Shown: piece by piece, positions 1 through 64,000 of the stretch | Layout of the letters: each line of letters opens with the position of its first letter | Numbering within the stretch: the first letter of the stretch is position 1 | Assembly (NCBI GenBank): GCA_964016885.1 | Contig: OZ024741.1 | Coordinates: 323,330,001-323,394,000, forward strand | DNA from: Eledone cirrhosa | Lineage: Eukaryota | Length of the DNA stretch: 64,000 nt | Direction of reading: 5' to 3' | Position numbers and translations under genes: made by a program | Notes under the pieces: generated by a model | What the model saw: only the letters and a program-made list of their open reading frames with translations | Told to the model about the DNA's origin: nothing | Databases searched by the model: none

Positions 1-812
1 ATGTAGTAATATGTAGTAATGTGTAGTAATATGTAGTAATGTGTAGTAATATGTAGTAATGTGTAGTAATGTGTAGTAATATGTAGTAATATGTAGTAAT
101 GTGTAGTAATGTGTAGTAATATGTAGTAATGTGTAGTAATATGTAGTAATGTGTAGTAATATGTAGTAATGTGTAGTAAACTGTAGTAATATGTAGTAAT
201 GTGTAGTAATATGTAGTAATGTGTAGTAATATATAGTAATGTGTAGTAATGTGTAGTAATATGTAGTAATATGTAGTAATGTGTAGTAATGTGTAGTAAT
301 ATGTAGTAATGTGTAGTAATATGTAGTAATGTGTAGCAATATGTAGTAATGTGTAGTAATGTGTAGTAATATGTAGTAATATGTAGGAATGTGTAGTAAT
401 ATGTAGTAATGTGTAGTAATGTGTAGTAATATGTCGTAATGTGTAGTAATATGTAGCAATATCTAGTAATATGTAGTAATGTGTATTAACGTGTAGTAAT
501 ATGTAGTAATGTGTAGTAATGTGTAGTAATATGTAGTAATGTGTAGTAATGTGTAGTAATATGTAGTAATGTGTAGTAATATGTAGTAATATGTAGTAAT
601 GTGTAGTAATGTGTAGTAATATGTAGTAATGTGTAGTAATGTGTAGTAATGTGTAGTAATATGTAATAATATGTAGTAATGTGTAGTAATATGTAGTAAT
701 GTGTAGTAATATGTAGTAATGTGTAGTAATATGTAGTAATGTGTAGTAATGTGTAGTAATATGTAATAATGTGTAGTAATATGTAGGAATGTGTAGTAAT
801 GTATAGTAATAT
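1..812. repeat. 10-bp satellite (GTAGTAAT[A/G]T)n, runs off window start
   Basis: Uninterrupted decamer tandem; the 'YYTLLHITTH' ORFs are its translation. Confidence 0.98.
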
Positions 813-1027
813 ACATATTTTTATATGTTACACTCTAAGAATTAACTAAGTGAAATAGCGTAAAAATAAAGGCTTCGTTGGTTTAAGCTATTTTTATAAA
901 GGATGCCACAGAATGTACGATATATAATGATTACAATATTTTTTAGCAACAACTCTAGTCCCACACTTTTGAAGGTTTATTATAACATTCTGTGGCACTT
1001 TTGAGCTTGCGCATTTTTCATGTCTAG

Positions 1028-1824
<797 letters not shown>

Positions 1825-3603
1825 GAGGAGTATACAGAGGAGTTCTTTGATGCCACAACACTACATCAAGAAATGGCAACCATCAACCACATAGACATAA
1901 CGGAGGGGGATGTGGTGTACGCCATTGATGAAATTAGAACAGACTCGGCTGCTGGACCTGATGGATTCCCAGCAGTTCTCCTAAAAATATGTAAGCGGGC
2001 CTTAGCAACTCCACTGAAGATGCTCTTCAGAAGCTCCTTGGCTAGCGGTGTACTACCCAGGGAGCTGAAAGAAGGCACAATATGCCCTATCCATAAAGGA
2101 GGTAGTAGAGCGGAGGCCAAGAACTATAGGCCAGTCTCCCTGACGTCGCATATCAGTAAGGTCATGGAGCGAGTCGTAGGAAAGAAACTAATCACTTTCC
2201 TCGAAGAAAATGACCGCCTGACTAGCACGCAACATGGCTTCCGCCCAGGAAGAAGCTGCCTTACACAGCTGCTACATCACTACGACTGGGTACTGAGACA
2301 GCTACTAGACAGCTCACATGTAGACGTGATATATCTTGACTTTGCGAAGGCCTTTGACAAGGTCGACCACGGAATGATATGTCACAAACTACACGGACTC
2401 GGCATAACTGGAAAAGTAGGTGAGTGGCTGCATGGCTTCCTGAGGGACAGAAGCCAGGCAGTCGCAGCAAATGGGGCCCTCTCGAGGGAAACACCGATAA
2501 CAAGTGGGGTGCCTCAGGGGACAGTCCTGGGACCACTACTGTTTTTGGTGGCTCTCTAGGACATGCCCTCTGTGGTGCATGCAACAACATCCCTCACTAG
2601 CTATGCTGATGACACTAAGGTAGCACAGGCAATCAAAAACCCGGCTGACGCTGCCCTCTTACAGCAGGATCTGGATGCCATATACAGATGGGCGGAAGAA
2701 AACAACATGCAGTTTAATGCTGGCAAATTTCAAGCCCTACAATACAAACCTGCAAACACAAACACAAATATAGCGGAACACAGCTACACAGGACCAGGAG
2801 GGACCGATATCCCCGTGTCAAAATCGATACGAGACCTGGGCATAGACATGAGCGATGATGCATCTTTTTCTTCACACATCATGAAGGTGGCGACAGCATG
2901 TAGACGATTCGCTGGCTGGATCTTGAGGACTTTCCTTACAAGAGATCGAGACACCATGTTGACACTGTGGAGGACTTTTGTCCTAAGCCGCCTGGACTAC
3001 TGCTCCCAGCTGTGGTCACCCCATAGTGTCAAACTAACCACAGAGCTTGAGGCAATCCAGCGAAGCTACACCAAGAGGATTGCCAAGATGAGGGAGAAGA
3101 GCTACTGGGAGAGGCTGAAGGAACTGAACCTCTACTCCTTGGAGCGAAGACGGGAGAGATACGCAGTGATCTACATGTGGAAAATCCTGGAGGGACTAGC
3201 ACCAAACTTTGGCATTGGGAGCTGGACCAACCGTCGAACAGGACGTCACTGTGTGGTGCCAAAGGTCCCGTCTTCCACATCTAGAATAAGGAGCAGGTAT
3301 TGCAATAGCCTGGGATTCAAGGGCCCTCAACTCTTCAACAGGCTGCCGAGGCATCTGCGAGACTTGCATGACGTGGAGGTGGATGTCTTTAAGAAACATC
3401 TCGACACCTTGTTATCCAGGATCCCGGATGAGCCCACAGCAAGACACGAGGGAAACCTAAGGGCAGCAGCAACAAACTCCCTCCTACACCAGTGGCCAAC
3501 CTATACAGGCTGGAGATAAAATGTGTAGCAACAAGGGCGGTGCCCCAGCATGGCCTCAGCCGGATGGCTGAAACAGGTAAAAGAGTAAAAGAGTAAAAGA
3601 GTA
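1825..3603 (+). mobile_element. 5'-truncated CR1/L2-group LINE; RT ORF with premature stop (TAG 2557-2559); ORF ends 3519; (AAAAGAGT)n tail
   Basis: [65 protein letters not shown] motifs; 8-bp repeat tail. Confidence 0.93.
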
Positions 3604-3617
3604 ATACATACATATAT

Positions 3618-3656
<39 letters not shown>

Positions 3657-3689
3657 GACTGAGATGTTGGTATACAACCAACATATACT

Positions 3690-3778
<89 letters not shown>

Positions 3779-3781
3779 CAC

Positions 3782-3816
<35 letters not shown>

Positions 3817-3842
3817 CATATATATATGTATATATATATATG

Positions 3843-3889
<47 letters not shown>

Positions 3890-3906
3890 GTATATATATA
3901 TATATG

Positions 3907-3970
<64 letters not shown>

Positions 3971-4006
3971 TATATAGATATGTATATATATATATATATA
4001 TATATA

Positions 4007-4045
<39 letters not shown>

Positions 4046-4551
4046 AAGTTGGCACCCTTAACTCACAGTTGGGTGCGGATGCATTCATGTATATATGTGT
4101 GTGTCCGCATGTATCTGTGTGTTTCTAAATGTATTAATAACTCCCTCTGGTCGAGCAATCTTTGAAGTGTGGGGACAACTGGAAAGCTTCCATTACTCAT
4201 ACTTCTCGCCTTCTTCACTACCTCTTCTACGGCCTCGATATGAATACCCCCTCCGCCTCCGTGGTATTTTTTTCGTGGTTATAAGAGGCTTAGCTCTGTT
4301 TCTCGACCGTTATATCGCGTGACTATCTCCCCCTCCGCCTTTTGGGATTCTTTCTCACGTCGTGTAGACGCGTTCTTGAGACTAGTAAAATGAGGTATCC
4401 TCTTGATAAGTCGGCAGACCTCGCAAGGACTCTATATCTTTGATATATTGTTTTTGTTTATGCCACGAAACTACGTAGTCGAGGAATTTAGGAACAGTTT
4501 AGGTATGATACATTTTATTACTAATTATATCTAAATGTTTCTTCTCTCTTC

Positions 4552-4556
<5 letters not shown>
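4046..4556 (+). mobile_element. Truncated copy of the 595-bp retrozyme-like element (family B)
   Basis: Close match to 9907-10422; both ends in (TA)n. Confidence 0.85.
4398..4485 (+). ncRNA. Type I hammerhead ribozyme, U3-A8 core variant
   Basis: Stem I TCCTC/GAGGA; core TTGATAA 4403-4409; stem II GT(C)GGCA/TGCCAC; GAAA 4467-4470; CTACGTAG; GUC cleavage after 4480. Confidence 0.85.
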
Positions 4557-4642
<86 letters not shown>

Positions 4643-4650
4643 ATATATAT

Positions 4651-4744
<94 letters not shown>

Positions 4745-4788
4745 ATATATATATATATGTATATATATATATGTATATATGTATATAT

Positions 4789-4871
<83 letters not shown>

Positions 4872-4926
4872 TATATATATATATGTATATACATATATAT
4901 ATATATATATATATACATATATATAC

Positions 4927-4981
<55 letters not shown>

Positions 4982-4992
4982 CATATATATAC

Positions 4993-5041
<49 letters not shown>

Positions 5042-5072
5042 CATATATATATATACATATATATATATATAC

Positions 5073-5140
<68 letters not shown>

Positions 5141-5156
5141 GTATATATATATATAT

Positions 5157-5250
<94 letters not shown>

Positions 5251-5264
5251 GTATATATATATAT

Positions 5265-5321
<57 letters not shown>

Positions 5322-5375
5322 CATATATATATATATATATACATATATATACATATATGTATATATATGTATATA

Positions 5376-5413
<38 letters not shown>

Positions 5414-5424
5414 CATATATATAG

Positions 5425-5471
<47 letters not shown>

Positions 5472-5477
5472 CACACA

Positions 5478-5509
<32 letters not shown>

Positions 5510-5514
5510 CACAC

Positions 5515-5545
<31 letters not shown>

Positions 5546-5578
5546 GACTGAGATGTTGGTATACAACCAACATATACT

Positions 5579-5649
<71 letters not shown>

Positions 5650-5652
5650 CAC

Positions 5653-5685
<33 letters not shown>

Positions 5686-5697
5686 CATATATATATG

Positions 5698-5746
<49 letters not shown>

Positions 5747-5807
5747 GTATATATATATGTATATATATATATATGTATATATATATATGTACATATATAT
5801 ATATATG

Positions 5808-5839
<32 letters not shown>

Positions 5840-5863
5840 TATAGATATGTATATATATATATA

Positions 5864-5955
<92 letters not shown>

Positions 5956-5969
5956 GATATATATATATA

Positions 5970-6010
<41 letters not shown>

Positions 6011-6018
6011 ATATATAT

Positions 6019-6088
<70 letters not shown>

Positions 6089-6118
6089 GTATATATATAT
6101 ATGTATATATATATATAT

Positions 6119-6200
<82 letters not shown>

Positions 6201-6237
6201 GTATATATATATATACACACACATATATATATATATG

Positions 6238-6275
<38 letters not shown>

Positions 6276-6280
6276 TATAC

Positions 6281-6335
<55 letters not shown>

Positions 6336-6378
6336 CATATATATACATATATATATATATATGTATATATATCTATAT

Positions 6379-6452
<74 letters not shown>

Positions 6453-6468
6453 GTATATATATATATAT

Positions 6469-6608
<140 letters not shown>

Positions 6609-6624
6609 GTATATATATATATAT

Positions 6625-6707
<83 letters not shown>

Positions 6708-6712
6708 TATAC

Positions 6713-6827
<115 letters not shown>

Positions 6828-6856
6828 CATATATATATATACATATATATATATAC

Positions 6857-6945
<89 letters not shown>

Positions 6946-6976
6946 CATATATATATATATGTATATATATATATAC

Positions 6977-7057
<81 letters not shown>

Positions 7058-7064
7058 TATATAT

Positions 7065-7113
<49 letters not shown>

Positions 7114-7114
7114 C

Positions 7115-7175
<61 letters not shown>

Positions 7176-7571
7176 CGATATTAAATAAATGGAAACTATA
7201 TTTATAAAACCATATTTATTTCATTATATATATTTCAGGGATGTCATATTAACAATATGCTATGCCTTCCTCAGACAAAATACAATATAGACAGTTTTAT
7301 AGATAAATAGATTTGACATACCGTTCAACATCGACTTGTATTTGAAAAGTTGATTTGGCAGTGAAAAAATTGTAAACAGAAAGAAAGAAAGAGAGAAAAA
7401 AGGAAAGAAAGAAAAGAAAGAAAGAAAACGAAGAAAAAGAAGAAAAAGAAGAAAAAGAAGAAATGCATGGAACAAAATAGAGAGATGGAGAGATAGATAA
7501 AGAGAAGAACTTCATGTAAAGAAACAGAGAGAGATATATATAGATAGAGGAAATAGATAGAGATAGATATA
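7176..7571 (-). mobile_element. Family A element, inverted copy; HHR at 7217-7282 (-)
   Basis: Reverse complement of 1028-1414 with one extra 9-bp GAAGAAAAA unit. Confidence 0.75.
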
Positions 7572-7759
7572 TATAGAGAAAAGTAGGTAGTTGGACATCC
7601 ATTGAATAAACGTATCAATGATACATTTATTTATTTATTTATTTATTTAGCTCTAGTATTAATGTAAGGGAGATATATGTGGTTAGGAGAGAGACCAGCT
7701 GTTATATAGAGAGAAAAATGAAAAGTAACCAGACATAGGCGAGGCATAAAAACCCTATG

Positions 7760-9038
<1,279 letters not shown>

Positions 9039-9199
9039 GGAGGAGGTTATAGTTCACTTGAAGCATTGTGTAATGAGGTATAAACGTTTGAATATGTGTA
9101 ATAAGGCCAAGACAATGCAGGTATGGACATAGAAAAAAGAATGCAATAGTGAAAGATATTGATGTGAATTCGTCTTTCACCTTGAATTTATTTAAATGT

Positions 9200-9234
9200 C
9201 CTTAATTTTCGAGATAATATCTCTTCTTCGGAGG
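9200..9234 (-). ncRNA. Minimal hammerhead-like motif, CCGAAGA core
   Basis: Mirror of 9305-9339. Confidence 0.55.
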
Positions 9235-9304
9235 GAAGTAAAGGTCTCAAACCAGCGTCTTTAAATCTCGAGATTTAAAGACGCTGGTTTGAGACCTTTA
9301 CTTC

Positions 9305-9339
9305 CCTCCGAAGAAGAGATATTATCTCGAAAATTAAGG
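9305..9339 (+). ncRNA. Minimal hammerhead-like motif, CCGAAGA core
   Basis: Stem I CCT/AGG; CCGAAGA 9308-9314; stem II GAGAT/ATCTC; GAAA 9329-9332; AT; UA. Confidence 0.55.
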
Positions 9340-9453
9340 ACATTTAAATAAATTCAAGGTGAAAGACGAATTCACATCAATATCTTTCACTATTGCATTC
9401 TTTTTTCTATGTCCATACCTGCATTGTCTTGGCCTTATTACACATATTCAAAC

Positions 9454-9498
<45 letters not shown>

Positions 9499-9666
9499 CA
9501 TATATATATATATACACGAATTTTCTTTCGTGGTATTTTCTTCGGGGTTATAAGAGGCTTAGCTCTGTTTCTCGACCGTTATATCGCGTGACTATCTCCC
9601 CCTCCGCCTTTTGGGATTCTTTCTCACGTCGTGTAGACGCGTTCTTGAGACTAGTAAAATGAGGTA

Positions 9667-9756
9667 TCCTCTTGATAAGTCGGCAGACCTCGCAAGGACT
9701 CTATATATTTATGATATATTGTTTTTGTTTATGCCACGAAACTACGTAGTCGAGGA
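9667..9756 (+). ncRNA. Type I hammerhead ribozyme, U3-A8 core
   Basis: TCCTC TTGATAA GTCGGCA..TGCCAC GAAA CTACGTAG TC GAGGA; cleavage after 9751. Confidence 0.85.
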
Positions 9757-10261
9757 ATTTAGGAGCAGTTTAGGTATGATACATTTTATTACTAATTATA
9801 TCTAAATGTTTCTTCTCTCTTCATAATGTATTTTTAACTCTGATACTGGTTCAGTCTAGTTCAACTGAATTGGTCTGTCCCAGTCATTCATTGAGCAACA
9901 TCGGTGAAGTTGGCACCCTTAACTCACAGTTGGGTGCGGATGCATTCATGTATATATGTGTGTGTCCGCGTGTATCTGTGTGTTTCTAAATATATTGTTA
10001 ATAACTCCCTCTGGTCGAGCAATCTTTGAGGTGTGGGGACAGCCGGAAAGCTTCCATTACTCATACTTCTCGCCTTCTTCACCACCTCTTCTACGGCCTC
10101 GATATAAATACCCCCTCCGCCTCCGTGGTATTTTCTTCGGGGTTATAAGAGGCTTAGCTCTGTTTCTCGACCGTTATATCGCGTGACTATCTCCCCCTCC
10201 GCCTTTTGGGATTCTTTCTCACGTCGTGTAGACGCGTTCTTGAGACTAGTAAAATGAGGTA

Positions 10262-10351
10262 TCCTCTTGATAAGTCGGCAGACCTCGCAAGGACTCTATA
10301 TATTTATGATATATTGTTTTTGTTTATGCCACGAAACTACGTAGTCGAGGA
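10262..10351 (+). ncRNA. Type I hammerhead ribozyme, U3-A8 core
   Basis: Same motif as 9667-9756; cleavage after 10346. Confidence 0.85.
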
Positions 10352-10420
10352 ATTTAGGAGCAGTTTAGGTATGATACATTTTATTACTAATTATATCTAA
10401 ATGTTTCTTCTCTCTTCATA

Positions 10421-12343
<1,923 letters not shown>

Positions 12344-12347
<4 letters not shown>

Positions 12348-13355
12348 TGCAACAACATCCCTCACTAGCTATGCTGATGACACTAAGGTAGCACAGGCAA
12401 TCAAAAACCCGGCTGACGCTGCCTTTTTACAGCAGGATCTGAATGCCATATACAGATGGGCGGAAGAAAACAACATGCAGTTTAATGCTCTCAAATTCCA
12501 AGCCCTACAATACAAACCTGCAAACACAAATATAGTGGAACACAGCTACACTGGACCAGGAGGGACCGATATCGCCGTGTCAAAATCGATACGAGACCTG
12601 GGCATAGACATGAGCGATGATGCATCTTTTTCTTCACACATCATGAAAGTTGCGACAACATGCAGACGACTCGCTGGCTGGATCTTGAGGACTTTCCTTA
12701 CAAGAGATCGAGACACCATGTTGACACTGTGGAGGACTTTTGTCCTAAGCCGCCTGGACTACTGCTCCCAGTTGTGGTCACCCCATAGTGTCAGACTAAC
12801 CACGGAGCTTGAGGCAATCCAGCGAAGCTACACCAAGAGGATTGCCAAGATGAGGGAGACAAGCTACTGGGAGAGGCTAAAGGAACTGAACCTCTACTCC
12901 TTGGAGGGAAGACGGGAGAGATACGCAGTGATCTACATGTGGAAAATCCTGGAGGGACTAGCGCCAAACTTTGGCATTGTGAGCTGGACCAACCGTCGAA
13001 CAGGACGTCACTGTGTGGTGCCAAAGGTCCCGTCTTCCACATCTAGAATAAGGAGCAGGTATTGCAATAGCCTGGTATTCAAGGGCCCTCAACTCTTCAA
13101 CAGGCTGCCGAGGCATCTGAGAGACTTGCATGACGTGGAGGGGGATGTCTTTAAGAAACATCTCGACACCTTGCTATCCAGGATCCCGGATGAGTCCACA
13201 GTAAGACACGAGGGAAACCTAAGGGCAGCAGCAACAAACTCCCTCCTGCACCAGTGGCCAACCTATACAGGCTGGAGATAAAATGTGTAGCAACAAGGGC
13301 GGTGCCCCAGCATGGCCTCAGCCGGATGGCTGAAACAGGTAAAAGAGTAAAAGAG

Positions 13356-13356
<1 letters not shown>
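12344..13356 (+). mobile_element. Second, more truncated copy of the CR1/L2-group LINE (ORF stop 13281)
   Basis: Highly similar to 2577-3603 ([20 protein letters not shown] tail). Confidence 0.93.
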
Positions 13357-13383
<27 letters not shown>

Positions 13384-13386
<3 letters not shown>

Positions 13387-14305
13387 AGTATATGTTGGTT
13401 GTATACCAACATCTCAGTATGCAGTTGGAGCAGTCGACGAAGTGCGCAGGTTGGTTTGGTTACTCCGGAGCAAGTACATCTGACCTCTACGCTTATTTTG
13501 GTAGACCCCCCCCCACCACCACAACGGGAGATGGTGGCAGGAGGGATGAAGAAACACACACACAGATACTTCTAAATTGTCAGCAGCAGCAAGACATAAG
13601 CCGACCACAACACCAACAACACTACCAAAATAAGTGTAGAGGTCAGATGTACTTAACAATAGCAAACACAAACACTACAGGGAGCCTCACCCCAGAAAGA
13701 ATTTCTATAGACTTTGGACTGAGGAATGCTCTCAAAACTGACCAATGGGAAGTTTGACCTTACAAATCTTTATAACATTGAGATGGGTATAACACACACA
13801 CACACATTTTATTCGATTATTTTATTTTATTTTGTTCCTTTACCATCTTATTCCTTCTACCACTTTATCAATTTTTTTTTTTGAGCTGACTCCAACAACA
13901 ACACCACTACCAACATAAGAATAGAGGTCAGATGTACCTAACAATAACAAGAACAACAACTACAGATTGGCTTGCCTCAGAACGAATTTCTATAGACTTT
14001 TGACTGAGGAATGTTCTAACAACTGACCAATGAGAGGAGAAGAGGCCCTTTGACGCTGAAATTCATTTGTTTAAATTCATATGATTCCAGTTCCTCAGTG
14101 AAATAACAACCCAACCAGGAACTGGGCATATCAGAGTATTGACAAAGTTATACGCCTCAACAACATGTGTACTCGTCTCTACCACACTAATTCGGACTGC
14201 CTGAAGAGGTCACAGCCAAAGACGGTTGTCACCGAAATATATATAACAGTAATAAACGAAGCCAAATTTTAAACATTTGACTTATTTATTTTATTTTATT
14301 TTATA
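13384..14305 (+). mobile_element. PLE-derived-like element (family D) with internal ~135-bp diverged direct repeat and 3' HHR
   Basis: TA-flanked; repeat at ~13615-13750 and ~13900-14035; HHR at 14196. Confidence 0.6.
14196..14250 (+). ncRNA. Type I hammerhead ribozyme
   Basis: Stem I ACTG/CAGT; CTGAAGA 14201-14207; stem II GGTcACAGCC/GGTTGTcACC; GAAA 14234-14237; TATATA; UA; followed by AATAAA. Confidence 0.8.
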
Positions 14306-15007
<702 letters not shown>

Positions 15008-16151
15008 TAAATTTAGTCCTTCATCAGTGATCTTCCAACCTTCATTGGTATTTCATCGCTTTAAAGACCATATACCTCCGGTTGGTGCGAGCAACGGCTA
15101 AAGAAAGTCGTTGGGACACGTAAATAGGGGGAACGAGCGAGACAGTAAACAATCAAAGATGGTAATGCAACGAAAAGTGAGGAAGAAGGCGTCAAGTCCC
15201 TGAAATCGATGAACATAAGTTCTGTGAAATCGTGGACGAGAGCGAATAAAGACCATACGACCTGGTCAAAGTGTGAGTGAGGAAAGAATCTCGCACAGGT
15301 CAAACGGGAGGAAGTAGGAGAGGGAGTAGCAGAGAGTGAGTGAGTGAAAGTGTGAGGAAGAGGCTAACAGAGAGAGTGACTGTTAGAGGAGGTAAAAGGA
15401 AGTGAGAGATACAGAGAAAAGGGGAAGCAGTAAGAAAGAAACAGACGGGTCACAGCGGAGGAAATTATATATGAATATGAAAACATGGCGTGCTGCGTGG
15501 TTGAAAATGGGTTACATATGAATAAATTTAGTCCTTCAATAATATATATATATATATTATTATTATCATTATTATCTCCCTATTAGTGGAGTAATGAGAG
15601 TAAGTTAAACAATTTTTCACTTTTTTATTGTGTTTTTATTTTGATATGCGCTCTAATTCATGCTATTAATTTTATCTCTCACTCTTCTAAGTTGTGAAAT
15701 AGACTGGTTTTTACCCACGCCGCTGCCGCATTCCAGCTCGCTACTATATCGCTCTATAATAGATAATCGCATTTAAAGCCCGTTAAAGGTTCTTGGCACT
15801 ACCATTGTTACTATCGCTTTCCTCTAGCCATGGGACTTGGAGACATGAGCCGAATGCTACCATTCTATTATACATCGATGTGGGACTGCTATTTCTAATA
15901 ACCATCATTTCACCTCTTAATAATTTATGTGTGCGACACGTTGGCTGAGAGTTTTTGACGGGAACGAAAAGATTGGTTTTCTATTCTCCCGCCACTACGT
16001 AAAATTTGTAAATCGGTGGCTAGTCGAGGGACAGAGTTGTATAGGATTCCAGTTGCTAATCGCTTTACCGTGTCGGTTGTCACAAACAGTCATAACCGGC
16101 ATGGGCTGGGGTTTGGATTCTGTCGATCGATTGGTTATTGATTAGGCGATA

Positions 16152-16262
16152 CCCGCTGATGAAGCCGCATAAGCTGATTGTGCATTGTTGCATAATATAT
16201 GCAGACGGATGGTGCAGTGCACCTTACTGCTGCATTAAGTGCGGCCGAAACTCAAGTCCGGG
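16152..16262 (+). ncRNA. Type I hammerhead ribozyme with long branched stem II
   Basis: Stem I CCCG/CGGG; CTGATGA 16156-16162; stem II GCCGCA/TGCGGC; GAAA 16247-16250; C-TCAA-G; GUC cleavage after 16258. Confidence 0.8.
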
Positions 16263-16967
16263 AACTATTATAGGCACCCGTTTTACGTGCGTTGTATTGA
16301 AGCAAATAACTATGTGTATACTCTGGGAATGTATCTTACATTCCCCATTGAGTACGCTGAGATACAACCGGTCCTGGCATTGATAAATATGCTGAGTCCG
16401 TCAATTCCTTATATATATATATGGAGATTGCTCTAACTTTACAGGTGATTGCCGTCTTTTACTGATCCTTCGATCTCACAAAATAGAATGACAAATGAGA
16501 ATATCGTAAAAGGGACATCTTAATTTCGTTGGATTATAGTTATAAACGCTTCTGCGACACGAGTATCATTCTATAAGTCTCAGTAATTATTATTTAATGG
16601 CAAGCCTAAGCAAGATGATCAGCAACCACGTAAACAACAGGTTTAACTTCAGAAGAAATGCCGTGGGTCTTTCATTCTTAGTGAATATAGAAAATACTTT
16701 TACAGGACTAGAACTGTCTCATTCTTTTGAAAATTATTCTTCACACACACACACGCATATATATATATTAACCTGTTAGTTCTTTCGTTACTTTGGTAAT
16801 GTGAAGTTGGGTTTTGCCTACCGCAATGTTCAATTTGTCAAGCTATTTAAACGTATGTTATTACTCTAAGGACCTACCCTTATTGAGTGCTTTGCTAACT
16901 CATTGCTATTGTAGGTCGACTTTGCTTGGCCACAGCCAAAGCTTCGATTTTACTAAGTTTCCACTTG

Positions 16968-17035
<68 letters not shown>

Positions 17036-17094
17036 TGTTGCAGCATATGTACAAACTTTATTGGCATATTACAGTTGTTTTGACACATAAACTC

Positions 17095-17183
17095 GCATAT
17101 CTGACGAAATGTCGAAAAAGAGCCGCGTCTCCTCATTTTGATTCTAACCTGAGCTGATCTATATCGAAACAATTATAATATGC
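17095..17183 (+). ncRNA. Type I hammerhead ribozyme (slightly decayed) overlapping a 49-bp inverted repeat
   Basis: Stem I GCATAT/ATATGC; CTGACGA 17101-17107; ATGT/ATAT stem II base; GAAA 17166-17169; CAATTA; UA. Confidence 0.65.
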
Positions 17184-17228
17184 CAATAAAATTTGTATAT
17201 ATGCTGCAACACTGACTTCGATTCTACT

Positions 17229-17326
<98 letters not shown>

Positions 17327-17418
17327 CGAGGGAATTGTGGTAAGGAACCAGGTGGACCATAACGCACCAGAGTACTCAATACTTAGGGTAGTAGAGTGGG
17401 GGATAGGAAAAGGTATGA

Positions 17419-17512
17419 CCCCGACGGCAGAGCTCAAGCCGTTTCGACGGCTATTTCAGGACTAAATTAGAATTTTTAGCCTGGTAAATAAATAGCCGAA
17501 CTTATCAAGGGG
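17419..17512 (-). ncRNA. Type I hammerhead ribozyme, U3-A8 core
   Basis: On minus strand: CCCC TTGATAA G..GGCTATTT..AAATAGCC GTC GAAA CGGC TTGAGCTCT GCCG TC GGGG. Confidence 0.85.
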
Positions 17513-17529
17513 AACTTATATTGGAAGTT

Positions 17530-17623
17530 CCCCTTGATAAGTTCGGCTATTTATTTACCAGGCTAAAAGTTCTAATTTAGTCCTGAAATAGCCGTCGAAA
17601 CGGCTTGAGCTCTGCCGTCGGTG
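17530..17623 (+). ncRNA. Type I hammerhead ribozyme, U3-A8 core (one stem I mismatch)
   Basis: CCCC TTGATAA 17534-17540; GAAA 17597-17600; stem III CGGC/GCCG; GUC; GGTG. Confidence 0.8.
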
Positions 17624-17732
17624 TCATACCTTTTCCTATATATATATATATATATGAGGAGGACAGTAGCTTGAATTATTTACTGACTCAGTCTGTGGCA
17701 ACCCGCCCGACCCATGCCAGATTTGAATGATA

Positions 17733-18621
17733 CTAGCTGATGTACCCAGCTTTCCCCGGGTAAACAAATGATAAGAGAAGACAGGTAAAAGAGAAAATGA
17801 CTGTATTAGATGTTTGTCTGGTTACAGTATGAGGCGAGTCCGTGGTGTCTGTGTGATACAAAAAAACAGTAAAATAAATCTTCCAGATTTACCAGATTCT
17901 TCGTTGTACCGTTTGTGCATAGTATATGAACAATTCTAAGTGCTCCCACATAGAATAGTGACCTCTAGGAGATGGTTCATCTTCTGCCTGACTGTAAAAC
18001 GTGTATCATTGCATAGACGTGGTTGTTCCATGTTTCTGGATGATGGAAGTTCCAATCTTTTATATTATATGTAGATATAGATATAGATAATTAATATAAA
18101 AGATGTCCGTCAATGTAAAAAAAGGTCCTTATTTACTCCCTTCACAACTCTGTGTATGTTAGACTAACAGACAGGCACACATACAGATAAACTGTGTGGC
18201 GATTGTGGGATGCCGCACGTACACACACATACACGCATGGAAACGCGCACACGCACGCAAACTTACACACACGCACACACTCACACATGTTGATAGTTTT
18301 TACTTTCTGTGGAACTCTGCACGCACGCACACACACATAAACATACGCGCACGTACATACACACGCACACATGTTAATAGTTATTGCTTTCCTTCCCCTC
18401 TTATTTCCACACACATCACACACACACATGTCTCTACACTGACACATATACACAGCGTTCACTTTGCCTCTGTCTCCCCTCTCACTCCCTCATTGGCATT
18501 ATGCATATTAATTTAAGTTTGGCGTCGTTGAGGTGGGCGGAGTCGTTTGAAACCTATGAACCAATGATAATCGAGAATTATGACACACGGAATACTGACA
18601 TTGTTCAAATTAATATATAGA
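17733..18621 (-). mobile_element. Non-autonomous Helitron with RepHel helicase C-terminal remnant
   Basis: Minus strand 5' A|TCTATATATTAA at 18621; 3' hairpin TACCCGG..GCTGGGTA then CTAG|T at 17733; 17940-18060 translates KIGTSII/RNMEQPRLCNDTRFTVRQKMNHLLEVTILCG. Confidence 0.8.
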
Positions 18622-18855
18622 TTCAGGGTGTCCATCAATTTTACAACTTGTTTACAACTTGAAAAATTCAGAAAAAATGAATAATGAAGATAACTCCACA
18701 GGGTTTATTGGATAAGATAGGTAAACATGAAAGCTTTAGTGAAAACATCAAAGGACTCTGATAATATTTCTTTAACATGCACAGAAATGTATTGATGGAT
18801 CTTAACTTTAATAGATGCAATAAACTCTGGAAGTTGTAAAGATATTTTATGGGAA

Positions 18856-18893
<38 letters not shown>

Positions 18894-19136
18894 CGATGTA
18901 AGGTTCTATACAGAACAGAGGTTATAGAGAAAAAGTTGAATTGGAAATAGCACGAAAAATATATTTAAAGGATCTGTTTTTCTCCTTTTGATCTTTGATT
19001 CGTCAAAGTGACATTATTGAAAAGATGAAAGTTTTATAATGTATATAAAATATAACCGGTTTCGATGTATTAGTGTAATCCATCTTATCATCTTTCCTTA
19101 CGAGAATAAGGAAAGGAAGAAACGAATATGTGTGTT

Positions 19137-19168
<32 letters not shown>

Positions 19169-19188
19169 CTTGTGTATATATATATACT

Positions 19189-19229
<41 letters not shown>

Positions 19230-19429
19230 TTGATTACATGCACACACATACTCATACATCAGTTGGTTTCAACTTATATGTTACTTTGCTTATTTTCAGT
19301 ATCAGTAGTCAAATAAATAACCCCAGTCTAAAATTACGAGAGTGAATGAGATTACCTATTGTCGTGATTATATCTGGAGCTAGTGATTTCAGCAGGAACT
19401 AGTGCCTATATTCGGAGTTGTTGACTATA

Positions 19430-19664
19430 CAGGAGCGGCGGAAGCATTTCTGAATTGGAGAAGAGGGACAAATTTGGTCAATTTAGTCGTAGTGATTAGT
19501 TTAGCTCTTTGTACTCTAAAATGGCCAGAAAACTTCGATATGCGATAAATATAACATGTACATAAATTGTAGCGTATATACAAATAGATATGAGTTTTGG
19601 TAGTTTGGGGAGAAAAATATAATTAAGGGGAGGGGTATACCCCTCCCCAGATCCACCGTCCCTG
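19430..19664. mobile_element. Putative MITE
   Basis: Imperfect TIRs CAGGAGCGGCGGA/TCCACCGTCCCTG; ATA on both sides. Confidence 0.5.
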
Positions 19665-20070
19665 ATATACCAAAAGCTGTTGATTATGTCAAGAACTATT
19701 GAACTATATCAAGAGCTATCCACTAAATCGGTGGAACTGGGGAGGAGATATGCACCCCTCCCCCTAGTTCCAACGCCCCTGCTATACCAGGAGCTGTTGA
19801 TTATAGCTATTCACTAAATCAGGAGGTATTTGCTATATCAAGAGCTATCGACTATACCAAGAGCTGCAATTATTCCTAATTTAACTGGGGAATTGGAAAT
19901 GGTAAATGGTATCACTGAAGTTGACAGTGTGTGTCTGTGTGTATATGTGTGTGCCGGCTGTACATATCACCATTACTATAAATACTATGATCATTATCAT
20001 TTCCACCACTATCATCGCCACCATAATCACCAACAGCAGTAGAATTATACTATATTACTATAATAATAAT

Positions 20071-20484
20071 AATTGTTTCTACTTTTGGCCCAAGGCCAGC
20101 AATTGCTCAGTACATTACTGGTACTTTATTTTATTTTAAGGATGAAAGGCAAAGTTAACCTCGGCGGGATTTGAACTCAGAATGGCAAGGACCGTAACTA
20201 TGCGTCAAAGCATGGTGTCCGACCCTCTACCGATACTGCCAATCCAAATAATAATAATCATTATTCCCATAACCATCACCTTATTTACCAATATTATTGG
20301 TGGATTGGCAGTATCGGTAGAGGGTCGGACGCCATGCTTTGACGCATTGAGTTACGGCCCTTGCCATTCTGAGATCAAATCCCGCCGAGGTTAACTTTGC
20401 CTTTCATCCTTACGGGGTCGATAAAATAAAGTACCAGTAATACACTGAGTAATTGCTGGCCTTGTGCCAAAAGTAGAAACAATT
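20071..20484. mobile_element. Two tRNA-derived SINEs head-to-head (20071-20245 -, 20302-20484 +)
   Basis: A box TGGCAGTATCGG, B box GAG(T/A)TCAAATCC, core GCCTTTCATCCTTACGGGGTCGATAAAATAAAGTACCAG. Confidence 0.85.
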
Positions 20485-20872
20485 ATTATTATCATCATCA
20501 CCATTATCAGTACCCTTAGCATCATCATTATCACCATCTTCACTATTTCCTCGTTACACTCGGTGGAGGAGTATGTTACATAGAGTGGACATAAGCATGG
20601 TTGAGGGATGAAGAAATTTGCTTCGCAATAATTACGTCTCGGGTTCGATCTCACCGGTGGCATCTTGGGCAAATGATATTTACAATAGTCTCAGATTGAT
20701 CTAAGCCTTGTGAGTGAAATTGGATAGATGGAATTTGTTTGGAAGTCTGTCGGATAAATTGTACCTGTAGCTCAAAGGGTCAGCCTTGTCACACATTGTG
20801 TTGAGTTGATTCTGCTTGAGAATTACGTTAAAGATACCCATGTCTGTGGAATACTCAGCCACTTACACTATA

Positions 20873-21040
20873 ATGGTTTCTGCTTAAGGCACAAGGCCAA
20901 CAATTTTGAAAGAAGGGAAAGTCGAATAAATCAATTCCAGTATGTTACTGGTACTTTATTTTATCGACCCCATGAGGATGAAAGACAAAGCTAACTTCGG
21001 CGGGATTTGAACTCAGAACGTAAAGGGCCGTAACTCTATG
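20873..21040 (-). mobile_element. tRNA-derived SINE, diverged
   Basis: Same core and B box. Confidence 0.7.
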
Positions 21041-22687
21041 TCTCGAAGCAGGGTATCTGACGCATGGTCTGCACCCATATTTCATAGGTCCAGCCTTGTA
21101 ATATATTGTGTCACTCTGATTCTGCCTGAGAATTATATTAAAATGCACGTGCTTGTGTAATTATCAACTCATTTTACATTAATCAACAAGTCCAACGTTC
21201 TGTCGATCGAATGACTGCATGCGCATCGTCGAAACCGACGGAGAACCGTTCATTACATTATCAATACGTACGTATCACGGCTCAGGATTCATATGACATG
21301 ACAAGTATTACGGCTTATACCATTGGGAGGTTCAGAGACTATGCAAGGAGTGCATGACAAAGCGCTTCTCTGAGCGACAGGCTGAAATAAAGCTCTTCAT
21401 GGGTGTTAAAAGCATTTCCATTATGGAATTAGAGGACAAATACCGAATCGATTAATCCGACACTCTAACGACTCTGCCAATTCGCCGACTTATTCTACAT
21501 ACTGTTTCAATTTTTTCGATAAATTTCAAGAGATTTCACTATTTGCAAAATCATGAACTCAGAACAACGAATATGCAAAATTCCTTTTGATGTGATGCCA
21601 AACGAAGCTTCTGATTCCATGCAGCTCTCAGTTAATTCCTTTACAATCGATACTACTTTGATATACACATTTAATACTTTATATATCTATTTTGGAATTT
21701 TATAAATCCTATGATGATATTGAAAAAATATCTATTGAAAATTTGCATCACGTTTTCTACTACTTAACAGCTTGAGGAATTGTCTTCAACATTAAATTTA
21801 GTCAGTAACCACTTGCGTGATAACTTGTGGATAATGGATAATATTCTTGCAACCCAAATAAGAATTGCTGCATCATCAACCTCAGTAAACGTCTCCGAAA
21901 TTTCAAAACTAAAGAAGATCAATCTTTCTTATTAAGATGCGAGGCAAAATATTTCATTAATGTAAAATATATTATACCTTGGTGATGTATTTAGTGTTTG
22001 GTTATTTAACCCACGTAGTTAAATTAACTATGTTGTTATATCCGGGTCGTTTACATGCCTTATCCAAATGTTGCATGAGTCGTTTAAGTAGGATTCCAGT
22101 TAGAACTTTCCCGTGAGCGACAAAAGTGAGATTCCTCTGTAGTTGCTACAATCTGATTTATCTCCCCTTCTTGAAGATAGTGATAAAGGCTCAATCTGTG
22201 AGATCAGTTGGTATATCTTCTTACGGCCACTTTTAGCAGAAACACTCCAAGTAGCTTTGTCGTAAATGCACCATTCTCATGTTTATACTGATACATACTC
22301 TCACACACACAGGACACACGCACACGCAGACACACATACGCACACACATAAACACTCACACATATAAACACATACACATAGATGCACTCACACACACATA
22401 TACACATATACATGTGTTTTACAGCATGTTTCCTCATGCATAATCTGCCTCCTATTGGGCTTCAATATTTGAAATTTTATTTTCCCCCCTCTTTTTAGTT
22501 TTTATTACTTTTTTATTACTTGTCTCACAAGCTCTTTTTGATAACCACTTGTAAGGAGTACTTGATACTTTCCCCAGTCTGTCAATGTTTACTAGCTCTA
22601 TACGGACGTTTAAATTGAATAAATATATAAATAAGTAAATACACACACTCATACACACATATATATATACTCACACACACACCCACT

Positions 22688-22720
<33 letters not shown>

Positions 22721-22827
22721 GCACACACATTCACACACACTCTCACACAAACGTTTTCATGGCTTGAGTTTTTCTAGCTTAGTTAAATAATCTATTTTAT
22801 GTAATAACAAGTTCGTATTATTTCATT

Positions 22828-23420
22828 TTGAGTTCAAATCCCGTCGAGGTTAGCTTTGCCTTTCATCCTTACGGGGTTGATAAGATAACGCGCTGCCGGG
22901 AATCGAACTCACGACCTTACGATCGTGAGCCCTAACCACAAAGCCACGCGCCTTCACAAAGTAACGGACTGGGATCGGTTTAATCGACTTTCCCCTTCCC
23001 TTCAATTGTGACAGAAGAAACAACTATTGGCAGTATCGGTAGGGCGTTGGATAACATGCTTTGCAACATAGAGTTACAGCCCTTTATGATCTGAGTTCAA
23101 ATCCCGCCGAGGTTAACTTTGCCTTTTATCCTTACTGGGTCGATAAAATAAAGTACCAGTCACGCACTGGATAATTGCTGGCCTTGTGCCTATATAAGAA
23201 ACCATTATTTTGTTGATTGACAGTATCGGTAGAGCATCGGACACCATGCTTTGCAGTATAGAATTACGTCCCTTTCCGAGTTCAAATTCCACCGAGGTTA
23301 ACTTTGCCTTTTATCCTTACGCAGTCAATAAAATGAAGTACCAGTAACGAACTGGGGTCGATTTAATCGACTTTTCCCTTCCCAAAATTGCTGGCCGTAT
23401 GTCTAAATCAGAAACCATTA
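22828..23420 (+). mobile_element. SINE cluster (partial ~22828-22885; 23026-23205; 23216-23420)
   Basis: Repeated A box, B box and core. Confidence 0.8.
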
Positions 23421-23784
23421 TATTTATTTTCATCTTTTATCTTAACACAATCGCATCATGATGTCAAGTTTAGATTTGTGAACTTGAGAAACAATTCTAT
23501 TTTGAATTTAGCTCTCTCTCCTCCAGCTTCTCCCCCAAATCAGCCTCCTCCCCCAATCATGAGAGTGCGTATTATCTTTCAATCTCTGACAGTAGTGATC
23601 AATATATAATTTACACTTCGATCAAAAATTCAAACATAAATAGGTCGCAACATGAGTGCAGACACACACACACAGATGTTCGCGCACCGACACACACACA
23701 CACGTTCGCGCACACATACACACACACACGCACACACACATATATACGTACACACACACACACATACGCACACATACACACACT

Positions 23785-23831
<47 letters not shown>

Positions 23832-24218
23832 TGTGTGTGTGTGTGCATGTGCAGAGAGAGAGGTAATTTATAATGAAACAGTTTCTTGCAGTGTGTGTGT
23901 AACAATAAAACTTCCCAAATCTCCACTAATGTCTCTCGACGTTCACATTCTCATCTCCAGTATGAAGTAATGTTGGTGTGAGTTGCTGTCTCAATAGGAA
24001 ACAGTATCAATGTGATTGGTGAAGACAGGAATAGGAATTTCAGTTGTTTGTTCTTGTTTGTGAACAATCTATGTTACTTCTGTGTTTAAACCGTAAGCTA
24101 GTCTCTTTCTCCACAACGACACATTCCCCAACACATACACACAGACACACACACAAACATATATATATGTAGTGAAAAGTTAGTGTCCGACGACTGATCT
24201 CACGCCGTTTCAACTCAG

Positions 24219-25126
24219 CAGATTCTAAGGATAGTGTATGAAGTGGAGGAGAGAGGTTATAGAATAGGTAAATCGAATGAGAGTAGGAGACAATAAAAGA
24301 TAATATAAAAAAATAAAAAAATGTATAGTGAGATATGAATAAAAAAATCACAATGCTATCTTACAATTACAGGTTAATAAGTTGTGAATAGAAAAAACTT
24401 GTAGAAATTGAGTAGTACCAGAACTGATACAAAATTAAAGGGGTTTAACACGTCTGCTATAAGTAGTTAGTAAAACGTATTCGGCCAATTCTATCTTAAA
24501 ATTACAGGGGTGGGGGAACTGATGCTACAGGGGCCCGATGGGCTGCATCAGGGTAGGCGAAAGGGGAAAAGCAGACGAGGAAGAAAATGGGGGGTGGAAG
24601 GAAGTGATAGGATGAGACAGGGGGAAGCAGAAGACAAAGAGGAAAAGAAAAGAAAAGAGATACATCTACCTAAGTAAGCTGGGGTTTCCCCTAACTTATT
24701 CAGCAAGTGTGTGTGTGTGTGGCGGGGGTGGGTGGGGTATCAGCACTTGTCTACTCACCCGGGTCGTTATTGGGTTTGAGGGCGAGGTAAGTCCTACGCA
24801 ATCTGTGTTTGCATGCGGTTACCAGTTCGTCTTTCTTGTTTAGGAGTTGGTCCTTCGAAAACAGCATTTGTAATGTTTCCTCCGAGCATAAGTTACACAG
24901 ACCCCTTTAATTTTGTATCAGTTCTGGTACTACTCAATTTCTACAAGTTTTTTTCTATTCTTAACTTATTAACCTGTAATTGTAAGAGAGTATTGTGATT
25001 TTTAAAATTCATTTCTCACTATATATATATATTTTTTTCTATTATCTTTTATTGTCTCCTACTCTCATTCGATTTACCTATTCTATAACCTCCCTCCTCC
25101 ACTTCATACACTATCCTTAGAATCTG
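24219..25126. repeat. 226-bp inverted repeat (24219-24444/24901-25126) of a truncated PLE
   Basis: Arms complementary by eye; spacer holds the GIY-YIG remnant. Confidence 0.85.
24751..24903 (-). pseudogene. Penelope-like element GIY-YIG endonuclease C-terminal fragment
   Basis: GLCNLCSEETLQMLFSKDQLLNKKDELVTACKHRLRRTYLALKPNNDPGE*, matching the CxLCxxE..LLNK(R/K)xEL..CRH ending of PLE ORFs. Confidence 0.75.
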
Positions 25127-25296
25127 ATGTATACATATCACTTTCAACGCTTGACCGCTCCACTCACACCCCTATTGTTCTACAGGCGAGTTCAGCCACC
25201 CCTACCACTCACCAAATGCCACGATAGACTTATTTGTGTTTACAAGACATTTTAACCAATCCTCTTGACAACTACAATCTTCCCATATAAGGAAGT

Positions 25297-25394
25297 ACCC
25301 CCTTGACAAGTTCGGCTATTTATTCACCAGGCTAAAAATTCTAATTTAGTCCAGAAATAGCCGTCGAAATGGCTTGAGCTCTGCCCTCGGGGGT
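25297..25394 (+). ncRNA. Type I hammerhead ribozyme, U3-A8 core (family G, TTGACAA), stem III decayed
   Basis: ACCCCC TTGACAA ... GAAA 25366-25369 TGGC..GCCC TC GGGGGT. Confidence 0.7.
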
Positions 25395-25486
25395 CATAGT
25401 TTTTCCTATTTCCCACTCTACTACCCTAAGTATTGAGTACTCTGGTGCGTTATGGTCCATCTGGTTCCTTACCACAATTCCTTTGT

Positions 25487-25530
<44 letters not shown>

Positions 25531-25675
25531 TTTATCCCGGGTTCAATCGAGGGTAACCACAGTAAGTAAGGTACTCTATACAAAGCAGAGTATAACTATT
25601 TAATATAGAAAAGCTGTTTCAAGAACTGCCTCCTGATGATTTCTCACGAATGAAACAGTTCTAGTCCTGTAAACG

Positions 25676-25789
<114 letters not shown>

Positions 25790-25822
25790 AAGAAATTAAA
25801 AGATGGTTAAAAAAGTTCCATG

Positions 25823-25893
25823 TATTTTATTATGCGCATTTCAAAAACAAATATCATCCTGGGACGATATTTGCGTTCTCATCAGATAAAATA
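25823..25893 (-). ncRNA. Type I hammerhead ribozyme, canonical core
   Basis: TATTTTAT CTGATGA ..GCAAATATCGTCC/GGATGATATTTGT.. GAAA TGCGCA TA ATAAAATA (8-bp stem I). Confidence 0.85.
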
Positions 25894-26016
25894 GGGAGAC
25901 ATGATATGAAGCTTAAAAAAAAACACCTGTGAGCAAGGTAGTGTCTGATCAACATATGTTGATTAGACACTACCTTGCTCACAAGTGTTTTTTTTAAGCT
26001 TCATATCATGTCTCCC

Positions 26017-26087
26017 TATTTTATCTGATGAGAACGCAAATATCGTCCCAGGATGATATTTGTTTTTGAAATGCGCATAATAATATA
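26017..26087 (+). ncRNA. Type I hammerhead ribozyme, canonical core
   Basis: CTGATGA 26025-26031; GAAA 26068-26071; TGCGCA; UA; one stem I mismatch. Confidence 0.82.
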
Positions 26088-26211
26088 CATGGAACTTTTT
26101 TAACCATCTTTTAATTTCTTCTTATATATACTCCAGTCTAATAAACTGTTGAGTGCTACTTATCCGATATTTGCATTGCTTTATTGTGCTACAATAAAAC
26201 TCACCTCCTAC

Positions 26212-26247
<36 letters not shown>

Positions 26248-26430
26248 TATATATATAATGATACTATTTATAGTAATGTATATACTATAAACAACTATAA
26301 ACAGGAAAGGTCAGTAATTTATTACTACCTTATTACCAGTAAGAGAAATAGCTCAATGTAAGAACACCAGGTGTTTAACAGAGCAGGAATATAAATTACA
26401 CAATTATCAAAGTTATGTTTAAAACATTTA

Positions 26431-26487
26431 ATCGCTGACAATTGTTTCTTCCAAACTTTCGTTTGAAATCATCGGACCATTAGCAAT
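26431..26487 (-). ncRNA. Hammerhead ribozyme, CCGAUGA core
   Basis: Mirror of 28041-28097 with palindromic CAATTG stem III. Confidence 0.65.
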
Positions 26488-28040
26488 GTTAGTACATATA
26501 ATTAACCTCCTATTCAACTGAACAATCATATAGATACATATATATTGATGTTTGTTGTGAACAACAGTTTCGTATTTATAGGGTGGAATGGATGCGACAT
26601 ATATTATACGAGAATTGTACAATAATTAAAATTAAAATTAAAAGCACAGAGAGGAATACATGTGGCAGATAATACAAGGGAATAGTCTAATAATTAAAGA
26701 GGCATTGAGGAAGAATGAGGACACTAGCAGTACATATGCAAGCGTGTAGAGAGTACACATGCGTTAGTCATATATATGAAGGAAACAAGCAAAGGTGTTA
26801 GGCATATATAAATACTGTATGGCAAAGGTATCACATAAAATAACACAGGTATACAAGCATATCAAGCAAAGGTGTTAGTGTATTAACATTTATGGTGGAT
26901 GTAATGTGATGATTATTTCTGTAGTATTCAAATGTGTGTGTGTTGAGAGTACTTATATTATATACAGTAATGGATATATAATATGTAGAGACATTTAATG
27001 TAATATGTGATAATAAATTATATATACATTTATAATTAAATATATAAATTAATAGCATTGTATATAAGGGATTAACTTTTAACAATATAATGTATATTAA
27101 TAACACAAGAGATTTAACTAATTGGACCTGTAAACAGCTATACATTTTTCCATAACTTATATCTTATCCAGTAATGGATAGATAACAATGTAATGAGACC
27201 TTTAATGTATTATAGGAAAATGGACTGTATTTAAAATTAAATATAAATAAATAAGATTATATAGAAGGGATTCACTTGTAACACAATATAATGTATATTA
27301 GAACAAAGAATTTAAATAATTGATACTTTCCTATATAATTTAATTTAATTAGCTAGTTACCTCCCCTTACGCATTGGCTCCCTTAATTTTGGATCTCATA
27401 CTCACTTCCGGAAATTAAACCGTTAGAAAAACTTGCTGTAGAACAACTCTAATCCATGGATAAGAATACTATAAGACCAATTTACAATCCATTGCTATAA
27501 CTAATTAAAAACATTCAATATAAACATTAACTAATATATAATTTAACATATGTAATGGAAAAGATAACAATAACTTTAATACTCTCAACACATAAACATT
27601 TGAATACTACAGAAATAATCATCACATTACATCCACCATAAATGTTAATACACTAACACCTTTACTTGATATGCTTGTATACCCTGTGTTATTTTATGTG
27701 ATACCTTTGCCATACAGTATTTATATATGCCTAATACCTTTGCTTGTTTCCTTCATATATATGACTAACGCATGTGCACTCTCTACACGCTTGCATATGT
27801 ACTGCTAGTGTCCTCATTCTTCCTCAATGCCTCTTTAATTATTAGACTATTCCCTTGTATTATCTGTCCCATGCATTCCACTCTGTGCTTTTAATTTTAA
27901 TTTGAATTATTGTACAATTCTCGTATAATATATGTCGCATCCATTCCACCCTATAAATACGAAACTGTTGTTCACAACATCAATATGTATGTATCTATAT
28001 GATTGTTCAGTTGAATAGGAGGTTAATTATATGTACTAAC

Positions 28041-28097
28041 ATTGCTAATGGTCCGATGATTTCAAACGAAAGTTTGGAAGAAACGATTGTCAGCAAT
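28041..28097 (+). ncRNA. Hammerhead ribozyme, CCGAUGA core
   Basis: ATTGCT..CCGATGA 28053-28059; stem II TTTCAAAC-GAAA-GTTTGGAA; GAAA 28080-28083; CGATTG; UC; AGCAAT. Confidence 0.65.
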
Positions 28098-28418
28098 AAA
28101 TGATTTGAACAGAACTTTGATAATTGTGTAATTTATATATATATATATATGTAGGAAAGAGCGTAAAAAATAAAAATAATAACACGAGATAGAGTTACCT
28201 TGGGAGAGATTTAATTGTTTCCGACAGACAACCCCCTCCCCGGAAAAAACCCTCAGTTGATGGATGTGAATCCAAAATATATATATATATATATTATATA
28301 TCTATCTATCTATATATATTTATATATATATATATATAAATATATATATATTTATATATATTACTTCAAAATATTAATACATATAGACATTCATGTGATC
28401 AAATATATTTTATTATAC

Positions 28419-28456
<38 letters not shown>

Positions 28457-28463
28457 TATGTAT

Positions 28464-28599
<136 letters not shown>

Positions 28600-28849
28600 G
28601 AAATCAGCAATACTAATCATATTTATTAATTATACGTATTTGTGTAACACCAGCACAGAGCTGTTAGGCAATCGTTACAACACCGACCTGCGCTGATGTG
28701 ACATCATTAGTTATTATGCAGTTATATAAGTGGACTCATATATTTTTGGCTAACGCTACCATGTTTGCGAAAGTTCGGAGAACATATCTAATTGTGTTTA
28801 TATTTGATGACTTCACACCGGCGCATGTCGTTGTTGTAACAATTGAACA

Positions 28850-29080
28850 ACAGCTCCAGGCTTTTGATTTTTCATCTTGCTCAACAAACGCTTAGCGCGG
28901 ATCAGACGGTTATTTTCTGTCTTTGCAGACATGAATTGGCCTCTCCGCATCTCATATGACTAGTATTGAACGTCCTCATGCACAATTCTCCTGATAGTGT
29001 GACTTGAAACTTAAGTTCTTTAGCAATGGCATTAATTGAGTTTCTAGAGTCTTTATCGATAATTTTCTGCATTATGGAGC
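28850..29080 (-). pseudogene. Tc1/mariner-superfamily transposase N-terminal (HTH) remnant, frameshifted
   Basis: MQKIIDKDSRNSINAIAKELK / IRRIVHEDVQY / NRLIRAKRLLSKMK. Confidence 0.7.
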
Positions 29081-29811
29081 AAGCCGAAATAAAGTGGCTT
29101 TGTAAAGGAGATAACTCGCGAGGAATTAACCTTACGATCATGAGCCAAACATCCCAAATCACTAAGGCACGTGTCTCCACATTTTATATTACAATGAAGC
29201 TGATTTGTGTAATTGTACTGCATTTTTCTTTAATTATTTTCTGTACTGGCAATTAATTAAAATTCAACACTGATTACCACCATTTTATTACCAGCTATTC
29301 TAGAATCAGCTCTGGTTCTATGAAACAAAAAAGAAACACCCATTTTAAATTAGATTCTTCCAATATAATTTTATAGAAGGACCATATGGCAAGTTTACTA
29401 TCGTAGTAATGAAATAATAATTAATTTTATTAAATCCATCGAAATTATTCATTAATTTATTGAAATAGAGTGTGTTTCATTAGAAATACAATCATGAAAG
29501 TGTTAAGGTCATGGGGAGGTAATAATGGTGGCGGCGATGATGATAGTACTACTATTGCAAATGATTATGATGGTGGTGATGATAGTAATAATGGTGATGG
29601 CGATAAACTCTTTTGATACTAACCTGGCCAAAAGAGGCCCTAGTTCTATGAAACAAATCTACCCATTTAAACGTTTTCTATATAAATTATAATCATCCAA
29701 CATAAATCTATATAAGAACTACATCTCAAGTTATTAACCCACATATGAAACAGTCATTTAAGTACAGTCTTCAAAATTCTTCATTAATTAATTGATAAAG
29801 AGTATCTTTCA

Positions 29812-30719
29812 TCTATATATATAAAACTGAGGATGTCTGTCTGTGTGTGTGTGAGTTTGAATCCCTAAAACTAGAGAAGCACCCAACCGACTGTTTTCAA
29901 ACTTTACACATGTAATACTTATGTTTCGGGGAGTGTTTCAAAATTTCAATGCCCTAGGGACCACATTATGCGATTTAGCGATCTCTCTCTATAATTCTTA
30001 GTCTTTCTCTTTTTAGATAGATACATACATATAACGTCGCGCCCTTATAATATCTGTCTGTATGTCTGGCTGTCTGCATTACGTCAGATCCCTGAGGATG
30101 TCTGTCTGTGTGTGTGTGTCTGTGAGTTTGAATCCCTAAAACTCGAGAACTACCCAACCGATTTTTTTCAAACTTTACATGTGTATTACTTATGTTTCAG
30201 GGAGTGTTATGCACATAAAAAATTCAACTTTTTGATCTCCTAGAGCCCGAATTAGATGAAAAACTGCGTTTTAAAGCTTTTTAGGGGTTTTTTGAGGCGC
30301 TACGTCAGACCGATTTCCTTGAAATTGTAACTATGTATTAGTCAGTCTCTTCTTCATACCGTGAGCAAAGAAAATCAAACTTTTTATGGCCTAGAGCCTG
30401 CATTAGGTGAAAAACTTCATTTTTTCAGCTTTTTAGGGCTTTTTGGAGGCATTACGTCTAGCCGATTTTCCCGAAATTTCAAGGCATATTATGCACATAA
30501 AAGAAATTCATTTTCTTGATCCCCTAGGGCCCGCATTAGGTGAAAACCTGCATTTTTCCTGCTTCACCGAGGAAAATCTTAAAGATTATCCAGCCATCAC
30601 AGTATTCGGTTTATTTTCTTTACATATTGTCCAGGCATGCAGTTTTTCCACGATTAGGTCTGTTGGCGGCCCGCCTTCCAAAATACCTTATCCCGTGCAA
30701 CACCGGGCACCACTGCTAG
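29812..30719 (+). mobile_element. Non-autonomous Helitron with internal duplications
   Basis: A|TCTATATATATAAAA 5' end; CCCGTGCAACACCGGG hairpin then CTAG|T 3' end; no TSD. Confidence 0.85.
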
Positions 30720-30730
30720 TTAGAAATATA

Positions 30731-31110
30731 ATAATTGTTTCTACTTTTGGCACAAGGCCAGCAATTATCCCAGTGTATTACTGGTACTTTATTTTATCGA
30801 CCCCGTAAGGATGAAAGGCAAAGTTAACCTCGGCGGAATTTGAACTCCGACCATAAAGGGCCGTAACTCTTTGCTACAAAGCATGGCGTCCGACTCTCTA
30901 CTGATACTGCCAATCCACTGCCCTTAGTTAGAAATATAATAATTGTTTCTACTTTAGGCACAAGGCCAGCAATTACCCAGTGCATTACTGGTACTTTATT
31001 TTATCGACCCCGTAAGGATGAAAGGCAAAGTCAACCTCGGCGGGATTTGAACTCAGATCGTAAAGGGACGTAACTATGGCGTCCGACCCTCTACCGATAC
31101 TGCCAATCCA
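30731..31110 (-). mobile_element. Two tandem tRNA-derived SINEs (30731-30916, 30938-31110)
   Basis: Same SINE family. Confidence 0.85.
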
Positions 31111-31294
31111 CCGCCCTTATTAGAAATATAATAATAAGTTAGAAATATAATAATAAAAGGTGTTTCATAAAAACAAAACAAAAACACTTGTAGGTTCTGA
31201 ATATGTTAGAAGTGAAATAATTAGTGGTAGGAATAAGTGAAGGCAACTGGCATAATGTAGTCTAAAAAAAGTCTGTCTTAACCCAGAAGGCTCA

Positions 31295-31461
31295 TTTGGC
31301 CGGTGCTTATCCCAGTTTCATGGCGTGAAGCGACTGAGAGTATAATACTCCCCCCTGGACAGGACGCCAGTCCATTGCAGGGTTAAACCCCCAGCTATTG
31401 CTGGTACTCATTCTCAGCTGAGTATACTGAAGTAACGTGAAATGAAGTGTTTTGTTCAAGG
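31295..31461 (-). mobile_element. CORE/V-domain-like SINE fragment truncated by the satellite
   Basis: Minus strand TCCTTGAACAAAACACTT..AATGAGTACC..CCCTGCAATGGACTGGCGTCCTGTCCAGGG. Confidence 0.6.
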
Positions 31462-34400
31462 AATGTGTAGTAATGTGTAGTAATGTGTAGTTATGTGTAG
31501 TAATGTGTAGTAATATGTAGTAATATGTAGTAATGTGTAATAATATGTAGTAATATGTAGCAATATCTAGCAATATGTAGTAATGTGTAGTAATGTGTAG
31601 TAATATGTAGTAATGTGTAGTAATGTATAGTAATATGTAGTAATGTGTAGTAAAATATAGTAATATGTAGTAATATGTAGTTATGTGTAGTAATGTGTAG
31701 TAATGTGTAGTAAAATGTAGTAATATGTAGTAATGTGTAGTAATGTGTAGTAATGTGTAGTAATGTGTAGCAATGTGTAGTAATATGTAGTAATGTGTAG
31801 TAATGTATAGTAATATGTAGTAATGTGTAGTAAAATATAGTAATATGTAGTAATATGTAGTAATATGTAGTTATGTGTAGTAATGTGTAGTAATGTGTAG
31901 TAATGTGTAGTAATGTGTAGAAATATGTAGTAATGTGTAGTAATGTGTAGTATTGTGTAGTAATATGTAGTAATGTGTAGTAATGTGTAGTAATGTGTAG
32001 TAATATGTAGTAATGTGTAGTAATATGTAGTAATGTGTAGTAATGTGTAGTAATGTGTACTAATATGTAGTAATGTATAGTAATGTGTAGTAATATGTAG
32101 TAATATGTAGTAATGTGTAGTAATGTGTAGTAATGTTTAGTAATATGTTGCAATATGTAGTAATATATAGTAATGTGTAGTAAAGTGTAGTAATGTGTAG
32201 TAATGTGTAGTAATATGTAGTAATGTGTAGTAATGTGTAGTAATGTGTAGTAATGTGTAGCAATGTGTAGTAATGTATAGTAATATGTAGTAATGTGTAG
32301 TAATATGTAGTAATGTGTAGTAATATGTAGTAATGTGTAGTAATGTGTAGTAATATGTAGTAATATGTAGCAATATGAAGTAATATGTAGTAATGTGTAC
32401 TAATATGTAGTAATGTGTAGTAATGTGTAGTAATGTGTAGTAATATGTAGTAATATGTAGCAATGTGTAGTAAAATGTAGTAATATGTAGTAATGTGTAG
32501 TAATATGTAGTAATGTGCAGTAATATGTAGTAATATGTAGTAATGTGTAGTAATGTGTAGTAATATGTAGTAATGTGTAGTAATATTTAGTAATGTGTAG
32601 TAATATGTAGTAATATGTAGTAATTTGTAGTAATGTGTAGTAATGTGTAGTAATGTGTAGTAATATGTAGTAATTTATAACAATATGTAGTAATATGTAG
32701 TAATGTGTAGTAATGTGTAGTAATATGTAGTAATGTGTAGTAATGTGTAGTAATATGTAGTAATGTGTAGTAATGTGTAGTAATGTGTTGTAATGTGTAG
32801 TAATATGTAGCAATATATAGTAATATGTAGTAATATGTAGTAATGTGTAGTAATGTGTAGTAATGTATAGCAATATGTAGTAATCTGTAGTAATGTGTAG
32901 TAATATGTAGTAATATGTAGTAATATGTAGCAATATGTAGCAATATCTAGTAATATCTAGTAATATGTAGTAATGTGTAGTAATGTGTAGTAATGTATAG
33001 TAATATGTAGTAATGTGTAGTAAAATATAGTAATATGTAGTAATATGTAGTTATGTGTAGTAATGTGTAGTAATGTGTAGTAATGTGTAGTAAAATGTAG
33101 TAATGTGTAGTAATGTGTAGTAATGTGTAGTAATGTGTAGTATTGTGTAGTAATGTGTAGTAATATGTAGTAATATGTAGTAATGTGGAGTAATGTGTAG
33201 TAATGTGTAGTAATGTGTAGTAATGTATAGTAATATGTAGTAATGTGTAGTAAAATATAGTAATATGTAGTTATGTGTAGTAATGCGCAGTAATGTGTAG
33301 TAATGTGTAGTAAAATGTAGTAATATGTAGTAATGTGTAGTAATGTGTAGTAATGTGTAGTAATGTGTAGTAATGTGTAGTAATATGTAGTAATTTGTAG
33401 TAATATGTAGTAATATGTAGCAATATGTAGTAATGTGTAGTAATGTGTAGTAATATGTAGTAATGTGTAGTAATCTGTAGTAATGTGTAGTAATATGTAG
33501 TAATGTGTAGTAATGTGTAGTAATGTGTAGTAATATGTAGTAATGTGTAGTAATGTGTAGTAATGTGTAGTAATGTGTAGTAATATGTAGTAATGTGTAG
33601 TAATAGGTAGTAATGTGTAGTAATGTGTAGTAATGTGTAGTAATGTGTACTAATATGTAGTAATGTATAGTAATGTGTAGTAATATGTAGTAATATGTAG
33701 TAATGTGTAGTAATGTGTAGTAATGTGTACTAATATGTAGTAATGTATAGTAATGTGTAGTAATATGTAGTAATATGTAGTAATGTTTAGTAATATGTTG
33801 CAATATGTAGTAATATATAGTAATGTGTAGTAATGTGTAGTAATGTGTAGTAATGTGTAGTAATATGTAGTAATGTGTAGTAATGTGTAGTAATATGTAG
33901 TAATGTGTAGCAATGTGTAGTAATGTATAGTAATATGTAGTAATGTGTAGCAATATGTAGTAATGTGTACTAATATGTAGTAATGTGCAGTAATGTGTAG
34001 TAATGTGTAGTAATATGTAGTAATGTGTAGTAATGTGTAGTAATGTGTAGTAATGTGTAGTAATATGTAGTAATATGTAGCAATATGAAGTAATATGTAG
34101 TAATGTGTACTAATATGAAGTAATGTGTAGTAATGTGCAGTAATATGTAGTAATGTGTAGTAATGTGTAGTAATGTGTAGTAATATGTAGTAATATGTAG
34201 TAATATGTAGTAATGTGTAGTAAAATGTAGTAATATGTAGTAATGTATAGTAATATGTAGTAATGTGTAGTAATATGTAGTAATATGTAGGAATGTGTAG
34301 TAATATGTAGTAATGTGTAGTAATGTGTAGTAATATGTAGTAATGTGTAGTAATATGTAGTAATGTGTAGTAATGTGTAGTAATGTATAGTAATGTGTAG

Positions 34401-37400
34401 TAATGTATAGTAATGTGTAGTAATATGTAGTAATATGTAGTAATGTGTAGTAATGTGTAGTAATGTGTAGTAATGTGTAGTAATATGTAGTAATTTATAG
34501 CAATACGTAGTAATATGTAGTAATGTGTAGTAATGTGTAGTAATATGTAGTAATGTGTAGTAATGTGTAGTAATATGTAGTAATGTGTAGTAATGTGTAG
34601 TAATGTGTAGTAATGTGTAGTAATATGTAGCAATATATAGTAATATGTAGTAATATGTAGTAATATGTAGTAATGTGTAGTAATATGTAGTAATGTGTAG
34701 TAATGTGTAGTAATATGTAGTAATGTGTAGTAATATGTAGTAATGTGTAGTAATGTGTAGTAATATGTACTAATGTGTAGTAATGTGTAGTAATGTGTAG
34801 TAATGTGTAGTAATATGTAGCCATATATAGTAATATGTAGTAATATGTAGTAATGTGTAGTAATGTGTAGTAATGTGTAGTAATATGTAGTAATTTATAG
34901 CAATATGTAGTAATATGTAGTAATGTGTAGTAATGTGTAGTAATGTGTAGTAATATGTAGCAATATGTAGTAATTTGTAGTAATGTGTAGTAATGTGTAG
35001 TAATGTGTAGTAATGTGTAGTAATGTGTAGTAATATGTAGTAATCTGTAGCAATATGTAGTAATGTGTAGTAATGTGTAGTAATGTGTAGTAATGTGTAG
35101 TAATGTGTAGTAATATGTAGTAATGTGTAGTAATATGTAGTAATGTGTAGTAATATGTAGTAATGTGTAGTAATGTGTAGTAATATGTAGTAATGTGTAG
35201 TAATGTGTAGTAAAATGTAGTAATATGTAGCAATATGTAGTAATTTGTAGTAATGTGTAGTAATGTGTAGTAATATGTAGTAATGTGTAGTAATGTGTAG
35301 TAATATGTAGTAATGTGTTGTAATATGTATTAATATGTAGTAATGTGTAGTAATGTGTAGTAATGTGTAGTAAAATATAGTAATATGTAGTAATATGTAG
35401 TAATATGTAGTAATATGTAGTAATGTGTAGTAATGTGTAGTAATGTGTAGTAATGTGTAGTAATATGTAGTAATATGTAGTAATGTGTAGTAATGTGTAG
35501 TAATGTGTAGTAATGTGTAGTAATATGTAGTAATGTGTAGTAAAATGTAGTAATATGTAGTAATTTGTAGTAATGTGTAGTAATGTGTAGTAATATGTAG
35601 TAATGTGTAGTAATATGTAGTAATCTGTAGCAATATGTAGTAATGTGTAGTAATGTGTAGTAATGTGTAGTAATGTGTAGTAATATGTAGTAATGTGTAG
35701 TAATATGTAGTAATGTGTAGTAATGTGTAGTAATGTGTAGTAATATGTAGTAATGTGTAGTAATATGTAGTAATGTGTAGTAATGTGTAGTAATATGTAG
35801 TAATGTGTAGTAATGTGTAGTAATATGTAGTAATGTGTAGTAATGTGTACTAATATGTAGTAATGTATAGTAATGTGTAGTAATATGTAGTAATATGTAG
35901 TAATGTGAAGTAATGTGTAGTAATGTGTAGTAATATGTAGCAATATATAGTAATATATAGTAATGTGTAGTAATATGTAGTAATCTGTAGTAATGTGTAG
36001 TAATGTGTAGTAATATGTAGTAATGTGTAGTAATATGTAGTAATGTGTAGTAATGTGGAGTAATATGTAGTAATTTGTAGTAATGTGTAGTAATGTGTAG
36101 TAATATGTAGTAATGTGTAGTAATATGTAGTAATGTGTAGTAATATGTAGCAATATGTAGTAATATATAGTAATGTGTAGTAATGTTTAGTAATGTGTAG
36201 TAATGTGTAGTAATATGTAGTAATGTATAGTAATATGTAGTAATATATAGCAATATGTAGTAATATGTAGTAATTTGTAGTAATATGTAGTAATGTGTAG
36301 TAATGTGTAGTAATGTGTAGTAATGTGTAGTAATATGTAGTAATATGTAGTAATGTGTAGTAATATGTAGCAATATCTAGTAATATGTAGTAATGTGTAT
36401 TAACGTGTAGTAATGTGTAGTAATGTGTAGTAATGTGTAGTAATATGTAGTAATATGTAGCAATATGAAGTAATATGTAGTAATGTGTACTAATATGAAG
36501 TAATGTGTAGTAATGTGCAGTAATATGTAGTAATGTGTAGTAATGTGTAGTAATGTGTAGTAATATGTAGTAATATGTAGTAATATGTAGTAATGTGTAG
36601 TAAAATGTAGTAATATGTAGTAATGTATAGTAATATGTAGTAATGTGTAGTAATATGTAGTAATATGTAGGAATGTGTAGTAATATGTAGTAATGTGTAG
36701 TAATGTGTAGTAATATGTAGTAATGTGTAGTAATGTGTAGTAATATGTAGTAATGTGTAGTAATATGTAGTAATGTATAGTAAAATGTAGTAATATGTAT
36801 TAATGTGTAGTAATGTGTAGTAATGTGTAGTAATGTGTAGTAATATGTAGTAATGTGTAGTAATGTGTAGTAATGTATAGTAATGTGTAGTAATGTATAG
36901 TAATGTGTAGTAATATGTAGTAATATGTAGTAATGTGTAGTAATGTGTAGTAATGTGTAGTAATGTGTAGTAATATGTAGTAATTTATAGCAATACGTAG
37001 TAATATGTAGTAATGTGTAGTAATGTGTAGTAATATGTAGTAATGTGTAGTAATGTGTAGTAATATGTAGTAATGTGTAGTAATGTGTAGTAATGTGTAG
37101 TAATGTGTAGTAATATGTAGCAATATATAGTAATATGTAGTAATATGTAGTAATATGTAGTAATGTGTAGTAATATGTAGTAATGTGTAGTAATGTGTAG
37201 TAATATGTAGTAATGTGTAGTAATATGTAGTAATGTGTAGTAATGTGTAGTAATATGTACTAATGTGTAGTAATGTGTAGTAATGTGTAGTAATGTGTAG
37301 TAATATGTAGCCATATATAGTAATATGTAGTAATATGTAGTAATGTGTAGTAATGTGTAGTAATGTGTAGTAATATGTAGTAATTTATAGCAATATGTAG

Positions 37401-40400
37401 TAATATGTAGTAATGTGTAGTAATGTGTAGTAATGTGTAGTAATATGTAGCAATATGTAGTAATTTGTAGTAATGTGTAGTAATGTGTAGTAATGTGTAG
37501 TAATGTGTAGTAATGTGTAGTAATATGTAGTAATCTGTAGCAATATGTAGTAATGTGTAGTAATGTGTAGTAATGTGTAGTAATGTGTAGTAATGTGTAG
37601 TAATATGTAGTAATGTGTAGTAATATGTAGTAATGTGTAGTAATATGTAGTAATGTGTAGTAATGTGTAGTAATATGTAGTAATGTGTAGTAATGTGTAG
37701 TAAAATGTAGTAATATGTAGCAATATGTAGTAATTTGTAGTAATGTGTAGTAATGTGTAGTAATATGTAGTAATGTGTAGTAATGTGTAGTAATATGTAG
37801 TAATGTGTTGTAATATGTATTAATATGTAGTAATGTGTAGTAATGTGTAGTAATGTGTAGTAAAATATAGTAATATGTAGTAATATGTAGTAATATGTAG
37901 TAATATGTAGTAATGTGTAGTAATGTGTAGTAATGTGTAGTAATGTGTAGTAATATGTAGTAATATGTAGTAATGTGTAGTAATGTGTAGTAATGTGTAG
38001 TAATGTGTAGTAATATGTAGTAATGTGTAGTAAAATGTAGTAATATGTAGTAATTTGTAGTAATGTGTAGTAATGTGTAGTAATATGTAGTAATGTGTAG
38101 TAATATGTAGTAATCTGTAGCAATATGTAGTAATGTGTAGTAATGTGTAGTAATGTGTAGTAATGTGTAGTAATATGTAGTAATGTGTAGTAATATGTAG
38201 TAATGTGTAGTAATGTGTAGTAATGTGTAGTAATATGTAGTAATGTGTAGTAATATGTAGTAATGTGTAGTAATGTGTAGTAATATGTAGTAATGTGTAG
38301 TAATGTGTAGTAATATGTAGTAATGTGTAGTAATGTGTACTAATATGTAGTAATGTATAGTAATGTGTAGTAATATGTAGTAATATGTAGTAATGTGAAG
38401 TAATGTGTAGTAATGTGTAGTAATATGTAGCAATATATAGTAATATATAGTAATGTGTCGTAATATGTAGTAATCTGTAGTAATGTGTAGTAATGTGTAG
38501 TAATATGTAGTAATGTGTAGTAATATGTAGTAATGTGTAGTAATGTGGAGTAATATGTAGTAATTTGTAGTAATGTGTAGTAATGTGTAGTAATATGTAG
38601 TAATGTGTAGTAATATGTAGTAATGTGTAGTAATATGTAGCAATATGTAGTAATATATAGTAATGTGTAGTAATGTTTAGTAATGTGTAGTAATGTGTAG
38701 TAATATGTAGTAATGTATAGTAATATGTAGTAATATATAGCAATATGTAGTAATATGTAGTAATTTGTAGTAATATGTAGTAATGTGTAGTAATGTGTAG
38801 TAATGTGTAGTAATGTGTAGTAATATGTAGTAATATGTAGTAATGTGTAGTAATATGTAGCAATATCTAGTAATATGTAGTAATGTGTAGTAATGTGTAG
38901 TAATATGTAGTAATATGTAGTAATGTGTAGTAGTATGTAGTAATGTGTAGTAATATGTAGTAATGTGTAGTAATGTATAGTAAAATGTAGTAATGTGTAG
39001 TAATGTGTTATAATGTGTAGTAATATGTAGTAATGTGTAGTAATGTGTAGTAATGTGTAGTAATATGTAGTAATATGTAGTAATTTGTAGTAATGTGTAG
39101 TAATGTGTAGTAATGTGTAGTAATGTGTAGTAATGTGTAGTAATGTGTAGTAATGTGTAGTAATGTGTAGTAATATGTAGTAATTTATAGCAATATGTAG
39201 TAATGTGTAGTAATGTGTAGTAATGTGTAGTAATGTGTAGTAATGTGTAGTAATATGTAGTAATGTGTAGTAATATGTAGTAATGTGTAGTAATATGTAG
39301 TAATGTGTAGTAATGTGTAGTAATATGTAGTAATGTGTAGTAATGTGTAGTAAAATGTAGTAATATGTAGCAACATGTAGTAATTTGTAGTAATGTGTAG
39401 TAATGTGTAGTAATGTGTAGTAATATGTAGTAATGTGTAGTAATGTGTAGTAATATGTAGTAATGTGTAGTAATGTGTAGTAATGTGTAGTAAAATGTAG
39501 TAATATGTAGTAATTTGTAGTAATATGTAGTAATGTGTAGTAATGTGTAGTAATGTGTAGTAATGTGTAGTAATATGTAGTAATGTGTAGTAATGTGTAG
39601 TAATATGTAGTAATGTGTAGTAAAATGTAGTAATATGTAGTAATTTGTAGTAATGTGTAGTAATGTGTAGTAATATGTAGTAATGTGTAGTAATATGTAG
39701 TAATCTGTAGCAATATGTAGTAATGTGTAGTAATGTGTAGTAATATGTAGTAGTGTGTAGTAATGTGTAGTAATATGTAGTAATTTGTAGTAATGTGTAG
39801 TAATGTGTAGTAATATGTAGTAATGTGTAGTAATATGTAGTAATGTGTAGTAATATGTAGTAATGTGTAGCAAAATGTAGTAATATGTAGTAATTTGTAG
39901 TAATGTGTAGTAATGTGTAGTAATATGTAGTAATGTGTAGTAATATGTAGTAATCTGTAGCAATATGTAGTAATGTGTAGTAATGTGTAGTAATGTGTAG
40001 TAATGTGTAGTAATGTGTAGTAATATGTAGTAATGTGTAGTAATATGTAGTAATGTGTAGTAATGTGTAGTAATGTGTAGTAATGTGTCGTAATATGTAG
40101 TAATATGTAGTAATGTGTAGTAATGTGTACTAATATGTAGTAATGTATAGTAATGTGTAGTAATATGTAGTAATGTAGTAATGTGTAGTAATGTGTAGTA
40201 ATGTGTAGTAATGTGTAGTAATATGTAGTAATCTGTAGCAATATGTAGTAATGTGTAGTAATGTGTAGTAATGTGTAGTAATGTGTAGTAATGTGTAGTA
40301 ATATGTAGTAATCTGTAGCAATATGTAGTAATGTGAGAGTCGGCTTTATTCGTAGTGATTTTTTGGGGCGGTGTTAACTTTAACATGTGTAGTAATGTGT

Positions 40401-43400
40401 AGTAATGTGTAATAATGTGTAGTAATGTGTAGTAATATGTAGTAATGTGTAGTAATATGTAGTAATGTGTAGTAATATGTAGCAATATGTAGTAATATAT
40501 AGTAATGTGTAGTAATGTGTAGTAATGTGTAGTAATGTGTAGTAATATGTAGTAATGTGTAGTAATGTGTAGTAATATGTAGTAATTTGTAGTAATATGT
40601 AGTAATGTGTAGTAATGTGTAGTAATGTGTAGTAATGTGTAGTAATGTGTAGTAATGTGTAGTAATATGTAGTAATATGTAGTAATGTGTAGTAATATGT
40701 AGCAATATCTAGTAATATGTAGTAATGTGTAGTAATGTGTAGTAATATGTAGTAATGTGTAGTAATATGTAGTAATGTGTAGTAATGTATAGTAAAATGT
40801 AGTAATGTGTAGTAATATGTAGTAATGTGTAGTAATATGTAGTAATATGTAGTAATGTGTAGTAATGTGTAGTAATATGTAGTAATGTGTAGTAATGTGT
40901 AGTAATGTGTAGTAATGTGTAGTAATATGTAGTAATATGTAGTAATATGTAGTAATATGTAGTAATGTGTTGCAATATGTAGTAATATGTAGTAATCTGT
41001 AGCAATATGTAGTAATGTATTATAATGTGTAGTAATATGTAGTAATGTGTAGTAATGTGTAGTAATGTGTAGTAATATGTAGTAATGTGTAGTAATATGT
41101 AGTAATGTGTAGTAATGTGTAGTAATGTGTAGTAATATGTAGTAATATGTAGTAATGTGTTGTAAAATGTAGTAATATGTAGTAATGTGTAGTAATATGT
41201 AGTAATGTGTAGTAATATGTAGTAATGTGTAGTAATGTGAAGTAATGTGTAGTAATGTGTAGTAATATGTAGCAATATATAGTAATATATAGTAATGTGT
41301 CGTAATATGTAGTAATCTGTAGTAATGTGTAGTAATGTGTAGTAATATGTAGTAATGTGTAGTAATATGTAGTAATGTGTAGTAATGTGGAGTAATATGT
41401 AGTAATTTGTAGTAATGTGTAGTAATGTGTAGTAATATGTAGTAATGTGTAGTAATATGTAGTAATGTGTAGTAATATGTAGCAATATGTAGTAATATAT
41501 AGTAATGTGTAGTAATGTTTAGTAATGTGTAGTAATGTGTAGTAATATGTAGTAATGTATAGTAATATGTAGTAATATATAGCAATATGTAGTAATATGT
41601 AGTAATTTGTAGTAATATGTAGTAATGTGTAGTAATGTGTAGTAATGTGTAGTAATGTGTAGTAATATGTAGTAATATGTAGTAATGTGTAGTAATATGT
41701 AGCAATATCTAGTAATATGTAGTAATGTGTAGTAATGTGTAGTAATATGTAGTAATATGTAGTAATGTGTAGTAGTATGTAGTAATGTGTAGTAATATGT
41801 AGTAATGTGTAGTAATGTATAGTAAAATGTAGTAATGTGTAGTAATGTGTTATAATGTGTAGTAATATGTAGTAATGTGTAGTAATGTGTAGTAATGTGT
41901 AGTAATATGTAGTAATATGTAGTAATTTGTAGTAATGTGTAGTAATGTGTAGTAATGTGTAGTAATGTGTAGTAATGTGTAGTAATGTGTAGTAATGTGT
42001 AGTAATGTGTAGTAATATGTAGTAATTTATAGCAATATGTAGTAATGTGTAGTAATGTGTAGTAATGTGTAGTAATGTGTAGTAATGTGTAGTAATATGT
42101 AGTAATGTGTAGTAATATGTAGTAATGTGTAGTAATATGTAGTAATGTGTAGTAATGTGTAGTAATATGTAGTAATGTGTAGTAATGTGTAGTAAAATGT
42201 AGTAATATGTAGCAACATGTAGTAATTTGTAGTAATGTGTAGTAATGTGTAGTAATGTGTAGTAATATGTAGTAATGTGTAGTAATGTGTAGTAATATGT
42301 AGTAATGTGTAGTAATGTGTAGTAATGTGTAGTAAAATGTAGTAATATGTAGTAATTTGTAGTAATATGTAGTAATGTGTAGTAATGTGTAGTAATGTGT
42401 AGTAATGTGTAGTAATATGTAGTAATGTGTAGTAATGTGTAGTAATATGTAGTAATGTGTAGTAAAATGTAGTAATATGTAGTAATTTGTAGTAATGTGT
42501 AGTAATGTGTAGTAATATGTAGTAATGTGTAGTAATATGTAGTAATCTGTAGCAATATGTAGTAATGTGTAGTAATGTGTAGTAATATGTAGTAGTGTGT
42601 AGTAATGTGTAGTAATATGTAGTAATTTGTAGTAATGTGTAGTAATGTGTAGTAATATGTAGTAATGTGTAGTAATATGTAGTAATGTGTAGTAATATGT
42701 AGTAATGTGTAGCAAAATGTAGTAATATGTAGTAATTTGTAGTAATGTGTAGTAATGTGTAGTAATATGTAGTAATGTGTAGTAATATGTAGTAATCTGT
42801 AGCAATATGTAGTAATGTGTAGTAATGTGTAGTAATGTGTAGTAATGTGTAGTAATGTGTAGTAATATGTAGTAATGTGTAGTAATATGTAGTAATGTGT
42901 AGTAATGTGTAGTAATGTGTAGTAATGTGTCGTAATATGTAGTAATATGTAGTAATGTGTAGTAATGTGTACTAATATGTAGTAATGTATAGTAATGTGT
43001 AGTAATATGTAGTAATGTAGTAATGTGTAGTAATGTGTAGTAATGTGTAGTAATGTGTAGTAATATGTAGTAATCTGTAGCAATATGTAGTAATGTGTAG
43101 TAATGTGTAGTAATGTGTAGTAATGTGTAGTAATGTGTAGTAATATGTAGTAATCTGTAGCAATATGTAGTAATGTGAGAGTCGGCTTTATTCGTAGTGA
43201 TTTTTTGGGGCGGTGTTAACTTTAACATGTGTAGTAATGTGTAGTAATGTGTAATAATGTGTAGTAATGTGTAGTAATATGTAGTAATGTGTAGTAATAT
43301 GTAGTAATGTGTAGTAATATGTAGCAATATGTAGTAATATATAGTAATGTGTAGTAATGTGTAGTAATGTGTAGTAATGTGTAGTAATATGTAGTAATGT

Positions 43401-44883
43401 GTAGTAATGTGTAGTAATATGTAGTAATTTGTAGTAATATGTAGTAATGTGTAGTAATGTGTAGTAATGTGTAGTAATGTGTAGTAATGTGTAGTAATGT
43501 GTAGTAATATGTAGTAATATGTAGTAATGTGTAGTAATATGTAGCAATATCTAGTAATATGTAGTAATGTGTAGTAATGTGTAGTAATATGTAGTAATGT
43601 GTAGTAATATGTAGTAATGTGTAGTAATGTATAGTAAAATGTAGTAATGTGTAGTAATATGTAGTAATGTGTAGTAATATGTAGTAATATGTAGTAATGT
43701 GTAGTAATGTGTAGTAATATGTAGTAATGTGTAGTAATGTGTAGTAATGTGTAGTAATGTGTAGTAATATGTAGTAATATGTAGTAATATGTAGTAATAT
43801 GTAGTAATGTGTTGCAATATGTAGTAATATGTAGTAATCTGTAGCAATATGTAGTAATGTATTATAATGTGTAGTAATATGTAGTAATGTGTAGTAATGT
43901 GTAGTAATGTGTAGTAATATGTAGTAATGTGTAGTAATATGTAGTAATGTGTAGTAATGTGTAGTAATGTGTAGTAATATGTAGTAATATGTAGTAATGT
44001 GTTGTAAAATGTAGTAATATGTAGTAATGTGTAGTAATATGTAGTAATGTGTAGTAATATGTAGTAATGTGTAGTAATGTGTAGTAATATGTAGTAATAT
44101 GTAGTAATGTGTAGTAATGTGTAGTAATATGTAGTAATGTGTAGTAATATGTAGTAATGTGTAGTAATATGTAGTAATGTGTAGTAAACTGTAGTAATAT
44201 GTAGTAATGTGTAGTAATATGTAGTAATGTGTAGTAATATATAGTAATGTGTAGTAATGTGTAGTAATATGTAGTAATATGTAGTAATGTGTAGTAATGT
44301 GTAGTAATATGTAGTAATGTGTAGTAATATGTAGTAATGTGTAGCAATATGTAGTAATGTGTAGTAATGTGTAGTAATATGTAGTAATATGTAGGAATGT
44401 GTAGTAATATGTAGTAATGTGTAGTAATGTGTAGTAATATGTCGTAATGTGTAGTAATATGTAGCAATATCTAGTAATATGTAGTAATGTGTATTAACGT
44501 GTAGTAATATGTAGTAATGTGTAGTAATGTGTAGTAATATGTAGTAATGTGTAGTAATGTGTAGTAATATGTAGTAATGTGTAGTAATATGTAGTAATAT
44601 GTAGTAATGTGTAGTAATGTGTAGTAATATGTAGTAATGTGTAGTAATGTGTAGTAATGTGTAGTAATATGTAATAATATGTAGTAATGTGTAGTAATAT
44701 GTAGTAATGTGTAGTAATATGTAGTAATGTGTAGTAATATGTAGTAATGTGTAGTAATGTGTAGTAATATGTAATAATGTGTAGTAATATGTAGGAATGT
44801 GTAGTAATGTATAGTAATATGTAGTAATGTGTAGTATTGTGTAGTAATGTGTAGTAATGTGTAGTAATGTGTAGTAATGTGTA
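31462..44883. repeat. 13.4-kb 10-bp satellite with higher-order duplications
   Basis: (TAAT[A/G]TGTAG)n; variant strings recur at 2490- and 2842-bp offsets. Confidence 0.98.
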
Positions 44884-44884
44884 C

Positions 44885-45956
44885 TGAGGTGTAGAAAAGA
44901 ATTTTTTCAGAGCTGCTTTAATGTTTATATTGGCTCCTTGGTACATGCCGGTGTTACTGCCGGTGGTGTTGAAGGACATACCAATTACTCTATCTTCAAT
45001 TCTGAGTAATTGAATTTCCTTCAAAACAACTTCAGCGACTGGTCGTCCGGTTACATCTCTTGTAATAGGAACACATAAGAGCTCCTCCTCCTCTTTCCCC
45101 CGTAACTAAAACTTCAATCCGATCTTCGAATGTGCTAGATCGGGAAGCCGATAGTAATAATTCTCTATCCCAGTGGACGACGAGCCAAAATATGTTTTCA
45201 GGTGGGAAAGTGGATAACTCGGTTTCTCACAGTGAATGGTTCTTGCTCGATAAACAGTTGAGTATGAAACCGAAAGTTCAGACACATCATGACCAAGACT
45301 CTCCGCAATTGCAATGTTAGAAGTCCTTGCTTGTCGTACCGATAGTTTCTCACGTTCCCACGTGTGGCGTTGAGAGTCGGCTTTATTCGTAGTGATTTTT
45401 TGGGGCGGTGTTAACTTTAACATTTCCTTATCATCATCACGCATAGCTGAGCTGGATGACAAATTTCAAGAGCTACTTCTCGGACATCTTGATTCCTTCA
45501 TCTTTTTCTTTTTCTTACTTTCATATCGTGAATCCTCTTTTCTTTCTTCTGAATTGTTCTCGCATATTCTGCTTCGACAGCAGCCAGAGACGAAGGCATT
45601 CGATCTACCTGCCGTATCTCAAAGAAAGCTTTGTCTTCAGATGGGACATCCTTTCGTTCGAGAACGTCCTGACTTGCAATATCAAAAATTTCCTCAAGAT
45701 CACCTATCCAAATTTTACACTTTGCAATTGCTTTGTCAGTCATCCTTGATTTTTCTTTTTGCAGTCCTTATACAATTTATCGATTGAAGTGCAGATGTTT
45801 TTTTTTCCATATTGGTTGGGATATTTGTTTTTTTACGATAACTGAAATCTCTTCGAGTTCGATTTGATGGAAGAGTAAACAACAGCACTTGATGTTTGGT
45901 GGCAAGTCGAATCTGAGGTAACTACCCCTCGGGATTTTTTTCAAGCTCGTTTCCAT
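44885..45956 (-). pseudogene. Decayed DNA transposase, hATm-like; 3' part replaced by satellite
   Basis: LEEIFDIA..EDKAFF, YSTVYRAR, LVVHWD, LLCVP, VIGMSFNTTGSNTG motifs across frameshifts. Confidence 0.7.
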
Positions 45957-47304
45957 TTATTTTTTATTCAGCGTGAAAAATGAAAAGCAAAACCAACCAA
46001 TCAATTTTATTTTAACGAGCCATTGAGTTCTTACATTTGAAGAACCCATTCAGGTAATGAAAAACAAAAGACAAGAAAATTATTTCATAACTTTATAACA
46101 ACAGATGGAACTTGACAAAAACCAGTGTGTTTACTACTCACTAACAAAACCAATACTGAACCAACAATGCAATGAACCTTGCAACCTTATTGTCAACTAA
46201 TTATCTTGTTGAATTATCAAAACACATATCGAAAATATTTCTTTGTACGAACAATGAAAACAAATCAAGAATGTAATATTATTTCTACATGACTTAGTTT
46301 AAGTTTGTGAGTCATTTCTCTTTCATTTAGGATCTTATAAACGGTAGAAACGCTTCATGCATGTACACAGACGAAAATGGATAAGAAATGCGTAGCATTA
46401 AAAAATCACCAAACCGTGCAACCCTTAAACATATCCGTATCTTCTTGTATTTTCGTTTGTGTAGCTTTTATGTAAAACAAATTCAGAGCGCAATCGACAT
46501 GAGGTAATTTCCATTAAAGAAAAAATTCCCTATAAATAGGAAACACTCTAATATACATAAATAAACAATAAACTTATGATTTGAATTCCAAAACAAAGGG
46601 AAATGCGTACAAAATAAGCTTACAGTAAAGATATTTACACTAACATCAAATTCCTGTACTGTGGTTTAAAGTGCAAGAACAATATTAATTATCTTAATCA
46701 ATGAAGACAATTAATATCGTGAGACATATTTATTGTCAGAGGGAGTCTTTAATCATAAGAACATTTATCCATATGAAGCAAGCAAAAATACTCACCAGCC
46801 AGCAAATATTTGTGTTGTCTTAAACAAGACGCATGCGTTATGGCTTGGTTAAACTCGGCAACAAGTGGACTGAAGACAGGTTCGTAGAAACGCTAGAAAT
46901 AGCTCACCAACAAACTTGTCTGTTACAACTTAATTAAAAGGGAGTAGTGAACAATAAAAAAATATATATTATAAGGTCCAAATGTACCATAGAAAGCTCA
47001 ATGAATAGTTGCGAAAAGAAACCATATTCAAGACAGTGTATATAAACAATTAATTAAATTTATGTTTTGAATTCCAAACCTAGGGAAGACGTGAGCAAAA
47101 TAAACTTTAAATAACGATATTTACATTCACATCAAATTCCCTTATTGCAGTATATATATATATACTTCGTAAATTGTTACACTTGCAACCTATAAAACTA
47201 GGACAGGATCTACCAGTTGGAATAATTCGTACGTTGAGTAAACACTACTGTAAGTGGTCTTATTGAACAATCACTTTAATTGATTACACTAATGGAATTT
47301 GAAT

Positions 47305-47411
<107 letters not shown>

Positions 47412-47676
47412 AGAATGAAACGAAATTTCATTTCTCACTCTTAGTACGGCACTTACTTAAATGTAAGTATGTATGTATACGTACATACATATATGTATAC
47501 AGACGTACAGTAGCATGTATATATATACATACAGGCACACATATATATATGCACGTATCAGTTTACCGAACATTTATTATAATGCTCGGTTTGTTCGTTT
47601 GTAAACAAACACCCTGAATTACGCCGTACAGTGTTTAGGCAACCACGTCACCTTTTTGTTCAACACTGACACAGGA

Positions 47677-47719
47677 ACGATGTACTAGTTTCAAGCTTAT
47701 TAGCTATCGTCAGCACCGT
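47677..47719 (-). ncRNA. Minimal type I hammerhead ribozyme
   Basis: ACGGTG CTGACGA T AGCT AATA AGCT T GAAA CTAG TA CATCGT. Confidence 0.85.
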
Positions 47720-47776
47720 ATACCTTTCTGCCAGATGGTTGAACGTCCGAAAGTATATACTTTCCTTATGAAAATT

Positions 47777-47819
47777 AACGGCTGACGATAGCTAATAAGC
47801 TTGAAACTAGTACATCGTT
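47777..47819 (+). ncRNA. Minimal type I hammerhead ribozyme, stem I 5' arm altered
   Basis: AACGG CTGACGA 47782-47788..GAAA 47803-47806 CTAG TA CATCGTT. Confidence 0.65.
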
Positions 47820-48093
47820 CCTGTGTCAGTGTTGAACAAAAAGGTGACGTGGTTGCTTAAACACTGTACGGCGTAACTCAGGCTGTTTGTTTGTTTACAA
47901 ACGAACAAACGGAGCATTATAATAAATGTTCGGTAAACTGATACGTGCATATATATATGTGTGCCTGTATGTATATATATACATGCTACTGTACGTCTGT
48001 ATACATATATGTATGTACGTATCCATACATACATTACATTTAAGTATCAGCCGTACTAAGGGTGAGAAATGAAATTTCGTTTCATTCTTTTCC

Positions 48094-48480
<387 letters not shown>

Positions 48481-48677
48481 AAAAGATAAACAGAAATAAC
48501 AACACAATCGGTAAAGTATATGGAAGGAATATATTAGGTTAACGCTTGAAATAGCAGGAAGAGGGTCTTAACGTTTCGGACGCTAGTTACGAAAAGTCGA
48601 CAACGAAAAACAACACGAAGAACAATACAGTACAATGGTAAATATATTAATTTAACGCTCTATATAGTAGAAAAAGA

Positions 48678-48714
48678 ATCTTAACGTTTCGGGCTTTGTC
48701 CTTCATCGAAAGAT
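48678..48714 (-). ncRNA. Degenerate minimal hammerhead motif (TCGATGA core)
   Basis: ATCTT TCGATGA A GGAC AAA GCCC GAAA CGTT AAGAT. Confidence 0.5.
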
Positions 48715-48867
48715 AGAATGAGAGATAGAAGAAGAAATAGATAGGTAGACGAGAGTAAGAAAATGGAAGAAAACAGGTAAAAAAAAGGGAAAACAAGGAA
48801 AAAAGAAAAATCAAAATCAGGAAAAATGTGTGTATGGTGTATGTTATGCAAATGTTTACCTCTGTGC

Positions 48868-49006
48868 TTACGTTATGTCCCGTAACTTAGCAGTTCGATA
48901 AAAAGAGATCGATAAAACAAGTAGTGCGTCGATATGAACAACTAAAACCCTTTCAAGGCGGTGCTCCAGCATGACCGCAGTCTAGTGACCGAAACAAATA
49001 AAAGAA
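48868..49006 (+). mobile_element. SINE fragment with LINE-like 3' tail
   Basis: AAGGCGGTGCTCCAGCATGACCGCAG..GAAACAAATAAAAGA resembles the LINE 3' end at 3534-3590. Confidence 0.6.
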
Positions 49007-49019
49007 TGCAAGTTTATTA

Positions 49020-49353
49020 ATAATTGTTTCTACTATTGGCACAAGGCCAGCAATTAACCAGGAAATTACTGGTACTTTATTTTATCGACCCCCGTAAGGA
49101 TGAAATGCAAAGTTAACCTCGGCGGGATTTGAACTCAGAATGGCAAGGGCCGTAACTCTATGCGTCAGAGCATGGCGTCCGACCCGCTACCGATATTGCC
49201 AATCCACCGATGGAATAATTCGTACGTTGAGTAAACACTACTGTAAGTGGTCTTTGATTCTTATTGAACAATCAATTTAATTGATTACACTAATGGAATT
49301 TGAATAATTCTCTCTCTCTCTCTCTCTCTCTCCATACATATATACATATATAT

Positions 49354-49432
<79 letters not shown>

Positions 49433-49854
49433 TATAAGTTTATTAATAATGGTTTCTTATATAGGCACAAGGCCAGTAATTTTGGGGGAGGGCAAAGTCG
49501 ATTAAATCTACCCCACGTGTGACTTTATTTTATCAACCCCGTAAGGATGAAGGCAAAGTTAACCTCGGCGGGATTTGAACTCAGAACATAAAGGGCCGTA
49601 ACTCTATGCTGCAAAACAAGGCTTCTGACCATCTACCGATACTGCCAATCCACCACCCTCAAGTTTATTAATAATTGTTTCTACTTTTGGCACAAGGCCA
49701 GCAATTACCCAGTACATTACTGGTACTTTATTTTATCGACCCCGTAAGGATGAAAGGCAAAGTTAACCTCGGCGGGATTTGAACTCAGAATAGAAAGGGC
49801 CGTAACTCTATGCGTCAAAGCATGGCGTCCGACCCACTACCGATACTGCCAATC
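49020..49854 (-). mobile_element. Three tRNA-derived SINEs (49020-49206, 49448-49651, 49673-49854)
   Basis: Same SINE family. Confidence 0.85.
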
Positions 49855-50024
49855 AAGTTTATTAATAATAAAAATGTAAACAAGCCAATGAGATATCGAT
49901 CAACTTTCCCTGACCCTAAACAACATCTATAAGAAGAAGAAGAGAAGCGGGGAAGAAGAAAATGAAAAAGATGTAGACGATGACGACGATAACGGTAACG
50001 ACGATGACGACGAAAGAGAAGAAA

Positions 50025-51630
50025 AATAACAACAATAACAATATCAACAACTACAGTAACAACATTAACAACAATAATAACAACAGTAACCACCACCAAT
50101 AACAATAACAACAACAATAACAACAACAATAACAACAGTAACCACCACCAATAACAATAACAACAACAATAACAACAATAACAACAGTAACCACCACCAA
50201 TAACAATAACAACAACAATTACAACAACAATAACAACAGTAACCACCACCAATAACAATAACAACAACAATAACAACAATAACAACAGTAACCACCACCA
50301 ATAACAATAACAACAACGATAACAACAACAATAACAACAGTAACCACCACCAATAACAATAACAACAATAACAACAACAATAACAACAACAATAACAACA
50401 GTAACCACCACCAATAACAATAACAATAACAATAACAACAACAATAACGACAGTAACCACCACCAATAACAATAACAACAACGATAACAACAACAATAAC
50501 AACAGTAACCACCACCAATAACAATAACAACAAAAATAACAACAATAACAACAGTAACCACCACCAATAACAATAACAACAACGATAACAACAACAATAA
50601 CAACAGTAACCACCACCAATAACAATAACAACAATAACAACAATAACAACAACAATAACAACAACAATAACAACAACAATAACAACAACAATAACAACAA
50701 CAATAACAACAACAATAACAACAGTAACCACCACCAATAACAATAACAATAACAATAACAACAACAATAACGACAGTAACCACCACCAATAACAATAACA
50801 ACAACGATAACAACAACAATAACAACAGTAACCACCACCAATAACAATAACAACAATAACAACAACAATAACGACAGTAACCACCACCAATAACAATAAC
50901 AACAACGATAACAACAACAATAACAACAGTAACCACCACCAATAACAATAACAACAATAACAACAACAATAACAACAACAATAACAACAACAATAACAAC
51001 AGTAACCACCACCAATAACAATAACAATAACAATAACAACAACAATAACGACAGTAACCACCACCAATAACAATAACAACAACAATAACAACAACAATAA
51101 CAACAACAATAACAACAACAATAACAATAACATCAAAACCAACAACAACATCAACAATACCTGCAACAACAATAACAGCAACAACAAGAACAATACCACC
51201 ACCACCACCAATACCAGCAACGGCAGCAGAAGCAACACCACCACTACCACTACCACCGTCACAATCACCACCACCACCACCACCACCACCACCACCATCA
51301 CCACCAGCACCATTACCACCACTATCACCACTATCACCACCACCACCACCACCACCACCACCACCATTACCACTACCACCACCACTATCACCACTATCAC
51401 CACCACCACCACCACCACCACCACCACCACCACCACCATTACCACCATTACCACTACCACCACCACTATCACCACCACCACCACCACCGCCACCACCACC
51501 ATTACCACCATTACCACTACCACCACCACTATCACCACCACCACCACCACCACCACCACCACCACCACCACCACCATTACCACCATTACCACTACCACCA
51601 CCACTATCACTACCACCACCATCACCACCA
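50025..51630. repeat. AAC/AAT minisatellite punctuated by AGTAACCACCACC, then (ACC)n
   Basis: Direct reading. Confidence 0.95.
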
Positions 51631-51829
51631 AAAAAACAACAATATCAGTAAAACCAATGAAGTATTTTAGCTTCTTCCTTCGTCTTCACCATCGTCTGCC
51701 GCCATTCAACTTTCGCCCTACCTCACGTTACATTGTTAACGGCCTTTCAACGGCTTCTAATCGATTTAGGTTAAAAATAAAATTTATAAAATAATATAGT
51801 AATATGTAGTGGAAAAATATATATATCAA

Positions 51830-52340
51830 CCAGCAGCAGCAGTAGCACCACTACTATCACTATCAACACCACCACCATCAACATCATCACCAACACCACC
51901 ACCACCACCACCAGCATCACCACCACCACCTCTACCAACAACACCACCATCAACACCATCAAGACCACCACCACCATCACCACCACCATTACCTCCGGTA
52001 CCAGCAGCATCAACACCCCGATCACCACGACGACCACCACCACCACCACCACCACCACCACCACCACCACCACCACCATCGCCGCCACTATCGACCGCTA
52101 CCACCACCACCACCACCACCACCACCATCGCCGCCACTATCGACCGCTACCACCACCACCACCACCACCACCACCACCATCGCCGCCACTATCGACCGCT
52201 ACCACCACCACCACCACCACCACCACCACCGCCACCACCACCACCACCACCACCAACACCACCACCACCACCACCACCACCAACACCACCACCATCACCA
52301 CCACCACCACTACCACCACCAACATCACCCCCCCTCACCA
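51830..52340. repeat. (ACC)n-rich repeat with ATCGCCGCCACTATCGACCGCT units
   Basis: Direct reading; the poly-Pro ORF is an artefact. Confidence 0.9.
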
Positions 52341-53426
52341 TCAATATCTTTAGTTATTAATTAATTCCTGGTGGGTTAGTTTCTATTGTGAGATATCAAG
52401 ATTTCAATATCAATCGATTGATTATTGCCCATAAACAATTACATCTCACGCACCAATTGAACCAATCATCCTCCTAAGTGGTGTAATCGACCGACTGGAA
52501 ATAGCAGCCAAATCAGCTACATTCAACAAATGGGAAGGACACATTAGTTAATGCATTGTTGGTTTTTAATCTTCAATTAGTTTTATTTGCTAAAGTGCAG
52601 CTCAGTTGGGGCTCCGCTTTAAATGGATTTAATGGATCATGTCGACCCCTAGCATTTACTTTTTCAAGTCTGTTACTTATTTTATTCATCTCTGTTTGTC
52701 GAATCGCTAAGTTACATAACACAAACACACACAAACATATACACATACTCACACGCATTCTTTCTCTCCTCCTCTCTTTCCATCTTTCTCATTCACACAC
52801 ACACACACAATACACATCCACACACACACATACAACACTCACACACATCCACACACACACACATACAACACTCACACACACACACACACACACACAACAC
52901 ACACACACTCACCCCACCCCCACACATATGACGGGTTTCTCCACGCCACCATCACTCCCAAACAACCACAACAAGAACAACAATTCCATCATCGTATTAA
53001 AAACTATTTTAATGTCTAATTAATTATGAGTTAGTCTTGATGTTTTATGTGATGGTGGAGGTGGTGGCGGTTCGATAAGGGATATAGGGTGTGGGTAGGG
53101 ATTTTGGTATCATATTGTTATTGATGACGTAATTGACTTGATTGATCTCAGCACGTGAAAGTCAAACGCTAAGATGGAGTGATCAATAACTAATTAAGTA
53201 AAAAGCCTGATTGATTTTTTGATCGACCCGGCGCTCCAGACATGGACACGAAACCGAGAACCATATTTTTTTGTTTAATCGTTTCTTTACTATATTTCTA
53301 ATGAAATTGTCTAAAATTGTCTAAAATTTTCAATTAACTTTGAAAATAATCACAAATTTAGCGGAATTTAGTAATATAACTAATTTCTCATTAGTATAAG
53401 TTAACAAAGGTTCTTACATAAAATTA

Positions 53427-53626
53427 CAGATCTGTCAACTCACCCCCTCCGACGAGGAGATCTCCCATCCACTTTGGAGTGGGTAACAGATATCTTCTCT
53501 TGTGAAAATGGATATATGTAAAATATCTATGTAAAATATCCCCATTTTGCCTCATTTCTCCCCCTTTTGGGGCACTTTTTTTCATGGTACTCCCTGTTTG
53601 GTTTTTTAGAGAGGTTGGCAGGTCTG
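53427..53626. mobile_element. 200-bp MITE with 5-bp TSD (hAT5-like)
   Basis: TIRs CAGATCTGTCAAC/GTTGGCAGGTCTG; AATTA at 53422-53426 and 53627-53631. Confidence 0.7.
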
Positions 53627-53889
53627 AATTATGATAGGAGGCTTTTAAATAAATATAAACACTAATTCTTTCGTTACCATATTTCTAATGAAATTCATTT
53701 CTTACGATTTTCCATTAATTTTGAGAATAAACAAGAATTTGCTGGTGTTCAGAACATTTTGAATTTAACCCTCCAATACGTGTTTTTCTCAACAAGAGGT
53801 CTTCCTCTATTTTAGAGGTCATATGTCAATATGGCATTGAACTGCTAGATTCCGCAAGCTGGCATTTTGTATAGTTGTCTGCAGTTTAA

Positions 53890-54085
53890 CCCTTTAGCAT
53901 TTAAACTGGCCGTATCCAGCTAGAATTCTTTCACCTCTTTATGTTTAAACTGGCGGTAACTAGCCACTCATACTAATGTTTAGGTATTGTTCTCAAAATA
54001 AATAACATCAAAATCTCATAGATTCGATATTATGTGAGATAAAGCCTTTACTGCGAAAATATAATAGTATATATAGAGTAAAGGG
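53890..54085. mobile_element. piggyBac-like MITE (TTAA TSD)
   Basis: TTAA|CCCTTTA..TAAAGGG|TTAA. Confidence 0.7.
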
Positions 54086-54696
54086 TTAAAACGAAAATGG
54101 TGAGATGGGCATTCTACTGAGGACGAGCAGCAGCCCAAATTGGGTAATATCTGCTAATATAACACTGTTAATAACTTTGGTAGACAGAATGCTGCGCAGA
54201 AACGAAATCCGTCCACGAATTTGATCCGGAAGTATCATTACCAAAACACTAATTAACTAATTGTGTACGCTCTGAATGATAGTTTGTACTTTCTCGCTTG
54301 CAAGCTTATCTCATTGAGTGGCGGTGGCTGGAAATCGCTGAAATAAATTCGGTGATTTTCGTATATTGTGTAAAGGTTATATATGAAATTATGATGAAAG
54401 GTTTTTAGATAAATATAAATAATTTAAAATGAGAGGTTTTGTATTATAAAATCATGGACAGTTTCAGGCGGGTTGATATCAAAAGGTTTAAAGACAGAAT
54501 TGACCTCTGAATTACAAGGATCAATTATTGTGCAACCGAATGAAATTGATCGATATTAAGTATTGATTGAAAATAGTTTTAAAAACAGACACATTTTGTA
54601 GATCTCTAGTATTTTCCTCGTATTTATTAGATCGTATTCTGAAGAATAAAGTGCAAAGTCAACTTTGGTCGTAGAATCTAAAGGCTTTTTACTTAA

Positions 54697-54917
54697 ACCT
54701 TTAGCATTTAAACCAGCCATATCCAACCAGAATTCTCTCACCTCTTTCTGTTCAAACCAGCCGTAACCGGCCACTCATATTGATGTTAAGCTATTGTTCT
54801 CAAAATGATTATGATCAAAATCTCATAGATTCGATATTATGCGAGATAATTGTGTAAGATAAAGCCTTTACCGTGAAAATACAATAGTATATCTAGGGTA
54901 ATGTAAACGCTAAAGGG
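54697..54917. mobile_element. piggyBac-like MITE, second copy
   Basis: TTAA|ACCTTTAGCATTTA..TAAACGCTAAAGGG|TTAA; similar to 53890-54085. Confidence 0.7.
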
Positions 54918-55009
54918 TTAAGGATATTATCTAGCAATTTATCAATTCGGTTAACCTCTTATACTCTCTAATAATTCACTATAAAATCCAAACTCGTTAT
55001 CTTCAATTC

Positions 55010-55436
55010 GGTATTGTGTCAACCCTTACCTGTGGTCATGAATCTTGGGTAATGACCGAAAGAATAGAATCACGAATACAAGCGACCGAAATGGGGTCCC
55101 TCCGAAGGGTCTTTAAAGTAACGTTACTCAATAGAGTGCGTAGCTCGGAGATCAGACAGTCACTCCAAGTAGAGCCGCTACTTCTAATTGAGAGATCATA
55201 ACTCCGATACTATGTGCATGTGGTTAGAAGGTATCAGGAAAGAATCGCTGAACAGATTTTACGGGCAAAAGCAACCGGTAGGAGACCCAGTGGTAGACGC
55301 CGAGCAAGTCGGTTGGTCTCGCTTGGGAATCCAGCCGGATGAGTTGGAGGCGGTTGCTTCTGACAGGATCAGCTGTAAGGAGTGTTTGAGGACTCTTCCC
55401 CCACAACCCTCTCAGGAATAAGTGGGCGAAGAAGAA
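55010..55436 (+). mobile_element. RTE-clade LINE 3' fragment, frameshifted
   Basis: LTCGHESWVMTERIESRIQATEM..LRR..RVRSSEIRQSLQVEPLLL, GRRPSGR. Confidence 0.75.
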
Positions 55437-55485
55437 TTCACTGTTATCTATATTATACCACAATTCTCTATGTTAATTTACTGTT

Positions 55486-55664
55486 ATTGACAGTATCGGT
55501 AGAGGGTTGGACGCCATGCTTTCAAGCATAGTTACGTCCCTTTACGGTCTGAGTTCAAATCCCGTCGAGGTTAACTTTGTCTTTCATCCTTACGGGGTCG
55601 ATAAAATACAGTACCAGTAATGTACTGGGTAATTGCTGGCCTTGTGCCAAAAGTAGAAACAATT
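55486..55664 (+). mobile_element. tRNA-derived SINE inserted into a minisatellite
   Basis: A box, B box and core. Confidence 0.8.
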
Positions 55665-55950
55665 ATTCTCTATAATAATTCACTGTTATATATATTTACC
55701 ATTATTCACTATATTAATTCACTGTTATCTATATTATACCATTCACTATATTAATTCACTGTTATCTATATTATACCATTCACTATATTAATTCACTGTT
55801 ATCTATATTATATCATTATTCTCTGTATTAATTCACTGTTATCTATATTATACCATTCACTATATTAATTCACTGTTATATATATATTATACCTTTATTC
55901 TCTATAATAATTCACTGTTATCTATATTATATCATTATTCTCTGTATTAT
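55665..55950. repeat. ~36-39-bp minisatellite (TAATTCACTGTTATCTATATTATACCATT..)
   Basis: Direct reading; a further unit at ~55435-55485. Confidence 0.85.
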
Positions 55951-57699
55951 AACAGAAGACACTTGCTCAAAGTGCCGCGTAGTTAGACTGAAACAGAAAT
56001 TATATGGTTGTGAAGTGAACTCCTTAACCACATAGCCGTGCCTGAGCATATGGTCAAACATAAGCGGTGGTTTGACCAAAATGCTTTGTAGCATTTGATT
56101 CTGTTCGAGTAACGTCCTTTATATCAAGGTGGCTTTTGTTTTCATTCCTTACTTGCTATATCGCTAAATTACATACAACACAAAGTACTGGGGTCGATAC
56201 GATGAACTAAAAATCAACAACCATAGTAAAAACTGAAACAAGTAATAGAAAAAACATAGAATTTATAAAAATACTTAGGCGCCACAAATTTTCTTAGTTC
56301 GGAGCGGAGTTGGTGGTCCGGAGGTGCAATCCTCACGAGGTGAAGTGGCAGTTCCAACGCGTCTCCTTCGCCGTCCACGGGGCAATGTCTTCTCCATCCT
56401 GTCGGGCGAGGCCACGAGGCGGACGATATATTAGTGTAGAAGCAAGGTGGCAGTCTTCAGACGAAAGGGTTAATAATGTTCACATACACACTCACACAAT
56501 GTACATTATAGTAATAACGTTTCCGACTTAATTGACCCCTTATACTCTCCATATTAAAGAAATGCCCAAGTGTCGCTTTAAGATCACTAATTCGTCTTAT
56601 TTCAGAAGGAGAGCCACATTTTAACTAATTCACAAAACAAATTCGCCTAAGTTTCGACTTTAATATGACATTCAACCAAATGAAATACTCTCTGGGGGGT
56701 ATTGAAATATATTGATTATTTTTATCGATCCACTAAATTTTTTCTTTGATATTTTTTTAATCGATTGTCTAAAAGATTTTGTTTTGTTTTGTTTCGTTTG
56801 GCTCTTCTAAATGGCTAGCAGAGGAATTCTTCTTGGCTGTGTATAGTTGTTTATTGTAGGGTTTCCGTCAGGTTCAACGACTGGTGTTACATTCGTTTGA
56901 TCAACGGAATAGCCTGCTCGTGGAATTATCGCACAAGCGACTGAGCTTTCCACAGAGTTCTCAAGGAGATTCAGCGTGACATAACGTGTGACAAGGTCGG
57001 CCCTTTGAATTACTGGTTTATTTATTTATTTCCAAGTAAGTAGACTGTAACATTGAGAAATAAAGTGTCTTGCCCAAGGACATAATGTGTCACCGGGAAT
57101 CGAACTCATGACCTTATGATTGGAAGTCAAATACTTTAACCCATATGACAAGCGCTTTCACTGTCTGTCTCTCTGATTGCCTGTCTGTCTGTATGTACAC
57201 TTTTCTTATAAGGATAAAGATACCATAACTCCTTATGGAGTCGTAGAGGCATCATCAAACGGCGTGTCTAGGACACTTTTAAACCTGGGGGAGCCGAACC
57301 CTCTCCAGGTCTGAACACAGCCAACCTTTTTTTCCTATAGGGGGAGAATCGACCCCAGTACAGGACTGGTACTTTTTTTTTTCGACCTCGATCGAAAAGA
57401 TGAAAGGCAAAGTTGACCACGGCGGGATTTGAACCTGCGGTCAGTAGTAACTAATGATGTTGATCTTTTCTTCTTTTCGGGTTATAGCTACTGTCGTTCA
57501 GAGAGTGGGATTGGTTCAGTGCACAGTCTTTCCTCACTTGAAAAAATATCTTCATATTTTTCAAGAAAAAACACATTTAAAAAAAATTTATCAGTTCATA
57601 TAATTAAATCAACAGAGTATATGTTTATTTTATTACACAAGCTTATCAAAAGCAAACAAGTAAAAATGAATAACACATATAAAGCAACTTATACACGTC

Positions 57700-58790
57700 A
57701 GAAATGACTGGATTTCCTGGATTTGCGGTTGTAGTCCAGGTCGCATTCCCGCACTAGCCCCCCCAGATATAGTCCCCTATCATTTTTTCTTTGTAGTGGC
57801 CCTGATACCTCCGCTCTATCTCTTTCACATCTTGGTGGAATCGTTCGCCTTGTTCTTCTGAGTAGGCGCCCATATTGTCCTTGAATTTTTCCAGGTGAGC
57901 GTCCAGCATATGGAGTTTAAGCGACATCCTGCATCCCATGGCGCCAAAAGCCTTTATCAGATCCTGCACCAGTTGCTGGTAGTTTTCAGCTCTGTAGTTG
58001 CCCAGGAAACCCTTAACAACTGCCTTGAAACAGTTCCATTCTGTTCTCTCAATCCCATTGAGCTTATTGGAGAACTCGGTAGACTCAAACGCCTTCTTTA
58101 TCTGAGGTCCAACAAAAATTCCACCTTTGATTTTGGCCTCAGATAACTTGTGGAAGAACTCAAGAAGGTACTTAAAAGCGGCTGATTCTTGGTTGAGAGC
58201 CTTCACAAACTGCTTCATCAACCCCAACTTAATGTGCAGTGGCGGCATGAGCACAATCCTGTGATCAACCAGTGGCTCCCATATGACGTTCCAGGTCCCA
58301 ACTACAAATTCTGTTCGCTGCTCCCAGTTCTTTTGTAGTGGTCAGAGGTGGCTCTGCTGTCCCAAAGGCAGAGGAAGCATTGGAATTTGATAAAGCCTCC
58401 TTGGAGTCCAAGCAGGAAAGCCACCATCTTGAAGTCTCCAATGATTTCTCAATTGTACTGGTTGTATTGCAGAGCTTCCAAGAGGACTTTCACACTGTAG
58501 TAATCTTCCTTCAGGTAGACTGAATGAGCTAGGGGCAGTGTCGGGAAATTGTTTCCATTGTGGAGGAGGACAGCCTTCAAACTTGTGGTGGAGCTGTCTA
58601 TAAATAGCCGCCACTCCTTGGGCACAAACGGCACCCAATAACGTCAAACAGTCCAGGCACGTCATGGCAGAAGCAGAGGCTATCCCTAAGAGTGTAAAAG
58701 CCTGAGAAAGGTTCGTGTCAACTTCTCTGACTTGTCACCTGCACTTCCTCCTTGACCAAGTTCCACTGCTTCATCCTGGAGACGAATGCT
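57700..58790 (-). pseudogene. Chapaev-like (CMC) transposase remnant
   Basis: EWRLFIDSSTTSLKAVLLHNGN, PPLHIKLGLMKQFVKAL, KLSEAKIKGGIFVGPQI, MSLKLHML, SEEQGERFHQD; stops and frameshifts. Confidence 0.8.
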
Positions 58791-59217
58791 TAAAACACAA
58801 CTTACCTTTTATTCAGGGTACGAAAATCCAGTATCATTAAATCTCTTTAATCCACTTTTTAACAATTTTATACTTTATTGCACTTTTATAATTTTCTTTA
58901 GGTATTACTCTTTATTTTATAATTTTAATTTAACCTGAAACATATATAAAAAAAATCATTTAACATAAGCAAATTAAACTTACATACAACAAAAAATCCA
59001 GCATACAAATAATAATAGTGAATAGCTTAGAATTTAAAAAGAACCCAAACTTTTAACTGTTTAATAGCACTTTTTTATTTACTTGGGACCTAAGCAACAC
59101 AAAAAAGTGATTACAAGCCAGGAACAGAGAAAAACATTTTTTTTTTGTTACACGGTGTTATTAATAATGGTATATCGTGTAATGGCCATACTCGTTAACG
59201 ATGGAGAAGCCATCATC

Positions 59218-59320
59218 ATGTATGTATGTATGTATGTATGTATGTATGTATGTATGTATGTATGTATGTATGTATGTATGTATGTATGTATGTATGTATG
59301 TATGTATGTATGTATATGTA
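59218..59320. repeat. (ATGT)n microsatellite
   Basis: Direct reading. Confidence 0.95.
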
Positions 59321-59879
59321 TGCATGTATATGCAAGTATACATATGTATATATATGCGCGGAGACATAGAAATAATCGGGCTGGATACCCAATCGCACGG
59401 TTAACCACTGGGAGTGAAGGACCCCTAGCCTTTGTCAGGGCATTCTTCTAGGAGAAGGCAACTCAGGAAACTGGGATAACTCCGACATAAAACCTGCGGC
59501 TCAGCAGTTACCGATGATGTTGATCTTTTCTTCTTTTCAGGTTATAGCTACTGTCGCTCAGAGAGTGGGATTGGCTCAGTGCACAGTCTTTCCTCACTTA
59601 AAAAAAAATCTTCACGCACAGGCATTGCACGATAGAATTAATTAATAATTATTGATAATGTTATATCGTGCATTGACCATACTCGATAACGAGGGGGCAG
59701 CCATCATTTATGTGTGTGTTTGTATGTTGGCTGGCTGATTGATGATCTGCAAGAATTATCAGACAATGTTTAAAAAGACATTATAAAATGTAGTCCTAAA
59801 TACACTTTGTCGGAAAAATGAAAACAAGGGAAGGTGGCGACTAGAATACATTTGATTATAAATCTCATGAATCAGTACT

Positions 59880-60370
59880 AAAACACTAACAACAGCAACA
59901 GCAACAACACAAACACTAACAACAGCAACAGCAACAACAACACAAACACTAACAAGAACAACAGCAGCAACAACACAAACACTAACAAGAACAACAACAA
60001 CAACAGCTGCAACAACATAAACACTAACAACAACAACAACAGCAGCAGCAATAACATAAACACTAACAACAACAACAACAGCAACAACATAAACACTAAC
60101 AACAACAACAACAGCAACAACATAAACACTAACAAGAACAACAGCAGCAACAACACAAACACTAACAAGAACAACAACAACAACAGCTGCAACAACATAA
60201 ACACTAACAACAACAACAACAACAGCAACAGCAATAACATAAACACTAACAACAACAACAACAGCAACAACAGCAGCAGCAATAACATAAACACTAACAA
60301 CAACAACAACAGCAGCAACAACATAAACATTAACAAGAAGAACAATAACACAGCAGCAACACCAATAACA
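59880..60370. repeat. AAC-rich minisatellite (AAACACTAACAAC..)
   Basis: Direct reading. Confidence 0.9.
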
Positions 60371-61120
60371 ATAAAAAAAACATACAGAGGCGAGAATAGA
60401 AGTTATACACAATCAGTAAATTAGTAAAGAGAGAGAGAGAGAGAGTGAGAAAGAGAAAAAGAGAGAGAACATGAGAGACAAAGAAAAAGAGACGGGTATG
60501 AGGTCTGGAGTAGACAAGAAGAGACAGAAACACCAGAACAGGTTTGTGTGAGAGAGAGGGAGAGAGAAGGAGAGAGAGAGAGTTGGAGTAAGAGAGAGAA
60601 GCCAAAAAATTCAAGAGGTTTGTGTGAGAGAGAAAGTGAGAGAGAGATAGAAAGATAGAAAGAATGTGTAAAGTTGGTGTAGGTGAGAGGAACATGTTTC
60701 TAAGATATATATATATACACACACACACACATATATATATATATAGAGAGAGAGAGGGAGAGAGAGATTTGGAGTAGGCAAGAAGACAGGAAAAGCAGGA
60801 GGAGAGGGCAGCTTTGTTGACAAAGATGGCCGTGTGTTATAATCATGTTATTGAGTCTCAAGACACAACATTTGTTGATGTCAAAGGAGGCAGAAAACAG
60901 CAAGAGCATAACATTCTTACATTAACCATTAGAATCCATTTCTGTAGATGTCTGATAATATAGAACCACAATAAAACCTACACAGGTGGTTATATAATAC
61001 ATAGACAGCTATCTACCTATATCTATAGACAGCTATCTACCTATATCCATACTCGGACAATATAAACAATACCGTCTATCTATATGTATGTCTAGCTATC
61101 TACTAACCTACCTATCTGCA

Positions 61121-61163
<43 letters not shown>

Positions 61164-61425
61164 CTATCTATTAAAAAACAATTTTAAAGAGGACGTGGGT
61201 CCCCCCTGCGTCGGGCCCATTAACCGCGTCCTCCTAAAAAACTATCCCACCCCCTCCCCAAACACCCACACAACTCCAAGCTCCCCAACCACACAACACA
61301 CTGATGCCCCTACACTTCCACAAACCACCACCCCACCCAACAACCCATCCCCCACCCTAATGGAAATTGTGCAGCCCGATACCCGGGACGCAGAGAGGTA
61401 AGTGCCTTTTCTCTTCACCACCAAC

Positions 61426-64000
61426 ATGGCTATGCTAAGAGTAGGCTGTTTAAATGCGCGTGGCCTGGGCTCAACTTGGAAGCAAGCAATGCTTCTAAAT
61501 GACCTCAGGTCACAACGTATAGATGTGATGGTTATTTGCGAGGCCCGGATCAGCAACGTGCGACAGCTGGCCCCCACCTTTGATGACTTTGAGATGCACG
61601 CATATCTCTGTCAGCCCGGAGGTGGGGGTGGAGTTGTCGTTCTGCTGCAAAAACATCTGGGTCTCGCAACACAGATGGTACATTTGGACCTGGAGGGTCG
61701 ACTAGTGGTTCTGGACCTTGGCAGTGGTAAAGGCGGAGCGTTTAGGTTGGTAGCCGCCTACGGCCCTTTCGGGTCAATGCGGCCGGACTTCTTCCATCGT
61801 CTGGAGACTTTTCTAGGGACGTCCCGCTCCTTGCTATTAGTGGGGGACTGGAATGGTATCCTAGATGCACGCTGGGACTACGTAGGGGCCTGTCCCGATA
61901 GAGAGGGGTGTAATAGCCTCAAAGGGTTAATCGGTCGATTTGACCTGGCCGATAGATATCGACTAGATTTTCCGACTGCGCCAACCTGGACTTGGGCAAA
62001 TCGTAGCGGAACATCTAGGTCGTACCTAGATAGGTTCTTAGTTAGAATTAAGGATAAGGACTTTTAAGTTGTCCAAAAATGCGCATGGTTGGCTATTCAG
62101 ACCACAAATTAGTGACCTGCATGGTCAACCTTGACAGAACTCATAGACAGGGACCCGGTTACTGGAAGCTCAACTTGTCCTTACCGGCAAGTAAGGCTTA
62201 CAGGAACCGGATTAGCACTTTAGTTAAGGAGCGGTTGACGGGCGCCATCGTCAACAGCAGGTGGTGGGGATCTCTCAAAAGAGAGATTAGAGTAGTCTCT
62301 ATAGAATTTAGTAAGGAGTTAGCCTCCAATAGAAATAGGAAGGAAAGGGAGTTGGTAGATAGTGTAGAAGAGGCAATTAGAAGCGGCGACGTGGCCAGAG
62401 TGCTAGCGTCGAGAACGGCCCTGGGCCAGTTCTTCGACGCGAAACACGAAGGCTGCATCGTCCGAAGCAAAATACGTGCTCTGGGAAACGAGGGGACCAA
62501 AGCTGTTAGCTGGGCCCGCGTGACAGAAGCCAAAAGAGGGAGCAGATCCACTATCCGGTCTTTGCGAGACCAGGATGGACGGGCGATCCTTGAACCTAAG
62601 CAGATGTGCGAGGCTTTTCAAAAGCACTTTGCCGAATTGTTCGGAAGGGGCGGGGGGCCGGTTGGGGACGTGGACTTCGGTCCATACCTCGACGGCCTGC
62701 CGCTCTCGGACAGGGAGGCGAAGTCCTGCGAGGAGCCGATTTCAGCCGCTGAGATAGAGGACGTGCTGAGCCAATGCGGCAAACGCAAATCCCCGGGTCT
62801 CGATGGTCTTCCATACGAACTATATCTAGCTATGCCGGACTTGTTCCCCGAACTCCTCGAGGCGGTCTACTGCAACTGGCGACAGAACGGGAGAATTCCC
62901 TGTGCTGTGACCAAGGGCGTAGTCACGCTAGTGAGGAAGGACGAGAACAAGGGGGACGATATAAATAATTTCAGGCCCATAACTCTGCTAAATACAGAGT
63001 TACAGATTTTGGCCAAGGTACTAGCAAAGAGGTTGGCGCTTGTCGTGGGCAACCTGGTGGGAGATGCGCAGACATGTGCTATCCCGTCCAGGTCCATCCA
63101 CGATAACCTCCACCTCATGCGATACATCATAGAGAGGGTTGGGAACGAACCCGGCTTTGGTGGGGCCCTGATCAACTTGGATCAATCTAAGGCATTCGAT
63201 AGGGTCGACCATGGTTACCTGGATGCGGTGCTAGCGGCGGCAGGCTTCGGACCCGTTTTCAGGGGCTGGATCAATGCCATGCACAGCAGCCGCATCTGCT
63301 CTAGGGTCAAGGTGAACGGCTACCTCTCGGAGCCGTTCGAAATCGCGCGGTCCATTCGACAGGGGTGCCCTCTCTCCTCCCTTCTGTATGTAGTGACTCT
63401 AGAGCCACTGCTGCGGAAGTTGGAGTTGTTGCAGGGCATCCCGTTGGAACCGGGATTGCGGAAAGCGGTGTCAGCCTACGCCGATGACGTAACAGTAATG
63501 GTGTCGACGGCCTCGGAAATCGGGGCGATCGGCACCTTACTGGAGGAGTACGAAAGGTTTACAGGGGCTAAGCTGAACCGGGACAAGTCGATCGGTCTGC
63601 AACTCGGCACGTGGAGGGGCAGATCGATGCCCTCCGATGGCGTCGTCGGGCGCTGGACGGAGGGCCCGGTGAAATTGCTCGGGGTCTGGTTCGGACCAGA
63701 CCTCCAGGTGGAGAAGAACTGGGGTGAGGTGACGAGCAGGGTGTTTGCACTGACCCAGAAGTGGGCCGAGTGCAAACTGTCCCTGAAAGGTCGGGCGGAG
63801 GTGGCGAACACTTATATAGCGTCTGTCATCTACTACCGCCTGACCGTGGTGCCTTACCCAAGGGAAACGCTCGCCAAAATGGAGCGCGCACTCTTCCAAT
63901 TCCTTTGGAAGAAGCGGGCTCCTATGGTGAGGAGATCCATCTGCTGTCAACACCCTTCGAAAGGAGGGCTGGGGATGCCGTGGCTGATGATACGTAAACA
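61426..64000 (+). mobile_element. Tx1-like (L1 group) LINE ORF2, APE endonuclease + RT, frameshift near 62060-62067, runs off window; probable ORF1 tail ~61195-61401
   Basis: CLNARGL, GDWNGILD, SYLDRFL, then in the shifted frame SDHK, GYWKLN, KSPGLDGLPYE, FRPITLLN, LDQSKAFDRVDH, RQGCPLS, YADDV. Confidence 0.92.

Follow-up and report, generated by a model that had tools for sequence, protein, structure and literature searches.

The window, i.e. the whole 64,000-nucleotide stretch of Eledone cirrhosa DNA analysed here, contains at positions 9529-10426 an exact 303-bp direct repeat (9529-9831 and 10124-10426, 100% identical) with a period of 595 and a 292-bp centre. Hammerhead cores were observed at 9667 and 10262, with GUC triplets ending at 9751 and 10346. 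The repeat, period, centre and triplet ends were re-found exactly as given in a preliminary description of this DNA. The direct repeats represent the overlap within a 1.5-unit tandem and not LTRs, and other loci carry up to 4.9 units per arm. Positions in the monomer 9529-10123 are given as q numbers, and the predicted cut lies between q223 and q224. The observed and predicted features are as follows:

9529..10426, + strand: single insertion of 1.5 units of the 595-bp monomer, 5'-truncated, ending at the fixed end A, with (TA)n on both sides
9529..9831, + strand: copy 1 of the 303-bp overlap (q1-303), identical to 10124-10426
10124..10426, + strand: copy 2 of the 303-bp overlap, ending at end A
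9660..9692, + strand: predicted pseudoknot of 9660-9665 (5' flank of stem I) with 9687-9692 (internal loop of stem II)
9667..9756, + strand: predicted type I hammerhead 1, with stem I at 9667-9671/9752-9756 and the U3-A8 core at 9672-9678
3' parts of hammerhead 1, + strand: extended stem II at 9679-9737, GAAA at 9738-9741, palindromic stem III at 9741-9750 and predicted cut after 9751
10262..10351, + strand: predicted type I hammerhead 2, of the same sequence as hammerhead 1, with predicted cut after 10346
9752..10346, + strand: predicted 595-nt monomer between the two cuts, which cleavage would release
9761..9813, + strand: conserved hairpin upstream of end A, with 95.5% of cells paired; the old subfamily lacks one base per side
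9818..9835, + strand: segment across end A that is predicted to base-pair with 9738-9756, the 3' half of the hammerhead, and to inactivate the ribozyme in the monomer
9831, + strand: family-wide fixed 3' end A (q301-304), 80 nt past the cut, used by 43 of 89 arms; the present copy uses end A at 10426
9845..9884, + strand: conserved centre hairpin, inner helix at 9856-9873, with one double-sided change
9934..9971, + strand: conserved hairpin upstream of end B, with 100% of cells paired and 9 of 12 pairs varying on one side
9992..10003, + strand: family-wide fixed 3' end B, within q464-475 and mostly at 467-468, about 245 nt past the cut, used by 41-42 of 89 arms
10092..10168, + strand: zone in which 5' ends gather (q564-q45; 29 of 89 5' ends), a possible transcription start or reverse-transcriptase stall
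4046..4560, + strand: separate insertion belonging to the 591-bp subfamily, truncated on its 5' side and ending at end A, with one hammerhead (core at 4398)

Both insertions lie in (TA)n. The longest ATG frame in the circularly read monomer is 76 aa, no tRNA was found in the monomer, and no reverse transcriptase (RT) or GIY-YIG reading frame was found in the unit. A TATA-like stretch at 10104-10111 was considered as a promoter element and set aside, as it is not fixed in the family. Several other repeats were observed in the window. Just upstream of the 1.5-mer lies a perfect 364-bp palindrome (9088-9451) that ends at (TA)n and whose arm repeats the end of 7178-7910; it may be a further head-to-head insertion or an assembly fold-back. 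A 36-nt island recurs in the TA tracts (3656-3691, 5545-5580, 10962-10996 and in reverse at 13385, where it runs on into unique sequence), and two similar fragments of a non-LTR reverse transcriptase frame (1825-3603 and 12352-13354) lie near these islands. A satellite with a 10-bp unit occupies 13.4 kb at 31462-44894 and also occurs at 2-812.

A 21-nt core pattern gave 6,045 matches genome-wide and none for the reversed control, so the hammerhead repeat is present far beyond chance. The matches comprised 6,031 U3-A8, 8 U3-G8 and 6 C3-A8 cores, with no C3-G8 core among them, which bears out the earlier view that U3-A8 is the state of this family and not a decay product of CTGATGA. The accompanying statement that U3-A8 is rare does not hold for the present genome: a Watson-Crick 3-8 pair was observed in 10 of 11 hammerhead-like motif types from 20 other loci, 6 of them U-A and 4 C-G, while the eleventh lacks stem I. 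In one tandem (G000:C19:18237720-18238331) U3-G8 was observed in both units, so its source copy likely had the wobble pair there. A short hammerhead-like pattern gave 44,612 matches genome-wide compared with 6,107 in the control, spread over many families.

The copies form dispersed 590-597-bp repeats on many contigs, often tandem and inverted, and a search with the monomer returned matches at 98-99% (162 matches from 39 of 1,198 candidates). The first 100 core matches, which fall in 56 stretches of contig C1, served as an unbiased sample of loci and extrapolate to roughly 3,400 loci genome-wide. The family core was present in 98 of 99 extracted hammerheads. An older subfamily is about 80-82% alike to the young one. 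The copy at 4046-4560, previously taken for a diverged sister of the main copy, is 96.8% alike to it, 99.8% alike to locus L060 and more than 99% alike to nine further loci of the 591-bp subfamily, and was therefore assigned as a separate insertion of that subfamily. No LTR organisation was apparent, as the repeat length varies between loci with 5' truncation. The retrozyme assignment of the preliminary description is upheld by the non-coding, tandem, dispersed and multicopy units with a type I hammerhead in each. Judged by its copies, the family is a high-copy, young, non-coding retrozyme-type element with U3-A8 as its family state.

The 56 unbiased stretches gave 59 clusters with 89 arms, and these revealed a Penelope-type insertion anatomy that had been missed earlier. 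A total of 84-85 of the 89 arms ended at A (q301-304) or B (q464-475), and (TA)4 was observed within 12 nt of the end in 80 of 85 A or B arms. Among head-to-head loci that could be classified, 56 of 57 had one A end and one B end (27 of 27 in the unbiased set, 15 of 16 among the young top hits and 14 of 14 among the old-subfamily hits); 12 inverted loci whose end was odd or cut off are left out of this count, and the 27 include two loci that form a local duplicate. Target site duplications are otherwise hidden in the (TA)n, and one 12-bp duplication-like flank was seen (L008). The predicted cut site was crossed by 78 of the 89 arms, and 38 were longer than one unit, the longest measuring 2,928 nt. 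Permuted multimers, for which a genome search had been proposed, were thus found, with up to 4.9 units in one arm.

The 5' ends varied. None of the 89 lay within 5 nt of the predicted cut and one lay within 10 nt, compared with about 3 expected, while 29 fell in q564-q45 where a simple length model predicts 13-14%. The present copy is among these 29, and its 5' end may mark the start of a linear transcript, so the 1.5-mer, which had been offered as what copying around a circle would leave, is by itself no argument for a circle. Run-off or jumping of the enzyme at the cut site was rejected from the single 5' end within 10 nt and the lack of any cut-site indel in 99 copies. Divergence between units was 0.39% inside an arm, 0.37% from one arm of a locus to the other and 3.8% between loci. 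A private change was present either in every overlapping unit (31 cases) or in a single unit (64), and never in a subset of them, although many of these cases comprise just two units; at L070, four private changes were present in 7 of 7 or 8 of 8 units, in both arms. At the arm junction of that locus (L070:5664-5724) an 11-nt piece of the element (q54-64) is repeated head to tail several times, which looks as though one spot of the template had been copied over and over. Priming of the L1 twin type on one linear RNA is disfavoured because the arms overlap in the template and 5' ends are not gathered at A or B.

The hammerhead has type I topology, with a 5-bp stem I, the U3-A8 core, G10.1-C11.1, a long stem II, GAAA, NUH and a palindromic stem III. 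What had been called loop II is a long extension of stem II with an internal loop that is predicted to be able to pair with the 5' flank of stem I; the six pairs of this predicted pseudoknot (duplex -6.9 kcal/mol) were formed in 97.1% of cells, with one pair occurring as U-A, U-G and C-G. The majority letters of the young and old subfamilies differed at 2 of 55 hammerhead positions compared with 88 of 363 positions elsewhere in q45-462 (Fisher p 1e-4), where the 55 positions were picked from the model and the count takes in gap columns. The two differences are an inserted loop base and a change of A-U to G-U. Mutations found in single copies were no rarer in the hammerhead (0.38 per site) than elsewhere (0.28). 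On this subfamily comparison the hammerhead is considered to be under purifying selection.

An 80-pair structure model, derived from the tested sequences themselves, had 95.5% of cells paired across 17 copies. Its covariation score exceeded that of 500 of 500 shuffles, a kind of score that relatedness inflates, and 4 of 80 pairs had changed on both sides, a number reached by 67 of 500 shuffles; the alignment thus lends the structure modest covariation support. Three hairpins had been described for the centre, of which the third, at 9934-9971, stood (100% of cells paired) and the first two did not (64.7% and 67.3%), and a conserved one was observed instead at 9856-9873. The 595-nt monomer is predicted to fold with a z of -4.69 (none of 100 shuffles equally stable), while the hammerhead region, folded by itself, does not exceed shuffles in stability (z 0.02). 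Within one molecule stem III has 3 pairs, and between two molecules it is predicted to form a 10-bp duplex of -12.9 kcal/mol. When the monomer is circular, q290-307 is the predicted pairing partner of the hammerhead's 3' half, with a locking-pair probability of 0.92-0.96 in the window monomer and about 0.6 in an old copy, and the active fold is predicted to lie 8.0 kcal/mol (window) or 6.1 kcal/mol (old copy) above the minimum of the circle, the pseudoknot not being counted. Rfam gave no hammerhead match at the gathering score or at E up to 5; its other hits were weak, below gathering, and mostly microsatellite matches to miRNA models.

A total of 10,596 GIY-YIG candidates were observed in the genome, which belong to six or more related families whose linker is CX4CxxC or similar, and the CX4CxxC linker is described as a mark of Neptune/Nematis elements (PMC8557442). 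One family, represented by L119, has a 938-aa frame in which GIY-YIG scores above its cut-off and the reverse transcriptase, at 28 bits, just below, together with a CX4CxxC linker and a minimal U3-A8 hammerhead in its terminal repeats. Young copies of the L119 family (about 95-99%) end in (TA)n, 82 or 150 nt past their predicted cut, compared with 80 and 245 nt for the retrozyme, and both pairs of ends resemble each other in a few letters. Inverted L119 loci had one of each end in 7 of 7 cases, with two more having a near-A end and one another site; since the L119 query favoured the second end, the informative test is that the other arm never repeats it. From these features L119 represents a putative autonomous Penelope-like family with the same target, two-end pattern and U3-A8 core as the retrozyme. 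U3-A8-like cores were also found in three other Penelope families.

The retrozyme monomer showed no homology to 10 regions (3' regions) of six Penelope families, with local alignment scores of 22-31 against shuffled maxima of 24-32. No parent element was recognised by homology among 50 GIY-YIG loci apart from one adjacent insertion, and a search for a short-loop version of the hammerhead gave a single match, a deleted tandem copy. A Penelope-like enzyme class as mobiliser is well supported by the shared insertion pattern, and, as the monomer lacks sequence homology to these elements, the L119 family is a candidate partner only. Terminal fragments of the L119 family were seen in the same or a nearby TA tract as retrozymes at L011, L015, L016, L018, L033, L049 and L063. 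The direct retrozyme-Penelope fusion at L049 was considered as template switching and is read instead as a nested insertion at a shared TA site.

We consider it reasonably probable that the family is a U3-A8 retrozyme that is cut and circularised, and that a Penelope-like reverse transcriptase copies the circle into TA microsatellites from two fixed starts. The process would begin with transcription of an arm containing at least two hammerheads. Cutting after GUC is predicted to take place during transcription, before the downstream blocking segment has been made, and probably as a dimer through the palindromic stem III. By analogy with other animal retrozymes, for which circles and RtcB ligation are reported (PMC7229834), a host ligase would close the monomer, and the ribozyme is predicted to be locked by the resulting fold. 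Both (TA)n strands would then be nicked by a Penelope protein of the Neptune/Nematis type, probably acting as a dimer; two internal start sites, extension of both strands and a predicted dimer are reported for Penelope (PMC11167929). One strand would be primed at A and the opposite strand at B, two sites with short AU-rich stretches similar to the target. The DNA pattern suggests copying past the cut site for up to five units with variable stops, which would leave single arms or head-to-head pairs. Near-identical units within an insertion and read-through of the cut site are both predicted by copying around a circle.

A more specific version, which we put forward tentatively, is that a Penelope RT dimer on one circular RNA primes both strands at fixed sites 165 nt apart, one subunit per site, and that the helix locking the U3-A8 ribozyme also frames start site A. 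If true, the family would provide a natural substrate, compact and protein-free, in which the Penelope integration mechanism is recorded, and ribozyme switching would be tied to reverse transcription.

A possible alternative, to which we give roughly a quarter of our credence, has the same element and Penelope enzyme using an uncut linear transcript that starts near q564-q45, with multimers arising from tandem sources or from strand transfer that joins the terminal repeats of a 1.5-unit RNA seamlessly, and with the hammerhead selected for another role such as transcript trimming or protein binding. We retain it at this level because the anole Penelope protein inserts both uncut and cut RNA in vitro, uncut RNA being its main substrate and no reads ending at the cut site (PMC11167929), because 8 of 9 Xenopus retrozyme dimers are reported not to have cut in vitro, and because 5' ends, that of the present copy included, cluster upstream of the hammerhead. 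An uncut RNA would account equally well for read-through of the cut site. However, 60 of the 89 5' ends lie outside q564-q45, uniform arms of 3-5 units with private changes in both arms would need a one-unit bottleneck or a uniform source, the letters of the catalytic core are fixed across subfamilies, and other animal retrozymes are reported to occur as circles. Contigs from sequencing runs of unspecified kind cover the monomer and the L119 element; a 620-nt contig from one such run (X4) would fit a closed loop, yet tandem DNA gives the same, and it was not used.

It is improbable that, instead of being a stand-alone non-coding unit, the copies are 3' terminal repeats of an undiscovered autonomous Penelope-like element. 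L119-family fragments of truncated terminal repeats resemble them in target and ends, and the unbiased sample comprises 56 loci only, but what precedes a unit is in every case a further unit, an inverted arm or flanking DNA, the unit runs back into its own start for up to 4.9 turns with no ATG frame longer than that given above, and the 50 GIY-YIG loci lack homology except for the adjacent insertion. Spread without RNA, as a satellite or rolling-circle element at the DNA level whose hammerhead is a matter of chance or a relic, would also give uniform tandem units within a locus through unequal crossing over, but it is very improbable given the fixed 3' and ragged 5' ends, the head-to-head arms, the strand-specific RNA structure kept through G-U changes, the conserved hammerhead and the same pattern in an RT-coding family.

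The favoured circle-copying retrozyme resembles the metazoan non-LTR retrozymes (Cervera and de la Pena 2020, PMC7229834; Li, Clavereau and Pollet 2026, 10.64898/2026.07.22.740005) as they are described in the available text: tandem units that are non-coding and each contain one type I hammerhead, copy numbers in the thousands, an absence of LTR features, a structured monomer and Penelope-like elements in the same genome. It differs in its U3-A8 core, long stem II and predicted pseudoknot. The unit of 590-597 nt is longer than the 170-400 reported in PMC7229834 and lies within the range of 51-972 given in the 2026 preprint. The ribozyme is predicted to be locked in the monomer, while PMC7229834 reports locking for plant retrozymes and not for most animal ones. 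Circles are demonstrated for those metazoan retrozymes and predicted for the present family. The available portions of PMC7229834 and the preprint contain no description of (TA)n targeting with two fixed ends for metazoan retrozymes.

Neptune/Nematis Penelope elements (Craig et al. 2021, PMC8557442; Frangieh et al. 2024, PMC11167929) are reported to share with the present family 5'-truncated partial tandems, an inverted 5' arm, a microsatellite target, two internal starts, a tail at one end and a hammerhead upstream of the ends. Unlike Penelope, the present family has no RT or endonuclease. Its tail is 165 nt, compared with 30-40 nt in print and 68 nt in the L119 family, and both of its starts lie at AU-rich, target-like stretches, whereas the anole element is reported to start without target homology. 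U3-A8 hammerheads with the same 3-8 covariation are on record (Cervera and de la Pena 2014, PMC4209133; Perreault et al. 2011, PMC3088659), including about 1,300 hits in Schistosoma mansoni. As described there the motifs are mostly single, heterogeneous and minimal, whereas here a young tandem family has U3-A8 as its fixed state, together with an extended stem II. Penelope hammerheads in print have a palindromic short stem III and dimer activity (dimer cleavage in PMC5785218, as cited in PMC6765202), and stem I-II pseudoknots are reported as common among published hammerheads; both are predicted here. Plant LTR retrozymes also have two hammerheads in direct repeats around a monomer of about 600 nt, but these are described as type III hammerheads in true LTRs with PBS/PPT and 4-bp target duplications, compared with type I and a locus-variable repeat length here. 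The available text of PMC13282606 makes no mention of hammerheads or retrozymes.

Novelty had been set too high in the preliminary description, as U3-A8 Penelope hammerheads (PMC4209133) and animal retrozymes (PMC7229834) were already published. Animal retrozymes and their circles, a proposed Penelope link, U3-A8 and a Penelope tail with two start sites are all in print in the sources available, so the gain lies in mechanistic detail and testability. We found no one-of-each end rule or (TA)n targeting for any retrozyme in the literature outside subscription journals and supplements. The mobilising enzyme of animal retrozymes and the copying of circles are proposed without demonstration in the text of PMC7229834, and the 2026 preprint states that the mobilisation mechanism is still to be elucidated. 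The present family offers thousands of young insertions with a sharp footprint of two starts, one per target strand, as in the putative autonomous Penelope family, and it thereby predicts exact start positions that could be tested in vitro on circular and linear RNA. Evidence of selection on a U3-A8 hammerhead comes in addition.

Two further tandem hammerhead families were observed. One has a 466-467-bp unit with a C3-G8 core and lies mostly in (TA)n (G000:C1:5738326-5752444, comprising L178 and L179; L171, L183 and L186-L188). It includes an inverted array with about 31 units in one arm, and its arms end 234 and 303 nt past the cut; an arm of about 31 units fits a circle, but later expansion could also be responsible. 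The other (L180:2940-4560) has a 316-bp unit with a U3-A8 core in six units, and related single copies were found at L177 and L181.

Follow-up and report, generated by a model that had tools for sequence, protein, structure and literature searches.

Minimal hammerhead ribozymes with a U3-A8 core pair are known from the pLTRs of Cercyon Penelope-like elements in Schistosoma mansoni, where about 1,300 hits are reported (Cervera and De la Pena 2014, PMC4209133). The same compensatory core pair is described as a rare variant among natural hammerheads, in a report which rejects other core changes (Perreault et al. 2011, PMC3088659). In Penelope-like elements, dimer-type ribozymes are marked by palindromic helix III regions (PMC4209133); inverted, 5'-truncated copies and one-sided tails are described, and the role of the hammerhead is termed unclear (PMC8557442). 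For the Poseidon element PAc of Anolis, the tail extends from one of two internal priming sites to the other, insertion in vitro is independent of the ribozyme, and cleavage was found unnecessary in vitro (Frangieh et al. 2024, PMC11167929). Type I hammerheads derived from a pLTR are also found in non-LTR retrozymes (10.64898/2026.07.22.740005).

The DNA analyzed here, indicated as "the window", is a stretch of 64,000 nucleotides (G000:C2:323330001-323394000) from the 3.0 Gb, microsatellite-rich genome of Eledone cirrhosa. It contains a hairpin of 237 nt with arms of 115 nt, as had been stated in a preliminary description of the sequence; the arms (17403-17517 and 17525-17639) differ by 2 mismatches. 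That description missed that the hairpin, at 17323-17639, is the usual inverted insertion form of a Penelope-like element: it corresponds to the last 200 bases of the retroelement, present as an inverted, truncated insertion in (TA)n. Neither the U3-A8 pair nor the hairpin is in itself unusual; the motif is real, its setting is ordinary, and the core variant is no novelty, having already been published (PMC4209133, PMC3088659). The reading favored here, with a probability of about 0.72, is that of an inverted, truncated insertion whose hammerhead is slow or conditional and trims tandem transcripts, helpful but not essential for the element, and probably inert at this locus. The parts of the hairpin and of the related insertion are reported in Table 1.

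Table 1. Position of the hairpin, of the related insertion and of their parts within the window.
Position	Strand	Feature	Details
17323..17520	-	5'-truncated copy of the 3' end of the element (ribozyme and tail)	runs into (TA)n
17323..17402	-	tail of 80 nt, delimited by the two fixed 3' end points of the element family	on one arm only
17419..17512	-	intact type I hammerhead motif	U3 at 17508, A8 at 17503
17518..17524		spacer at the inversion point	7 nt
17525..17639	+	inverted copy without tail	short 3' end point, followed by (TA)n
17530..17623	+	second hammerhead motif	U3 at 17534; mismatch in stem I, at T17622
24216..25489		second insertion of the same element family	
24216-24902	-	second insertion, inverted arm	includes the end of the ORF
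24901-25489	+	second insertion, 3' UTR, ribozyme and tail	
25298..25393	+	third hammerhead motif, decayed	U3 at 25303; 15.2-16.2 mismatch; CUC triplet

With the Cercyon ribozymes the motif shares the type I order, the location within a pLTR, the U3-A8 core, a short stem I, a long stem II and a palindromic helix III region, as well as the occurrence in pairs on opposite strands, 100-700 bp apart in Cercyon (PMC4209133). It differs in helix III, which here has 4-5 bp and a loop of 7-9 nt, while in Cercyon it is nearly absent, and in the stem II region, which here is 56 nt long and needs no extra base between A9 and G10.1. U3-A8, rare in PMC3088659, is the family norm here, where a mismatched 3/8 state has been amplified too.

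Relatives were collected by a DNA search, which returned 1,422 candidates, 40 of them scored, and the ORF was reached by walking upstream in the copies. It contains RT and GIY-YIG motifs, lies on the same strand as the ribozyme and stops about 700-950 nt before the core. In a young subfamily (L236, G000:C1:91473000-91481000, and L237) tandem units of 3,542 nt, identical at 3,537 of 3,542 positions (99.9%), carry an intact ORF of 719 aa, which is 89% identical to that of an element more closely related to the window copy. In these intact tandem elements the motif is found inside the pLTR, 190 nt separate the predicted cut from the start codon that follows it, and their 3' end is 87% identical, over 187 nt, to the minus-strand copy of the window. 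Judged from the sequence, the subfamily is very young and probably active.

The 719-aa protein contains RWR at 37 (R for K), DKT at 117 with no DKG, and YRDD at 348, followed toward the C-terminus by CxCX5C at 572, VIY...YIG at 591, CxxC at 670 and CxH at 698. Its look-alikes in a language-model search fall into clusters with HTH_animal, RVT_1 and GIY-YIG, and 820 homologues at E<=1e-20 were found among 7,992 scored. No significant Pfam family was found for 6 element proteins, and a PDB sequence search gave a single irrelevant match (E 0.17). None of 51 pattern matches in metagenome contigs was confirmed as a relative, while a search of sequencing runs listed 3 contig runs from one study and no RNA run. 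The element is an EN+ Penelope-like element, as indicated by the single ORF with RT and C-terminal GIY-YIG, the hammerhead in the pLTR, the tandem and inverted insertions and the one-sided tail. Its probable membership in the Hydra clade rests on the RW[K/R], DKT (for DKG), CxCX5C linker, CxxC and CxH motifs and on the preference for (TA)n; the Neptune clade, an initial guess, was dropped for Hydra on the protein motifs. These motifs, the C-terminal GIY-YIG, the (TA)n targets and a ribozyme near the 3' end are all shared with the Hydra clade as described by Craig et al. 2021 (PMC8557442). The unit is longer, at 3.54 kb against generally less than 3 kb in that clade; in addition, 26 of 26 Hydra-clade rows of File S2 are C3-G8, with short loops 2 and 3, although the descriptor used there may bar other cores (PMC8557442). 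The non-LTR retrozymes, defined by a non-coding tandem unit, were also considered and rejected, since the family has an intact ORF: in contrast to them, it encodes its own RT/endonuclease, and at this locus an inverted fragment is present in place of a tandem array (10.64898/2026.07.22.740005). A related element (L037:5223-6131, minus strand, and L048), with a protein identity of 29-45%, appears to end in a C3-G8 hammerhead with a helix III palindromic by eye, and is a possible outgroup.

Hammerhead positions are numbered according to the general convention. The type I core is complete (U4 G5 A6 N7, A9, G12 A13 A14, A15.1-U16.1 and H17, in type I order), and the Watson-Crick pair between positions 3 and 8 is U3-A8 in all three window copies; it is absent in the C3·A8 subfamilies discussed below. 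The hammerhead motif claimed in the preliminary description is borne out by the minus copy, which has all the parts of type I: its stem III of 4 bp closes a 9-nt loop containing GAGCUC, the cut is predicted after C17, at 17423, and stems I-III form in the free fold (z = -3.24, with none of 200 shuffles equally stable). Stem I is missing from the free fold of the plus arm, and the free fold of the third copy is not a hammerhead. Weak points are found as well: at the base of stem II, G10.1-C11.1 is isolated by a 2x1 loop in the window copy, with a pair probability of 0.10, and the probability of stem I is just 0.01-0.04 in two longer native contexts, while it is predicted in one shorter context. 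A competing hairpin burying GAAA was ruled out (probability 0). No hammerhead model was matched in the 150 of 264 rows listed by Rfam, nor in the 9 rows of a further search; the long stem II and the variant core likely put the motif outside the Rfam hammerhead models.

Other details of the preliminary description need correction. The GUC-GGGG end, assigned to both strands, is present on the minus strand, while the plus strand reads GGTG at 17620-17623. The third copy, said to be altered only at position 7, also carries T25370 and C25386, which break the 15.2-16.2 pair and give the triplet CUC. Its stem I arms were not lengthened together: among 86 copies examined, the 23 U3-A8 copies with five C have four G in 19 cases, fewer in 3 and five in 1, so that the five-C run is a subfamily trait, and the five-G run is private to this copy.

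In the flanks of stem I (L002, L236) an upstream GGAA and a downstream TTCC can prolong the stem past an internal loop, and the end of this extended helix coincides with the short 3' end point. A near-copy of stem I and of the core start (CCTCTTGACAA) is found about 37 nt upstream of the core in L002 and its relatives, and at about 25260-25275 in the window; it can pair with the real core in predicted folds, and might act as a decoy or a switch.

That the motif is an efficient stand-alone ribozyme, allowed to cut as a monomer by a stem III of 4-5 bp and a long stem II, is considered unlikely. The isolated minus copy is predicted to form stems I-III with probabilities of 0.86-0.98, only 0.8 kcal/mol off the active layout, and in the youngest subfamily stem III has five pairs and A10.2-U11.2 is paired too; fungal ribozymes of Penelope-like elements with a large helix III do cut as monomers (PMC4209133), and U3-A8 pairs are reported, secondhand, as active in vitro (PMC3088659). 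Yet the palindrome of loop III is conserved: GAGCTC is retained in 96 of 107 sampled copies, although 6% of random 9-mers contain a 6-nt palindrome by chance. The dimer is also predicted to be the stronger form, at -24.5 kcal/mol against 2 x -5.3 for the hairpins of the helix III segment, and at -74.3 against -60.4 kcal/mol for the whole motif, a difference of 14 which excludes concentration terms. Moreover, efficient cutting would strip the 3' priming sites from the RNA being copied, lineages with C3·A8 have been amplified, and the tested metazoan ribozymes of Penelope-like elements are slow or protein-dependent (PMC4209133, PMC11167929). Monomeric activity, suggested in the preliminary description, appears possible on paper, while the palindromic loop III would point to dimers. 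For the favored slow or conditional ribozyme, trimming of tandem transcripts would probably be aided by such dimers, or by the protein of the element.

At the locus itself, RNA transcribed across the hairpin in either direction contains an antisense arm before each ribozyme and is predicted to fold as a single duplex (-220 and -230 kcal/mol), with the ribozyme stems at zero probability; the window hairpin copies are therefore likely inert. At most, the hairpin could yield double-stranded RNA, with small RNAs from the duplex as a possible by-product. Its interpretation as a microRNA precursor, or as a product of chance or of the assembly, is hardly credible. Rfam does report a match to mir-3938 at 17481-17561, but this scores 53 bits, below the gathering score of 94, and any perfect palindrome would score likewise; of 59 inverted pairs sampled in the genome, 41 have an identical layout, and reversed pattern controls gave no match, by which a chance origin was ruled out.

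Exact matches to the 5'-half pattern are 2,008 in the genome, and those to the 3' half 49,316, with none for the reversed controls; four 5'-half patterns gave 2,008, 2,164, 2,143 and 275 matches, against the 49,316 of the 3' half. In an ungapped extension of 107 copies, sampled from the first places listed on contig C1 (loci L178-L235), 79 stop 10-29 nt upstream of C11.1, within the 3' strand of stem II: by stalling the reverse transcriptase, the stem of the ribozyme itself may set off fold-back. The whole core is kept in a minority of copies, to which those of the window belong. At the other end, two fixed 3' end points, 80 nt apart, are used exactly by 64 and 66 of 193 copies; in wider bins the numbers rise to 86 and 85, with 22 copies ending elsewhere, and TATATA is found within 100 nt after the end of 174 of the 193. 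The 59 inverted pairs comprise 41 with one long and one short end, 2 short with short, 1 long with long and 15 unclassified.

By analogy with another Penelope element, the protein would nick (TA)n and start reverse transcription at two internal sites, and such priming would account for the one-sided tail. Both priming sites are 3' of the cut and the copies run through it, which implies that the copied template would be either uncut or rejoined at the cut site. Two internal priming sites defining a tail, a ribozyme within the pLTR and, as we infer here, uncut RNA as template are common to PAc (PMC11167929), which differs in belonging to another clade, in its C3-G8 core, in an ORF overlapping the ribozyme, and in a tail of 30-40 bp, against the 80 nt found here.

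The hammerhead fold is backed by covariation in stem II and by the freedom of position 7. In 168 copies, those passing an 80% filter among 205 collected, position 7 takes all four bases, while a second allele reaches 5% in none of the 13 other core columns; the sample is biased, because many loci were fetched with patterns fixing the 5' half. In a comparison of constraint, core and stems gave 1 of 47 columns and the flanks 20 of 188, a trend only (p = 0.086). Among 25 subfamily representatives selected by hand, three stem II pairs differ between lineages in both of their bases, in 7-9 rows each, and 88% of the cells pair, against 28-47% in slid controls. Two of five whole-structure measures failed to beat shuffles (211/500 and 447/500), and the stem II covariation traces mostly to one deep split. 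In stems I and III no real change of both paired bases is seen, and what speaks for them is sequence conservation. The tail is conserved together with the ribozyme.

Several other repeats share the window. The 595-bp family (4046-4560 and 9529-10426) is tandem, has a perfectly palindromic helix III and, as already noted in the preliminary description, a U3-A8 pair; its top matches are 99% identical, among 1,220 genome candidates. It is young and retrozyme-like, and fits the non-LTR retrozyme kind (10.64898/2026.07.22.740005); an autonomous partner was looked for and not found. The claim that it resembles the hairpin family only in the core is right for the whole of stem II, where 1,807 of 3,000 shuffles score equally well, but not for its base: both families begin stem II with G-T-(T)-CGGC, matched by 7 of 20,000 shuffles in a post-hoc test. 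At 16150-16270 (+) lies another hammerhead motif of type I, a C3-G8 one, in which A9 is followed by an extra A and stem II is very long and stable. A second inverted-repeat insertion, at 25790-26125, has C3-G8 motifs at 25885 (-) and 26025 (+), and a further C3-G8 family, at 1316 (+) and 7274 (-), features an A+T palindromic helix III adjoining (TA)n. ORFs resembling, by eye, pieces of LINE-type endonuclease/RT are located at 61402-63998 (+) and 2560-3516 (+), and a long satellite, with a 10-bp period and an extreme GC skew of about 0.9, at about 31500-44900.

The pair between positions 3 and 8 shifts across the subfamilies of the element. Of the 2,008 matches of one 5'-half pattern, 1,652 have U3-A8, 337 lack U3 and 24 lack A8: U3-A8, described as conserved, is the majority state, without being strictly conserved. 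Among the first 100 listed of the 337 matches lacking U3, 94 are C3·A8, 88 of these with G7; 3 of the 24 lacking A8 are C3-G8. In a second subfamily U3-A8 is found in 100 of 100 matches listed, while in a third C3·A8 is found in 37 of 100. A wider pattern retrieves 1,886 C3·A8 matches, each inverted pair counting twice. The preliminary description had pointed to independent variation of the two positions as evidence against it; this is partly what was found, position 3 changing without position 8 in these 1,886 matches. G8 occurs in 110 matches: the 100 listed include 83 U3·G8, 15 C3-G8 and 2 A3·G8. An old lineage shows G8 in all six listed copies with G7; a second U3·G8 group has its own stem II, and was fetched by a G8 pattern, so that its majority state may differ. 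The amplified states other than C3·A8 (U-A, U·G and C-G) are all able to pair.

C3·A8 corresponds to two amplified subfamilies, in which the remainder of the motif is intact about as often as in U3-A8 copies (23 of 50 and 49 of 102, respectively). Their history was traced in a tree of the ORF only (about 540 nt; 41 of 54 eligible rows, at most 6 per class, from 245 cores; midpoint root), on which we relied instead of a 3' UTR subfamily tree that had put the young lineage on a long branch. U3·G8 lies on long old branches, followed by U3-A8 and then by the two C3·A8 subfamilies, within which the youngest U3-A8 elements are nested (97/91, 100/100, 100/98). Union of the 12 C3·A8/G7 rows in one group, chosen after seeing the tree, is rejected (p-AU 7e-5), and the ORF tree is matched by one of the ribozyme region in which positions 3, 7 and 8 had been masked. 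Either the lineage went from U-A to C·A and back to U-A, or C3 arose twice in a G7 background; under either history, C3·A8 templates have been copied many times. Two other origins were ruled out: loss of one T, the inspected C3 copies being of the same length as their U3 sisters, and transfer of the ribozyme to another ORF, as locus L130 had suggested, given that other C3·A8 copies carry the family ORF. In 16 C3·A8 loci no ORF of at least 400 aa with YRDD or YIG is present, the ORFs there being broken or truncated, and the copies may have been mobilized in trans by the protein of others. Since a ribozyme acts on its own RNA, such mobilization would leave the point standing.

Single mismatches at 3/8 usually cripple hammerheads. 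Published examples are C3G and G8C (PMC11167929). A literature search, with Lunse et al. 2017, the likeliest source, outside its scope, found no report of amplified C3·A8 ribozyme families, and the available text of PMC4209133 reports none. From the amplification of the C3·A8 lineages we infer that a fully paired 3/8 is favored, not required. The wide spread of sister lineages with a broken pair suggests that the cut may not be needed for jumping. At slightly better than even odds, a single lineage walked from U·G or C-G to U-A, to C·A and again to U-A, staying mobile while mismatched; cleavage would then be dispensable in vivo, or C3·A8 would still cut, through a C·A wobble, with help from a protein, or in a shifted register pairing C3 with G7.

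The success of C3·A8 could also mean that the motif no longer cuts, its fold being retained as a binding site or priming platform for the protein of the element. The otherwise preserved motif of the two successive C3·A8 subfamilies, the joint conservation of tail and ribozyme, and the normal insertion of ribozyme-dead mutants in vitro (PMC11167929) would all agree with this, but position 7 is free where the other core bases are fixed across subfamilies, a pattern expected from catalysis; in addition, the other amplified 3/8 states can pair, and the youngest elements are again U3-A8. This explanation is accordingly rated as improbable, and a slow or conditional ribozyme, trimming tandem transcripts, is preferred.

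What is new is the shifting 3/8 pair across subfamilies, together with a large helix III whose loop is palindromic: a modest variant, and a useful test system. With successive subfamilies differing at one core pair, and intact young copies, the rate of cleavage can be compared with genomic success, and the subfamilies constitute a ready series for testing the purpose of the ribozymes of Penelope-like elements.
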